Source of the DNA: a virus
Lineage: Duplodnaviria > Caudoviricetes
DNA: 52,067 nt
Strand: one strand, 5' to 3'
Virus record (IMG/VR): IMGVR_UViG_3300030098_005673
Location: 1 to 52,067 of that record
Below the pieces are notes generated by a model that was not told the origin of the DNA, ran no database searches, and saw only the letters and a list, made by a program, of their open reading frames with translations. Within the stretch, counting starts at the first letter, position 1. Every line of letters begins with the position of its first letter. Position numbers and translations under genes: made by a program. Of this stretch, positions 1-52,067 are shown piece after piece.

Positions 1-99
1 GTGGGGAGAAAACGTCGGGGCGTTGCAAGTTTTTTACAATCAGTACCTTGATACGATTAGCGATCCCGATAAATTTAATGTCATGCTTGAGCCGCTGGT
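1..99. repeat. Terminal direct repeat (assembly overlap), copy 1
   Basis: nt 1-99 are identical to 51969-52067 and an ORF reads through the junction in frame. Confidence 0.97.
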
Positions 100-307
100 C
101 ACGGACATGGAGGACGATCAGCAATGGAAAGGGATTGCCGAACGATATCAGCGTTTGAAGTTAGAGCGTAATGAAATAGATCGCCAGCTACAGCAGGCCA
201 AGGAGGGCTTGTTAGCGCTCTCTAATGGCAAAAAATCTCGTGGTGCGGGGCTTCTTGTTTATCCCCACAAAACAGCCAGTGGGAAAGTAAATTGGATTAT
301 CAAATGA
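1..307 (+). CDS. C-terminal part of YqaJ/lambda-exonuclease-family protein (gene starts at 51466 and spans the origin)
   Basis: Frame is continuous with the ORF from GTG 51466 across the 99-nt overlap; coiled-coil C-terminus; stop at 305-307. Confidence 0.85.
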   Translation, partial: WGENVGALQVFYNQYLDTISDPDKFNVMLEPLVTDMEDDQQWKGIAERYQRLKLERNEIDRQLQQAKEGLLALSNGKKSRGAGLLVYPHKTASGKVNWIIK

Positions 308-317
308 AAGGGTAGAA

Positions 318-695
318 ATGTCGAGTTACAACAGAGTCGTTTTAATGGGAAATATTACGAGAGATTTTGAGGTTCGGCATACGCCAGCCGGTACAGCGGT
401 TACAGATGTTACGGTCGCTGTGAATCATCGAGTAAAGTCTGGGGATGAGTGGGTTGATGAGGCTACTTTCGTCGATGTTACACTTTGGGGTAGAACGGCG
501 GAGGTTGCGTCTGAATATTTATCAAAAGGTTCTCCCGTTTTCTTTGAAGGTCGATTGAAGCTGGATCGTTGGGAGTCGGACGGAGAAACGAGGAGCAAGT
601 TAAAAGTTGTCGCTGAAAAAATGCAGTTGCTGCCAAGGTCTGGTGATACTCAAAAACCTGTAGCAGTTTCTGTTGGAGAAGATTTGCCGTTTTAA
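318..695 (+). CDS. ssb: Single-stranded DNA-binding protein
   Basis: NRVVLMGNITRD...WGRTAE...YLSKGSPVFFEGRL and acidic C-terminal DLPF tail. Confidence 0.97.
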   Translation: MSSYNRVVLMGNITRDFEVRHTPAGTAVTDVTVAVNHRVKSGDEWVDEATFVDVTLWGRTAEVASEYLSKGSPVFFEGRLKLDRWESDGETRSKLKVVAEKMQLLPRSGDTQKPVAVSVGEDLPF

Positions 696-722
696 GTTTG
701 TATAAGTGTGCATCCTTTCGGG

Positions 723-756
723 GCCAGTCCACAGAGTTTGTGGGCTGGCTTTTTTT
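723..756 (+). terminator. Intrinsic terminator after ssb
   Basis: GCCAGTCCACA/TGTGGGCTGGC stem followed by T7. Confidence 0.75.
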
Positions 757-769
757 GGGGAGAAAAAAG

Positions 770-2311
770 ATGGATCTGTGGGAGCATCAAAAACGTGGGA
801 TTCAGCAAAGCAGGGCATGTTGGGCAGACCCCAAGATTAAGTCTTGGTGTGTAGTAGCGCCGCCGGGGGCTGGAAAGTCTTTGATGATGCGAAGAATGGC
901 GATACCTGCTACTGAAAGCGGGAAGCGTGTTTCTATTTATTTGCATCGAAGAATGTTGACTCGGCAAACGATAGATTTGTTTTTGAAGGAAGGGGTTGAT
1001 TTTGGTGTAATTGCAAATGGGTTTGAGCAGTACCAAAACGACGAAGCATCTTTGCAGATTTGCAGTTTGCCTACGGTGTATAGCCGTATGGAAAAGTTTA
1101 ATTTTCGATGGCCTTATTCTGATCTTGTGATAGTCGATGAACGACACCAGCAAGTTGAGAGGCAGGCATCTGTTGTGTTTAGTAGGCACATTAACGAAGG
1201 CGCACAAATAGCTGGCTTTACAGCTACGCCAGTTGGGTTAAACGGCCATGCTCAGAAGCTGGTAAACGCTGGGACGTATAGAGAGATGCTTGATGTTGGC
1301 GCTCACTTGCCAGTCGAGCATTATATGCCAGACTCCCCTTCTCTGGAAAAGCTCAAGAAATCCAGAATTACGACACCAGAAAATATTGCCTATAATCGGG
1401 TTCCAACAATTTTCGGAAGAGTTTACGAGCATTGGAAAAAACTTAACCCAGACCAGCTTCCTGCTGTCGGCTTTGCGCCGGGTGTTGAGCAGGCTATATG
1501 GTTTGCTGATTTGTTTCGGCAAAAGGGCGTAGCCTGTTGCTCTCTTGACGCAAAAACATCTGTGTTTGTGGAGAAAAACAACAACGGCGTATTTGTAAAG
1601 AAAGAATACACGACAGACGAATCCACTCGTAAAGAAGTTTTAGACGGAAGTGCGGACGGCAAATATAAAATTGTCTGGAACCGTTTTATATTGAGAGAGG
1701 CAATTGACCTTCCGGCTTGGTATCACTGTATTTTGTGTACGACGATGGGAAGCCTTTCTACTTATTTACAAACGACTGGCAGGGTTCTTAGAAATTTCCC
1801 CGGCTATGACAAGGTTATTTTGCAGGATCACAGCGGCAATATTGACCGTCACGGATTCTGCAACGAAGAACGTGCTTGGATTCTTGGATCTACCAACATT
1901 TCTATGTTTAAAAAACGCATGAAGAAATTGCTGGCAAAAAAGGATCTGGTAGAAATTGTTTGCCCAAAATGCTTTGCTTATAGAACGCATGGCTCGGACT
2001 GTCCTAAGTGCGGATTTAGATATTTCAAGAACACCAGAACCGTACGTATGATTAGCGGAGAACTTAAAAAGGTCGATATTTACAAGAGAAAAAGCGACAG
2101 ACAAAAGTGCGAGTCAATTTTAAAGTCTTGTTTTTGGATCTGTGCTAGGTCTAATCGTACGTTTCAGCAAGCGGTCTTAATTGCACAGCAAAAGGCAAAA
2201 AAACAGCAAATAGAATGGGACAATCGGGTTCTTGCAAAATACGACACCCAAGCAATTTGGACGAGAAAAGTTTCTGAGGTCTTCCCCTATATGTCAAAAC
2301 GGTCAAAATAA
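770..2311 (+). CDS. SF2 (DEAD/DEAH-like, RadD/YejH-type) helicase with C-terminal zinc finger
   Basis: Walker A PPGAGKS, motif II variant IVDERH, TATP, QTTGRVLR, CPKC...CPKC; ATG 770 follows GGGGAG. Confidence 0.9.
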   Translation: MDLWEHQKRGIQQSRACWADPKIKSWCVVAPPGAGKSLMMRRMAIPATESGKRVSIYLHRRMLTRQTIDLFLKEGVDFGVIANGFEQYQNDEASLQICSLPTVYSRMEKFNFRWPYSDLVIVDERHQQVERQASVVFSRHINEGAQIAGFTATPVGLNGHAQKLVNAGTYREMLDVGAHLPVEHYMPDSPSLEKLKKSRITTPENIAYNRVPTIFGRVYEHWKKLNPDQLPAVGFAPGVEQAIWFADLFRQKGVACCSLDAKTSVFVEKNNNGVFVKKEYTTDESTRKEVLDGSADGKYKIVWNRFILREAIDLPAWYHCILCTTMGSLSTYLQTTGRVLRNFPGYDKVILQDHSGNIDRHGFCNEERAWILGSTNISMFKKRMKKLLAKKDLVEIVCPKCFAYRTHGSDCPKCGFRYFKNTRTVRMISGELKKVDIYKRKSDRQKCESILKSCFWICARSNRTFQQAVLIAQQKAKKQQIEWDNRVLAKYDTQAIWTRKVSEVFPYMSKRSK

Positions 2312-2340
2312 AGTTTTACTTTTTGGAGAATCTTAAAAAT

Positions 2341-2688
2341 ATGAGCCATCCTTCCAAGCAAAAGGGGAACGGCTACGAAAGAGAGCTTGTTAATTTAATA
2401 CAAGACTCAGGCATGAAGGCCAAACGAGCGTACGCGAGTAACGGTGAATCTCTGGGCCACCATGCAGAAGTGGATTTAGTTTTTGGCAATGCCGATTACA
2501 AAGTTCAAGCAAAGCGAAGGAAAAAAATAGCAGATTATCTGCAAGTGGGAGAGCATGTTGATTTTGTGGTTTTTAGGCAGGATCGGGGCGACAGTCTCGT
2601 GTTAATGGATTTGTACCGCCTGCTTGATATTCTCAAAGCGCTCGAAAACGAGCAGGTCACGGATGGAAATTCCCAAGGACATAGCTGA
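2341..2688 (+). CDS. Holliday-junction resolvase (Hjc-like PD-(D/E)xK)
   Basis: SKQKGNGYEREL...VDL...VQAKRRK pattern. Confidence 0.75.
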   Translation: MSHPSKQKGNGYERELVNLIQDSGMKAKRAYASNGESLGHHAEVDLVFGNADYKVQAKRRKKIADYLQVGEHVDFVVFRQDRGDSLVLMDLYRLLDILKALENEQVTDGNSQGHS

Positions 2689-3004
2689 ACAATATTCACG
2701 CATGATTGAGGTTCAATTTTGGCGTGGCAATCAGGATCAGTGCCACGAAATTGTTGACCTAGCTTTTCGTGAATCTTTAAGCCGCTATCAATCTGTTGTA
2801 GATGGTGATACGAGCATATCTCAATTGTTCGACCAAAAGATAGTTAATGCGTTAGAAAGTGTTGGCGTTTTGTTTGTCCGTGATTTTGAAGGAGTAACAA
2901 AACAACAGTTGAGTTCGATAGCACAATTTGGAACCATAACGATTGCCTCAATTAGTGAGGTTCTTAATCAGTATGGTTTTAAATTGAAAGACATTAAAGT
3001 ATGA
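2663..3004 (+). CDS. Protein with RNA polymerase alpha-CTD-like (HhH) domain
   Basis: KIVNALESVGVLFVRDF...QLSSIAQFGTITIASISEVLNQYGFKL follows the alpha-CTD pattern (N.L...GI..V.DL...L..I.NFG..S..EI...L...GL.L). Confidence 0.65.
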   Translation: MEIPKDIAEQYSRMIEVQFWRGNQDQCHEIVDLAFRESLSRYQSVVDGDTSISQLFDQKIVNALESVGVLFVRDFEGVTKQQLSSIAQFGTITIASISEVLNQYGFKLKDIKV

Positions 3005-3201
3005 GAGAGCCACGTTTTGAATATCAAAAAAAGGTTGTGGAAAGATTAGAACGAACGAAGCAAGAAATTGAGGAGCTTCAATATATTCAAAAGTGGCACT
3101 GTCCCCCTAAAGAAAAAGAAAAGCTGATAATTAACCGAGAGCTTCTAAATTTACGCTCTCTTGTTTTGACTTTGCAGTGGAGGATTAAGCAATGGCAGTA
3201 A
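3001..3201 (+). CDS. Hypothetical coiled-coil protein
   Basis: ATGA overlap with upstream gene; overlaps downstream gene. Confidence 0.6.
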   Translation: MREPRFEYQKKVVERLERTKQEIEELQYIQKWHCPPKEKEKLIINRELLNLRSLVLTLQWRIKQWQ

Positions 3202-3662
3202 GATCAAAATTTGAAACGTCAAAAGATCGATGGCTGGAGGAAATAGTTGCGCTTGCCTTAAGCGATGCTTGGACTGTCGAAATGAAAAAGCTACCGATAC
3301 ACCAACGAATGGATTTTGCGATGGTGCGTCCAGACAAGTCAATTGGTGCGCTTTGTGAAATCAAGGTAAGGAATTTCACATGGGGGGATTACCCGGATGT
3401 AATGCTTTCGGCATCAAAAGTTAAATACGCCAAGGAGATGATGACGGCGTTTTCTTTAAAGACAATTTTTGTTGTTATGGATAAAACTGGAGACATTAGA
3501 TATTTGCCGATGGACAATATGGAATATCCACTGGCTTATGGTGGCAGGACCGCCAATCCTAGAGATGACCAAGATTCTGAGCTGGTTTTACACGTTCCTA
3601 ATGATGATTTTGTGCAGTTGACCTGCGTGGATGTAAACATCAAAATGGCTGGCGAGATGTAA
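3192..3662 (+). CDS. PD-(D/E)xK-like nuclease
   Basis: MDFAMV...ALCEIKVR (D...ExK). Confidence 0.6.
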   Translation: MAVRSKFETSKDRWLEEIVALALSDAWTVEMKKLPIHQRMDFAMVRPDKSIGALCEIKVRNFTWGDYPDVMLSASKVKYAKEMMTAFSLKTIFVVMDKTGDIRYLPMDNMEYPLAYGGRTANPRDDQDSELVLHVPNDDFVQLTCVDVNIKMAGEM

Positions 3663-3738
3663 CCCAGAAAGGCAGGTGATCGTATCTAGTGCGAGATGTA
3701 CACCAGCCATCTAAAAAACGCACAGCCGGGAGTAGGTT

Positions 3739-4005
3739 ATGGAGTTTCAAGCGGCAGACATTACACGAATTGAGGAGTTGGTTTCTCAGGCTATAGCAAA
3801 TTCAGATTTGCGGAGAAGCCAAAAGTTTGCTTTGCGATTACGCTATGCAGTATCGCCAAAGTTTAGGTCAATTTTAAACGACGCAATCGAGGAAAAATAT
3901 CTTGACGAAAATCCCGGCGTACAAGAAATTGATTGGGACAAATTCGCTGAATTCTTAGAAAGAATTTTACCTTTAATTTTGCAGCTAATCATAGGATTGA
4001 TGTAA
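3739..4005 (+). CDS. Hypothetical protein with amphipathic/hydrophobic C-terminus
   Basis: GGAG RBS; C-terminus IDWDKFAEFLERILPLILQLIIGLM. Confidence 0.7.
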   Translation: MEFQAADITRIEELVSQAIANSDLRRSQKFALRLRYAVSPKFRSILNDAIEEKYLDENPGVQEIDWDKFAEFLERILPLILQLIIGLM

Positions 4006-4208
4006 TGGCTTTAATGAATTGGAAAACGACGTTATCGGGCGTTATTGGTGCGCTGGTTGTAATTGGCGCAGAGGTGCAAAAGTTTTTAGACGGTTCAGAG
4101 GCTACTCAGCCAGATTGGAACGTAGTAATCGGCGCAGTTGTTTTGGCGCTTGGTTTGTTCTTCGCAAGAGATGCGGACAAATCTTCCAAAGCAACGGGCG
4201 TAGAGTAA
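4005..4208 (+). CDS. Holin-like two-TM membrane protein
   Basis: 67 aa, NWKTT start, two hydrophobic segments, charged tail (ARDADKSS); TAATG coupling on both sides. Confidence 0.6.
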   Translation: MALMNWKTTLSGVIGALVVIGAEVQKFLDGSEATQPDWNVVIGAVVLALGLFFARDADKSSKATGVE

Positions 4209-5146
4209 TGAACGAACAATCCTTGCCTCCTGATTTAGAAGTCGGGCCGAGCATAGCCACAGCCGATGGTGAATTGCCTTCTATGTGGCATATCAGTTTA
4301 AAGCTAAAGGCGGCGCACGAAGCCGGGATTGATGGCAGCGGAATTACTTTCTCGATAAACGATACTGGTGTGTTTGAGGAACACGGATATTTCGGAAATC
4401 AAGAATTTGATTTTGAGCATTTCAATTCCACGTCGTCCAATGGCATGGATGACAAGAACGGTCATGGCACTCACTGTTACGGTATTACAACTTCGGTTGC
4501 ACCCGGAGCGGTTGGTATTTGGACAAAAGTTTTAAGTGATCGTGGTTCAGGATCGACGACCGGAATTGACAAGGGCCGGATACACGCAGCCAAGCAAGGC
4601 GCAGATGTTATATCTGAATCTCTCGGAGATGGCGGCGGGCCGGTTATACGTGATTCATATGAGGCAATCGAAACGGCATACAATGAAGGAACGTCGATCT
4701 GTGTTGCGGCGGCTGGCAATTCTGGATTTAACGGCAGAAACTCAACTGTCGGCAGGCATGCCAGCTACGACAACGCATGGTGTCAAGGTGCTACAAAACG
4801 GGACGGATCTATAGCTGGATTTTCATCGGGCGGCAAAACTCTTGACGCAGCTACGCCGGGCCAGAGCATTGTATCATGTGGCCTAAAAAGTTCTTGGCAT
4901 TGGGTGTCGATGTCAGGTACGTCGATGGCTACTCCGTTTATGGCTGGAATCTTTTGTTTGGTGATCCAGAAACGAAGGATGATAGGAAAGCCGGATTTGA
5001 TTGGCCGAAACGCATGGCTGGATTTCATGTTGCAAGAGGGTTTCATGGAGGACCGAGGAGACGACGGCCATGATCCCCGCTTCGGGCATGGCGTTCCTTC
5101 GATAGACAAAATTTTAGATGCTCTGATCGATCCAGAATGGGTATGA
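4208..5146 (+). CDS. S8 subtilisin-family serine peptidase
   Basis: Catalytic motifs DTG, GHGTH, AAAGN, SGTSMATP. Confidence 0.95.
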   Translation: MNEQSLPPDLEVGPSIATADGELPSMWHISLKLKAAHEAGIDGSGITFSINDTGVFEEHGYFGNQEFDFEHFNSTSSNGMDDKNGHGTHCYGITTSVAPGAVGIWTKVLSDRGSGSTTGIDKGRIHAAKQGADVISESLGDGGGPVIRDSYEAIETAYNEGTSICVAAAGNSGFNGRNSTVGRHASYDNAWCQGATKRDGSIAGFSSGGKTLDAATPGQSIVSCGLKSSWHWVSMSGTSMATPFMAGIFCLVIQKRRMIGKPDLIGRNAWLDFMLQEGFMEDRGDDGHDPRFGHGVPSIDKILDALIDPEWV

Positions 5147-5823
5147 AAATGATTTTAAAACTTGCTATGTGTTGTTTGTTTTTCTTGGCCGAGATTGAAA
5201 CAACTCCGGTCACATTTTACGAAGCCAAATCTGCTACGGTTGTGGATAATGGCGATGAAGTGCGAGTCATGCTGCAAGGCGGATCTGGGCAGGTCGGCTA
5301 TGGCGTGGTGGTGGATACAAAAAATGATGCGCTGCAATACATAGAAGTTCACGACGAGAAAAAGCCATTTCCTCCAAACGTGCTTGAGCCATTTGAGCCG
5401 GGCAAATTTTTAGTTGCAGGCCAGCCCGGTTCGGTGTTCTGGATATCCATACGTGCTGACGGTGCGCCTCCTGTCTGGATGTCCATCACAGTAGGAGAGA
5501 GAGGTCCTCCGCTTTCAGATCCGGATAGCGACCTCTATAAATGGGTTTTGAATAACAAGCCGAACGATCAAAAAACAGCCGATGTATTAGCCAGCTATTA
5601 CGAATCCGCTGTGAAAGAGTGCCAAGAAAATAATTACAATTTGCCGCAATCAAAGGTAACTGTTTCTTCAGCAAGGAAACGAGCGCTTTTATCTTTGGAC
5701 AGTCTAGACGTTGATTGGTCAGGATTCTTTATTGGACTAAACCAAGAGATAGACCCAACAAACGACGTGCCTTCTTATCTTAAAAAAATCAATTCAGTTA
5801 TTGAAGCTTTGCGGGCAAAGTAA
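5143..5823 (+). CDS. Hypothetical exported protein
   Basis: N-terminal signal-like segment; ATGA overlap with S8 gene. Confidence 0.7.
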   Translation: MKMILKLAMCCLFFLAEIETTPVTFYEAKSATVVDNGDEVRVMLQGGSGQVGYGVVVDTKNDALQYIEVHDEKKPFPPNVLEPFEPGKFLVAGQPGSVFWISIRADGAPPVWMSITVGERGPPLSDPDSDLYKWVLNNKPNDQKTADVLASYYESAVKECQENNYNLPQSKVTVSSARKRALLSLDSLDVDWSGFFIGLNQEIDPTNDVPSYLKKINSVIEALRAK

Positions 5824-5889
5824 ACTGCTATCGACATTTGGGGTGGCCTCTCGATACCTTAATTTGTATCAAAACCTTTGGAGCCACCC

Positions 5890-6897
5890 ATGCAAAAATT
5901 TAAAACGTCGTTTTTAGCGACATGCCTATTTCTTTTCCTGTCTGCAATTTGTCTAGCAGACGACCGCCGAGATGCTGCTGTTAAGATCGAATTCTCGATT
6001 CCTGTTAATGGCTTCGGAATGATTTGCCAGCCCGGAGAAACTCCGGCTTACTACGCCAGCGGATATGGTCGTGGGGTGATTGTTGGCGATGATGTTATTT
6101 TGACAGCCGATCATGTGATTGATGATGCTACAGAATTCAACATTATTTTTTCCGATGGCTCTACTGTCCAAAAGGTGAAGATAGTCAAACGAGATTCATA
6201 TTCTGATTTGGCGGTTTTGGAATGTGATGTTCCAGACGATTTGCCTGTTGCTGAAATTGCAAAAGACCAAGATCCAGAAGGTGTTTTTTATGTTTTCGGG
6301 AATAAGGATTACGAAGCAGAATGTCGGTACGACGCAGAGGGTTATTGGTGGTGCGATTCGGAGTGTACTCAAGGAGATTCGGGCGGGCCAATTTACAACG
6401 CCGATAGCGAGCTAGTCGGAATTGTTTCTGGCGGCTCGGTTTGGGTGAAAGAGCCAGAAGGCGGCCCAAAATCTTGCTGGCCTTTACGTGCTGGCTCATT
6501 GGAGTCAATTAAGCAGATTCTAAAGCGTGCCGGATACGAAGAACTCTACACTTTGAGCAATGGCGAGATTGGGCTTTTAGGTTATGAAAAAGCTTACAAC
6601 GTAGCAATGAAATCTGGACAGCCTCTGATTGTGGTTTTTGGGGCTTCATGGTGCGCACCCTGTAAGAAGATGAAAAAGGATGTTCTGGTTCCTTTGATGG
6701 AGTCCAAAAAATTAGCCGAATATTTGGTTGCATACGTGGATGTGGATAATCAGCCAAAGATTTACAAGAATATGATTGATGGCAAGATTTTAATTCCTGC
6801 TGTTGTGGTGTTTAAGAAAAAGCAAAGCGGGTGGGAAGTCAAACGCAAAAAGGGATATCTTAATCAGGCCAAATTTTTGGAGCTGATCAAATGGTAA
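5890..6897 (+). CDS. Secreted trypsin-like serine protease fused to thioredoxin domain
   Basis: Signal peptide; LTADHV, SDLAVL, GDSGGP triad motifs; C-terminal FGASWCAPC. Confidence 0.9.
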   Translation: MQKFKTSFLATCLFLFLSAICLADDRRDAAVKIEFSIPVNGFGMICQPGETPAYYASGYGRGVIVGDDVILTADHVIDDATEFNIIFSDGSTVQKVKIVKRDSYSDLAVLECDVPDDLPVAEIAKDQDPEGVFYVFGNKDYEAECRYDAEGYWWCDSECTQGDSGGPIYNADSELVGIVSGGSVWVKEPEGGPKSCWPLRAGSLESIKQILKRAGYEELYTLSNGEIGLLGYEKAYNVAMKSGQPLIVVFGASWCAPCKKMKKDVLVPLMESKKLAEYLVAYVDVDNQPKIYKNMIDGKILIPAVVVFKKKQSGWEVKRKKGYLNQAKFLELIKW

Positions 6898-7094
6898 CGC
6901 GGGTTTGCTTGGCGGCTATGCTGTCTCTTGCTGTTTTGTTGGCTTGTCACAACATCAAAATTTCTATTCCATGTGTGGTGTGCGGAGAGGCCACGTATAA
7001 GGAATCAATTTTGTGCCGAATCGCTGGGGGCTGGAACAAGAATTTTATGCACGACTCTTGTGTTTATCGGTATGAATCAAAACAACTGGATTGA
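6891..7094 (+). CDS. Small Cys-rich exported/membrane protein
   Basis: Hydrophobic N-terminus, CxxC and HxxC motifs. Confidence 0.45.
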   Translation: MVTRVCLAAMLSLAVLLACHNIKISIPCVVCGEATYKESILCRIAGGWNKNFMHDSCVYRYESKQLD

Positions 7095-7142
7095 CTATGT
7101 TCTGTTCATTTTTTTTCTGCTTTTATTGCTGGCTATTTTGTT

Positions 7143-7493
7143 GTGAATGAAAACGAGTGGACGGAGTACATTTTAGAAAATCAGCCGATCTTTAAGAGCA
7201 GCCAATTTGATACCCGGTTATGGGATAGGACCAGACCCGACATAATTAGCGAAAGTCACGTATACGAAGTGGACTGGAGCCACAAGTGGAAAGAGGGCGT
7301 TGGGCAGGCGGCTTTCTATAGGGAGATGACTGGCAAGAGGGGATGCTTGTTGCTGCTATTTCCGAATGGGGTAAAATCAGAGAAGGAAAGGCTACGTGCT
7401 TATCGGGCTTTGTTGGCTTGTAAGGGTTGCGATTTAGACCTGCTTTTTTGGGATTGTGAGAATAGGGAGTTTATGGATGGCTGGCAAAGGTGA
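7143..7493 (+). CDS. Hypothetical protein, restriction-endonuclease-like fold possible
   Basis: RPDII...YEVDW..KWKEGVGQA..Y motif. Confidence 0.55.
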   Translation: MNENEWTEYILENQPIFKSSQFDTRLWDRTRPDIISESHVYEVDWSHKWKEGVGQAAFYREMTGKRGCLLLLFPNGVKSEKERLRAYRALLACKGCDLDLLFWDCENREFMDGWQR

Positions 7494-7611
7494 CAAACCC
7501 CGAAAAAAGGACCAGAAGAAATACCGGAAAAACTGGAATAGGATTTTCAAAAAACCAGCCGATAAGAAATCCCCTATAAACAAACAGGAGACTATGGGAG
7601 AGGCTAAGTAG
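7477..7611 (+). CDS. Small basic protein (44 aa, below ORF-track cutoff)
   Basis: MAGKGDKPRKKDQKKYRKNWNRIF...; GGGAG RBS upstream. Confidence 0.6.
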   Translation: MAGKGDKPRKKDQKKYRKNWNRIFKKPADKKSPINKQETMGEAK

Positions 7612-7743
7612 ATACCCATACGAATCATTGCTACGTGAAAAGAGCTTATTCTAGGGCCATTCTGGGGCTTCTGGGCTTGTCTGGTTGCTTTTCAACATAG
7701 TACAAACAAAAAAACACTATCAGCCGATATACGGAACCCCCAA

Positions 7744-8184
7744 ATGGTAAGCCCAAACCTCACTAGGAAGCAAAGAAGATTCTGCGAAGAGTATATGGTG
7801 GACATGAATGCCACCAGAGCAGCTAAGATGGCTGGATACTCGGAAGCTTCAGCCCAAGTCCAAGGGTCAGTAAACCTCAAAAAACCCTTGATTCAAGAGT
7901 ACATACAGGAGCTTATGGATGAAAAGGCCAAGCATTGCCACATAGATGCTCGGTTCATCATCACAGAGCTAAGGAAAACTATGGAGGATGCAAGGGCCAG
8001 AAATCAGCATTCTGTGGTGGTCAAATGCCTAGAGAACATGGCAAGGCATTGCGGATTCTATGCGCCTGAAGCTTATGACCTAACCACCGGGGGCGAAAAA
8101 TTCAATTCGGCTGAGATACAAGAGGCCGAGACATCAGCACTAGATAAGGCACTGATGATGCTTCGGCAGAGGTCAAACAACTGA
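7744..8184 (+). CDS. terS: Terminase small subunit
   Basis: LTRKQRRFCEEYMVDMNATRAAKMAGYS...NLKKPLIQEYI (Terminase_2-type HTH). Confidence 0.9.
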   Translation: MVSPNLTRKQRRFCEEYMVDMNATRAAKMAGYSEASAQVQGSVNLKKPLIQEYIQELMDEKAKHCHIDARFIITELRKTMEDARARNQHSVVVKCLENMARHCGFYAPEAYDLTTGGEKFNSAEIQEAETSALDKALMMLRQRSNN

Positions 8185-8236
8185 GCTAAGTCCTTTGCCC
8201 CCCTAGACTTACAGCGGCATGGGGTAGTGGGCATCT

Positions 8237-8300
8237 GTATACTAATGGCCCTTAGTACACTAGTGGGCATTTGTACACTATGGTGTAAATTTGTACACTA
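8237..8300. repeat. Four GTA(C/T)ACTA repeats at 18-20 bp period
   Basis: Copies at 8237, 8255, 8273, 8293; TAGTGGGCAT twice (8225, 8261). Confidence 0.75.
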
Positions 8301-8542
8301 CTATCCCTGAGAAGGGGTCTAGACCCTGTTTAGGGCGGGAATCACCCCGAAAGCATAAGCGGGGGCGGCTGTCAAGGGGTTGGAGGCGGATTTGTCCTAA
8401 GTCCTTTCCCGGCATGTATTTAGGGGGGCGGATTTTCGGACCCCGGCGGGGAGGCAGACGGCAGAGGGGTGGCCCCCCGTGGGGGGTAAGGGGGCCAGAG
8501 GGGGGAGGCCCATGGTCACTAAGAAATTTCGCGAAGTAAATT

Positions 8543-8791
8543 TCAACTCTCTATCGTGTTGATAGCCAAACACAGCTTCGCCGTTTCAATCTCGCAGTCT
8601 CTCAACAGGTCTTCGGCTTGGTGTCGGTCATTAGCTGAAAGCTGGTCGTCGATATCCAGCCGGTGCATGATCTTCTTAGCTTTATCGACATAGCGGAAAA
8701 CAATGCGAGCGTCCTCTATCTCACGGTTTTCGTATGCCCGATATTTCACCATCGCCATGATGACAGCGGTTTCGAGTTTGGAATTCTTCAT
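8543..8791 (-). CDS. Hypothetical protein
   Basis: Strong GGAGGTG RBS upstream on the minus strand. Confidence 0.75.
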   Translation of the reverse strand: MKNSKLETAVIMAMVKYRAYENREIEDARIVFRYVDKAKKIMHRLDIDDQLSANDRHQAEDLLRDCEIETAKLCLAINTIES

Positions 8792-8825
8792 TTCACCTCC
8801 CCAAAAAAAATTTTCGAACTAAAGT

Positions 8826-8987
8826 TCAACCTGCTATTGTTTCCACACTGATGATCTGCCATGCGTTCCGGTTGTCTGATTGAATGAGTTGGTTGATTGC
8901 TTCTATCTCGGTTTCGGCTTCCACCGTCAGGGTCTTCTCTCCTTCGAAGTATCGATCATTGTCGATGTAGTTGATTCGATATTTCAT
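8826..8987 (-). CDS. Small hypothetical protein (53 aa, below ORF-track cutoff)
   Basis: MKYRINYIDNDRYFEGEKTLTVEAETEIEAINQL...; fills the gap in the minus-strand block. Confidence 0.6.
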   Translation of the reverse strand: MKYRINYIDNDRYFEGEKTLTVEAETEIEAINQLIQSDNRNAWQIISVETIAG

Positions 8988-9025
8988 GTCGAAAACCCGC
9001 GACATATGAGTAGTTGTAGAGGGGG

Positions 9026-9427
9026 CTAGTTTCGATAGACTCCAGCCCAGTACGGGTGGCCTGATTTGCTCTTAGCGTAGCCGAACCCTACTTTCTTGCA
9101 GTTGCTGAAGATCCACCTCTTATGGGGTGGCGAGCAAACCCAAGCGTTTAGAACTGCTTGCGGGGTTTTGTATCCCTTGGCGATAATCTGTTCTCCCCCT
9201 CCGTGGTACATACAGTTTTTAGCTGCCATGTGTTCGGCCCATTTCTGGGCAATCTTGCAGAGTTCAGGGTCTAGCTCTTGCTTTATCAAGACGCTGCTTT
9301 TTGCCCTAAGCTTTTGGCTTGCTTTATAAAGGTCCGTTACCTCCGGCGGCTTGTTTATCAGTCCGGGCATGTAAGAGGTGATGACGGCCATAAAAAAAAT
9401 TACTGAAGGTAAATGTGTGATTCTCAT
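9026..9427 (-). CDS. CAP/SCP-domain protein with signal-like N-terminus
   Basis: LCKIAQKWAEHMA...MYH...EQIIAKG...WVCSPPHKR...VGFG; AAGGAAG RBS before ATG 9427. Confidence 0.85.
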   Translation of the reverse strand: MRITHLPSVIFFMAVITSYMPGLINKPPEVTDLYKASQKLRAKSSVLIKQELDPELCKIAQKWAEHMAAKNCMYHGGGEQIIAKGYKTPQAVLNAWVCSPPHKRWIFSNCKKVGFGYAKSKSGHPYWAGVYRN

Positions 9428-9437
9428 TTCGCTTCCT

Positions 9438-10859
9438 TTATGCGATTGTGAAATTGGCACGCTTAAGTACGAGTTCATTAAACCCGCTGGCGCAGGCATC
9501 AATTTGGTCGTCATGCTTGCCGAAGTAAAACACCTTTGCTTCGTCGATAAATTCTTGGTTCCATGCACCTTCCTTGAGGCGGAACCTGCCTATACCTGCT
9601 TGTGTCGCCATTGCTTCGGCCCGAACCTCTTTGGCTCCGGTAGGCTTGCAGCAACTGACCCTCCAGCCAGCGAGCATTCTCTTCATGGAGTCCATGAGAC
9701 TTTTTCCGGCGGAGCCGGGTTCCTGCTCAAAGTGGACGGCTGTTTTCTTTCCGTCCATTTCTGCTGTGGCTTGTATGATAGAGTCCCGCTGGTGTGATGC
9801 CCACTGCCCTCGCACTACATCAAGCACCCAGTAGTTCCCGTCTTTGGGGTCGCTTGGCCCTGCCTGCTCTACACCTATGAGGACACCGACAGTCCAGTCA
9901 CCACCACCTTCGGTAGCTGCCATATCCCAAGACCTGATCTGCCTCGTGATAGGCCACTGGGGGCCAGCGTGTACGGGGAACCACTCTTCGCGGAACATCC
10001 CTCCGCCACGAGGGACGGGTGTTTGTTGATGCTGACCGGCGGTCGCATACGGACCCATGACTTTCTCTAGCTCGTCCACCGTTTTCTTGTCGAATCTTTC
10101 AGGGAAGAGAAGCTCTCCCTCCTCCGTACGCCAGTCTTCGCCGATGGAGGTTTTGCAGTGCATTGATTTCTCATACCTCATGGGAAGACACAGGTGTTCG
10201 TACCCTAATTCAATCGCAAGTGCGGACGGGTCTTCTTCATGGAGCCTTTGCATAATCATCACGATGGCGGACGAGTCCGGATTAGTTAGTCGCGTGGGGG
10301 CTGTCTCCGTAAAGAACGCCTCGCATGACTTTCGGTCCAGTTCAGACCGTGCGTCCGACACACTCAAGGGATCATCTATGATAAGCCTGTCTCCCCTCCG
10401 ACCGGTGATGCTCGCTCGTGTGGAGGCTTGCCGGTATCCAGTTCTTTCATTCTGAAAGTTTAGCTTTTGGTTTTGGTCAGCCTGTAGTCCGCAGGGCCAC
10501 ATGCTCTGAAACCAGTCCGAGGAAAAGAGTCGCCTAGCCTTCAGGTTGTCACGCACTGCAAGCGACTGCTCGTGGGCCACTGAGAGTACACGGGTTTCGG
10601 GCCTGCCTAGCGGACCCCACTCCCACATAGGCCAGAACACGCCGGTAAGCAGGCTCTTCATGCAGCCGGGCGGGATATTTATGAGGAGCCTTGTGATTTC
10701 CCCACGACTCACTGCTTCAAGGTGTTCGCACATTAACTCGATATGCTTGCCTTGAGTGTAAGGCTGGCTAGGCTCAAGTATGTGCCACGCCTCCTGTATG
10801 AAGAAGCTCAGGGACCGGCCACAAAGCTCTTTAACGATTTCCTGTTCAAGTTTTTCCAT
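9438..10859 (-). CDS. terL: Terminase large subunit
   Basis: LLINIPPGCMKS (Walker A), GRRGDRLIIDDP (Walker B), IMQRLHEED, RSWDMA and HDDQIDA nuclease motifs. Confidence 0.96.
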   Translation of the reverse strand: MEKLEQEIVKELCGRSLSFFIQEAWHILEPSQPYTQGKHIELMCEHLEAVSRGEITRLLINIPPGCMKSLLTGVFWPMWEWGPLGRPETRVLSVAHEQSLAVRDNLKARRLFSSDWFQSMWPCGLQADQNQKLNFQNERTGYRQASTRASITGRRGDRLIIDDPLSVSDARSELDRKSCEAFFTETAPTRLTNPDSSAIVMIMQRLHEEDPSALAIELGYEHLCLPMRYEKSMHCKTSIGEDWRTEEGELLFPERFDKKTVDELEKVMGPYATAGQHQQTPVPRGGGMFREEWFPVHAGPQWPITRQIRSWDMAATEGGGDWTVGVLIGVEQAGPSDPKDGNYWVLDVVRGQWASHQRDSIIQATAEMDGKKTAVHFEQEPGSAGKSLMDSMKRMLAGWRVSCCKPTGAKEVRAEAMATQAGIGRFRLKEGAWNQEFIDEAKVFYFGKHDDQIDACASGFNELVLKRANFTIA

Positions 10860-11016
10860 TCCAAGATTGTAGCAATTGCAGCGAATAGTTGATGGGGTAG
10901 ACGAAAAACCACCTATCTTGGCAATAGTCGAAAAAAATTAAATCGACGTAACTCCTTTGCCAGCAGCTATTTACGCAATAGTCCAGAAAATTCCGTAAAG
11001 ATTTCTTCCAATATTC

Positions 11017-11046
11017 TTGTATCGTAGACGAATAACTCTATAGAGT
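11017..11046 (+). promoter_or_regulatory. Putative sigma70-type early promoter
   Basis: TTGTAT-N18-TAGAGT in the divergent gap upstream of the early operon. Confidence 0.4.
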
Positions 11047-11058
11047 TTTGGCAATTGA

Positions 11059-11110
11059 CCGCCGACGACTCTTGCCCCGGCAAGACCCGGTGGCACTGAT
11101 CTTTGACAAT
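11059..11110 (+). promoter_or_regulatory. boxB-like hairpin plus boxA-like antitermination element
   Basis: TCTTGC-cccg-GCAAGA hairpin followed by TGATCTTTGACAAT (11097-11110), resembling rrn boxA TGCTCTTTAACAA. Confidence 0.6.
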
Positions 11111-11113
11111 TTG

Positions 11114-11302
11114 AATCGCATCGACCGGAGGAAGCTTTTGCTCGTTAAAAGGGGCAAGCGGAGAAAACAAGGCCCGGCGATAACAGAGGAGTTCGCTGAT
11201 GTGAGTCCTGACTGACCGCAAGATTATGCGGGACACCTGACCAAAGGTGTCGCTAGGCATCAGTAAGATGGGTTCCTCTAAACCAGTAAGAACGAGGCTG
11301 GT
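11114..11302 (+). ncRNA. Multi-stem structured leader RNA, unknown class
   Basis: Nested stems AGAGGAGTTC/GGGTTCCTCT, GCTGATG/CATCAGT, CCGCA/TGCGG, GACACCT/AGGTGTC and ACCAG/CTGGT. Confidence 0.5.
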
Positions 11303-11330
11303 AAATAACTTTAACAAGAAAGGATGAAAT

Positions 11331-11555
11331 ATGGGTGGAGAAAAATATTTAGGATATGGGCGTAAGGCTTTAAAAAGCGAAATGTACGAACTGGCAATTC
11401 GATGTTTTAATACCGCCTACGCCAAAACAATTGGTCACAAAAAACGTGACCGCATCTGCTCGCTAATAGAGCAGGCCGAAGCGAAGGCAGGTATGTCTTC
11501 CTTCCAAGGGTATTGCACCCCTTCGGATGAAGCGTTCATCCGCAAGATGATTTAG
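11331..11555 (+). CDS. Small early protein (TPR-like helix pair)
   Basis: GAAAGGATG RBS; YLGYGRKALKSEMYELAIRCFNTA. Confidence 0.7.
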   Translation: MGGEKYLGYGRKALKSEMYELAIRCFNTAYAKTIGHKKRDRICSLIEQAEAKAGMSSFQGYCTPSDEAFIRKMI

Positions 11556-11575
11556 TCCAGCCCAAGTCGCTGGCA

Positions 11576-11775
11576 TAGCCACCGGGGGCTATTCAAGATA
11601 CCCGGCCATACAACATGCCGGAAACGGTTGCACTAGGATGAGACTTCCTTGGTTGTGGGACTCATGGAATTGGTTCGGACGCGATCCAATATCCCGCTGA
11701 TATCCCTTGCCGCTTACTCAAGCGGACATCAAGGATGCCTAGTGTGCAGGGTTCGAATCCCTGCTCTGGCTACAA
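11576..11775 (+). ncRNA. tRNA-like structured RNA (canonical T-arm, enlarged core)
   Basis: CAGGG-TTCGAAT-CCCTG T-arm at 11747-11763; TAGCCA/TGGCTA closing stem; internal CACTAGG/CCTAGTG stem enclosing several hairpins. Confidence 0.55.
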
Positions 11776-11817
11776 TACAAGTAACCCGTCACATCACATC
11801 TACGAAAGGATTTTGAA

Positions 11818-11973
11818 ATGGATATGTTCAAAGAACTGTCACCAGCCGAAGAAAAAGACTTCCGTCAGTGGGCAAGGGATAACTACACTCCTGACATGGA
11901 AGTAAACCCTATGTGGCATCCGGTTGTCCGTGACGAGATCGAGTTGATTCGCAAAGAGCAGAGTAGCTCTTAA
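11818..11973 (+). CDS. Small early protein (51 aa, below ORF-track cutoff)
   Basis: GAAAGGA RBS; MDMFKELSPAEEKDFRQWARDNY...WHPVVRDE. Confidence 0.75.
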   Translation: MDMFKELSPAEEKDFRQWARDNYTPDMEVNPMWHPVVRDEIELIRKEQSSS

Positions 11974-11998
11974 TTTAATTTTCCTGAAAGGATGAACC

Positions 11999-12901
11999 AT
12001 GAATATTGCAGCAACTGAAGTTAGTAAGAAAGTTCGTGAGCAGTTTGACTTTTCTGTTGACAAGTTTCCACTGTTTGGTCCTGAGAATATGCGGACCCCG
12101 TTCTACGGGCTGTTTCGCTCAGACAGTATGAGTGCTGTCGGGTCAGGCTCAGTGTCGAGTCGGTATGTGCCACACACTACCGAAGACGTATGTGCTTTAG
12201 TGGATGCAGCGTCATCCGCTTTTGACGGCGAGGTAGATGTAAAGTGCCTCTTCCGTGATGGTCACTACGTCACCATTCAGCCAACTCGTGAGAATCGACT
12301 GGCTGTTTACGGCGAGAAGGACAACGTGTTCCCTCGTGTGATGATCAAGGCCGGGTATGACAAGACGGCGTTTAGTGCCTCGATGGGTTACTACCGAGAT
12401 GCTTGTCGAAACCTTGCCATGATGCAGCAGGTCAACGGCACTACCGTAGCCATTCGACATACGTCTGGCTTGCGAGGCCACATGGACGAACTGCTCGCTT
12501 CATTCCAATTGCTCAAGGGCAGTTGGGACAACCTGACGAATGTGATCATGTCTATGGAATCCCGCGAAGTGCAGCTTGCAGATTTCTTGCGGCAAGTTTA
12601 CGGGGAGCCAAATGCTGACGCTTCGTCAAGGTCGCTGAAGCATCACACTGCTCGGACTGAAGCTATCTTCCGTCGAGTGACTCGTGAACGGTACACCACT
12701 GGCCGTGGACCGATGCCGGACAACTTTGTTGTGTCGGCTTGGGAAGCTTACAACGCAGTCCAAGGTTATGTGCAGCATGATATGGGATGGCGTGGTGCTG
12801 GTGGTAACAACCAATCTGCTTCAGGGCAGTTTGAGCGAATCATCAGGGCAGCGTCAAACCAGTCAGTCAAGAAAGCTGAAAAGCTTGCACTGGCTGCGTA
12901 G
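11999..12901 (+). CDS. DUF932-like early protein
   Basis: GAAAGGATG RBS; VSSRYVP, YRDACRNL, IRHT, SAWEAYNAVQGYVQH motifs. Confidence 0.75.
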   Translation: MNIAATEVSKKVREQFDFSVDKFPLFGPENMRTPFYGLFRSDSMSAVGSGSVSSRYVPHTTEDVCALVDAASSAFDGEVDVKCLFRDGHYVTIQPTRENRLAVYGEKDNVFPRVMIKAGYDKTAFSASMGYYRDACRNLAMMQQVNGTTVAIRHTSGLRGHMDELLASFQLLKGSWDNLTNVIMSMESREVQLADFLRQVYGEPNADASSRSLKHHTARTEAIFRRVTRERYTTGRGPMPDNFVVSAWEAYNAVQGYVQHDMGWRGAGGNNQSASGQFERIIRAASNQSVKKAEKLALAA

Positions 12902-12908
12902 GAACTGG

Positions 12909-12933
12909 GGGTGGGCAACCACCCTTTTTCTTT
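12909..12933 (+). terminator. Intrinsic terminator
   Basis: GGGTGG-GCAA-CCACCC followed by TTTTTCTTT. Confidence 0.75.
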
Positions 12934-12950
12934 ACACGAAAGGATGAACT

Positions 12951-13127
12951 ATGAAAGAACGAACCATGAGAGGGAGTATCAAACTGCAAAGTTATGTAGA
13001 TCGCAACGGTAATTTCCGTTTTTACTGGGTAGATGAATTGCGAGGCGAGCGTTCTCGATGGGGTTGGGATTCGGAAGAGGATGCTAGGGCGGCGATGCAA
13101 GATGGGATCGAATGGGAGAGAAACTAA
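12951..13127 (+). CDS. Small early protein (58 aa, below ORF-track cutoff)
   Basis: GAAAGGATG RBS; MKERTMRGSIKLQSYVDRNGNFRFYW... Confidence 0.7.
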   Translation: MKERTMRGSIKLQSYVDRNGNFRFYWVDELRGERSRWGWDSEEDARAAMQDGIEWERN

Positions 13128-13245
13128 GAGCGATGATTTGTGATTAAAGACAAAGGCAAAAGCCAAGCGGACGAGGCTTAGTAGTCGCCGCCCTGCTCGT
13201 TTAGTCGGGCAACCCGCTGTTTTCTTTGCAGTCGTTTGACAGAAG

Positions 13246-13300
13246 CAGCGGTTCTCCTTGGAGCCGCTGGGACCAAATCTACCCCAGCGGCTTTTATTTA
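13246..13300 (+). promoter_or_regulatory. Overlapping antiterminator/terminator hairpins
   Basis: CAGCGGTTC/GAGCCGCTG competes with GCCGCTGGG/CCCAGCGGC followed by TTTTATTT. Confidence 0.55.
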
Positions 13301-13322
13301 ATTTCACAATAAGGGGCATAGT

Positions 13323-13757
13323 ATGGAAAAGTTAATAAGCGCAGTCCGAAATCAAATATCAACTGATGCAGAGTATGTCGATGGAGTTTTGAAAGATGTT
13401 GCAGAACACGGAGCAGCCGGAGGTTTTAGTGGGTTCACCTACTACAAAGACACATTCGATTTTGCTTCCGAGAACATGAGGCTTATACTTTATGAGCTGG
13501 TGGAGGAGTCCAAAGAATTTGGCTATGACTCGGCTGCTCACATGGTTAGCGAGTTCTCTTGCCTGAAAGGAGAGGGGTTTACTCAGGATGCAATAAACTC
13601 TGTTATTTGGAATGACTCTGAGAACCTAGAGAGCTTTGATGACTCGCGATCGAATCAACTTTTTGACGAAGCTACCTTGGTTTGCAATAGCTTGGCTTGG
13701 TATGCCTTGGAGAAAGTTGCACGAGAATTTGTTTCACAACAGGAGGAGATAGTATGA
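13323..13757 (+). CDS. Acidic early protein (DUF7222-like)
   Basis: DVAEHGAAGGFSGFTYYKDT..F and NSLAWYALEKVARE motifs. Confidence 0.65.
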   Translation: MEKLISAVRNQISTDAEYVDGVLKDVAEHGAAGGFSGFTYYKDTFDFASENMRLILYELVEESKEFGYDSAAHMVSEFSCLKGEGFTQDAINSVIWNDSENLESFDDSRSNQLFDEATLVCNSLAWYALEKVAREFVSQQEEIV

Positions 13758-14116
13758 ATAACGCAATAATGTTGATTAGTCCTTACAAGTATAGCGAGCA
13801 GTGGGTTTTCGATGACGAGAACACAGGACTTGTTCGTGAACCGTTTGTGTCAGGTGCGGATCAGATAATTGACCAGATGGTAGCGTCAATTGACGATCCA
13901 GCCTCTGGCTTTAACCTGCTGTTTTCGGACAAGCCATTTCCGGGTCACGGAATTATGCTTGAAAGAAGGCAGCCGGAGTCTGGCGGATACTGGTATCACT
14001 CTGAGTCTCTAGGCATGGACGGCTGGCTGTGTCCAGCTTTGTTCAAGTATTTCGATGAGGCTCCTGAGAAGCTTTACGCTTCAGCCACCCCGAAGTGGTC
14101 TAAGGCTGAAGCATGA
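13754..14116 (+). CDS. DUF6717-like protein
   Basis: PYKY...WVFDD...L.REPFVSGAD...FSDKPFPG...GGYWY...GWLCPALFKYF; AGGAGG RBS. Confidence 0.75.
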   Translation: MNNAIMLISPYKYSEQWVFDDENTGLVREPFVSGADQIIDQMVASIDDPASGFNLLFSDKPFPGHGIMLERRQPESGGYWYHSESLGMDGWLCPALFKYFDEAPEKLYASATPKWSKAEA

Positions 14117-14198
14117 AGAGAAAACGCTTGGCAGGACTCCCTCGATGCTTTGCAACAGGGGGAGTCTGACGAGCATCTATTTGATGAAAGGATCTAGA

Positions 14199-14528
14199 AT
14201 GGTTTACCATGATTACAAAAGTGCTGTGGAGCAAATTACAGATTCAGCTAGGGACGTTTTTAGGGCGGAGGTTTCAGATTTTATTTACGATGAAGTCAAA
14301 GACTATTCCGAAAAAAACGCTCTGGCTGTTTTGCAGCACACTCATTTTTTGGATCTTGCAGAGCAAAAGCTTGGCAGGAATGTTTTTAAAGAGGCAACCT
14401 CATTTGAGGGTCTAGCACAAGAGCTTGCTAGGTATGCCATGTACTACGATTGTTTGGAGGAGTATGGACATGAGTTACTGCGTAACATGCAACGGGATGG
14501 CGAGCCTCATGGCGTGTCCTTGCTGTAG
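14199..14528 (+). CDS. Acidic helical early protein (possible Ocr-like DNA mimic)
   Basis: GAAAGGA RBS; acidic helical pattern ...ALAVLQH...LARYAMYYD. Confidence 0.55.
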   Translation: MVYHDYKSAVEQITDSARDVFRAEVSDFIYDEVKDYSEKNALAVLQHTHFLDLAEQKLGRNVFKEATSFEGLAQELARYAMYYDCLEEYGHELLRNMQRDGEPHGVSLL

Positions 14529-14724
14529 GCCGGAGCCAGAAGTCCCTTGGGAGCAAGTCGAGGATGTTGCTCAAGAGATATTCAAAAAGCTTAAAGCTGG
14601 CGAACTGTCCCGGCAAGAAATTCATTTTGAGATTGACGGCGATCTATCTGACTATCAAGATCAGATTGAAGAGGTCGTCGATGAACTTTTAGAGGAGGAG
14701 CGTGATGAGAGACAGCGAGAATAG
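14470..14724 (+). CDS. Zn-binding (CxxC...CxCC), acidic protein
   Basis: MSYCVTCNGMASLMACPCC; GGAGG upstream; very acidic C-terminus. Confidence 0.6.
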   Translation: MSYCVTCNGMASLMACPCCRPEPEVPWEQVEDVAQEIFKKLKAGELSRQEIHFEIDGDLSDYQDQIEEVVDELLEEERDERQRE

Positions 14725-14938
14725 CTTGAGAGTTGAGTATTGGCAGTCAAAGGCCAAGGCAATGCAAAACCGAATCGAGGAGTTAGAGAAGAAAACAGCC
14801 TACATGCAGGCTTCGGTGGACGGTTTTGATACGCATATTGTTTCAATGAGAGAGTGGGCAAAAACTGTTGCCAAACAAATAAAGGAGTTGCAAAATGAAT
14901 CTGAAAATTCTAAGTCCAAGGAAGGCAACCGTGGCTGA
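14702..14938 (+). CDS. Coiled-coil hypothetical protein
   Basis: GAGGAGG RBS; heptad pattern. Confidence 0.6.
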   Translation: MMRDSENSLRVEYWQSKAKAMQNRIEELEKKTAYMQASVDGFDTHIVSMREWAKTVAKQIKELQNESENSKSKEGNRG

Positions 14939-15122
14939 CACCAGAACGCCAAGGCTGTATCAGGCCAAGGTGTCTCTGGGGGAGGATAAGGTGCGGGTTG
15001 GCAAGAAGACGTTTGACCGAGGCGACTGTAGAATTGTCGTGAAGGAGGGTTCTACCGACACCGAAGGCAGGATCTACCTCGACGTGGGGAGCGAGCATTC
15101 TTTTGAAATTAGCTGGCGTTAA
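14895..15122 (+). CDS. Small beta-rich protein (paralogue of 15199-15468)
   Basis: AAGGAG RBS; EGRIYLDVGSEHSFEISW. Confidence 0.65.
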   Translation: MNLKILSPRKATVADTRTPRLYQAKVSLGEDKVRVGKKTFDRGDCRIVVKEGSTDTEGRIYLDVGSEHSFEISWR

Positions 15123-15129
15123 AGCTCGT

Positions 15130-15158
15130 TTGCACGTCTTTGTTCGCTATGATATAAA
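15130..15158 (+). promoter_or_regulatory. Putative sigma70 promoter
   Basis: TTGCAC-N17-TATAAA with TG extended -10. Confidence 0.55.
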
Positions 15159-15198
15159 TAGGCGGGCGACTAGTTCGCCAATACTATTTTTTTCATAG

Positions 15199-15468
15199 AT
15201 GGAGATGCTGATGAAGTTGCCTAAGCAAAAGGCTGTCGTCACAAGTATTAGAGAGCCGGTGTGGATGAGCATCGGCGAGGTAGAGATGACCAAGGACAGG
15301 TTCTTTGTCCTTGGCTCGTGTTTCCCGGCAAAAGACTGTTGGTTCAGAACTGAGCCTAATTCCGACGAAAATTCTGGTAGAATGTTTGTCGATGTTGGAA
15401 CCGACAAGTCTTACCAGATTACATGGGGTTTGAAAGAGTGGGAGGAGAGCAGGCAAAGGGCTTCTTGA
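15199..15468 (+). CDS. Small beta-rich protein (paralogue of 14895-15122)
   Basis: SGRMFVDVGTDKSYQITW. Confidence 0.65.
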   Translation: MEMLMKLPKQKAVVTSIREPVWMSIGEVEMTKDRFFVLGSCFPAKDCWFRTEPNSDENSGRMFVDVGTDKSYQITWGLKEWEESRQRAS

Positions 15469-15743
15469 GCCACTCGGATATGCTAGACATATCTCGTGCT
15501 TTAGAAGATCCTGATCGCTGGGCTGTCCGTATTACATACACCCGCTCTGATAATAAAACCACCAGTAGAATTGTATCGCCTGTAAGGTTTTACAAGGCGA
15601 ACTTACAAGCGCTATGCCTTGGCAGAGAGCAGATGAGAAACTTTGCTTTGAGCCGAATACAAAGCGTAGAGCTAGTTGACGCGCGTGACTGCCTCATGCC
15701 AGAGCCGATTGAAAAGCGACCTTCACCTGATTCTGGCAAATAG
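15465..15743 (+). CDS. Stand-alone WYL-domain protein
   Basis: VRITYTRSDNKTTSRIVSP...LQALCLGREQMRNFALSRIQSV; start uncertain (15465 or 15480). Confidence 0.85.
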   Translation: MSHSDMLDISRALEDPDRWAVRITYTRSDNKTTSRIVSPVRFYKANLQALCLGREQMRNFALSRIQSVELVDARDCLMPEPIEKRPSPDSGK

Positions 15744-15824
15744 CTAAAACATGGCAACGCATCCTTTCCGGGGCGGAGTCGCCATCCTCCTTAGCGATAG
15801 CTACGCGACTCCGCTGCCGTACAC

Positions 15825-15860
15825 TTGGGGACAGGTTTAATTGCCTGTCCCCATTTTTTT
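15825..15860 (+). terminator. Terminator between convergent genes
   Basis: TGGGGACAGG/CCTGTCCCCA stem followed by T7. Confidence 0.8.
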
Positions 15861-15862
15861 AT

Positions 15863-16228
15863 TTACACGTTCGAAACGTCTACCCACTCCATGTACAGTG
15901 TTTTTGGTGCGGGGTGTATGTAGTCAAGAAATGCCGAAGGTAGCCATATTATATGTCCTTCATACTTTGAATCTCCAGTGTGTCCGTAGCTCAGGTAGGA
16001 GTTCCCTTCGGAGTTGCCAAAAAGCCATCTTAAATTAAACTTTCGATCCGCTTTTCTGTCAAAATCTTCGTCAGAAAAGCGGATAAAAAATTCATCATGG
16101 CCTAGCCATCTTGATATGCCATCAAAAATTTTGTCAGCCGACGAATCAAACTCCGTGTTGTATATGCCTAGTTTTTTATCACTGAAGGACCATCCGATAT
16201 AATCTCTTTTAGGCTTAAAGGCGTACAC
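15863..16228 (-). CDS. Divergent DUF6717-like paralogue
   Basis: Aligns by eye with 13754-14116 (W.F.D..LG...F...AD.I.D, FSD..F, GN.Y, WL..A...Y...AP..LY). Confidence 0.65.
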   Translation of the reverse strand: MYAFKPKRDYIGWSFSDKKLGIYNTEFDSSADKIFDGISRWLGHDEFFIRFSDEDFDRKADRKFNLRWLFGNSEGNSYLSYGHTGDSKYEGHIIWLPSAFLDYIHPAPKTLYMEWVDVSNV

Positions 16229-16360
16229 GTATCACCGCTTATAGGTTTAGAATTAAATTATTAAATTAAACAACAACCTAGCAATCTGGAACTGATGTTG
16301 CACTATCGTGCTGCAAAATGCCAAAACTGTTGCTATTCCTTTGTCTTCGAGTAAAGCCAA

Positions 16361-18268
16361 ATGCCTGTCAAATCAGAAATCATCAAAGCGATGGCTGCTA
16401 GTGACTCAAGCGTAGTAAAAGCGAGAGTTCCTGCCAACTTCAAGGTCAGCACTGACTACCAACTAGAGCAGACCCTTCAGCAAAGCGGGGGCGGTTTTTC
16501 TAGCGACCACAGAAAAGAAGCTGAGATGTACACTGGATGGAACTACGTTGCCATCCATGCCATCGCTACTCAGTGCGGTCAGGCTGCTTGCTACGCCTAC
16601 TCTGAAGCTGACTCTATGCAGTCGGTTCAGAAGTCGATGTACAACGATAGGGATGATCAAGGTCGTCCTCTTTCCAAAGGAAGTCCCTTGCTTAAATTCC
16701 TTAAAAGGCCAAATCCAGAGCAGTCAGGGTCTTCATTCCGATTCGAAATGGCTTTGCAGTTAAAGCTAACTGGCAAGGTTTTGATCTGGAATATGCAAAA
16801 TAAATACGGAAAAGTTGTCCGTCGATATATCATTCCGACAGCAATTGTAGAGCCGAAGCAGCCTAGTAAAGATTTCCCAGATGGGTACTACAGAGTAAAG
16901 CCAGAGCTTGCACGACAGGGAGGCCAGCAAGGATGGTTTTTTGCGGGCCAGCACATGAGTTCTCTGGGCTACAATCTGGATGCAAAGTTTGTTCAGGTAA
17001 TTCTTGATCCTCATCCCGTTTACAGGGACGACGGGCAGTCTTCAGTGGCCGCTGGTGCTTTGTGGACTGATTCATCTAATCACATAGACACAGCCAGAAC
17101 CAACCATATGAGGCTTGGGCCAGATCCTTCAGTTCACGTTCACATAGCCGGGCAAATGGATGCGGCAGAGCTAAAGGGCGCAGAGTCTCGATTCAACCAA
17201 AAATACTGTGGAACAGACCGAGCAGGTCGGGCTATGTTCACCAGTGGTGACGGAGTTTCTGTCACGACCCTTTCCAACACGGCTAGAGACATGGCGTACG
17301 GGGAAGGCTTTACTCAGATGCGTGACGCTATCATGGCTCTGCATAAAGTTCCCCCAACTGCGGCTGGGATTGAGCAGGCTACAGGCGGCGAATCGCTTTA
17401 CGCACCACTGAAGCAATTTATTTATCTGACTATTCAGCCTATCTTAAACCTCTTTGCTGATGAAGATAACGAGAACTGGGTTTGGCAGTATGGCGAAGGC
17501 CACTATGTAGAATACCGAGCAAAGGCAATCGATGAGCCGGAGCAAAGAAACCGAGAACACGAAATTCTGATGAAGGCTGGAGCCATCACCAAGGGTGAGC
17601 TTCGGCTTAGAATGGGTATGCAGTTGTTCGGTGACGAGCGAGATGATGAAATGGCTGGTGCGGGGCAGGCTCCTTCTGGGATGGACCAAGGCGGGACTCC
17701 TGCCGCTATGGGAATGGACGGAGAAGATTCGGTAGCCAACCCCCCTCCTCAATTTTTTGGTTCGCAGAACGAAAACAATGAAGACTTTCAAAAACTTGAA
17801 AAATCTTTAGACGACCTTATATCTGAATTTAAATCAAACGAAATAGAAAAATGGGAACACGAGGAAAAAGCAGTCGAAAGCCAAAGCAAGGAAGCAAGCC
17901 CAAATCAGGCAAAGCCTGACGGCGATAGCGATCCAGAGCAAAGTTTTGCTAAAGAAAAAACGATCATGGGTTTTTCACTGGAAGGTCTAACGGAAGATCA
18001 AATAGAAAAACTTCAAGAACATAAAGAGCATCATACACGTTTTCACATAGGCTTGATGATTGATGCTATGAGAGAAGGTATGACTTTTAATCAGTCACAC
18101 TTAATTGCAAAGGAAAAAGAAAGTTTAGAGGCCGAAGATAAGAGTTTGTGGATTGGTTATGTTGGGCCTAGAGGCGGCAAAGGCTGGCGGCATAGAGAGA
18201 CAGGAGAGATTGACAGAGGAAAGGTTCGCCCTGATGAGCGAAGATCGAGTGGTAGGAGAGCTACATAA
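16361..18268 (+). CDS. Portal protein (HK97-type) with C-terminal extension
   Basis: AIHAIATQCG, LKRPNPEQS, LKLTGK, IMALHKVPP, TIQPIL, GAITKGELR motifs; first gene of head cluster. Confidence 0.9.
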   Translation: MPVKSEIIKAMAASDSSVVKARVPANFKVSTDYQLEQTLQQSGGGFSSDHRKEAEMYTGWNYVAIHAIATQCGQAACYAYSEADSMQSVQKSMYNDRDDQGRPLSKGSPLLKFLKRPNPEQSGSSFRFEMALQLKLTGKVLIWNMQNKYGKVVRRYIIPTAIVEPKQPSKDFPDGYYRVKPELARQGGQQGWFFAGQHMSSLGYNLDAKFVQVILDPHPVYRDDGQSSVAAGALWTDSSNHIDTARTNHMRLGPDPSVHVHIAGQMDAAELKGAESRFNQKYCGTDRAGRAMFTSGDGVSVTTLSNTARDMAYGEGFTQMRDAIMALHKVPPTAAGIEQATGGESLYAPLKQFIYLTIQPILNLFADEDNENWVWQYGEGHYVEYRAKAIDEPEQRNREHEILMKAGAITKGELRLRMGMQLFGDERDDEMAGAGQAPSGMDQGGTPAAMGMDGEDSVANPPPQFFGSQNENNEDFQKLEKSLDDLISEFKSNEIEKWEHEEKAVESQSKEASPNQAKPDGDSDPEQSFAKEKTIMGFSLEGLTEDQIEKLQEHKEHHTRFHIGLMIDAMREGMTFNQSHLIAKEKESLEAEDKSLWIGYVGPRGGKGWRHRETGEIDRGKVRPDERRSSGRRAT

Positions 18269-18458
18269 AAACATCCTCTGCTACCCTGCTAGCACTAAAA
18301 ACGACGGGCTGCCCGTCAAAGTGATTGTGTTAGAGATGAGGGCAAAAGAGGGCGGCACAGAGTATAAGTTTTTAACTATCGACACCGCACGAAAATTAAG
18401 ACAGGATATCGGGGAAGCCTTTGTGGAAATTCTCGAAGAGTGGCAAAAGGAAATATAA
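18234..18458 (+). CDS. Hypothetical protein
   Basis: ORF bridging portal and MuF-like gene. Confidence 0.5.
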   Translation: MSEDRVVGELHKNILCYPASTKNDGLPVKVIVLEMRAKEGGTEYKFLTIDTARKLRQDIGEAFVEILEEWQKEI

Positions 18459-19248
18459 AGTGCCAGACTATTCAAAGAGAAAAGAACGGGAAGAAGATAT
18501 AGCGGCAGCGCTTGCTCCTGTTTTTGATGAATATCGAGAGTCTTCTATAGCGATCTACAACAATTCCGGCGAGCTTCCGTCTCGCGGGTTTTGGGAGACG
18601 ATGAAAAAGCGGCTTGCTTCCGCAGTTGAGCCGATTATTGCGCTAGTCGAATCTGATGCTTTAAATGCAATGCTTGTTCCTGCGTTCTCTAGTCTGACGA
18701 CTCCTGAAAACAATAGCAAAATTATTCGTGATGCAAAAAAACGAGCCGAGGAGTTTTCTGCAAACTTCAGCGACATGGTGCTGACCAACATCTCAGAAAA
18801 GGTTCCAAAAGCCAAACAGGAAAAGGAAGGCGTTTCTGTTTTTGTTCAGTCAATGTTCGAGGACATATTCGCTGACAACAAAAAAACCATTATTGCCGTA
18901 GGCTTAGTAACTGCTGCAATAACAGCGGGGGAAATGTTTGCGGCAATTTTTATCACAGCTTTGATAAACACTAGAGCAGTAGCGTCTGCAATTCTAGAAG
19001 AAAGGCCAGAAAGGATGGGTCCGGCTACTGTTGATTACGAAGGTATTCCAGCAATCGACTCAGATCCGGATGTCCTTTTTGAGATGATTCCAACTTGGAT
19101 GACTCAAGAAGACGCTTTAGTTTGTCCTATATGTGGCCCGCTTCATGGAAAGACCAAAGAAAACTGGGGGGAGTTTGATGGTCCGCCGGCGCACTATATG
19201 TGTCGGTGTTTTCTTGAGTGGGTCATACGTCTTAGCAACGAGGCTTAA
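18421..19248 (+). CDS. MuF/SPP1 gp7-like head morphogenesis (minor capsid) protein
   Basis: C-terminal WMTQED.LVCPICGPLHG...PPAHYMCRC. Confidence 0.85.
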   Translation: MWKFSKSGKRKYKVPDYSKRKEREEDIAAALAPVFDEYRESSIAIYNNSGELPSRGFWETMKKRLASAVEPIIALVESDALNAMLVPAFSSLTTPENNSKIIRDAKKRAEEFSANFSDMVLTNISEKVPKAKQEKEGVSVFVQSMFEDIFADNKKTIIAVGLVTAAITAGEMFAAIFITALINTRAVASAILEERPERMGPATVDYEGIPAIDSDPDVLFEMIPTWMTQEDALVCPICGPLHGKTKENWGEFDGPPAHYMCRCFLEWVIRLSNEA

Positions 19249-19261
19249 CCCCCAAATCTAA

Positions 19262-20443
19262 ATGAATAAATCAGAAGCTGAAGGTCTTTTGAGTTTTTGC
19301 AGGTCCGACAGCCAGCGAAGAGTCATGCAGGCTATTGTAGATTCTGGAAGTCGGCACGCTGCCTCCAGAGTTTTGGGTCTTCACCACAAAACCGTAAACA
19401 CTACGGCGGCTAGGGTCAAGGCTTACGCCTGCGACCGGGGATACTCTCCCGATCACGACATGGTACACCCAACTCCAGAGGGTTATTTTGTCGAGAAGAT
19501 GACGCATCAGCATTCCGGCGATGGTCAACTCGAAAGAGTTTGGACTAAATCAAAGAAAAACGCTGAAGAGATAGAAGCAAACATGAGAGCTTTTGTAGAG
19601 GCTCTTTGTGAAGACATCACTCCTTACAAAAAAATAAAGCTCCCCAAAGGCAAAAGAGCATCACGGCTAAAAACAAATTTAATTATCGGAGATGCACATC
19701 TTGGAATGTTTGCTTGGGGGCAAGAGACGGGGCGAGAAAATCACAACTTAAATATCGGACTGCGAGATTTGAAATCAGCAGCCGAATATTTAATTGAAAC
19801 ATCCCCAGCGTCAGAAACAATCGCTATCATCAACCTTGGGGACTTGCTCCACTGTAACGACCCCTCCTTCCAAACGCCTGCCAGCGGAAATCAGCTAGAC
19901 CATGACGGAAGATTTCCTAAAGTAGCCAGAGCCGCTGGCGAGTTTATGCGGCACGTTGTCTTAAAGAGCCTAGAAAAGTTTAATCAAGTTGAAGTTTATA
20001 ACGTGCGGGGCAATCACGATTCTTCGGCGGCGTTTTGGATAAATTATGTTTTAGAGGCTTACTTTGCGAAGAACAAAAGAGTCAAGGTTGTTCGCAATGA
20101 AACAAAGATGTTGAGCTATTCTTTTGGAAGTAATTTTGTGCCTTTAGACCACGGAGAGAAGGGTTTTAAGCGGCTCCATGAGGCTATTACTAGGGACTGC
20201 CGCCAAGAGCATGGTGCTGCGAAATACACCTATTGCTGGACAGGCCATATTCATCATAAGGTCAGGGACGAGATTGGAGGGGTTCATTTCGAGGCATTTA
20301 ACACCTTGATACCTCCCGATCAGTACCACGCTGACAAGGGCTATGGTTCAGCTCAGTCGATGACCTCGATTGTTTTGGACTTAGAGTACGGCGAGGTTGA
20401 CCGAAAAATTTGTTCACTCAACTTGGCTCGAAGCTTTCAATGA
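19262..20443 (+). CDS. Calcineurin-like metallophosphoesterase with N-terminal HTH
   Basis: GDAHLG, GDLLH, GNHD, DHGE, GHIHH motifs; N-terminal SRHAASRVLGLHHKTV. Confidence 0.85.
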   Translation: MNKSEAEGLLSFCRSDSQRRVMQAIVDSGSRHAASRVLGLHHKTVNTTAARVKAYACDRGYSPDHDMVHPTPEGYFVEKMTHQHSGDGQLERVWTKSKKNAEEIEANMRAFVEALCEDITPYKKIKLPKGKRASRLKTNLIIGDAHLGMFAWGQETGRENHNLNIGLRDLKSAAEYLIETSPASETIAIINLGDLLHCNDPSFQTPASGNQLDHDGRFPKVARAAGEFMRHVVLKSLEKFNQVEVYNVRGNHDSSAAFWINYVLEAYFAKNKRVKVVRNETKMLSYSFGSNFVPLDHGEKGFKRLHEAITRDCRQEHGAAKYTYCWTGHIHHKVRDEIGGVHFEAFNTLIPPDQYHADKGYGSAQSMTSIVLDLEYGEVDRKICSLNLARSFQ

Positions 20444-20748
20444 TTAACTGGCCTTCACACGTTCAGGTTTTACACGTCAAATACGAGGTAATTCTAAAGC
20501 CCAGAACGGAAATGAAGGAAGATGACGGTTTTTGCTGCGATGACCGGCTTTTGATATGCGTTTGCTCTGACTTACCTGTTCAAAATCAAATCGAAACATT
20601 TTGGCACGAGATAAAGCACGCAGTAAACTGCCAAATGGATTTAAGCGATGACAGTACGGAAGAAGATTTTGTTTTAAGAGGGGCCAAGGGGGAGTTGGCA
20701 GTGATGAAAGACAACCCCTGCTTGATGGAAATGTTTCGCCTGCTGTAA
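20440..20748 (+). CDS. Small zincin-like HExxH protein
   Basis: ETFWHEIKHA followed by EE.FV. Confidence 0.7.
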   Translation: MINWPSHVQVLHVKYEVILKPRTEMKEDDGFCCDDRLLICVCSDLPVQNQIETFWHEIKHAVNCQMDLSDDSTEEDFVLRGAKGELAVMKDNPCLMEMFRLL

Positions 20749-20792
20749 AGTGGGGTTGCACGTCACTTTGAGATACTGGTAATTTTAGCCCG

Positions 20793-21980
20793 ATGGAAAG
20801 ACAGCGTAACAAACTCGGCACTTTTTTTAATCTGGATGGCTCGCAGGGGTATACCTCTGTGGGGTCTGTTGGCTTTGACGTAAACGAGATGTCAGCCACT
20901 GCTGTAATCACCACGCCAGCTTGGGATAGAACAAACGATTCACTGAACCCTGAAGGGGGTTCTACTGAAAAGTATAAATCTAACCCAGTTGTTTTGTGGG
21001 ACCACGGCAAGGACATCACCATCCCTGTTGCAAAGTGCGAAGACAGAAAAGGCAACTTGTCAATCGTGAAGTCGAAAGACGGATGGATTGGCACAAGCTA
21101 TTTTTCTTCTAAGTCTAAACAGTCAGAGCAGATTTTTGATCTAATCACCGAAGGGATTATCCGGGCAACGTCTGTTCGGTTTTGTCCTTTGGAGCAGCCG
21201 ATCATTAAAAGCCAAGGACGTTTGTTTAATTCTTGGGAATTAGAAGAGTGGTCTTGGTGTCCTATCGGAGTCAACCCCGAAGCAATTCGCTGTGCTTTAT
21301 CTTCTGGCCGACTGGCTGGATCACAGATGGACGGTTCGATTCGTAAATCGTTAATGTCGGCTGTCCCAGAACAACAAACTAAATCTTTTAAGATAGGCTG
21401 GGAGAATATGAACCAGAATATGACCGGGGAGAAGCTCGGCTCGCTAATTTTGCAAGCTACTCACTCCCAGTTACACGCTTGCTCGAAGAATGTCAAAAAG
21501 GCAATGTCGAGCTTAGAAAATCCAAACACAGAGAGCTTGCTCAACGAAGTGCTTGAGGCCATGAAGAATCTCATGGGCGCACTCGAAGGTGGACATAAGT
21601 CTGAGTACAAAGATGATATGCCTTCCTACGACGATGAAGCGACTGGTCCAGAAGAAATGAAGGGTCGTGGAATGTATGGAGATGAGGAAGAAGAAGAGAT
21701 GATGAAGTCTTTTCTTTCCAAAAATCCCTTGCAGCGTTTCAACGTCTTGAACATGAGCGGCAAGCTCGACGCAATCAGCAAGTCTGTGGAAGGCCAAAGT
21801 GCTGTAGCAATCGCCTCGATTGCAAAAAGCTGGTCTGACCTAGTTACTGAAGCTGGTAATGTAAAACAAGTATCTCCCAAGATTGAAAAATTGGACGGAG
21901 ATATTTCCGAGGTACGGGAAGCGGTTTCTCACCTCAAGTCTCTAATTAAGGAACAAGTTCCTTTTAGCAGGAGTAAGTAA
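20793..21980 (+). CDS. HK97-family prohead protease with scaffold-like C-terminus
   Basis: DRTNDSL.PEG, NPVVLWDH, RATSVRF, LEEWSWCPIGVNPEA; directly upstream of capsid gene. Confidence 0.9.
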   Translation: MERQRNKLGTFFNLDGSQGYTSVGSVGFDVNEMSATAVITTPAWDRTNDSLNPEGGSTEKYKSNPVVLWDHGKDITIPVAKCEDRKGNLSIVKSKDGWIGTSYFSSKSKQSEQIFDLITEGIIRATSVRFCPLEQPIIKSQGRLFNSWELEEWSWCPIGVNPEAIRCALSSGRLAGSQMDGSIRKSLMSAVPEQQTKSFKIGWENMNQNMTGEKLGSLILQATHSQLHACSKNVKKAMSSLENPNTESLLNEVLEAMKNLMGALEGGHKSEYKDDMPSYDDEATGPEEMKGRGMYGDEEEEEMMKSFLSKNPLQRFNVLNMSGKLDAISKSVEGQSAVAIASIAKSWSDLVTEAGNVKQVSPKIEKLDGDISEVREAVSHLKSLIKEQVPFSRSK

Positions 21981-23251
21981 TGTCTGATATTAAGACACCT
22001 GAGCAACAGATTGCAGAACTGAAAAGCGAGGTCGGTGATCTGACTGCCGCTCTAAAGACTGCTGCTGAAGGCTCTATCGTAAAGTCTCACAGTGACTCAT
22101 CAGCGTCATATTGGGGCGAAGCTGAAGAAGTGGCAACGATTAATGCCAATAACGCTGGCCATCGCAGCAACTATGTTGCTGAAGGTTGGCAGGGTTGTGG
22201 CAAATCGGAATTTAAATCTTTTGGCGATTTCCTGAAGTCGGGCTATGCTGCAAAAGGTCAGGGCGAATGGCGCAAACAAGCGTTGACTCCTTACCAGCCA
22301 GTAATGAAAGCCGTTCAGGGTATGAGCGAGCAAGTTGGTGCTGACGGTGGATTCATGGTTTACCCTGAATTTTCCAAGAGCATTCTTGAGCGAGTTTACG
22401 AAAACGACATTTTTGCCCAGACCGACAACTACACGGTTGGTGGCAACTCTTTGACGTTTACTCGCAACGCTGAAACAAGCCGAGCTAACGGAAGCCGTCA
22501 CGGTGGCGTTCGTGGTTACTGGGTTGCTGAAGGCGGCTCGTTGACCAAATCTAACCCAACTCTGGCTCAAGTTTCTTTGCGACTGAAGAAATGTGCTGTT
22601 TTGGTTTACCTGACAGACGAAATTCTTCAGGACACTGGTTCTTCCTTGGAAGATTACGTTTCTCGCTGTGCCGCTGCTGAATTTAACTTCATGCTCGGCG
22701 ATGCAGTATTCAACGGAACTGGCGCTGGTCAGCCTTTGGGAATCACCAACGGCGGATCATTGGTTTCTGTTGCCAAGGAATCTGGTCAAGCTGCTGATAC
22801 AATCGTATCTGCTAACATTGACAAAATGTGGGCGCGACGAGCCATGGGTTCTAACAAGTACCAGTGGTTCCACCATCAAGATTGTGGTGCAGAGATCGAC
22901 GATCTTGGATTCGACGTTGGAAACGGTGGCGTTCCGCTCTACCGCACCAACAACAGCATTGCAGAGCAGTCTCCACAGACTCTCAAAGGTGCTAAACGAA
23001 CCGAAACTGAATTTAACGCCACCCTTGGTGACGCTAATGACATTATTCTCGCTGACCTATCTCAGTACCTGACTATTTCTAAGGGTGGCATCACTCAAGA
23101 AGCTTCGATTCACGTCGAATTCTTGACTGATCAGACTGCTCTGCGATTTGTGATGAGAGTAGATGGCCGTCCATGGGAGGATTCTTCCGTTCAGCAGTAC
23201 AAGGGTTCAAACACTCAGTCTGCTTACATTAACTTGGCCGCACGAGCATAG
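21980..23251 (+). CDS. Major capsid protein (HK97 fold)
   Basis: GADGGFMVYPEF, WVAEGG, LTDEILQD, GTGAGQPLGI, DQTALRFVMRVDG. Confidence 0.95.
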   Translation: MSDIKTPEQQIAELKSEVGDLTAALKTAAEGSIVKSHSDSSASYWGEAEEVATINANNAGHRSNYVAEGWQGCGKSEFKSFGDFLKSGYAAKGQGEWRKQALTPYQPVMKAVQGMSEQVGADGGFMVYPEFSKSILERVYENDIFAQTDNYTVGGNSLTFTRNAETSRANGSRHGGVRGYWVAEGGSLTKSNPTLAQVSLRLKKCAVLVYLTDEILQDTGSSLEDYVSRCAAAEFNFMLGDAVFNGTGAGQPLGITNGGSLVSVAKESGQAADTIVSANIDKMWARRAMGSNKYQWFHHQDCGAEIDDLGFDVGNGGVPLYRTNNSIAEQSPQTLKGAKRTETEFNATLGDANDIILADLSQYLTISKGGITQEASIHVEFLTDQTALRFVMRVDGRPWEDSSVQQYKGSNTQSAYINLAARA

Positions 23252-23261
23252 GAGTAAGAAT

Positions 23262-23774
23262 ATGTTTAACAAAACCCTCTTCGAACAGGGAATTAACATC
23301 ATTCCTGATGTTGCTCCTGTTGATTTCGATGCCGATCAGGCTGGCGATTACGTCAACTTGGCAAATGTAGACAGGGCTTATTTCTGTCTGTATTGTGCAG
23401 CAGGTTCAAGCGGAACCATGCACATTGACATGAACCAAGCTCAAGACGCTTCTGGTACTGGCGTAAAAGCACTTACGTTTTCTCGCTACTACTACAAGGT
23501 TGCTGACAACCTTTCTACGGTTGGACAGTTTACTGAAGTTGAGCTAGACACGGCTGTATCAGACCTTGACTTGGCTGGAACAGACGTTCAAGACGATCAA
23601 TTTATGATTGTTATTGAAATTCCGGCTGACAGCCTAGACGTAAACGGTGGTTTTACACACGTACAGCAGCAAAACGAAGGTGACAATCTTGGCGCTGCTC
23701 GATTGTGTGCAAGTTGGTGGATTTTGACTGGCGACGCATATGCCAAGTCGGTTCCTAACTCTGCAATCGCGTAG
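23262..23774 (+). CDS. Probable head decoration/cement protein
   Basis: AGGAG RBS; beta-rich 170-aa ORF immediately after capsid gene and before a strong terminator. Confidence 0.55.
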   Translation: MFNKTLFEQGINIIPDVAPVDFDADQAGDYVNLANVDRAYFCLYCAAGSSGTMHIDMNQAQDASGTGVKALTFSRYYYKVADNLSTVGQFTEVELDTAVSDLDLAGTDVQDDQFMIVIEIPADSLDVNGGFTHVQQQNEGDNLGAARLCASWWILTGDAYAKSVPNSAIA

Positions 23775-23808
23775 AACGACAACTAGGGAGAACTCCCTAT
23801 TTCCATAC

Positions 23809-23846
23809 GGGACTCCCAGAGCTTTTCTGGGAGTCCTTTTTTTTTC
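23809..23846 (+). terminator. Intrinsic terminator
   Basis: GGACTCCCAGA/TCTGGGAGTCC stem plus T9. Confidence 0.85.
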
Positions 23847-23867
23847 TTTAATCTGAGGTAAGCGACA

Positions 23868-24410
23868 ATGGCAGAAGCCAAAAACAAGACAACAACTAAA
23901 ACAGCGACACCAAAAGCCGCTAGTGTAAAAACCAGCGAAGCTGTTCCGGCCAGCGAAGTAAATGACATGAGTTTGCTGGAGCGTACTGCTTTAGAGATTT
24001 ACAAGTCTCTGGCACTTAGCAACAAAGCGTTTGACGTTAATTTGCTGGCAAAAAAAGCATTTCAGCTTGCTGCTCCTTTTGAGGCAGAAGCAAATCGCGT
24101 TCTTTCGGGCGGCGTTATCGAGACGTTTGAAAAAACCCGGAGCATTCCAGAAGTTACTGTTTTCCCTTGGGTTACAAGCACCGAGTACGGCGTTTACACC
24201 AAGCAAGAAAAAACTGACGAGCATGGTCGCAGGATCGCAGTAACCCTGAAGGGCGACCCGGACGGAGAGCATCCTAACCTGCCTCCAGACCACCCCCACA
24301 ACCAGCAGTTTTTTATGGCTCGTGACATGATGGGACTCGATGTTCCGTCACGCTATAAGCGGGCTTTGCAAGAACACAAAGAAAAACTTGCTGAAATAGC
24401 AAGCGAGTAG
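23868..24410 (+). CDS. Hypothetical protein
   Basis: GAGG RBS; Lys/Thr/Ala-rich N-terminus. Confidence 0.75.
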   Translation: MAEAKNKTTTKTATPKAASVKTSEAVPASEVNDMSLLERTALEIYKSLALSNKAFDVNLLAKKAFQLAAPFEAEANRVLSGGVIETFEKTRSIPEVTVFPWVTSTEYGVYTKQEKTDEHGRRIAVTLKGDPDGEHPNLPPDHPHNQQFFMARDMMGLDVPSRYKRALQEHKEKLAEIASE

Positions 24411-24421
24411 CAGGCGAGTGT

Positions 24422-24453
24422 GGGGCTGCTAACTTGCAGCCCCTTTGCTTTTT
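24422..24453 (+). terminator. Intrinsic terminator
   Basis: GGGGCTGC/GCAGCCCC stem followed by TTTGCTTTTT. Confidence 0.65.
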
Positions 24454-24468
24454 CAAGGAGAGAGTAGC

Positions 24469-25584
24469 GTGGCAGTTCAAGAATTATACATCGATCATAC
24501 GGGCGGAACCGATCCCGGTCCTGAGCCGGGAAGTGGTGGTGATGGTTCGATAGGAAACCCGTACAAAACACTAAGCGTAGCCTTTACAAATATTCCAACA
24601 ACCAGTTCGGTCATACGTATAAACGTAAAGAACACTTCCAGCAGCAATAAAATGACCAGCTTGGGAAGCTTGCCGTCGGGGAGGTCAGTGGCAACCTCTG
24701 TTGTGATTGCACCATATTCAAGTGCGGCAGGAGACACTGAAGATTTAGTCTACCTAGATGCGGGAGGCTCTAACAATGCCTTTAACCAGCCGAATGACGA
24801 TGCTATAGCGTGGAACAGATGCCATTTTTCAAACACAGCAGGCGGTCAATTTTTCGACTTGGATAATAATATTATCATGTTCCGGTGTGTGTTTGATGGT
24901 TGTAACCCAGAATCCGACAACGCTATGCAGGCATGGTTTTGCGAATTCAAAAATGCTCCGTCTGAAGTTTTCAAATCTGGTGGCAATTCAGGTATGTATC
25001 ACTGCGTTGTAACCGGCAGTGGTGAGGCGACAGGTACGCCTATTACGTGTGCCAATATGGTTGGCAACGTGATTTACTGGACGGGTTCAAGGGATCATCT
25101 GGCAAGAGGCAACTCGGCCTCAAACCTCTGCATCAACAACAGCTTTATTTATAACAATGCAGTTCATTCGGTTGGGGACGGATATGGCTATCGAGTCGAT
25201 GATCAGTCTTGGTGTGCTTTCAATTACTTTGAATCCTGTGCAAGAGCGATAGATGCGGAGAATAATTCAGAAGTAGTTCTTAAATCTCCTAATGCTTTCT
25301 ACAACAACACCGTAAACCGTTACACAATGGGTTCAAACAGAGTTGACATGACTCTGCCAATAGCAGCCGCCGATTACAACTTGTCAGCAAGCGGAATGCC
25401 TAACGCTGGATCGTCAAATTACACGATTTCAAGCGAACTGGCGGCTTTACGAACAAATCAGTATAGTCCATTTCCGGGGTCATCGACGACATATGAAGCG
25501 CTGTTTGGCGCTCCATTTCAGTCCGCAGGCGGTGGAACTACAGGCAGGCAGGGACTACACGGTATAGAAACAGGATCAGTTTAA
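24469..25584 (+). CDS. Beta-helix (pectin-lyase-like) virion fibre/spike candidate
   Basis: GDGSIGNPYKTL..A motif; Asn/Cys-rich strands (C.F.N); AAGGAG RBS before GTG. Confidence 0.6.
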   Translation: MAVQELYIDHTGGTDPGPEPGSGGDGSIGNPYKTLSVAFTNIPTTSSVIRINVKNTSSSNKMTSLGSLPSGRSVATSVVIAPYSSAAGDTEDLVYLDAGGSNNAFNQPNDDAIAWNRCHFSNTAGGQFFDLDNNIIMFRCVFDGCNPESDNAMQAWFCEFKNAPSEVFKSGGNSGMYHCVVTGSGEATGTPITCANMVGNVIYWTGSRDHLARGNSASNLCINNSFIYNNAVHSVGDGYGYRVDDQSWCAFNYFESCARAIDAENNSEVVLKSPNAFYNNTVNRYTMGSNRVDMTLPIAAADYNLSASGMPNAGSSNYTISSELAALRTNQYSPFPGSSTTYEALFGAPFQSAGGGTTGRQGLHGIETGSV

Positions 25585-27209
25585 TGCGTATTCCTTCAGG
25601 AACTACCGATCAATATATCTATTTCGTGGCTGTGGATTCCACGGATTTCACAACGCGCGAAACCAGCTTGTCCGGGTTTGATGTTTATCGAAGCCGCAAT
25701 GGGGCAGCGGCGGCACAAATGAGCAGCCCCACTATTAATGAAGTTAGCTCCGGCAACATGCCGGGAGTGTACGAACTTTTGCTGGACGAGGATATGACGA
25801 TTGCCGCTGGTAATGACAGCGAAGAAATGGTTTTCCATATCACAAAGACCGGAATGGCTCCCGTCACCCGCACCATAGAATTGTACCGGCCAAAAATTAC
25901 GGCTGGCGAAACTCTAACGGTTTCAAGTGGCAACGCCAGCGCAGACATAATCAAGGTCAGCGGCGATTCGACAGCGGCAGACAATTTAGAGCTAATGTAT
26001 GACGGCACTGGATATGCGGGTGGAACGGCGAAGCTTGGAGTCGATATTGTTAGCGTCAGCGGTGACACGACGGCAGCAGACAATTTAGAAGCGATGTACG
26101 ACGGAACTGGTTATGTTGGCGGCACTGCAAAACTTACCGTAGATGTTGCCAAAATTAGCGGTGACGCTACAGCAGCCGACAATCTCGAAGCCACGTATGA
26201 CGGCACGGGTTATTCTCATTCAAACGCACCTGCAACTCAGGGTGCTTTGGCTACAACAGACGCAGTATGCGACGGAATCCAGACAGACCTTTCAAACGGC
26301 ACGGATGGTCTTGGTGCTTTGAAGGCACTTATCGACACCGTAGACACGGTATGTGATGGCATTCAGACCGATCTGTCAAACGGGACCGATGGGCTGGGTG
26401 CGTTGAAAGCACTGATCGAAACCACTGATGGGATTTGCGATGCAATCAAAGCAGTGACCGACAACTTGCCAAACTCCGGTTCTCTATCAAGTCTGGCAAC
26501 GGCTAGTGCTTTAGCAACTACAGATGCTGTTTGCGACGGCATTCAAACAGACTTAAGTAACAGCACAGATGGTTTAGGTGCTTTAAAAGCACTAATCGAC
26601 ACTATAGATACCGTTGTGGATGCTGTGAAAGTAAAGACCGACCAGCTTACGTTTACTACGTCCAACCAAGTAGACGCTACAACCAAATCCTTAGACAACG
26701 ATGTCATTACGGCTGCAAAAATTGCCGCTGATGCAATTGGAGCTTCAGAGCTTGCCGCCGATGCTGTGACTGAAATTGTTGCCGGAGTGTGGGGCGCAGC
26801 CTCATCATCTTACACCTCATCAGGCACGTTTGGAAAATTCTTAGACGCTCAGGTTTCTACGGTCGGAGGAGGAGGTTTAACTGTATCTGCAATCGCAGAC
26901 GGTGTTTGGGACGAGGTTCTCAGCGGGCATTCAACTTCAGGAACAGCGGGGTTGCTTCTGTCTCAGGCGGGCGGAGGAAGCGGAAACATTGCCGGAACAA
27001 TTACAATTACAGACGGGTCGTCTCCAATAGACGGAGCAAACGTCGATATTACCACCGGAAACAGCAGTAACACTGACGGGCTTGTTGCTACTGGCACGAC
27101 AAATGTTTCGGGCCAAGTAAGCTTTAACCTGTCAGCCGGAACATACTACCAGTGGGTCCAGCACGCAAGCTATTCGGTAAGCAACCCAACAACATTAACA
27201 GTGAGCTAA
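25584..27209 (+). CDS. Repeat-containing virion structural (fibre-like) protein
   Basis: Three SGD.TAADNLE..YDGTGY repeats, three DGIQTDLSN.TDGLGALKALI repeats, ITAAKIAADAIGASELA, C-terminal Ig/CarboxypepD-like strands. Confidence 0.7.
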   Translation: MRIPSGTTDQYIYFVAVDSTDFTTRETSLSGFDVYRSRNGAAAAQMSSPTINEVSSGNMPGVYELLLDEDMTIAAGNDSEEMVFHITKTGMAPVTRTIELYRPKITAGETLTVSSGNASADIIKVSGDSTAADNLELMYDGTGYAGGTAKLGVDIVSVSGDTTAADNLEAMYDGTGYVGGTAKLTVDVAKISGDATAADNLEATYDGTGYSHSNAPATQGALATTDAVCDGIQTDLSNGTDGLGALKALIDTVDTVCDGIQTDLSNGTDGLGALKALIETTDGICDAIKAVTDNLPNSGSLSSLATASALATTDAVCDGIQTDLSNSTDGLGALKALIDTIDTVVDAVKVKTDQLTFTTSNQVDATTKSLDNDVITAAKIAADAIGASELAADAVTEIVAGVWGAASSSYTSSGTFGKFLDAQVSTVGGGGLTVSAIADGVWDEVLSGHSTSGTAGLLLSQAGGGSGNIAGTITITDGSSPIDGANVDITTGNSSNTDGLVATGTTNVSGQVSFNLSAGTYYQWVQHASYSVSNPTTLTVS

Positions 27210-27210
27210 A

Positions 27211-27915
27211 ATGGGCTATTCTCCTTCCACTACAGCAATGTCGGCAGTCAGCTCAGGTTCCCTTACCTACGCTGCATTGTCATACATCAAAACGCAACTT
27301 GGAATTTCGGGTTCTGGCGAAGACACGAAGCTAACCCAAATGGGGCTGCAAGCTGAAGAAATTTTTGAGAGAGAAACTGGCCGAAGTTTTGTAGCTGCAA
27401 CTTACACTCACTACTTTGACGGCAACGGGGAGTTCGACCTCGTTCTCAGGCAGTACCCTGTCAACTCAATCACATCGATTCACGAGGATGCGGATGGGAG
27501 ATACGGAGCCTCAGCCGACCCCTTCCCATCCTCAACTTTATTGACGAAGGGCGAAGATTACGCACTTGACGCTTTAGACGGATCTACAAGCTTTAGTGGT
27601 ATTGTACATCGAATTGGAGCTAGGTGGCCGAACAAACGAATTGCTGGACGGACAGAAGTTTCTCATTTAGAAATGAACCGACGAGGCAACATCAAAGTAA
27701 TCTACAATGCCGGATATTCCACAGTTCCTGTAGATATCAAAATGGCTATTTGCAACATCGTTGCCATGACTAGAAAAAGTGCTGCTGGCGGTATGCCGAT
27801 TAGCGGGTTTTCTCTGGACTACTTTAACGTCCAGTATGCCAACAGCTCTGAAGCAATGGCTAGGCTGGACTCAGCCACAAGAATTATTAACCGCTACAAA
27901 AGGCCAAGCTTCTAA
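27211..27915 (+). CDS. Head-tail adaptor (gp6/gp15-like)
   Basis: IKTQLGIS..EDTKL...FERETGR.F, YPVNSITSI, YNAGYSTVPVDIKMA. Confidence 0.85.
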   Translation: MGYSPSTTAMSAVSSGSLTYAALSYIKTQLGISGSGEDTKLTQMGLQAEEIFERETGRSFVAATYTHYFDGNGEFDLVLRQYPVNSITSIHEDADGRYGASADPFPSSTLLTKGEDYALDALDGSTSFSGIVHRIGARWPNKRIAGRTEVSHLEMNRRGNIKVIYNAGYSTVPVDIKMAICNIVAMTRKSAAGGMPISGFSLDYFNVQYANSSEAMARLDSATRIINRYKRPSF

Positions 27916-28247
27916 TGATTACCCCAGAAGAAATAGCTGCCTTTTCCGATGCTATGCCGGATATGAAAACTGTGACGTTCCATCCACGGAGCGGCGGCAC
28001 GTTTGCTTCTGGTCAGTCGGTTACGAACGCTGAAAAGCGACCAATCACAGCAAAAGAAATGGCATCCATTCAGGGATTTCTTTCGGGTGCTGATATCGTT
28101 TGGCACATCTGGGATGAGTCTGTAACGACCACTCCAAAGTCAGGCGACAAGATCGTAGACGACGAATCAACTACATGGCTAGTTAAATACGCAGTTGAAG
28201 AATTGCTGGGACAAAGACATCGTCTTTTTTGCACGAAGGGCAAGTAA
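27915..28247 (+). CDS. Probable head-closure/stopper protein
   Basis: Size and position after adaptor; PKSGDKIVD...TW.V motif. Confidence 0.6.
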   Translation: MITPEEIAAFSDAMPDMKTVTFHPRSGGTFASGQSVTNAEKRPITAKEMASIQGFLSGADIVWHIWDESVTTTPKSGDKIVDDESTTWLVKYAVEELLGQRHRLFCTKGK

Positions 28248-31200
28248 TGCTTCCTACTCACGAGAAACTTTGGACCTCAGTTTTCAAAGCCGACGACAAC
28301 TGCGGAGCCAACGCTCCCGGCGGTGGAGGGTTCCAGCCGGGTAATGATTGTGCTGCGGATAAAGATGGTAATCAGGATTTGAAAAACGAATACAAGGACA
28401 CATACGCCGATGAAAGGATATCTAGATTGCAAGCTGACGCAGATGATGGCTTGCTCAAAAAAGAAACAGCCGAAGCCCTTATAAAGATTGCCCAAAAAGA
28501 GTCGCATGGCTACGACCCCAACAGAAAACCTCACGAATATTTTAAAGGCAGCAGGGCTGATTTTTCAAAACAAACTTTGTACCACGCTAGCCAGCAAGAC
28601 ATAGAAGGAAAGCCAAGGCTTCCGTTTTATTTAGGTTCAACTTCTTCGCTTGCAAAAAAAGCGGCTTTGGCAGGAGGCGTATCTGAAATTGGAGATGCCT
28701 TGTACGCGACAAGAAGTTCCGGCGACTACAAGGTTTCAGAATGGAGCGTCAGTCCAGAGGCTAAGGTGTATGGCATGGACATGCACCTTGAAGGCTTTGA
28801 CCTGCCTGAGTCGATGTCATTTGATGATTTCGAAAAAATTAAAGGCGAAATAAAAAACACGGTTTGGTCTGAAGACTCGCAAGTGCAGGAGACTGCTTCT
28901 GAATTAGCTAATAAAGTTTACAACAGGTCTTACGCCGTGTTCAAAGACAAGGGCGGGGTTTGGCAGGCAAAGAAGCACAAGCGACTGATGCAAGATGACC
29001 AAAACGCCATGCCGCCTAAGCCAATAGGCCACAAAATGTCTTTTGGGTGGAAGGAGATGGATTCTGAGGTGGCTCAAGGCAAGCGGCTTCCAGATGCTTT
29101 GCGGGCCTTGGGATATGATGTGGCTTTTGTAGACGACGAGGCAATTAAATCGGTCGTGGCTTTGACGGACGACGCAATACAAAAAAAATCAACGAGCGTT
29201 TCAAAATCCAAAGACAACTGCGGCGCTAACGCTCCCGGCGGTGGGGGGTTTCAGCCGGGTAATCAGTGTGCAGCGGATAAAGATGGTGATGAGCCTGCTT
29301 CAGGTAAAAGAACTAAAGCGTTCGACGAGTGGTTTGGCGATTCAAAAGTAGTCGATGAAAACGGCGATCCGCTGGTGGTCTACCACGGCGTAAAAGACCC
29401 GAAAATTAAAGAGATAAAAGACGGGAAAATTGTTTGGGATATTGGGTTTGATGTCTTTGATACAGAAGGTGGAATGGAAGCCGGAGCGTATTTTTCTCCA
29501 GATATAAATGTGGCGAAAAAGTACGGAACTCCAATACCATTTTATCTAAGGGCGACTAGCCCAATACAGAAAGAAGACCCGATCAGTTCAGCTCCACATA
29601 ATGCTGATTCAATCTTTAGAACCCGTGGCAAATCCAATAAAATACAAGACGCTTGGGAGATTGCCGTATTTAATCCATCTCAAATTAAAATGGCTGTTGG
29701 CAACGAGAACCCAACCGACGACCCCAGCATCTACAAATCCAAAGACAACTGCGGAGCCAACGCTCCCGGCGGAGGTGGGTTTCAACCGGGTAATGATTGC
29801 GCTGCGGATAAAGACGGTGGCGGTGATGAGCCTGCTTCGGGGAAAAGAACTAAAGCGTTCGACGAGTGGTTCGGCGATTCAAAAGTAGTTGACGAAAACG
29901 GCGACCCGCTGGTGCTGTATCATGGGACATCGCAGGCGTTCGACGATTTTAGCGAATTAAAAAGGGGGTCTTTAACTGACGCTGAAAGTGCGTCAATGGC
30001 AACTTTTTTTACTGATGACGAAAAAACAGCAAACGCCTACGCCATTCATGCTGCTGAATATGGGCCAGTAAAAGACGCTTTAGACAAAGCTAATCTTGCT
30101 GAAAAACGGCAGGATTGGGAGTCATACGACAAGTTTATAAGAGAGGCTGAGTCTTTAGACGCTTACGACCAAAAAAGGCAGCGACGGAAAGACAGCGCTA
30201 AGACCATGAAGGTTTATTTGCGCGGGGACTTTATGGTTGTCGATGCGGAAGGGAAAACCCCGCAAGACTGGTCTAACGACGAGAATATAGATTCTTGGCT
30301 CACGTCAAAACTAAAAGAAGCCAAGGCGGAGGGCAGGGATGGCGTGAGGTTCGATAACCTCGACGATGCGGTTGGGTTGTATAACAGGCCAGCTACGCAC
30401 TTTGCGGTTTTTAACCCTGATGGAAACGTAAAAGACATAGACAACGAGAACCCGACCGACGACCCTAGCATCCACAAATCCGCCGACAAGCCCAAATCTG
30501 ATTGCGGCGCGACTGGTGGTCCGGGGCCGGGTTCTGGGGGGTTTAAGCCGGGTAATGATTGCGCAGCGGATAAAAATAGTAAGGAGTCTGGTGCTGGCAA
30601 AAAAAACAACGACAAAGATATTGATGAAAAAAATCTTGACCTGTTTGAAACTAAAATTAAAAACCGCCACTTAAAAATTGCTATTCAAGAAGCAGCTTTT
30701 ACTAAAAATGGTACGGTAGATGACCGCCAAGTTCGAGAGGCAATAAAAAAAGACTTTGAAAAGAACGGGTATCCAGACAAGCCCGGACTGCCTTCCGATT
30801 TAGAGGAAGCCGCATATCAAGAGGCATTGGCATACGCACAAAATAACGATTGGTATCGGGAGGAAGCAATTGACTATGAAAACAAACATCGAGAAAGGTT
30901 TCTTAAGCAACGGACTGACCGACAGTCCGAGGATCAGGCAAATTACGCAACAGTAAAAGCTCAAAAGCAAAACGTCACAAAGAGACAGAATGATGCGCTG
31001 GCTGATTATGCTGGTGCCTACAGCGGACACATGGGAAAGATTATGCGAGGAGATGCTGATCAAGTTCAAGATGGCGGTCAAGGTGAGGAAAACAAGGAGT
31101 GGGTTAATTATTTAAAAACCAGCATAAACGAAATAGACAAAGCCCTAGAGTCACACTCATTTGATAAAGACGTAAGGGTTTATCACGGGATGGAGTGGAA

Positions 31201-34200
31201 GAAAGTTAATGCTAAATCAAATAAAGATTTAATAGGAAAGACTATTCACGATCCAGCGTTTTTAAGCACAACAACGAGATTTGAAACCGCCGATAGGTTT
31301 GACAGCAAAGATTGGTCCAAAGACGACAAAATTGGTTTTGGCGGCGTAATAAGGCTTACTATCCCTAAAGGAACACCGGCTATTGCAATAGGATTGCGGA
31401 ATCCTTATTGGGGGGACAGGGAGCAGGAGGTGCTGCTTGGAGGAAATTACGGAATAAAAATTATTGCTATGAATGACTACAGCAGCTTAGAGGAAGGGAA
31501 AAGAGGCATTGTTTTTGACGCTGAACTTGTAGATATGGAAAAGTCTAAAAACAAATCTATGTCTATTTTTAAATCCGAATCCGACTGCGGCGCTAACGCT
31601 CCCGGCGGCGGGGGATTCCAGCCGGGGAATGACTGCGCTGCGGATAAGGATGGTGGCGGTTCAGCAGAGTCGCAGCCTGAAAGCACCGAACTAAAAAAGT
31701 TTTTAAACTCCTACAATGAAGATTATGGCGAAGAAGCCGAGTCTTTTTCGGACATTGCTGGACTGCCTGATGACGAAGAACTTTTTAACAAGCTAAAGGA
31801 CTCTTTAACTGCTGAAGAATATCTGTCTCTAGTTGAAAACGCAGGCGGTAACGCTGTTATAGCTGGATACAGTGTAGAAGAATTAGAAACAGAATACGGG
31901 AACCCTTTACACGAAGCTTTGGGCAGGCAGGAAAAACTGGGCTTTTCGATAGACGGCGATCCTTTGAAGCCCGGTGAACTTACAAAATACGACGGCGGCA
32001 ATTACGAACCAGAGGAAGCCCCGGATTTTGATGAATTTATGAGAAACCAATACCCCGAAGGTTACTCGTTTATTGAAAGCGGCTTTCTGCTCGCTGATGG
32101 GACGCTTCTGGATATGTCACATGGCTCTGGATCAAGAGCGGATGACCACCGGAGCATTATACCGAGCGAAGCGGCTTCTAAGCGGTGGGGATTTAGTGAA
32201 CAAGAAATGGAGTACCGTGGTTCTCGAATGATGGCTACGGTTCGTCGTGCTGGAGCGTTAAGGATTGACGGAGCTGCAGGACTTATTAACAGCGTTGAAG
32301 GAAACTCTATAACGCCTGCACAAAGGGACAAAATTCAGCAGTACATCGATGACTATCAACCAGAGCAAATATATTTTGATGTGGATGACGGCACAGCTAG
32401 AAGTGTACACGGCGGCACAGTCGATAGTCCCCGTAATGCTTCTCAAGTTATAAATGCCATGCGGGACTATGACAGCAGCAATAAGTCTCTACCCCGTCAC
32501 GAAACTCTCTGGCTGTCAGTGTTCAAGAGCGACGACGGCCCCAAAAGCGATTGCGGAGCCAACGCTCCCGGCGGTGGTGGATTTCAGCCGGGGAATGATT
32601 GCGCCGCTGGCGGCCAAAGCATATCTGTTGCAGACAAAGGCGTTGCAAACAAAACGGGCGATTACGCTATAGATGACGACGTTCCGGCAAAAGCTGGCAG
32701 CGTTGAAATTCCCGACAATCATGTTCGGTTTTTTCATTATTCAAGCCTGCGAAGCGAAGACTCAGAAAATACGGGTGACGCATTTGACGACGCTAACAAA
32801 CGCGCAAAGTCAATCCGGCAAAGCGGCATAAAAATGGGGTCGGCAAGAGGCGAAAGATTTGGAGAGCCAAATCAAATATGGGCTACTGTAACCAATGTGC
32901 CGGACAACATTGGAGAAAAGGTATACGTAGAGTTTTCGCTGCCTTTTGACGATCCAAGAATTGGCGGAACAATTTCTGGCAATAAAGACGTAAAAGAGGC
33001 GAGGTCTGCTTCGCAAGCAACATTTATCGGCGACATAAAGCCAAGCGAAATTATTGCTGTACATGAACCGTGGCACAAGCGATTTCGGTACGCAGTTATG
33101 GATGACGACGAGCGGACGCTTGACTCAAAAGTTTTAGATCGAGCGGCAAGTGGCTACTACGATCATATTTTAGACCCAAAAAAGAAACACACTTCTGATT
33201 ATCGAGCAGCGTACAGGCGGATAATAGATATTGCAAAACGCCGAAAAAAATCCTTGCCTTGCCATGAGTCGCTTTGGTTGTCCGTTTTTAAATCGGACGA
33301 CGGCCCTAAGAGCGATTGTGGTGCTAATGCTCCCGGCGGTGGCGGGTTCCAACCCGGCAACGATTGCGCAGCGGATCAAGATGGCAAAAAGAAAAAGAAA
33401 AGCAGCAAGGAGTTGTTCCGCGAAGAAGTTTTGGAAAACGCTAAAAACTTTCCCGTTACTGACGAAGATGTCTATGACCCTGAAGAAGTAATGTATAACT
33501 ATGACGATTTAAGCAGTAGCGAACAGCAGGAGTACGATGAGTATATTGATTACTCGCTGGAAGAACTTGAGTACATCGCCGACGAGCATGAAGACGAGTG
33601 GAAAATTGCCGACGATGAGGTTTATGAAAGAGCTACGCAGGCAATGATTGACGACGGCATAGACATAAATGAAATGATGGAAAATGACGAAGACGCATTT
33701 TACGATTTAGAGCAAGGCTATTTGGACTCCGCCCATCAGGAAGTAGAAGAAGCAAACTATCAAGCCAGAAAAGAGTGGTGGGAAGACTGGAGTGAAATGT
33801 ACCGCGATGAGGTGCGCTACGATCAATATCAAGTCCAAGAGTTTTTTGTTGATCGTTTTGAAAGCACTTACATAGAAAACCCGGATGGTGACGGGTTTGT
33901 AAACACTAAAAACGTCGGCGAGCTAGGCTTAAACAAATGGGGTAAGGACAAAGACGGCGATTTTGTTTTGCGTTTTGAAACCGAAGCCGGTACGCCGTAC
34001 ACGATTACTACATACGACCGGTCGGCGCAGCAAGGCAGAACACATCGCACTATTATGTTTGATCAGGCAGGCGACTACGGAATTAAGGGGACCGGAAGTG
34101 CGCATGAAGTATTTTCAAAAGTAATAGGTGCAATTGCTTCAAAGCACCAAGAAGCGCCTGCTGACGTTTACACTTTTACGGCAGCCGAGCCTTCTCGAAA

Positions 34201-35398
34201 AACCTTATACAAACGATTGGTAAAAAAGCTGGGCGCCGTTTTCCCCGAACTTAAAGGTGCTATGTATGACAGGGGCGGGTCTGCTACTTACGTTGTTGGA
34301 AATCGCGATTACGAGGAACTTTGGAGCGGCGAAGTTGACAAGAAAATTAACGATGCCGAAATTATTTTGAAATCGCATTTTACAAAGCACTTTATGGATG
34401 TCGTTGCAGAGTCTGAAGCAATTTACTGGCAGAGCGTGCAAAAGTCTGGCTGGGAAGGTTCAATTTGCAAATCAAAGTACGACGGCATTGATTTTAGCGT
34501 CACCCCCGGAATGATTAGTGCTGCCAAGCGTGGACTTGAGCTACGCAAAAAACACAAACGGGGAGGGACTAGAATTGGGGCAACTCGTGCAACACAAATT
34601 GTCAATCGCAAGAAACTTAGCCCTGACACTTGGAAGCGTGTATTCTCTTACTTCAGCAGGCATGAAGTAGACAAGCAAGGCAAGGGCTGGGGTAAGGACA
34701 GTGCTGGATATATCGCTTGGCTTTTGTGGGGTGGTGATGCTGGTTTTTCCAGATCGCGGAAAATCACAAAACAGATGAAGGCGCGCGACGAGAAGAAATC
34801 TCTTCCTCACCACGAAAAACTTTGGAACTCAGTATTTAAGGCTGCTGACCCAAGACGAACCCCTGCACCCAAAAAGGACCAAATAAAAGGTTCTAAGAAA
34901 AACAAAAAAGGCAGTGCTAAAAACGTAAGCGGCAAAATTACCTTTAGCGAAGCTACCACCAAAAAACTTTCGAAGCTAGTCAAGGAACACAACGCCAAAG
35001 GCAAAGGTTCTAAGGCCAATCTTCGCCAGTTAAAGGCTGTCTACAGGAGAGGTGCTGGAGCCTTTAGCACGAGCCACGCTCCGAACATGTCTCGTGACGG
35101 ATGGGCTATGGCTAGAGTCAGGGCGTTCTTGCACCTGCTAAGAACTGGAAGCCCAAAGAACGCCGCATACAAACAGGACAATGACTTGCTGCCAAAAGGC
35201 CATAAAAAGAAAAGCGAAAAAAAGTCGCTTTCAGATCGCGAAAACCTGCGAAAACCTGTATTTAAGTCAAAATCGGCAGAATTTGACCTAAAATGGCCTC
35301 CAGAGGCCGCTAGAGGCGTTAAAAGTGGACAGCCATCAAATGATACGCCTGAAATAATAGAGCGTCACAGGGCTTTTGGGGAGCTTTGGGATGAATAG
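28247..35398 (+). CDS. Giant modular polyvalent protein (2383 aa) with multiple ADP-ribosyltransferase-like domains
   Basis: TAATG coupling to upstream gene; two ART-PolyVal-like domains (WFGDSKVVDENG.PLV.YHG), one VIP2-like domain (FLSTT, EQEVLL), two further H-type ART-like domains, seven CGANAPGGGGFQPGNDCA repeats. Confidence 0.9.
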   Translation: MLPTHEKLWTSVFKADDNCGANAPGGGGFQPGNDCAADKDGNQDLKNEYKDTYADERISRLQADADDGLLKKETAEALIKIAQKESHGYDPNRKPHEYFKGSRADFSKQTLYHASQQDIEGKPRLPFYLGSTSSLAKKAALAGGVSEIGDALYATRSSGDYKVSEWSVSPEAKVYGMDMHLEGFDLPESMSFDDFEKIKGEIKNTVWSEDSQVQETASELANKVYNRSYAVFKDKGGVWQAKKHKRLMQDDQNAMPPKPIGHKMSFGWKEMDSEVAQGKRLPDALRALGYDVAFVDDEAIKSVVALTDDAIQKKSTSVSKSKDNCGANAPGGGGFQPGNQCAADKDGDEPASGKRTKAFDEWFGDSKVVDENGDPLVVYHGVKDPKIKEIKDGKIVWDIGFDVFDTEGGMEAGAYFSPDINVAKKYGTPIPFYLRATSPIQKEDPISSAPHNADSIFRTRGKSNKIQDAWEIAVFNPSQIKMAVGNENPTDDPSIYKSKDNCGANAPGGGGFQPGNDCAADKDGGGDEPASGKRTKAFDEWFGDSKVVDENGDPLVLYHGTSQAFDDFSELKRGSLTDAESASMATFFTDDEKTANAYAIHAAEYGPVKDALDKANLAEKRQDWESYDKFIREAESLDAYDQKRQRRKDSAKTMKVYLRGDFMVVDAEGKTPQDWSNDENIDSWLTSKLKEAKAEGRDGVRFDNLDDAVGLYNRPATHFAVFNPDGNVKDIDNENPTDDPSIHKSADKPKSDCGATGGPGPGSGGFKPGNDCAADKNSKESGAGKKNNDKDIDEKNLDLFETKIKNRHLKIAIQEAAFTKNGTVDDRQVREAIKKDFEKNGYPDKPGLPSDLEEAAYQEALAYAQNNDWYREEAIDYENKHRERFLKQRTDRQSEDQANYATVKAQKQNVTKRQNDALADYAGAYSGHMGKIMRGDADQVQDGGQGEENKEWVNYLKTSINEIDKALESHSFDKDVRVYHGMEWKKVNAKSNKDLIGKTIHDPAFLSTTTRFETADRFDSKDWSKDDKIGFGGVIRLTIPKGTPAIAIGLRNPYWGDREQEVLLGGNYGIKIIAMNDYSSLEEGKRGIVFDAELVDMEKSKNKSMSIFKSESDCGANAPGGGGFQPGNDCAADKDGGGSAESQPESTELKKFLNSYNEDYGEEAESFSDIAGLPDDEELFNKLKDSLTAEEYLSLVENAGGNAVIAGYSVEELETEYGNPLHEALGRQEKLGFSIDGDPLKPGELTKYDGGNYEPEEAPDFDEFMRNQYPEGYSFIESGFLLADGTLLDMSHGSGSRADDHRSIIPSEAASKRWGFSEQEMEYRGSRMMATVRRAGALRIDGAAGLINSVEGNSITPAQRDKIQQYIDDYQPEQIYFDVDDGTARSVHGGTVDSPRNASQVINAMRDYDSSNKSLPRHETLWLSVFKSDDGPKSDCGANAPGGGGFQPGNDCAAGGQSISVADKGVANKTGDYAIDDDVPAKAGSVEIPDNHVRFFHYSSLRSEDSENTGDAFDDANKRAKSIRQSGIKMGSARGERFGEPNQIWATVTNVPDNIGEKVYVEFSLPFDDPRIGGTISGNKDVKEARSASQATFIGDIKPSEIIAVHEPWHKRFRYAVMDDDERTLDSKVLDRAASGYYDHILDPKKKHTSDYRAAYRRIIDIAKRRKKSLPCHESLWLSVFKSDDGPKSDCGANAPGGGGFQPGNDCAADQDGKKKKKSSKELFREEVLENAKNFPVTDEDVYDPEEVMYNYDDLSSSEQQEYDEYIDYSLEELEYIADEHEDEWKIADDEVYERATQAMIDDGIDINEMMENDEDAFYDLEQGYLDSAHQEVEEANYQARKEWWEDWSEMYRDEVRYDQYQVQEFFVDRFESTYIENPDGDGFVNTKNVGELGLNKWGKDKDGDFVLRFETEAGTPYTITTYDRSAQQGRTHRTIMFDQAGDYGIKGTGSAHEVFSKVIGAIASKHQEAPADVYTFTAAEPSRKTLYKRLVKKLGAVFPELKGAMYDRGGSATYVVGNRDYEELWSGEVDKKINDAEIILKSHFTKHFMDVVAESEAIYWQSVQKSGWEGSICKSKYDGIDFSVTPGMISAAKRGLELRKKHKRGGTRIGATRATQIVNRKKLSPDTWKRVFSYFSRHEVDKQGKGWGKDSAGYIAWLLWGGDAGFSRSRKITKQMKARDEKKSLPHHEKLWNSVFKAADPRRTPAPKKDQIKGSKKNKKGSAKNVSGKITFSEATTKKLSKLVKEHNAKGKGSKANLRQLKAVYRRGAGAFSTSHAPNMSRDGWAMARVRAFLHLLRTGSPKNAAYKQDNDLLPKGHKKKSEKKSLSDRENLRKPVFKSKSAEFDLKWPPEAARGVKSGQPSNDTPEIIERHRAFGELWDE
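28301..33370 (+). repeat. Seven dispersed in-frame repeats encoding CGANAPGGGGFQPGNDCA
   Basis: First-Cys codons at 28301, 29219, 29750, 30503 (variant CGATGGPGPGSGGFKPGNDCA), 31586, 32552, 33317; synonymous variation between copies. Confidence 0.95.
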
Positions 35399-35534
35399 TA
35401 AAGAGCTGAAGGAGCAAATAGAAATTTCTATAGCTTCTGCTCTTGAGAGCAAAAGGGTTAAAGAGGGGCTAGCAAGGCTTGAGGTCAATCAAATTATAAA
35501 TGATGCGGGCAGTGTGTGTCGGGACTCAGGTTAG
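35391..35534 (+). CDS. Small hypothetical protein (47 aa)
   Basis: MNSKELKEQIEISIASALES...; fills the gap before the next gene. Confidence 0.4.
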   Translation: MNSKELKEQIEISIASALESKRVKEGLARLEVNQIINDAGSVCRDSG

Positions 35535-35542
35535 GTTGATTT

Positions 35543-35974
35543 ATGAAAGTTAGCTTGGAAGAGGCTGTTAATCTTGTTAATGAGTTTGGAGATGATCTTA
35601 TTCGGGGTAGCTATGAAATACCCTTGGCTGCTTGCTCTGAAGAGTTGCGCCTTGGCTTTGTAGAGATTTTCTCTAATCAGACATCTTCCGAGGGAGAAAG
35701 CTGGCCTCCTCATAGTCCGGTGACAATAAAACTTTACGGAGAGCATCCTCTTTTGATTTTAAGCGGTTCGCTTTACGACGAACTCACTTCCGGAGTAGAC
35801 GAGTCAACCGAAAGAAGTATTAGCGTGGGAACGGATCTAGACTATGCTGAGTGGAACAACGATGGCACTGAAAAAATACCGGCTAGGGAGTTTATGTATA
35901 TTCCTGAAAGCGCTCAGGATGCTTGCGTTGAACACATTGGCGACTACGTTTTTGACCTTTTACCCGGCGATTAA
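35543..35974 (+). CDS. Virion morphogenesis/tail completion protein (Mu gpG / P2 S-like)
   Basis: F..QTS.EG..W.P.SP.T, LILSGSL, VGTDLDYA...N.GT.KIPAREFM. Confidence 0.8.
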   Translation: MKVSLEEAVNLVNEFGDDLIRGSYEIPLAACSEELRLGFVEIFSNQTSSEGESWPPHSPVTIKLYGEHPLLILSGSLYDELTSGVDESTERSISVGTDLDYAEWNNDGTEKIPAREFMYIPESAQDACVEHIGDYVFDLLPGD

Positions 35975-35977
35975 GAA

Positions 35978-36706
35978 ATGTCTACTTTTTCTATAGCGGA
36001 TGATGTTGATGGAACTGGATTCACAGTGACCACAACTTCATTTTCGGCTAATGCAACACCCAAGTACATGGCATTTACAGGGTCTTTGGGAAGCACTTGG
36101 ACCTCTTATGGGAGTAATATCACAGGCAACGGGGCTTTTGATTTAGACCTTGGGGTGGGATATTTTTTTATATACTTTGAAAACGCTTCTACTGGTGCAG
36201 TAGAATCCCCAGTTTTCTATGTACATTCTACGTCAAGCGGAACCTCTGTTCACTTTGCCTGCGCTCAAGCAGTTCAGGCAAAAATACGGTCTTTAAGCCT
36301 TACTTCGATTGACAATTCAGATGTAATTATCCGAAAGTTAGATAGTGACCGAGGAACTGATGATGGGACTTATAGCTACCCAATGATTGTTATTTCTACG
36401 TTTGGCGTTGAAACAATGCCAAACACTAAGGGGACCAATCAAAAGGATGATGTTATTTACCCTGTTGTCGTTACTATATTAGCCGCCGACAACCAAGACC
36501 TATCGACAAATCAAAACAAGTATCTGCTTTGGAGGCAGACAATTAACAGAGCATTGCGAAATCAGAACTTGTCTGATGTTGCGGAAGTTTATACCGTCAG
36601 CGTTCAGCCGGGTCCGATTACAAGTCCGAATGCTTTTTGGGAGAGAAACCTTTACCATTCTTCTCTCATAATTAAATGCCACAGCAGAGAAATTAGAGGA
36701 ATATAA
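35978..36706 (+). CDS. Probable tail terminator with N-terminal extra domain
   Basis: Position before tail tube; YPMIVIS...VTILA pattern. Confidence 0.5.
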   Translation: MSTFSIADDVDGTGFTVTTTSFSANATPKYMAFTGSLGSTWTSYGSNITGNGAFDLDLGVGYFFIYFENASTGAVESPVFYVHSTSSGTSVHFACAQAVQAKIRSLSLTSIDNSDVIIRKLDSDRGTDDGTYSYPMIVISTFGVETMPNTKGTNQKDDVIYPVVVTILAADNQDLSTNQNKYLLWRQTINRALRNQNLSDVAEVYTVSVQPGPITSPNAFWERNLYHSSLIIKCHSREIRGI

Positions 36707-36709
36707 AAC

Positions 36710-37693
36710 ATGGGTACTCCGCAAATGGGCCATCAGTCAAAGATGGCTTTTGATAAAACGGCTGCTGCTGACGCAGCTTTAGGACATGTACTTACTGACT
36801 TTAATGCAGATTCTTTTGAGTTGGAGTATTTGAGCGAGAGCATAGTCTTAAATCAATCTCGAATTCATTCGGATGGGATTCGAGGCACTCGATCTATGGG
36901 TGAAGAACGATGCCGTATCTCTCAAGAAGCTGTTGGTGGCTCAATAACAATGCACCCCACCCACGAAGAATTGGATTTAATTCTTCCTTTGATACTTGGT
37001 GCTGATGAAGACTCCGACGTTTTTAAGGTTGCCGAAACTATGCAAGAGTTTGGTATTATTATCGACAGGGGAACTAAAAGGTTCTCATACGCTGGATGCC
37101 AAATTGCTTCTGCTACATTTTCTGCTTCTTCCGGTCAGGCGATGTCTTTGACTTTAGATATTCTTGGCAAAAAAGAAACTACTAGCGCAACAGCTTACCC
37201 AGCTTCTATTCCCATTGCCAAAAGAGACGCTCCTTTCATTATGTCGGATACGACTATTTCGTTTCCTGCCGACTCCTCAGCTTCTGAAATATCTAGCTTT
37301 AGTGTTAGCATTGACAACATGCTTGATGGCGGACGGTTTATGAACTCCTTGACTAGAACAGCAATTCCATCTGGCGGTCGTCAAGTTAGCGTAAGCGTTT
37401 CAATGCCTTACACTGCCGATGAAGCAGATATGTACAAGACAGCTCTTTCGGCAAACGACGGAGCTTTTATTCAGCTTCAGCAAACTATGACTTCTGGAAA
37501 CCCTATTTATTCGAGCGGGACAGATTTAAGAACCTTGAAGTTTACCTTTGGTCAGGTTGAGTTTGCTGCTGTATCCCCAACCGTATCTGGCAAAAACGGA
37601 GAATACTTTCTGAGTTTGCAAGGCAACGCTTACTCCACTACTAATGGCTCTACCGTTACTAGGGAAATTGAAATTCTCAACAAAGAAGAATAG
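36710..37693 (+). CDS. Tail tube (major tail) protein
   Basis: SESI, GIRGTRS, VGGSITM, YAGCQI, SFSVSIDN.L, RQVSVS motifs. Confidence 0.8.
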   Translation: MGTPQMGHQSKMAFDKTAAADAALGHVLTDFNADSFELEYLSESIVLNQSRIHSDGIRGTRSMGEERCRISQEAVGGSITMHPTHEELDLILPLILGADEDSDVFKVAETMQEFGIIIDRGTKRFSYAGCQIASATFSASSGQAMSLTLDILGKKETTSATAYPASIPIAKRDAPFIMSDTTISFPADSSASEISSFSVSIDNMLDGGRFMNSLTRTAIPSGGRQVSVSVSMPYTADEADMYKTALSANDGAFIQLQQTMTSGNPIYSSGTDLRTLKFTFGQVEFAAVSPTVSGKNGEYFLSLQGNAYSTTNGSTVTREIEILNKEE

Positions 37694-37694
37694 T

Positions 37695-37961
37695 CTATTT
37701 AAAGTCTTTCATAAAATCATTAAAAGCTTCTCTGCCTCTAGTGGTCATTCCATAAACCGATCCCGGTCCATCTGGATTTGGTGATTTGGAGACGTAGCCA
37801 GAATTGATTGCCCGCTTTAAGATTTGATATGCGTTTGGCTGTCTTATTTGTGGATATTTATCTGACAACATAAACATAAGCTCCGATGACTCTATCGGAG
37901 CTTTTTTTGTTGAGTGGTTGCTTATAACCCTTAGCAGCATAGCTGTTTTTCTTGTTATCAT
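37695..37961 (-). CDS. Winged-helix-like small DNA-binding protein
   Basis: AYQILKRAINSGYVSK...VYGMTTRGRE (wHTH/PadR-like ending). Confidence 0.6.
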   Translation of the reverse strand: MITRKTAMLLRVISNHSTKKAPIESSELMFMLSDKYPQIRQPNAYQILKRAINSGYVSKSPNPDGPGSVYGMTTRGREAFNDFMKDFK

Positions 37962-38099
37962 TTTTTCTCTTTTCTGGCCTTACAATCAAACCTAACTGCG
38001 GGAATAATACACAAACATTTTAGCTGAACAAGTGGCCTTCTGCCCAGAGGCTATTCTAATCATATGACAAGTTTTTAATTTTTAATTAAAGAGGAAAGC

Positions 38100-38507
38100 A
38101 TGAGCAGTGTATTTATTTCAAGAGGTGTAATAGAAAAGGCTCTTATAAAACCAACTAAAAGATTTCCTGAAATAACTTTTAGTTACACTCCCGCTATGGT
38201 TGAGCAGAGGGCTGGCTTGATTGGCGACATAGGAAAGACTGATGATGTTGCAAAAAAAGAAAGGTTGTCTGCTAGGCTTTGCGCAGAACTGATTTCCGAA
38301 TGGTGTTTTGAGGAAGAAATCACTGCTGGAAACTTGCTCAGGATGCACCCAGAAGTTTTTAACAAGTTTTGCGATATAGTTTGTTTTGGCGGCGAGGACG
38401 AGTCCGACCCTAGAGACAGAGAGCCAGAAGAAGAAGAGGCTGCATTGGAGTCTGCGTTAGGCGCAAATTATGGCGACAAGCTAATGGAGGTCAGGGAGGG
38501 AAACTAA
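38100..38507 (+). CDS. Tail assembly chaperone (gpG-like)
   Basis: Between tail tube and tape measure; ends in slippery G GGA AAC TAA. Confidence 0.8.
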   Translation: MSSVFISRGVIEKALIKPTKRFPEITFSYTPAMVEQRAGLIGDIGKTDDVAKKERLSARLCAELISEWCFEEEITAGNLLRMHPEVFNKFCDIVCFGGEDESDPRDREPEEEEAALESALGANYGDKLMEVREGN

Positions 38508-38911
38508 TAAAGGGGTTACAGCTTTTGTTAGATAACCCCGGCTTGGCTAACAGATCATGTATTGATTGTCAGAAATACGTTTACATAGAAGAGGGTCCGC
38601 ACCAAAACAAACGGTCCACTAGAGGGGGATTGCCAATCTTGAGAAACGGCAGCAAGCCCAACTGCCGGGAATGTCCTAAAGAGTCTCCTTCTCAGGCGTG
38701 GAAGCACAACCTAAGCCTTAGAAGCCAGACCGTTCTAAAAGATTATTGGAGAGGCAAGGCTACAATGGGCGCTCATTTTGGCCTTCATGGGGTGCAATAC
38801 CGCACTAGCCATCTATTATCTCTTTGTGAAAGAATAGTTTCTACGGAGAGCCAAAGCTCTCAAATGAAAATGTTTATGATGCTCTTGCAAAGGTCGGCTG
38901 TCTCGCCATGA
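38498..38911 (+). CDS. -1 frameshift extension of tail assembly chaperone (gpGT-like)
   Basis: Heptamer GGGAAAC at 38498-38504; the -1 frame is open into ORF 38525-38911. Confidence 0.75.
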   Translation, partial: GKLIKGLQLLLDNPGLANRSCIDCQKYVYIEEGPHQNKRSTRGGLPILRNGSKPNCRECPKESPSQAWKHNLSLRSQTVLKDYWRGKATMGAHFGLHGVQYRTSHLLSLCERIVSTESQSSQMKMFMMLLQRSAVSP

Positions 38912-40704
38912 GTACGAAAAAGTTAATTGTAGAAGTAGAAGTACAAAACGCTCCTGACGTGCAAAAGCAAATGAAGGGAATTGAGGATTCCCTAAAGTTA
39001 ATTGCTAAACAAAACCAAGAGTTGATGAGAACCAGCAGAGAAGCTGCTGGGGTTATTGTTGATGCGTATGTTAATATCAAAAAACAAGAAGACGCGAGAG
39101 CAGAAGCGTTAAGAAAAGAGGTGTCCTCCGTTAGAGTTTCTACGAATGCTAATAAGGAAAGAACAAAAAGCGTACTAGACCAAGAAAAAGCACTAAAAAA
39201 ACAGATTTCTGCTTCGATTAGGCAAGAAAGGGCTATGAGGAGCATAACACGATCTGTCACCGGGCTAGTAAGGTCTGGCACTCAGTTGTTGCGAATGTAC
39301 GCACTTATGACTGCGGCAAATGAAAAAGACGCTCAAGCAATGATTAAAAGAATAGCTCAATTTGAAGGGCTTATTCAAGGGATACTGGGCGTTAATGAGG
39401 CATACAGCAATATGCTTAACATTATGAATCGAATACGAGAAGTGGGCGTTGTTGGAGGAGTAGTTCGCGGAGTTGGTGGCGGAGTTGGTGGCGGAGTTGG
39501 TACAAGCGTTGCAGGGGAGACTGTAGATATTGTTGGAGATGTTGCTGGAGGTTATGCTGGAGGTGCTGCTACTGCAAGAGGTGGGGCGTTTGTAAGGGGG
39601 TTAAAAAATATAGGAGCCAGAGCATATGCGCCTATAGCAAGGGTTGGTTTGGGAACGCTTGGTGCTGCGGGTGCTGCGGCTTTTGGAATAGGCTTTGCGG
39701 CAAGTCGAACTAGTGATTTTATCCTCGACAGGCCCCTAGACGATCCAAGTCTCGATCCGACTGCCCGACTGCCATACGGGGGCTTTACTCCTATAGGATT
39801 TGCTCCGGGCATGGGGCCGACTGCTGCCGGTATGTCTAATAGGGTTTCGCCACCTCCGATCATCGAGCAAGCCCGTAGTCGCGTTGCTGCTGAAAGAGAT
39901 CAGCGTCAGCGATATGCAGCGTTTCAAAACAGGGCAGCACGTTTTGGTCGAATGTCAGAAGCTGCCGGACTAACCACATCTCAAAGGGCAGCGCTCGCAG
40001 GCCGAAGAGTTGCTGACCTTCAAAGTGCTTTTGATATAGGTCAACAAATTGACACCACGTCAATGTCATTCCCCGAACAGATTAAGCTCGCTAATGAACA
40101 GCTTTCACTTGCCGGACAACTAGCAACAGAATTGGCAAGAACCGAGCAGAAAAAAATTACTGACCAGCTCAATAATTTATCTCGCGTCGTTGAATTGGAA
40201 CGCGAGGCGTACAGCACACAGACTCAAAGGCTTAGTGAGCTAAACAGGCAACACATGGCTGAGATGGGAGGCGCTCAAAGGTTTTTGTCTTTGGACCCCG
40301 CAGAGAGGCAACAGGCACTAAGAGCAGGGCAGCGTGTTATGGCTGGCACTGCAACGGAAGAACAGTTAGCGCTGGCTAGGCCGCTTATGGTTTCTGAAGA
40401 AGGAAGAACTGCTGTACAGAGAAGAACGATTGAACTAGCTGGTCAAGCTGGATATTTTGATTCATCGTTTGTTGATCCCGGCTCAAGCATGGAAAGGGCG
40501 CTGGAGAGACTAAAGGAAATAGGAAAGCTTGAATTAAGCATTGATACTAGCGGTGAGCAAATCGTTAAACTCGAAGGTCAGTTTCAAGAGTTGTCAAAAA
40601 ACATTGGCGAAAAAGTGGCAGACGCGGTAGCCGATAAGTGGGAAGATGCGATCCAAGAAATAATTGCCGATATTGACAACATCAACACTAAGATTAACAA
40701 CTAA
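38908..40704 (+). CDS. Tape-measure-like protein
   Basis: Follows the chaperone pair; Ala/Gly-rich helical sequence with hydrophobic central segment. Confidence 0.7.
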   Translation: MSTKKLIVEVEVQNAPDVQKQMKGIEDSLKLIAKQNQELMRTSREAAGVIVDAYVNIKKQEDARAEALRKEVSSVRVSTNANKERTKSVLDQEKALKKQISASIRQERAMRSITRSVTGLVRSGTQLLRMYALMTAANEKDAQAMIKRIAQFEGLIQGILGVNEAYSNMLNIMNRIREVGVVGGVVRGVGGGVGGGVGTSVAGETVDIVGDVAGGYAGGAATARGGAFVRGLKNIGARAYAPIARVGLGTLGAAGAAAFGIGFAASRTSDFILDRPLDDPSLDPTARLPYGGFTPIGFAPGMGPTAAGMSNRVSPPPIIEQARSRVAAERDQRQRYAAFQNRAARFGRMSEAAGLTTSQRAALAGRRVADLQSAFDIGQQIDTTSMSFPEQIKLANEQLSLAGQLATELARTEQKKITDQLNNLSRVVELEREAYSTQTQRLSELNRQHMAEMGGAQRFLSLDPAERQQALRAGQRVMAGTATEEQLALARPLMVSEEGRTAVQRRTIELAGQAGYFDSSFVDPGSSMERALERLKEIGKLELSIDTSGEQIVKLEGQFQELSKNIGEKVADAVADKWEDAIQEIIADIDNINTKINN

Positions 40705-40848
40705 TAGCAAATAAAAAAGCTGGCTCGCGAAGAACCAGCTTGCAAATCTGCCGAGAGCCACCCCGTAATGCAGATAAAGTTAATTTAGTGTATTAAATTT
40801 TTGTAACAAGCATCTAAGTATTATTTTTTAATATTTTTTTAATACTGG

Positions 40849-40876
40849 TTGCCTCGATAGTTTTGGTTTGTATATT
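40849..40876 (+). promoter_or_regulatory. Putative promoter downstream of an AT-rich tract
   Basis: TTGCCT-N16-TATATT. Confidence 0.45.
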
Positions 40877-41218
40877 GTTGCGTGCAGCGAGAGCGCCCAA
40901 TAGGGTCCAGTGGGCTGCGTAACGAGGGCTACCACGGGGAAGATGCCACAGCCAAGCCTAGACAAGTAGAACGGGCGGCATCGGGTTCAGCTTTTTTGCT
41001 GTGTCTCAAGGAATCTACAGTGCAACCGGCTCCGAGTTGAGAAGTCATTTGCCACGTCTCCTGTTTACTAGGGATAGGAGACGTGCGCACTCACCAAGTT
41101 GAGAAGCTTTGGGCAATGCACACTGCCCAACTGGTTGGGGCTTGGATGTTTAATTCCCACGATACCTTCAAGCCCCAGCCTTTCTTTAAGTTTGCATCGA
41201 AAATTAAGGAGAATTTCG

Positions 41219-41596
41219 ATGGGTAAAAAAATAAAGGAACACGTTCAAAATCGATCATTTTATCAAAATCAGTATGATGAGATGAAATTTCACTTTTCTA
41301 ATGATTGCTGGGCTTGCGGTCATTCAAATCGTCCATCTTTCTGGTTTGCTCCTTGGTTTTTGCACAGGGCGCACATAGTCAACCAGCCAAGGCTTAAAGA
41401 CCGAAGATGTGTTGTATTGCTTTGCCCATTGTGCCATTCTATCGAACACGGAGGCCAGCATTTAGAGGCACAAAGAACTCCGTTAAAGACAGAAAATTTA
41501 TTGTGGCTGAAGATGGAGCGAGATCCTATGTTCTATGATTTAGAACTTTTGCAGGAATGCTCTGTAAGGATACTTCCTGAGCCAAAGGAGTATTAA
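41219..41596 (+). CDS. HNH-like Zn-binding endonuclease
   Basis: CWACG...HRAHIV...LLCPLCHSIEH; AAGGAG RBS. Confidence 0.75.
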   Translation: MGKKIKEHVQNRSFYQNQYDEMKFHFSNDCWACGHSNRPSFWFAPWFLHRAHIVNQPRLKDRRCVVLLCPLCHSIEHGGQHLEAQRTPLKTENLLWLKMERDPMFYDLELLQECSVRILPEPKEY

Positions 41597-42301
41597 GTGT
41601 ATTTAAAATATGGAGAATACAAGCATAAAGAAGGTGAGGTTTCTTTATCAATTCGTGAGAAAAATATAGAAGACGACCAGAATAACAAGCTGGGAAGGGA
41701 AGAAACTTGGACAATATCGGGTTTAATTCTCCCAGATGATGATGCGGCAGATCCTGTTGCAAGTTTACAAACGAATATACAGAAATTACAAACTGCTTAC
41801 AATCAAAACGGCAAAAACATTTGCTTGTACATAGATGACGACAATAAAACTACTCACGAAATTGTAAGTTCTCAAACTACTGGGGGTGTTAGAGTTCAGT
41901 CTGTAGATTTTCCTGTAGGAGACGGATCAGAATTAGTTAATCAAAGATCATATCAAATTGTTGTCAAGGCAGAATCATTTTCTGCTTCTGGAGGCACTGG
42001 ATCTTCCGCTTTAAGCAAAACAGAAAGCGTAACTCAGATAGGGACCGGTGGACCGAGATACGTTATGAGAGAGTTGAGGACCGGATCTCCAGTTAGGCAA
42101 ATGGTAAGTGAAAGGACTTCAGTGTTAATACAACAAAGAGGAACTACTATAACAGTGGGAAATCCCTTAATCCCTCCACCGATGATGTCAGACTTTGAGC
42201 TTCTGCAAAAGCGAAGTATTTCAATGTCTTTCGACAGTTCGACACTTAAACACACAGTAAATTATTCTTACGAGTTTGAAACTTTCAGCGGCATAATATA
42301 G
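41597..42301 (+). CDS. Putative tail-tip/distal tail protein
   Basis: AAGGAG RBS; position after tape measure; beta-rich. Confidence 0.5.
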   Translation: MYLKYGEYKHKEGEVSLSIREKNIEDDQNNKLGREETWTISGLILPDDDAADPVASLQTNIQKLQTAYNQNGKNICLYIDDDNKTTHEIVSSQTTGGVRVQSVDFPVGDGSELVNQRSYQIVVKAESFSASGGTGSSALSKTESVTQIGTGGPRYVMRELRTGSPVRQMVSERTSVLIQQRGTTITVGNPLIPPPMMSDFELLQKRSISMSFDSSTLKHTVNYSYEFETFSGII

Positions 42302-42309
42302 GTTTACCA

Positions 42310-43602
42310 ATGGCAACAAGAACTTGGACTGGCAACGCTTTGCCAATAGCACAAATTACAAAATGGGTCATAGATGGTACTTGGGCTGCTGGCGACAAGT
42401 TTACTATGACAATTAACAGCAAAGACGTCACGGTTGCAACAACATCAGCTACTATTAGCACTGTGGCTAGTGAGATTGCAACGGCTTTAGGTGAGTCTAC
42501 AGTCAACGAGTTTCAAAGCATTTCGTGGACAAGCACATCAACACAGGTTGTGGGTACAGCTCTTGTAGCCGGAGTTCCTTTTACAGCCAGTGCAAGAGCT
42601 TATGAGTCAGACGGAACTACGCCGGGAGTAAACCACACGGTAGATGGAGCTAACACTGATCAAGCCGGAACTACTTCTACTGCTGCTACTGGACCAAATT
42701 TTGCTGACAACGCAGACAATTGGAGCGCCAAAACTCTGCCAGTGGACGACGATACAATTGTTTTTGAAAACAGCAGCGTAGACGTTCTTTATGGTTTAGC
42801 TAATTCTTCAGTAACTCCAGCCGAAATACACTTTAAAGCTTCTTACACTGGTCGCGTTGGGCTTCCTGCTTATGATTCAGCAGGTGATTTGCAATATCGA
42901 GACAGGTATTTGCAGTATGGAGTTTCTGGGGACAGTACAAACATAAAAGTTTTTGTTGGTCATGGGACTGGCGCTGGATCTAGTAGAATAAATTTAGATG
43001 TTGGATCTAGTCAGGCGACAGTGACAGTAGTCAAGACGGCAGAGGCTCCTCTTGGAGAGCAGTCTTTTAACTTTAAAGGCACACATTCTTCTAATGTTTT
43101 AACAGTAAACGCCGGAAGAGTTGGTATTGCAGCTTGGGATGGTGAGGCTAGTACGATTGCTACTTTAAAAATAGGTTACAACGAAAGCGTTATTTTTGAT
43201 GCAACCGTTTTTTCAGGTGACGCGGTTACTCTCGGTGCTGTGGACATGTCGGGCGGTACGTTCATAGCACAGACTAATATTACCACGCTAACAATGACTA
43301 ATGGAAATGCAACGCAACTCGACGGCGCAATAGCTACGGCTGTAATTTTAGGCGGCTCTCTTTCTTATCAAACCGACTCTACCCTAACAAACCTTACTAT
43401 TGGAAGTACCGGTGTGTTTAGCGCGAGAGAAGATTTGCGTTCAAGAACTGTGACTAACATTGTTATGCACGCAGGAGCAGCCTTCTATGATCCTTTCGGA
43501 ACGGTAACAGCTACCAACGGTTATGATTTAGTGCAAGCGTCTATACCTGAAGTAATATTAGACACTGCAAAGAATAAAACTTGGACTCCGAGTACCATAT
43601 AA
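42310..43602 (+). CDS. Putative tail structural protein (Thr/Ser/Gly-rich, beta-solenoid C-terminus)
   Basis: Composition and position; DNADNWS..TLP..DD.IVF motif. Confidence 0.55.
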   Translation: MATRTWTGNALPIAQITKWVIDGTWAAGDKFTMTINSKDVTVATTSATISTVASEIATALGESTVNEFQSISWTSTSTQVVGTALVAGVPFTASARAYESDGTTPGVNHTVDGANTDQAGTTSTAATGPNFADNADNWSAKTLPVDDDTIVFENSSVDVLYGLANSSVTPAEIHFKASYTGRVGLPAYDSAGDLQYRDRYLQYGVSGDSTNIKVFVGHGTGAGSSRINLDVGSSQATVTVVKTAEAPLGEQSFNFKGTHSSNVLTVNAGRVGIAAWDGEASTIATLKIGYNESVIFDATVFSGDAVTLGAVDMSGGTFIAQTNITTLTMTNGNATQLDGAIATAVILGGSLSYQTDSTLTNLTIGSTGVFSAREDLRSRTVTNIVMHAGAAFYDPFGTVTATNGYDLVQASIPEVILDTAKNKTWTPSTI

Positions 43603-45668
43603 TGTCCGAAAACCAAGCTTATGTTACATTCCCCGGAGTGCAACAAATTGAAAGCTTCTCTTATACGCAAGGGCATGGAGTAGCTCCGGGTTTGATAACC
43701 TTGGATATCGCTCCACAAAGCGTGTCTGATCTGCCCATGTACGGGGATTTAAAAGTTTTTTACAACGGGATAGAACGTCTAAACCTTCCCATGTGCTTAG
43801 TTGATAAAGCCAGTTACACAGTAAACAAGTCGGGTAAAAAGATTAAGCTCATTCTTAAAGACTGGAGATGGTCTTTAAAAAAAGCAAAGATCACGGCAAC
43901 TTACAACAGAAAAAATGGAATTGGCAAGATAGATACAATTTTAAAAGACGCTCCTTTTGATGAAGGGTATGGTCTTACATCAAATGCTTTCCTAGACCCA
44001 AAGCAAAGCCTTGATGAAATATGTAATATTTTAGAAGCAAGGCTAAACTTTGCTCATCCATTCGGCGGTGTATTTTTGAAGGGAGAGTTAAGAAAGAAAG
44101 ATGAATTTCCATATTTAAAACTTACAAATAAACCTGTTGTGCAGGTAATACAGCAACTTTGTGACAAGTATGGCTTGGTTTGCTTTCCAGAAGTTGGCAA
44201 GGGATTAAATAAAGGGCTTATACTTAGAACTGCTTTGAAAAATTCTGGATCGCCTCCCAAACAAAAATCCAGTCTGCTGACATCAGAAGAGGCATTTGAT
44301 CCTCCGGAAGTACCCAAAGAAGTAGCCGTTTATTCAGCGCCTATAACATTTGTAAAACATCTTGAGTTACATCCTGTCTTAGAGCAATTTAGTGAAGTTG
44401 ATAAATCAACTTGGAGCGACGAATATATTATTTACCCTGAAGATCCTCATTATGTACCTATCTGGGAACACACTTCTGTTTTATTTGCACTTCAAAATGG
44501 AAGAAACGGTGCAGGCGTAGAATCACCTAAAAGAATCTGGGGAATTGAAGCAATAAGAGCAGGTGGAGTGGCATCTACAATGGCTATTCCCAAGGGTCAA
44601 TATTTGCAAAAATACAGAATCGGGCATGGAGGTTATAACCATTTCACATGCGAAAAGGAAGAATTGCCAGACAATCAAATTTTTCTGAAAACGCAATGGA
44701 AAAACGCTTTTGCAATTAGCAACATTTTGGGAGAAACCAACTTTTATAAGCCGACTATTTATCATTATTCAATGATAAGTTTGCTGGATTACTTCCCTTA
44801 TCAAGTTGATAGGAATAGAGAAGAAATTGGCGACAGGCTGGGATGGATTAAAAATCAAAATGTGCAGTATTCAAGACCTGTAGTATGGGGGAACAGGTCA
44901 CGAGATGGTTATATGCATAATTACAGCACTGAAGAATCTATTGACCAGTACTATTTAGCTCAAGATGAAAGAGGGGAAAAACACTCGAAAAACAGTTACA
45001 TTATTCATGCCTTGGACAAACGAGGGGATGGTAGCTCTTACAGCATTGACAAGAAAAACAGGGTGGTCAGTTTAAGCAGGCCGTTGTACAGGTGGGCCGA
45101 TGTGAGAACTCTTTCTGATCGGTTGCAAAACTACAATCACGATCTAGACAGAGCAGAAAACCTTTACGTAGTTCCTCCATATATATTTATTTTAGCTCCA
45201 TTTCATTTAAGAAGCAGTATCACTGGAGATCATCTAAGGTTAAAAAGATCAGAGGTGGTAAACGCTAATGGGGTTGGGAGAGAGTACGTATACATAGATG
45301 ATATAAAGCCTTATTTTTTTGATGACTACAACGAAAGCAATTTTGACGAATGCCAAGAAAAAATGAGGAAGGAAATTCGAAAGCTTTCCGCTTCATATAA
45401 GTCAGTAGTCGCAGGAAAGAAAAGCAGCTATGCTGGAATTGTACCTATGTTGTTAAACGGAATTGTAAAATCAGTTAATTACTCAATAACACAAGGTGGA
45501 TCGACAACAACAGTAAACATAGGCGCGGACCTTGGTTTTGCTATGTCGAGAACGAACTCCCAGAATTACAGGGACTTGTCGTTTGCTCTTGATAGAGAAG
45601 ACTATGACGAATTTCACAACCCTGACAATAACTTTGGCAGAGAAGCTGAAGACTTTCCGTTTTCTTAA
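43602..45668 (+). CDS. Putative tail hub/baseplate protein
   Basis: Position; N-terminal and C-terminal beta-barrel-like segments (GIVKSVNYSITQGGSTTTV). Confidence 0.5.
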   Translation: MSENQAYVTFPGVQQIESFSYTQGHGVAPGLITLDIAPQSVSDLPMYGDLKVFYNGIERLNLPMCLVDKASYTVNKSGKKIKLILKDWRWSLKKAKITATYNRKNGIGKIDTILKDAPFDEGYGLTSNAFLDPKQSLDEICNILEARLNFAHPFGGVFLKGELRKKDEFPYLKLTNKPVVQVIQQLCDKYGLVCFPEVGKGLNKGLILRTALKNSGSPPKQKSSLLTSEEAFDPPEVPKEVAVYSAPITFVKHLELHPVLEQFSEVDKSTWSDEYIIYPEDPHYVPIWEHTSVLFALQNGRNGAGVESPKRIWGIEAIRAGGVASTMAIPKGQYLQKYRIGHGGYNHFTCEKEELPDNQIFLKTQWKNAFAISNILGETNFYKPTIYHYSMISLLDYFPYQVDRNREEIGDRLGWIKNQNVQYSRPVVWGNRSRDGYMHNYSTEESIDQYYLAQDERGEKHSKNSYIIHALDKRGDGSSYSIDKKNRVVSLSRPLYRWADVRTLSDRLQNYNHDLDRAENLYVVPPYIFILAPFHLRSSITGDHLRLKRSEVVNANGVGREYVYIDDIKPYFFDDYNESNFDECQEKMRKEIRKLSASYKSVVAGKKSSYAGIVPMLLNGIVKSVNYSITQGGSTTTVNIGADLGFAMSRTNSQNYRDLSFALDREDYDEFHNPDNNFGREAEDFPFS

Positions 45669-45677
45669 AGGCAGGCC

Positions 45678-47252
45678 ATGTACAACACTCCAAACATGCT
45701 CGATAGGGTTTATAGCACCTCAGCGTTTTATAAATCATACCAACAAGATAAAAAAGATTTACTTCCCTTTCGTGCAGCGTACATAATGCCTACAGGTTAT
45801 GGATATGCTTCCTCGTCCTTTGGTGCTGTAGATATTACGGATAGACAATTTTTCCAAGGTTCTCAAGAAGATTTTGGGGATAATGAATACTTTTTAAATG
45901 AAGCCAAGTCGTTTGTCGTAAACGGGCCAACAGTTCTTAAGGATGGAGATCGTGGCGCAGTACAATTAACTACTGGTCATTTTTTTGGAGTTGTAGAACG
46001 TGCGGAGGTGGACGGCAGGGAATATTGGGTGGGTATAGGCGCAAGGGTAGACCTGAATGCAACAGGAACTTTTACACCGACTGGAGGGGGGCAGTTTACA
46101 ATAGTTGGCGATGGCCCTATGTGGAGCAGCAACGGTCAAAAAGTGATGTTGTTGGAAAGGGCAAGGAATGATCAAAATTTTGTATTTGTTAAAGTTCCAA
46201 GCCAGCCGATAGAAGGAAGGGTGGGAGAAAAACCCGGATTCGCAAGATGCAAGCTAGTTCGATTAACTGTCGGGCCTTACGGACCTTTAAGTCGGTATAC
46301 CACCCTTTTTTTAGAAACAGAAGCTGATGTTGACGTATATAATTGGTGTAAAAATCAGGTCGGATTAAACCCAGATAATTATTTAATGTGCGCGAGACTT
46401 CACGGGTTGTGGATAGTCGTAGCCGAAGACTGTTTTTCTGATGGGAATAGTGAGCCTGTTTCTCCAATTTTTGGTGGAATTTTAGGCGCTCCTATAATTT
46501 CTTCAAAAAAACAAGTTTCACAAAGGCACTCTACGTCATTAAAAGAAAATTACAAACTAAATCAAGATCGTTTAAACAATCAAAGTTCATCAGGTCTTTA
46601 CTCTCAAATATCTGTAAAGACAGAGGGTGTGGAGAGAAGCCCCAAGAGTTCTTTTGACAGAAAAGAACAGGCTAGGGTGGCGGCGATGGGTAATAATGAT
46701 TTTTTTGCTAGAGATACAAACTCTCTAACTGTTGCTGTTGGTAGAAGGTTTACTTTTACTCCAGCTATAAAAAGAAAACATGGGAGAAAGCAAGGGCCAT
46801 TCAGCTTTTCGATTACTGGCAGGCTTCCTGATGGACTAAGTTTTGATAAAAAAACAGGTACTATTAGAGGTACTTTGGTGTCAGAGATTTACAACTTTAC
46901 TACTTCGATAACAGCAACTGATCCTTTTAACAGGTCTGACTCTACAAGAATTATAATTGGCTCCAAAACGGATGGATTACGAGTAACTCCTCCTACGAAT
47001 TTATCTTTGACCGTTGGCGTTGCTGCTACTAAAACTTGGACTGCAACAGGTGGCGTAGAGCCTTATACGTTTAGCATTAACAATACGCCTGCGGGAATGT
47101 CCTTTAATACTAGGACGGGTGTTTTGTCGGGAACGCCTTCTGGAGCTGGCACAACGAGCTGCACTGTTTCTGTTACTAGCGTAGCTCAGAATCAGGCATA
47201 TTCTGGTAAAACAATTTCCGCTGACGCAGTAAATTTAGTAGCTCTCGCCTAG
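45678..47252 (+). CDS. Tail protein with two C-terminal putative Ig (He_PIG-like) domains
   Basis: GRLPDGLSFDKKTGTIRGT and GGVEPYTFS...PAGMSFNTRTGVLSGTP. Confidence 0.75.
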   Translation: MYNTPNMLDRVYSTSAFYKSYQQDKKDLLPFRAAYIMPTGYGYASSSFGAVDITDRQFFQGSQEDFGDNEYFLNEAKSFVVNGPTVLKDGDRGAVQLTTGHFFGVVERAEVDGREYWVGIGARVDLNATGTFTPTGGGQFTIVGDGPMWSSNGQKVMLLERARNDQNFVFVKVPSQPIEGRVGEKPGFARCKLVRLTVGPYGPLSRYTTLFLETEADVDVYNWCKNQVGLNPDNYLMCARLHGLWIVVAEDCFSDGNSEPVSPIFGGILGAPIISSKKQVSQRHSTSLKENYKLNQDRLNNQSSSGLYSQISVKTEGVERSPKSSFDRKEQARVAAMGNNDFFARDTNSLTVAVGRRFTFTPAIKRKHGRKQGPFSFSITGRLPDGLSFDKKTGTIRGTLVSEIYNFTTSITATDPFNRSDSTRIIIGSKTDGLRVTPPTNLSLTVGVAATKTWTATGGVEPYTFSINNTPAGMSFNTRTGVLSGTPSGAGTTSCTVSVTSVAQNQAYSGKTISADAVNLVALA

Positions 47253-47267
47253 AGTGGAGACGTAGGT

Positions 47268-48575
47268 ATGACAGGTTTAAGTCCGGGCTGTAATTGTTGT
47301 GGTCCATGCGGCCCAAATTATTCTGGTTCAGGGTACTACAGAAATATACAAATTTATTGCTACGGCACTTACAACCAAAGTTCATTTTCTAATGAAATAA
47401 CAGACTGGCTGGAAACTTGGTACAAAACCAGAGAGGAAATTCTTCAAAGGTGGATTCAATCAGAGGGGTTCGGTGTATACGGAAGCACATGGACTCAGAT
47501 GATACACGAAGGTGATTATGAGTTTCATTCAAATATCAACGGTATAACTGGGCGTATTTACCATCAAACAATTTCTTACGATTATGATGACCCAGATTCC
47601 GGACAGCCCTTTTTAGCCAGATGGCAACCGTCTTCTAGTAATTACCCTTGGAATGCTTTTCGCCAATGGCGAATGCTTTCCACAAGCAGGAGGCGGCGTA
47701 CAAACAACTCAGGTTACACCAAAGCAACTTATGGAATTTTTTTGCAGCACGCTTGCAAGGATGATGTTGCTGTAGGTGTTAAGGTGGTTTCAGGGGTAGG
47801 TAAGGGGGATTTTTCAAAAACTTCAGGAGCTGAATTAAAAAATGCACTTGGATATGGCCCGATGCCGGGCGCTTGGGTGCATAAAGATAATGACCAGTGG
47901 TACGAAGAAAGCTCGCTGCAATACGGATTTGGAGTTGATATTCAACATGCAAGCATAGACGACGGAGATTCATGCAAGTTGCGATATTGTTATTACATCA
48001 GCAATTCAGACAACCCAGATGACAACGGTGTACTGGTGGAAGGTGAAAGTGACGTAGCTCTCGAAGGGGAGATTGAGCTTAGGTGGGAAGTCTCAAAAGA
48101 AAAGCGAAGAATATTTACAAGAAAAGCAGACGGAACAATAGATGGACCCGGAGAGGATTGGGGTCGTGCAACGAACTGTTGGGGAATAAGAGACGTTCAG
48201 TTGATTATAAAGTTTGAAGGAGAGGTTGTACACGAGTCGCAGATTGTCGAAAAATGGTTTAACGACCTTGATATGAAAATCCTTAGCGAATCATACAAGC
48301 TATCACTTAACCCTTTGGGGCTTACGGTTAAAGGTTTTTTAGCTTGGGACGGCTATTATGATTGTTGGCTAGATCCAAACCACAGGGCAATTACAGCGGA
48401 TCTTCCGTCGAACGCTGCGAAAAACCATCCCGACAGGCATATCAACACTCCAGTTACATACAATGACTATCGTGAAGGTGATACCAACCTTGGCTGGGGC
48501 GAACGCACAGTGCAAAGATACGACGAACGAGATTGGTATTTTGGAAAACCAGAGGTTTATACGGAAATATTATGA
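47268..48575 (+). CDS. Hypothetical tail-associated protein with N-terminal GCNCCGPC
   Basis: GGAG RBS; long ORF in tail block. Confidence 0.65.
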   Translation: MTGLSPGCNCCGPCGPNYSGSGYYRNIQIYCYGTYNQSSFSNEITDWLETWYKTREEILQRWIQSEGFGVYGSTWTQMIHEGDYEFHSNINGITGRIYHQTISYDYDDPDSGQPFLARWQPSSSNYPWNAFRQWRMLSTSRRRRTNNSGYTKATYGIFLQHACKDDVAVGVKVVSGVGKGDFSKTSGAELKNALGYGPMPGAWVHKDNDQWYEESSLQYGFGVDIQHASIDDGDSCKLRYCYYISNSDNPDDNGVLVEGESDVALEGEIELRWEVSKEKRRIFTRKADGTIDGPGEDWGRATNCWGIRDVQLIIKFEGEVVHESQIVEKWFNDLDMKILSESYKLSLNPLGLTVKGFLAWDGYYDCWLDPNHRAITADLPSNAAKNHPDRHINTPVTYNDYREGDTNLGWGERTVQRYDERDWYFGKPEVYTEIL

Positions 48576-48796
48576 GCCGATTGGAAAAGATAAGAAGGCT
48601 GAAAAGGTGTGTTTACCGTGGTATTGATTTGAAAAAAAAGATAAAAATACAGTCAGGGGGATGCAAAAGCGGGCCTCTTTATGAAAAGCTGTTTTTTTGT
48701 GAAAATCCAAAACAAAGAATGCAAGTAACATTTAGGCATACAGGAACGAACGTAAAGTCTTGTATGTCATGCCAAATTGGAAAATTCGAGCAATAA
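48572..48796 (+). CDS. Small basic Cys-rich protein
   Basis: ATGA overlap; five Cys including CxxC. Confidence 0.6.
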   Translation: MSRLEKIRRLKRCVYRGIDLKKKIKIQSGGCKSGPLYEKLFFCENPKQRMQVTFRHTGTNVKSCMSCQIGKFEQ

Positions 48797-48808
48797 GGAA
48801 ATACTTAA

Positions 48809-49180
48809 ATGGCTAACGAAATTTATTACACGACCGGATTACAAGTAGTACACGATGACTTGCTTCTCGATATTAACGACTTAGCAAGGACTTGCGATAT
48901 GGCGGGTCATATCGTTACAAGGGATGTAAAGGCAGTACCTACAACAGCAGCAGGGACAGCACTTGATCTTGCTTCTATCTCAACCCAAGGGTTCGCTCAT
49001 TTTGTAAACCTAGACTCAACTAATTATATTGAGATTGGTGTTCAGGTTAGCAGCACATTTTACCCGTTTGTAAAGTTGAAAGCTGGTGAGGCTTGCCTGC
49101 TTCCTTTAGGAACGAGCGCTCCATACGCAAGAGCTAACACTGCGTCTGTGAACTTAGATTTCACCGTTTGCGAGAGATAG
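48809..49180 (+). CDS. Hypothetical beta-sandwich virion protein
   Basis: AAGGA RBS; NLDSTNYIEIG...KLKAGEA. Confidence 0.65.
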   Translation: MANEIYYTTGLQVVHDDLLLDINDLARTCDMAGHIVTRDVKAVPTTAAGTALDLASISTQGFAHFVNLDSTNYIEIGVQVSSTFYPFVKLKAGEACLLPLGTSAPYARANTASVNLDFTVCER

Positions 49181-49228
49181 TAATTCTGCTACGCTTGTGG
49201 CTTACCTTTTCTGGGAGCCACAAAACGC

Positions 49229-49879
49229 ATGGACACGCTAACTATCATAACCTCAGCCATCACAGCTATTTTTGGTGCTGGCGGGGTTGGTGCTTACTTC
49301 AAATACGCAAATAATAAAATAGCCAGCATAGCGGAACAGCAAGCTATGTTTACAGCGCAGTTAATTGAAGAAACCAGCACCCTAAGAGAAGCGGTTTCTG
49401 CGCGAGATTCACATATTATAAAATTGCAGGCTGAGGTAAGAACTCTTACCGCAAAAGTGTCTCAGCTATCCGACCAACTAGACGATTACGAATCTCGTGT
49501 TACGGAGTTTGACGCAAAAGACTTGCTAGAACAGGTTTTTAATTCTTTAGATTTTCCAGCTTGGATTCATTCGGTTTCTGAAAATCGTTGGTACGTAAAT
49601 GACACATACGCCGAAACTTTTTCGTGTTTTCGCCAAGACTTTTGGACCCCTTTAAACGTGCTAGCGAATTTGCCTAGTGGGGTTGCTTCTCAGTACATAT
49701 CGAATAATATTAAAGCAATAGAACAAAACGCTGGATTGGTGTTTGAAGAAGAGTTTGTGTGCAATGGCGACAGCTCGGTTTTGTCTGTCGCAAAATATCC
49801 ACTGACTGCTGGAGGCAGGAAATACGTTCTTGGTTGTGCCAAGACAGGAAGTAGTTTGTGGGGTAAAGACATTAACTAA
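49229..49879 (+). CDS. Membrane-anchored coiled-coil plus PAS-like domain protein
   Basis: N-terminal TM, heptad coil, then LDFPAWI...YVNDTYAE.F...A.QY..N...A.......FEEE...VAKYPL...YVLG. Confidence 0.7.
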   Translation: MDTLTIITSAITAIFGAGGVGAYFKYANNKIASIAEQQAMFTAQLIEETSTLREAVSARDSHIIKLQAEVRTLTAKVSQLSDQLDDYESRVTEFDAKDLLEQVFNSLDFPAWIHSVSENRWYVNDTYAETFSCFRQDFWTPLNVLANLPSGVASQYISNNIKAIEQNAGLVFEEEFVCNGDSSVLSVAKYPLTAGGRKYVLGCAKTGSSLWGKDIN

Positions 49880-49891
49880 ACGGAGGTTGTT

Positions 49892-50257
49892 TTGTCAGAC
49901 AAGAAAGTGTCGCACGACACGGGGTTTCTGCGTGACAGGCGAAGAAAACGATTGCAGGATTTATTCCCTTGTGAGATTGTTGTTGGAGATAGGGTTGTAA
50001 TTTCAGCCGGACCTCGACAAGAGGTTGTGGGAGTCATAGTCAAAGAAAGAAAGGAGGTTAGGTACGATCTTCGATCTAGTAAGTGGAAAGAGCAGCCGGT
50101 TTTTCAAGTTGAGCCGATTGATACTCCGGGCAAAGTTTTGGAGCATTGGCATACAAGGTATGAAGTTTCTTATTCGCCTGATCTTAAGGAGATTTGGGCA
50201 AAAGCTAAAGCAATTAGAGAATTAAACGAAAGTGAAGGGATACGAAGGTATGAGTGA
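49892..50257 (+). CDS. Hypothetical protein with KOW/SH3-like motif
   Basis: GGAGG RBS before TTG; VGDRVVISAGP...VGVI. Confidence 0.6.
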   Translation: MSDKKVSHDTGFLRDRRRKRLQDLFPCEIVVGDRVVISAGPRQEVVGVIVKERKEVRYDLRSSKWKEQPVFQVEPIDTPGKVLEHWHTRYEVSYSPDLKEIWAKAKAIRELNESEGIRRYE

Positions 50258-50918
50258 TGCAAAAAAAAGAACGACGAAAGTTGATAAGCCGGTAGAGCAG
50301 AAAACTTTAATGGGGAAAGTGGCTTCTGTGATAGTGCGTCTCGGCGTTTTGGGAAAAGAGTCAAGAAATGCTTTTGACAAATACGACTATGCTTCAATTG
50401 ATAAATTCTTAGAGCATGTACGGGAGGTTATAGGAGAGGCTGGGCTAGTTGTTTTGCAAGATGAGATATCTGTTGAGCATTTTGACCGCCAATCAGGAGG
50501 TAAGGTCAAGCCTTGGCAAACTTACGTTTATGAGTTTTCTATTGTGGACGAGTCAGGCGAGTCAACTAAACCTTTAAGAAGAACTGTTTCGGTTCCCTTC
50601 AATGGTGCGCAGGCAAGTGGTTCAGCCCAGAGTTATGCGTTAAAGCAGTTTCTTCGTTCTACGTTCTTGATTGCAACTGGAGACAAGGTTGAGCTTAACG
50701 ATGCCGACGCTATGGCAACAGATACTTCTCCGGTAGTTAAGAAGACTATTACTTTGGAGCAGCAAAAAATTATTGAGTCGGCGATGTCATGGATGAGCGA
50801 AGAAGAAAAGTCTTCTGAATTAAAGAAGTGGAACGTCGCTTCAGTTTCTGATCTCTCGGTTCGTCGCTTCGAGGGTTGCATGAAATACCTAGCAAAAATG
50901 AACCCACAAGAGGTGTAA
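50250..50918 (+). CDS. erf: ERF-family single-strand annealing protein
   Basis: K..RNAFDKYDYAS.D...QASGSAQSYALKQFL...F.I.TGD...DAD. Confidence 0.85.
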   Translation: MSDAKKRTTKVDKPVEQKTLMGKVASVIVRLGVLGKESRNAFDKYDYASIDKFLEHVREVIGEAGLVVLQDEISVEHFDRQSGGKVKPWQTYVYEFSIVDESGESTKPLRRTVSVPFNGAQASGSAQSYALKQFLRSTFLIATGDKVELNDADAMATDTSPVVKKTITLEQQKIIESAMSWMSEEEKSSELKKWNVASVSDLSVRRFEGCMKYLAKMNPQEV

Positions 50919-50921
50919 GGC

Positions 50922-51473
50922 ATGGTGCGTTTGTGTAAAATGTTTTCAAAATGGTTTGTTTCGAAAAAAAACAAAAGGCGGGGTGTCGCCATTACCGATA
51001 AAGAATTTGAAATAATTTACAACGATGTAGTGAGGACCATGAAGGTTGCGCCGCAGCCAGAGGATGACTACGTAAAAACTGTTTTTGTTGATTGCCCGTT
51101 AGAAATAGAAGCAGGTCTTTTTCAGATGCTTGAAGAAGATGAGATGGACTTTGTGATAAGCCAAAATTACGAAATGCTCATCACGTATAGCAAGTCTGGA
51201 GATCCGGTTGGTTTTGTTGGCTATTACGAAGATGGGAGGTGGCTAGATATCCATACGTTGTTTATGTATATCGATTACTGCCATTACTGGGCAATTAAAG
51301 AGCAGATAAACGCAGTGGCTGCTATGGCTCCACAAAAGCGATTGCGTATGTATGCGCCAGACCAGCTTCCACCTGATGCTCAGAGGGCTTATTACGACTG
51401 TGGGCTTGAGGCTGCTGCAACTTGCAACGGTGCAACTCGCTGGGTTAAGCCCGTCAGGAGTGTTCGTGAATAG
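50922..51473 (+). CDS. GNAT-fold-like protein (degenerate)
   Basis: DPVGFVGY...LDIHTLFM...AQRAYYDCGLEA resembles RimI-type GNAT, but the acetyl-CoA motif is not evident. Confidence 0.45.
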   Translation: MVRLCKMFSKWFVSKKNKRRGVAITDKEFEIIYNDVVRTMKVAPQPEDDYVKTVFVDCPLEIEAGLFQMLEEDEMDFVISQNYEMLITYSKSGDPVGFVGYYEDGRWLDIHTLFMYIDYCHYWAIKEQINAVAAMAPQKRLRMYAPDQLPPDAQRAYYDCGLEAAATCNGATRWVKPVRSVRE

Positions 51474-52067
51474 TTTTCAGAGAACGAACGAGTGGCACAA
51501 ACAAAGGGTTGGAAAAATCACTGCGAGTCGGGTTTCTGGAATATTAGGCCAGAACAGGTATGCCACAAGAGACGACGTGATGCGAGAGATGGTAAGGTCA
51601 CATTACGGAGCAGAGCAAGAGTTTACTGGAAACGTGGCGACGGAGTGGGGCAACAAGTGGGAACCTCGTTGCTTGGAGCAATTTGAGCTTGCTACCGGAT
51701 ATTTTGTCGTTCAAAGCGGCTTGGTTAATCACCCTGCTGTAGACTACTTTGCCTGTTCTCCTGATGGCTTGATAGACGAAGTTGCCGGAGTTGAGCTGAA
51801 ATGCCCGTTGCAGAGAGATCCAAGTGATGTTGTGAAAGACGAGCAATATCATTCTCAGGTTTACTTTTCGATGAATGTAACAGGCAGGAAAACGTGGTAT
51901 TTGTTTGCGTGGCATCCCGACAAGGGCCATGCTTGGGAGATTTTTGATGGCGACGATGCTTTGGCTTGGTGGGGAGAAAACGTCGGGGCGTTGCAAGTTT
52001 TTTACAATCAGTACCTTGATACGATTAGCGATCCCGATAAATTTAATGTCATGCTTGAGCCGCTGGT
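51466..52067 (+). CDS. YqaJ/lambda-exonuclease-family recombinase (continues across origin to 307; about 269 aa)
   Basis: Not in ORF track. AGGAG RBS, GTG 51466; QRTNEWHKQRVGKITASRV, WGNKWEP, CSPDGL, VELKCP. Confidence 0.9.
   Translation, partial: MNSFQRTNEWHKQRVGKITASRVSGILGQNRYATRDDVMREMVRSHYGAEQEFTGNVATEWGNKWEPRCLEQFELATGYFVVQSGLVNHPAVDYFACSPDGLIDEVAGVELKCPLQRDPSDVVKDEQYHSQVYFSMNVTGRKTWYLFAWHPDKGHAWEIFDGDDALAWWGENVGALQVFYNQYLDTISDPDKFNVMLEPL
51969..52067. repeat. Terminal direct repeat (assembly overlap), copy 2
   Basis: Identical to 1-99. Confidence 0.97.

What the first reader, a model, noticed from the sequence alone, without database searches (positions are those of the whole stretch)
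28247..35398. Candidate capsid-packaged, protease-processed effector polyprotein carrying several ADP-ribosyltransferases
Seen: one 2383-aa ORF, translationally coupled inside the neck operon, built as [linker-K-S/A]-[CGANAPGGGGFQPGNDCA tag]-[cargo] seven times, plus two untagged basic modules. Cargoes read by eye: M1 (~28300-29200) H-type ART-like (LYHAS, FYLG, GYD); M2 and M3 ART-PolyVal-like; M4 VIP2-like ART; M5 unknown (GFLLADG...DDHR); M6 Tpt1/DUF952-like ART fold (FFHYS, IWAT, GDIKPSEII); M7 acidic block plus SR..LYKRL domain; M8 and M9 basic domains. Established: phage polyvalent proteins carry ART domains, and T4 Alt is a packaged, protease-processed, injected ART. Inference: this gene is loaded into the prohead and cut into about nine separately tagged effectors delivered with the DNA for host takeover or anti-defence.
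Basis: partly seen in the sequence, partly recalled or inferred. Interest (0 to 1): 0.92.

Follow-up and report, generated by a model that had tools for sequence, protein, structure and literature searches.

The report
Tagged phage effector polyprotein with ADP-ribosyltransferases
A complete 52-kb phage genome carries, among its head and neck genes, one giant gene that strings together about nine enzyme-like modules, each preceded by what looks like a capsid-protease cutting site and most by a short conserved two-cysteine tag, which suggests a ready-made kit of proteins packed in the virus head and injected with the DNA.

Summary
A 2383-aa ORF (28247-35398, +) overlaps the stop of the upstream gene and lies between head-tail adaptor and Neck1 homologues of a complete phage genome. 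It holds seven tags, C-G-A-[NT]-x5-8-G-G-F-[QK]-P-G-N-[DQ]-C. Ten linkers of the form [SP][VI]xK|[SA] precede them or stand alone.

It is a phage-type polyvalent protein, a known class. Pfam confirms three ADP-ribosyltransferase modules (M2, M3, M4). M1 and M6 have only weak ART leads. M5 and M7 remain unidentified.

New here:
- The linker motif recurs 8 times in portal, protease/scaffold and capsid protein, against 0.22 expected. One copy sits where an HK97-type capsid protein is matured. This argues for cutting by the prohead protease.
- The tag is under peptide-level selection and defines 607 protein clusters. Many are fused to portal or MuF.
- 14 of the protein's 16 cysteines are tag cysteines.
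- A sister phage has the gene in the same slot with different cargo.

Packaging, cleavage and injection are inferred, not shown. The tag's function is unresolved. No searched paper contains the tag strings. I rate it a new variant of a known kind, interest about 0.6.

The parts
28247..35398 (+). Polyvalent effector polyprotein gene, 2383 aa
   Evidence: Translation without stops; Pfam ART-PolyVal x2, ADPrib_exo_Tox, DUF5824; 58 long relatives
28247..28288 (+). N-terminal 14-aa leader MLPTHEKLWTSVFK ending in the first linker (K14|A15)
   Evidence: Same LPxHExLWxSVFK string recurs at aa 1415, 1670 and 2186. It is conserved at the N-terminus of P0002.
28289..29206 (+). M1 (aa 15-320), tagged; possible divergent ART-PolyVal
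   Evidence: Only weak leads: local profile 6.9 bits, hhalign probability 1%, protein-atlas 0.91 to ART-PolyVal clusters. No homologue found.
29207..29737 (+). M2 (aa 321-497), tagged; ART-PolyVal
   Evidence: Pfam PF18760, 51.5 bits against cut-off 31.2
29738..30478 (+). M3 (aa 498-744), tagged; ART-PolyVal, full length
   Evidence: Pfam PF18760, best stretch 549-737 covering profile 1-139 of 140
30479..31573 (+). M4 (aa 745-1109), tagged (20-aa tag variant); C3/VIP2-type ART domain
   Evidence: Pfam PF03496, 50.4 bits against cut-off 23.4. STT and EQE motifs are kept, but motif 1 reads VYHG where relatives read VYRG.
31574..32527 (+). M5 (aa 1110-1427), tagged; unknown domain
   Evidence: Homologous stretches in P0004 and P0014. 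No Pfam, PHROG or PDB sequence match.
32528..33292 (+). M6 (aa 1428-1682), tagged; small alpha/beta domain, possibly ART-superfamily fold
   Evidence: Three homologues, two of them stand-alone at 176-177 aa. AF2 pLDDT 61. Best VIA match Z 5.2, with many ART-fold rows all below Z 8. Foldseek found nothing.
33293..34444 (+). M7 (aa 1683-2066), tagged; acidic stretch plus a DUF6934-like C-terminal domain
   Evidence: 56 D/E against 12 K/R in aa 1725-1900. The C-terminal domain aligns to P0012, P0015, P0019, P0048 and P0004. The P0015 copy matches Pfam DUF6934.
34445..34840 (+). M8 (aa 2067-2198), untagged, pI 10.4
   Evidence: phrog_2859. Homologues lie at the N-terminus of head fusion proteins, including the 974-aa 'major capsid protein' of Roseobacter phage CRP-821.
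34841..35266 (+). M9 (aa 2199-2340), untagged, pI 11.0; DUF5824
   Evidence: Pfam PF19141, 32.6 bits against cut-off 25. It lies next to M8 homologues in L002.
35267..35395 (+). M10, 43-aa C-terminal peptide after the last linker (K2340|S2341)
   Evidence: Sequence. No relative among the 59 proteins.
28301..28351 (+). Tag 1 (aa 19-35, Cys to Cys)
29219..29269 (+). Tag 2 (aa 325-341)
29750..29800 (+). Tag 3 (aa 502-518)
30503..30562 (+). Tag 4 (aa 753-772), longer variant CGATGGPGPGSGGFKPGNDC
31586..31636 (+). Tag 5 (aa 1114-1130)
32552..32602 (+). Tag 6 (aa 1436-1452)
33317..33367 (+). Tag 7 (aa 1691-1707)
20793..21980 (+). Prohead protease-like domain (about aa 29-194) plus a scaffold-like C-terminal half; carries 4 linker motifs
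   Evidence: phrog_617 N-terminal part (6.6e-11) and phrog_80 head maturation protease (3.6e-6). Weak NF045541 match. LWDHG and ATSVRF strings. Motifs.
21980..23251 (+). Major capsid protein (HK97 fold family) with linker motifs at K35|S36 and K110|A111
   Evidence: Pfam Phage_capsid from aa 123; sequence; motifs
16361..18268 (+). Portal protein, 2 linker motifs near the N-terminus
   Evidence: Pfam PF04860; motifs
27211..27915 (+). Head-tail adaptor
   Evidence: phrog_442, 1e-25
27915..28247 (+). 110-aa ORF whose TAA overlaps the polyprotein's ATG
   Evidence: It is conserved (85% aa identity) directly upstream of the sister phage's polyprotein.
35543..35974 (+). Neck1 / tail-completion homologue directly downstream
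   Evidence: phrog_26, 1.9e-10

Best explanation
The gene encodes a phage-type polyvalent protein, a string of about nine independent cargo modules.

Shown: at least three modules are ADP-ribosyltransferases.

Inferred: it is made late together with the virion proteins and enters the procapsid. The phage's own HK97-type prohead protease then cuts it after Lys in [SP][VI]xK|[SA] linkers. This is the same site type that matures the capsid protein and trims the scaffold/protease and portal. Cutting would release a 14-aa leader, seven modules that each start a few residues before a two-cysteine glycine-rich tag, two basic untagged modules and a 43-aa tail. The pieces would be ejected with the DNA and act on the host at the very start of infection.

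The tag is a separate, conserved peptide element. It stays on the mature module and is needed per module, not per protein. Its most likely roles are to present the neighbouring cut site or to serve the freed module in ejection. Which role applies is open.
For: Shown by computation:
- Late/virion context. The gene's start overlaps the stop of the upstream gene. It lies between adaptor and Neck1 homologues in a complete genome with terminal repeats.
- ART domains above Pfam cut-offs in M2, M3 and M4.
- Motif enrichment. The motif was defined on the polyprotein's linkers alone. It occurs 8 times in portal + protease/scaffold + capsid protein (1453 aa) against 0.22 expected; 0 of 5000 shuffles reach 8. 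It occurs 3 times in the other 44 + strand ORFs (10808 aa) against 1.29 expected.
- Capsid maturation site. One capsid copy, PVMK|AVQG...GADGGFMVYPE, lies 12 residues before the Pfam capsid domain starts. This is the position of the HK97 maturation cut; the HK97 site itself is recalled, not tested.
- Other tag-bearing phages. In the 13 of the 16 other tag-bearing phage records examined whose capsid N-terminus could be read, its candidate cut is likewise K|[SA]; for 3 (G017, G020, G023) nothing could be read. Some of them have phage-specific likeness, such as IALAK|S against IALK|A and SQVK|A against AQVK|A.
- Tag selection. The six 17-aa tags carry five identical peptides and one with D->Q, with 5-13 differences in 57 nt, nearly all synonymous. 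The peptide is what is selected.
- Tag distribution. A tag profile finds 607 of 1.84 billion representative proteins at E<=0.001. Of 138 newly listed hits, 116 have two or more tags, and in 56 of 135 the first tag lies within 60 aa of the N-terminus.
- Partners of the tag. Among 71 tagged proteins of 1000 aa or less, Pfam finds ART-PolyVal in 16, MuF in 5 and portal in 4, plus Topo IB, NUDIX, GNAT and RelA/SpoT.
- Portal fusions. In 20 further tag-bearing viral contigs, 10 have a portal match above the cut-off. Nine of these lie in open frames of 1064-1838 aa, meaning portal-cargo fusions.
- M8-M9 homologues form the N-terminus of a 974-aa capsid fusion protein in the cultured Roseobacter phage CRP-821.
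- Cysteines. 14 of the protein's 16 Cys are tag Cys. Outside the tags there are 2 in 2261 residues, against 1.39% in the phage's other ORFs (p about 1e-11).
- Sister phage. The slot is the same, the flanks are 83-97% identical, and the cargo differs.
Against: - No experiment or proteome exists. No cultured phage in the GenBank set showed the tag (subject to BLAST's low-complexity filter), and only one of 185,579 species genomes matched the exact DNA pattern.
- The linker motif is short. Two of the four copies in the protease lie inside its predicted fold.
- The protease assignment rests on PHROG matches and by-eye His/Ser motifs. Pfam and PDB sequence searches gave nothing.
- Upstream linkers in other tagged families lack Lys (P0016, P0018). 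Only about 126 of 309 tags have K[SAGT] within 10 residues. A Lys-specific cut is therefore not universal to the tag.
- 8 of 20 further tag contigs, four of them at least 90% complete, show neither PF04860 nor PF05065.
- M4 has His where relatives have the motif-1 Arg, so its activity is uncertain.
- Low cysteine content is shared by untagged polyvalent proteins (0.31%). It supports the class property, not the tag model.
Confidence: 0.6

Rival explanations
1. The protein is packaged and injected as a polyvalent protein but is not cut by the prohead protease. It travels whole, as the N4 virion RNA polymerase does, or is processed only after entry. The tags would then be structural joints, such as disulfide- or metal-closed loops or flexible hinges between domains.
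For: Iyer et al. note that N4 vRNAP is packaged unprocessed and that other polyvalent proteins are transferred full length. The tag is constant while the upstream residues vary between phages. Most tagged proteins have two or more tags, which would allow pairwise Cys4 sites. No MPTase domain is found here.
Against: The linker motif is strongly enriched in exactly the proteins that a prohead protease cuts. Portal-fused cargo could not leave the virion without being cut. The N-terminal leader recurs internally as SLPxHExLWxSVFK.
Confidence: 0.18
2. The tag itself is the processing element. Cleavage would occur at or in the tag, for example at the conserved [N/D]|C junction. It would be done by chemistry of the tag or by a factor common to all these phages, and the upstream K|S/A would be incidental.
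For: The residue before the first Cys is N or D in 243 of 309 tags. C, G, GF, GN and C are invariant across otherwise unrelated proteins. The tag occurs with upstream linkers of different chemistry.
Against: A motif of 14-17 residues has no fold to catalyse cleavage. The capsid, scaffold and portal copies of the linker motif have no tag. No precedent was found in the searched literature.
Confidence: 0.07
3. The protein is not packaged at all. It would be a late-expressed cytoplasmic multi-enzyme, for example for superinfection exclusion or late host manipulation, that merely sits in the structural operon.
For: Nothing here shows virion residence. The M1, M5, M6 and M7 functions are unknown.
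Against: Relatives are covalently fused to portal, MuF and capsid precursors. The gene sits in the same slot in the neck gene block in the sister phage. Cysteine is depleted, as in the rest of the class.
Confidence: 0.08
4. It is carried in the neck or tail lumen rather than in the capsid, and is ejected ahead of the DNA like a tape-measure-associated protein.
For: The gene lies among connector genes, between the adaptor and Neck1.
Against: The cleavage-type linkers match head proteins. The relatives' fusions are to portal, MuF and capsid protein, which are assembled into or inside the procapsid.
Confidence: 0.05

Closest known systems
Phage-type polyvalent proteins (Iyer, Burroughs, Anand, de Souza, Aravind 2017, PMC5512222)
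   Same: Many effector domains sit in one polypeptide. ART, GNAT, NUDIX, RelA/SpoT, ParB and Topo-type domains recur. The genes lie among late virion genes of portal-terminase phages. Fusions to MuF or portal occur, and packaging and injection are predicted.
   Different: That paper ascribes processing mainly to zincin metallopeptidase domains. None is found here. Its main text has no occurrence of 'cysteine', 'linker' or 'glycine-rich'. The per-module Cys-Gly tag and the match between linkers and capsid maturation sites are not described there. Its supplementary files could not be seen.
T4 Alt and internal proteins with a capsid targeting sequence (recalled; Alt is also described in PMC5512222)
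   Same: An ART is packaged in the head, has an N-terminal leader removed by the prohead protease, and is injected with the DNA. The short leader before the first cut site here, and in stand-alone tagged proteins, looks analogous.
   Different: T4 uses one protein per gene and a Glu-specific protease (recalled), and has no conserved tag left on the mature protein. Here many modules share one gene, the cut is after Lys, and a conserved tag is retained.
HK97 capsid maturation by the gp4 protease (recalled)
   Same: The capsid protein belongs to the same Pfam family, with an N-terminal part of about 110 aa. The candidate cut after Lys lies about 10 residues before the G-G-F/L-x-x-P stretch.
   Different: In HK97 the known substrates are the capsid protein and the protease itself. 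Here the same site type would also release cargo modules.
MuF-fused polymorphic toxins of temperate phages and P1 Dar proteins (recalled; P1 DarA/DdrB processing is cited in PMC5512222)
   Same: Effector domains ride into the head on a head-assembly protein and are processed.
   Different: Those carry one effector per carrier and have no repeated tag. This gene has about nine modules and no carrier domain of its own apart from M8-M9.
Encapsulin cargo-loading peptides (recalled)
   Same: Short conserved peptides direct cargo into an HK97-fold shell.
   Different: No sequence likeness was tested or seen. The peptides here are N-terminal or internal and bracketed by Cys. Portal-fused relatives keep them although they are already targeted.

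Membership tests
Phage-type polyvalent protein (Iyer et al. 2017) | Two to fifteen distinct effector-type domains in one polypeptide | tested here: met
   Pfam finds ART-PolyVal x2, ADPrib_exo_Tox and DUF5824. Five further modules have relatives of their own or none.
Phage-type polyvalent protein (Iyer et al. 2017) | Encoded among late/virion genes of a phage with a portal-terminase system | tested here: met
   Portal, MuF-like protein, capsid protein, adaptor and Neck1 surround it. The record is complete with terminal repeats.
Phage-type polyvalent protein (Iyer et al. 2017) | Zincin-like metallopeptidase domain (present in about 36% of the class, so not obligatory) | tested here: not met
   No peptidase family in Pfam. 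The only HExxH string (HEPWH, aa 1606) has Q for the second His in 2 of 3 homologues.
Phage-type polyvalent protein (Iyer et al. 2017) | Physically packaged in the virion and delivered to the host | not testable with these tools
   Only indirect support: fusions of relatives to portal, MuF and capsid protein.
ART-PolyVal (PF18760) | Score above the curated cut-off (31.2 bits) | tested here: met
   M2 alone scores 51.5 bits. The whole protein scores 76 bits with two stretches, and M3 covers profile 1-139 of 140.
ART-PolyVal (PF18760), module M1 | Detectable homology of M1 to the family | tested here: inconclusive
   No Pfam hit. Local profile 6.9 bits. hhalign probability 1%. Protein-atlas top three clusters carry PF18760, at score 0.90-0.91.
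ADPrib_exo_Tox (PF03496; C3/VIP2-type ARTs), module M4 | Score above the curated cut-off (23.4 bits) | tested here: met
   50.4 bits
ADPrib_exo_Tox (PF03496; C3/VIP2-type ARTs), module M4 | R - S-T-S - E-x-E catalytic motifs (the motif definition is recalled) | tested here: not met
   STT and EQE are present. Motif 1 reads VYHG, where P0002, P0017 and P0016 read YRG/YRA in the same column.
ART superfamily fold (Tpt1/KptA, DarT, PARP-like), module M6 | Structural match to solved ART-fold chains | tested here: inconclusive
   The model has pLDDT 61. The best VIA match has Z 5.2, rmsd 3.9 over 83 residues. At least 15 of 50 rows are ARTs, PARPs, DarT or tRNA 2'-phosphotransferases, but all are below Z 8. 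Foldseek has no match at E<=0.001. The atlas lead to a DarT/PARP cluster is only at rank 23.
Substrates of an HK97-type prohead protease | Shares its cut-site motif with the phage's own capsid protein and scaffold | tested here: met
   8 motif copies in portal + protease/scaffold + capsid protein against 0.22 expected, with one at the expected maturation position.
Substrates of an HK97-type prohead protease | Actual cleavage by the protease | not testable with these tools
   Needs co-expression or virion mass spectrometry.
HK97-type prohead protease (ORF 20793-21980) | Match to a curated protease family | tested here: inconclusive
   phrog_80 at 3.6e-6 and phrog_617 N-terminal part at 6.6e-11. 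NF045541 at 14.7 bits, far below its cut-off. No Pfam or PDB sequence match.

The most novel reading that the evidence does not exclude
The two-cysteine glycine-rich tag ([N/D]-C-G-[A/T]-x(1-8)-G-G-F-x-x-G-N-x-C) is a general, portable signal of tailed-phage cargo proteins. Together with a phage-specific protease site, it would mark a protein for release inside the capsid and for ejection into the host. That would make it a phage counterpart of encapsulin cargo-loading peptides or the T4 capsid targeting sequence, but shared by hundreds of unrelated phages. Its cysteines would close the loop by a disulfide or a metal in the virion and open in the cytoplasm.
Probability: 0.25. Interest if true: 0.85.

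Novelty: new variant of a known kind. Interest (0 to 1): 0.62.

Why it matters
Polyvalent proteins are thought to be the first weapons a phage fires, but how they are loaded, separated into working units and released has remained a prediction.

This genome offers a concrete, testable grammar:
- a leader;
- a protease site shared with the capsid protein;
- a conserved tag;
- cysteine-free cargo.

If the grammar holds, cut sites and mature effector boundaries could be read directly from sequence in hundreds of uncultured phages. The rapidly exchanged cargo sets would become a catalogue of early anti-host or anti-defence enzymes. The tag plus linker could also become a tool for loading chosen proteins into phage heads in laboratory systems.

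Tried and rejected
**Searches and folds that gave nothing**
- Near-identical DNA in GenBank phages: none.
- Complex prediction of the protease/scaffold protein with the linker-tag peptide alignment: no verdict, score 0.01. It counts neither for nor against binding.
- AF2 of linker + tag + M3 with a 12-row alignment: mean pLDDT 45. The tag region is below 50, so nothing can be said about the tag's shape.
- AF2 of M6: pLDDT 61. Foldseek against the PDB had no match at E<=0.001. The VIA-wide rows are weak.
- Homologue search for M1: none at E<=0.01 among 1248 candidates of 139-443 aa. Longer or shorter proteins were not searched for M1.
- PDB sequence searches found nothing usable for the protease ORF, M8+M9, M5, M7 and the M4 ART domain.
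- NCBIfam found no family for the polyprotein.

**Tag census outside IMG/VR**
- Dolichospermum phage Dfl-JY45 has a 2388-aa polyvalent protein with ART-PolyVal but 0 tags.
- tblastn of a 36-aa tag window against GenBank phages found no match at E<=10. BLAST's low-complexity filter may hide matches.

**Literature**
- Tag strings GGGFQPGN, GFQPGN, GGFKPGN, CGTGAGGF and CGANAPGG: 0 papers.
- 'ART-PolyVal': 2 listings, both on an unrelated eukaryotic family.
- 'Capsid targeting sequence' with 'prohead protease': listings only, none on such a tag.

**Readings considered and dropped**
- The tags as recent DNA repeats or recombination scars: rejected because their differences are nearly all synonymous.
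- The tag as a plain capsid-targeting signal: weakened because portal-fused cargo keeps one tag per module.
- A zincin peptidase in M6 (the HEPWH string): rejected because the second His is not conserved.

Full report
**1. The observation**

The window is a complete viral record of 52,067 bp with direct terminal repeats.

- The + strand frame from ATG 28247 to the stop at 35398 is open for 2383 aa. An in-frame TTG at 28229 is the first formal start.
- The ATG overlaps the TAA of the upstream 110-aa ORF (TAATG) and is preceded by GAAGGG.
- Upstream lie portal (Pfam PF04860), a weak MuF/SPP1-gp7-like protein, a metallophosphoesterase-type exonuclease, a protease-like protein, the major capsid protein (PF05065) and a head-tail adaptor.
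- Downstream lie a Neck1/tail-completion homologue and a tail protein.

**2. Repeats in the protein**

- Seven tags C-G-A-[NT]-x5-8-G-G-F-[QK]-P-G-N-[DQ]-C start at aa 19, 325, 502, 753, 1114, 1436 and 1691.
- Five of the six 17-residue tags have the identical peptide and one has D->Q. Pairwise they share only 44-52 of 57 nt. The peptide, not the DNA, is conserved.
- Four or eight residues upstream of each tag lies [SP][VI]xK|[SA].
- The same motif stands alone at K2066, K2198 and K2340, and once more at K2075.
- A longer form, LPxHExLWxSVFK, is the protein's N-terminus and recurs at aa 1415, 1670 and 2186.
- Cutting at the ten border motifs would give:
  - a 14-aa leader;
  - modules M1-M7, all tagged, of 177-384 aa;
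  - M8 and M9, untagged, with pI 10.4 and 11.0;
  - a 43-aa tail.

**3. What the modules are**

- **M2, M3.** Pfam places both in ART-PolyVal.
- **M4.** Pfam places it in ADPrib_exo_Tox, above the curated cut-off. Aligned with four relatives, M4 keeps the STT and EQE motifs but reads VYHG where three of them read YRG or YRA. Its activity is therefore uncertain.
- **M9.** It is DUF5824.
- **M1.**
  - No Pfam or PHROG hit and no homologue.
  - 6.9 bits against a local ART-PolyVal profile of 92 segments.
  - hhalign probability 1%.
  - The only positive lead is the protein-atlas search, whose three best clusters carry PF18760 at scores 0.90-0.91.
- **M6.**
  - Three homologues, two of them stand-alone proteins of 176-177 aa, with invariant H-x-R-x-x-H-Y, GEP, VEFS and AVHEPW.
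  - The model reached pLDDT 61.
  - Against 48,161 chains the best match had Z 5.2. At least 15 of the 50 listed rows are ARTs, PARPs, DarT or tRNA 2'-phosphotransferases, but all are below the Z of 8 that the tool calls common.
  - Foldseek found nothing.
- **M5.** Shares a domain with P0004 and P0014.
- **M7.** Combines a very acidic stretch (56 D/E against 12 K/R in 176 aa) with a domain found in P0012, P0015, P0019, P0048 and P0004. The P0015 copy matches DUF6934.
- **M8.** It is phrog_2859.

So three ARTs are established and two more are possible.

**4. Evidence that the linkers are prohead-protease sites**

- The motif was defined on the polyprotein only, then counted elsewhere.
  - Portal, protease/scaffold and capsid protein (1453 aa) hold 8 copies against 0.22 expected; 0 of 5000 shuffles reach 8.
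  - The other 44 + strand ORFs (10,808 aa) hold 3 against 1.29; 732 of 5000 shuffles reach 3.
  - Five minus-strand ORFs hold none.
- In the capsid protein the copies are SIVK|S (K35) and PVMK|A (K110). The second is followed by AVQGMSEQVGADGGFMVYPE, and the Pfam capsid domain starts at residue 123. From recall, HK97 gp5 is matured after Lys103, about ten residues before the equivalent stretch.
- The protease-like ORF carries LWDHG and ATSVRF. It matches phrog_80 and the N-terminal part of phrog_617. It has no Pfam, curated NCBIfam or PDB sequence match, so its family is likely but not proven.
- Sixteen other tag-bearing phage records were examined. In 13, the capsid protein's N-terminal part could be read.
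  - The candidate cut there is again K|[SA].
  - Some resemble their own linkers: IALAK|S against IALK|A, SQVK|A against AQVK|A, CYK|AVQG against [FI]VK|A.
  - This test is loose, because nearly all share Lys at P1.
  - For G017, G020 and G023 nothing could be read.

**5. The tag beyond this genome**

- Of 58 long relatives, 20 carry the tag, and 6 of the 58 have a precomputed portal domain.
- The exact DNA pattern occurs in 16 stretches of IMG/VR. A peptide-pattern scan gives 58 distinct loci.
- A profile of 38 tag windows finds 607 of 1.84 billion representative proteins at E<=0.001 and 134 at E<=1e-10.
- Of the 138 newly listed proteins:
  - 135 match the tag expression and 116 have two or more tags;
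  - the median spacing between tags is 290 aa;
  - in 56 of 135 the first tag lies within 60 aa of the N-terminus;
  - the residue before the first Cys is N or D in 243 of 309 tags;
  - only about 126 of 309 tags have K[SAGT] in the ten residues upstream.
- Some families have other upstream residues, for example I-L-N-S-E or M-x-[LFM]. The tag is constant while the linker changes with the phage.
- Pfam on 71 tagged proteins of 1000 aa or less gives the polyvalent-protein repertoire: ART-PolyVal 16, Topoisom_I 5, Phage_Mu_F 5, Phage_portal 4, ADPrib_exo_Tox 4 and NUDIX 3, among others.
- Among 20 further tag-bearing contigs:
  - 11 have a portal match, 10 above the cut-off;
  - 9 of those 10 lie in frames of 1064-1838 aa, meaning portal-cargo fusions;
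  - 12 of 20 have PF05065;
  - 8 have neither family.
- Only 1 of 185,579 species genomes holds the exact pattern, on an archaeal MAG contig.
- No GenBank phage matched a 36-aa tag window.

**6. Further support for a capsid-internal life**

- M8-M9 homologues form the N-terminus of the 974-aa 'major capsid protein' fusion of the cultured Roseobacter phage CRP-821. M8 also heads giant protease-containing head proteins.
- 14 of the polyprotein's 16 cysteines are the tag cysteines. Outside the tags there are 2 in 2261 residues, against 1.39% in the phage's other ORFs (binomial p about 1e-11).
- The low cysteine content holds for the class: 0.35% outside tags in 156 tagged proteins and 0.31% in 41 untagged relatives. 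It speaks for the class being exposed outside the cell, not for the tag model as such.
- In the sister phage (57,352 bp, complete) the polyprotein occupies the same slot between the 110-aa ORF and Neck1.
  - Flanking proteins are 83-97% identical.
  - M2 (99%) and M7 (90%) are shared, and M3 only at 39-47%.
  - M1, M4, M5, M6, M8 and M9 have no match there.
  - Cargo is exchanged much faster than the virion genes change.

**7. Mechanism**

*Shown:* architecture, domain families, motif statistics, distribution and synteny.

*Inferred:*
- late synthesis with the virion proteins;
- entry into the procapsid;
- cleavage after the linker Lys by the prohead protease;
- retention of the tag at the new N-terminus of each module;
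- ejection with the DNA;
- early action of the ARTs on host targets.

The tag is unlikely to be a simple targeting signal, because portal-fused cargo keeps one tag per module. It is also unlikely to be the recognition site of one protease type, because linkers of different chemistry precede it. I therefore favour a per-module role, either presenting the adjacent cut site or serving the freed module during ejection or on arrival. The two cysteines possibly close the loop in the oxidising virion. This last point is speculation.

Neither the complex prediction (no verdict) nor the fold of tag + M3 (pLDDT 45) says anything about it.

**8. Comparison with the known, and novelty**

- The class was defined by Iyer et al. 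2017. I read passages and section 8 of PMC5512222.
  - They predicted packaging and injection and ascribed processing mostly to zincin peptidase domains.
  - They noted assemblin-like peptidases only at the C-termini of a few members.
  - Their main text has no occurrence of 'cysteine', 'linker' or 'glycine-rich'. Their supplementary alignments could not be seen and might show the motif.
- The tag strings occur in none of the searchable papers.
- The gene is therefore a member of a known kind. It shows an undescribed, widespread organisation: a conserved Cys-Gly tag, linkers that match the capsid maturation site, and cysteine-free cargo.
- I rate it a new variant of a known kind, with interest 0.62. 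My confidence in the packaged-and-protease-cut model is 0.6.

Noticed in passing
window 30479-31573 (M4, about aa 938-945): The C3/VIP2-type ART module reads VRVYHG where relatives read VYRG. It thus combines a His at motif 1 with the S-T-T and E-Q-E motifs of the Arg-type ARTs.
   Followed up: partly
P0004 and P0060 (relatives, not in the window): A second recurring inter-module string, EH-x-DHDQK[ST]HGNW, stands between modules in P0004 (several copies) and before the M6-like domain of P0060. It may be an alternative tag.
   Followed up: no
L001 and L006 (sister phage contig, 57,352 bp): The sister's polyprotein region is about 9.3 kb. It reads as four long open segments in different frames (1137, 559, 557 and 858 aa), with a frame change inside an M1-like end. 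These could be separate genes, frameshifts or assembly errors.
   Followed up: partly
window 19262-20443: A DNA-repair-type metallophosphoesterase/exonuclease gene (phrog_704, 1.3e-84) sits inside the head gene block between the MuF-like gene and the protease, which is an unusual place.
   Followed up: no
L096 (Roseobacter phage CRP-821, locus 4094-7018): The annotated 974-aa 'major capsid protein' begins with homologues of M8 and M9. It is therefore a fusion of passenger domains, probably with protease/scaffold and capsid parts.
   Followed up: partly
L027 (archaeon MAG contig, 23,667 bp), about 6184-6212: This is the only hit of the tag's DNA pattern in 185,579 species genomes. The short tag form CGTGAGGFQPGNDC lies in a long frame. 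It is probably a viral contig binned with the MAG.
   Followed up: no
window 35267-35395 (M10): A 43-aa peptide follows the last linker. It has no relative among the 59 proteins compared. Its role, whether targeting tail or leftover, is unknown.
   Followed up: no
G006, G014, G015, G018, G019, G021, G024 and G009 (other tag-bearing viral records): Eight of 20 further tag-bearing contigs, four of them at least 90% complete, show neither the PF04860 portal above its cut-off nor the PF05065 capsid family. The tag is therefore not confined to one head-gene lineage, at least at this sensitivity.
   Followed up: no
window 32528-33292 (M6) and P0061, P0062: M6 exists elsewhere as a stand-alone 176-177-aa protein without leader or tag. 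The same cargo domain is therefore used both packaged and unpackaged.
   Followed up: no
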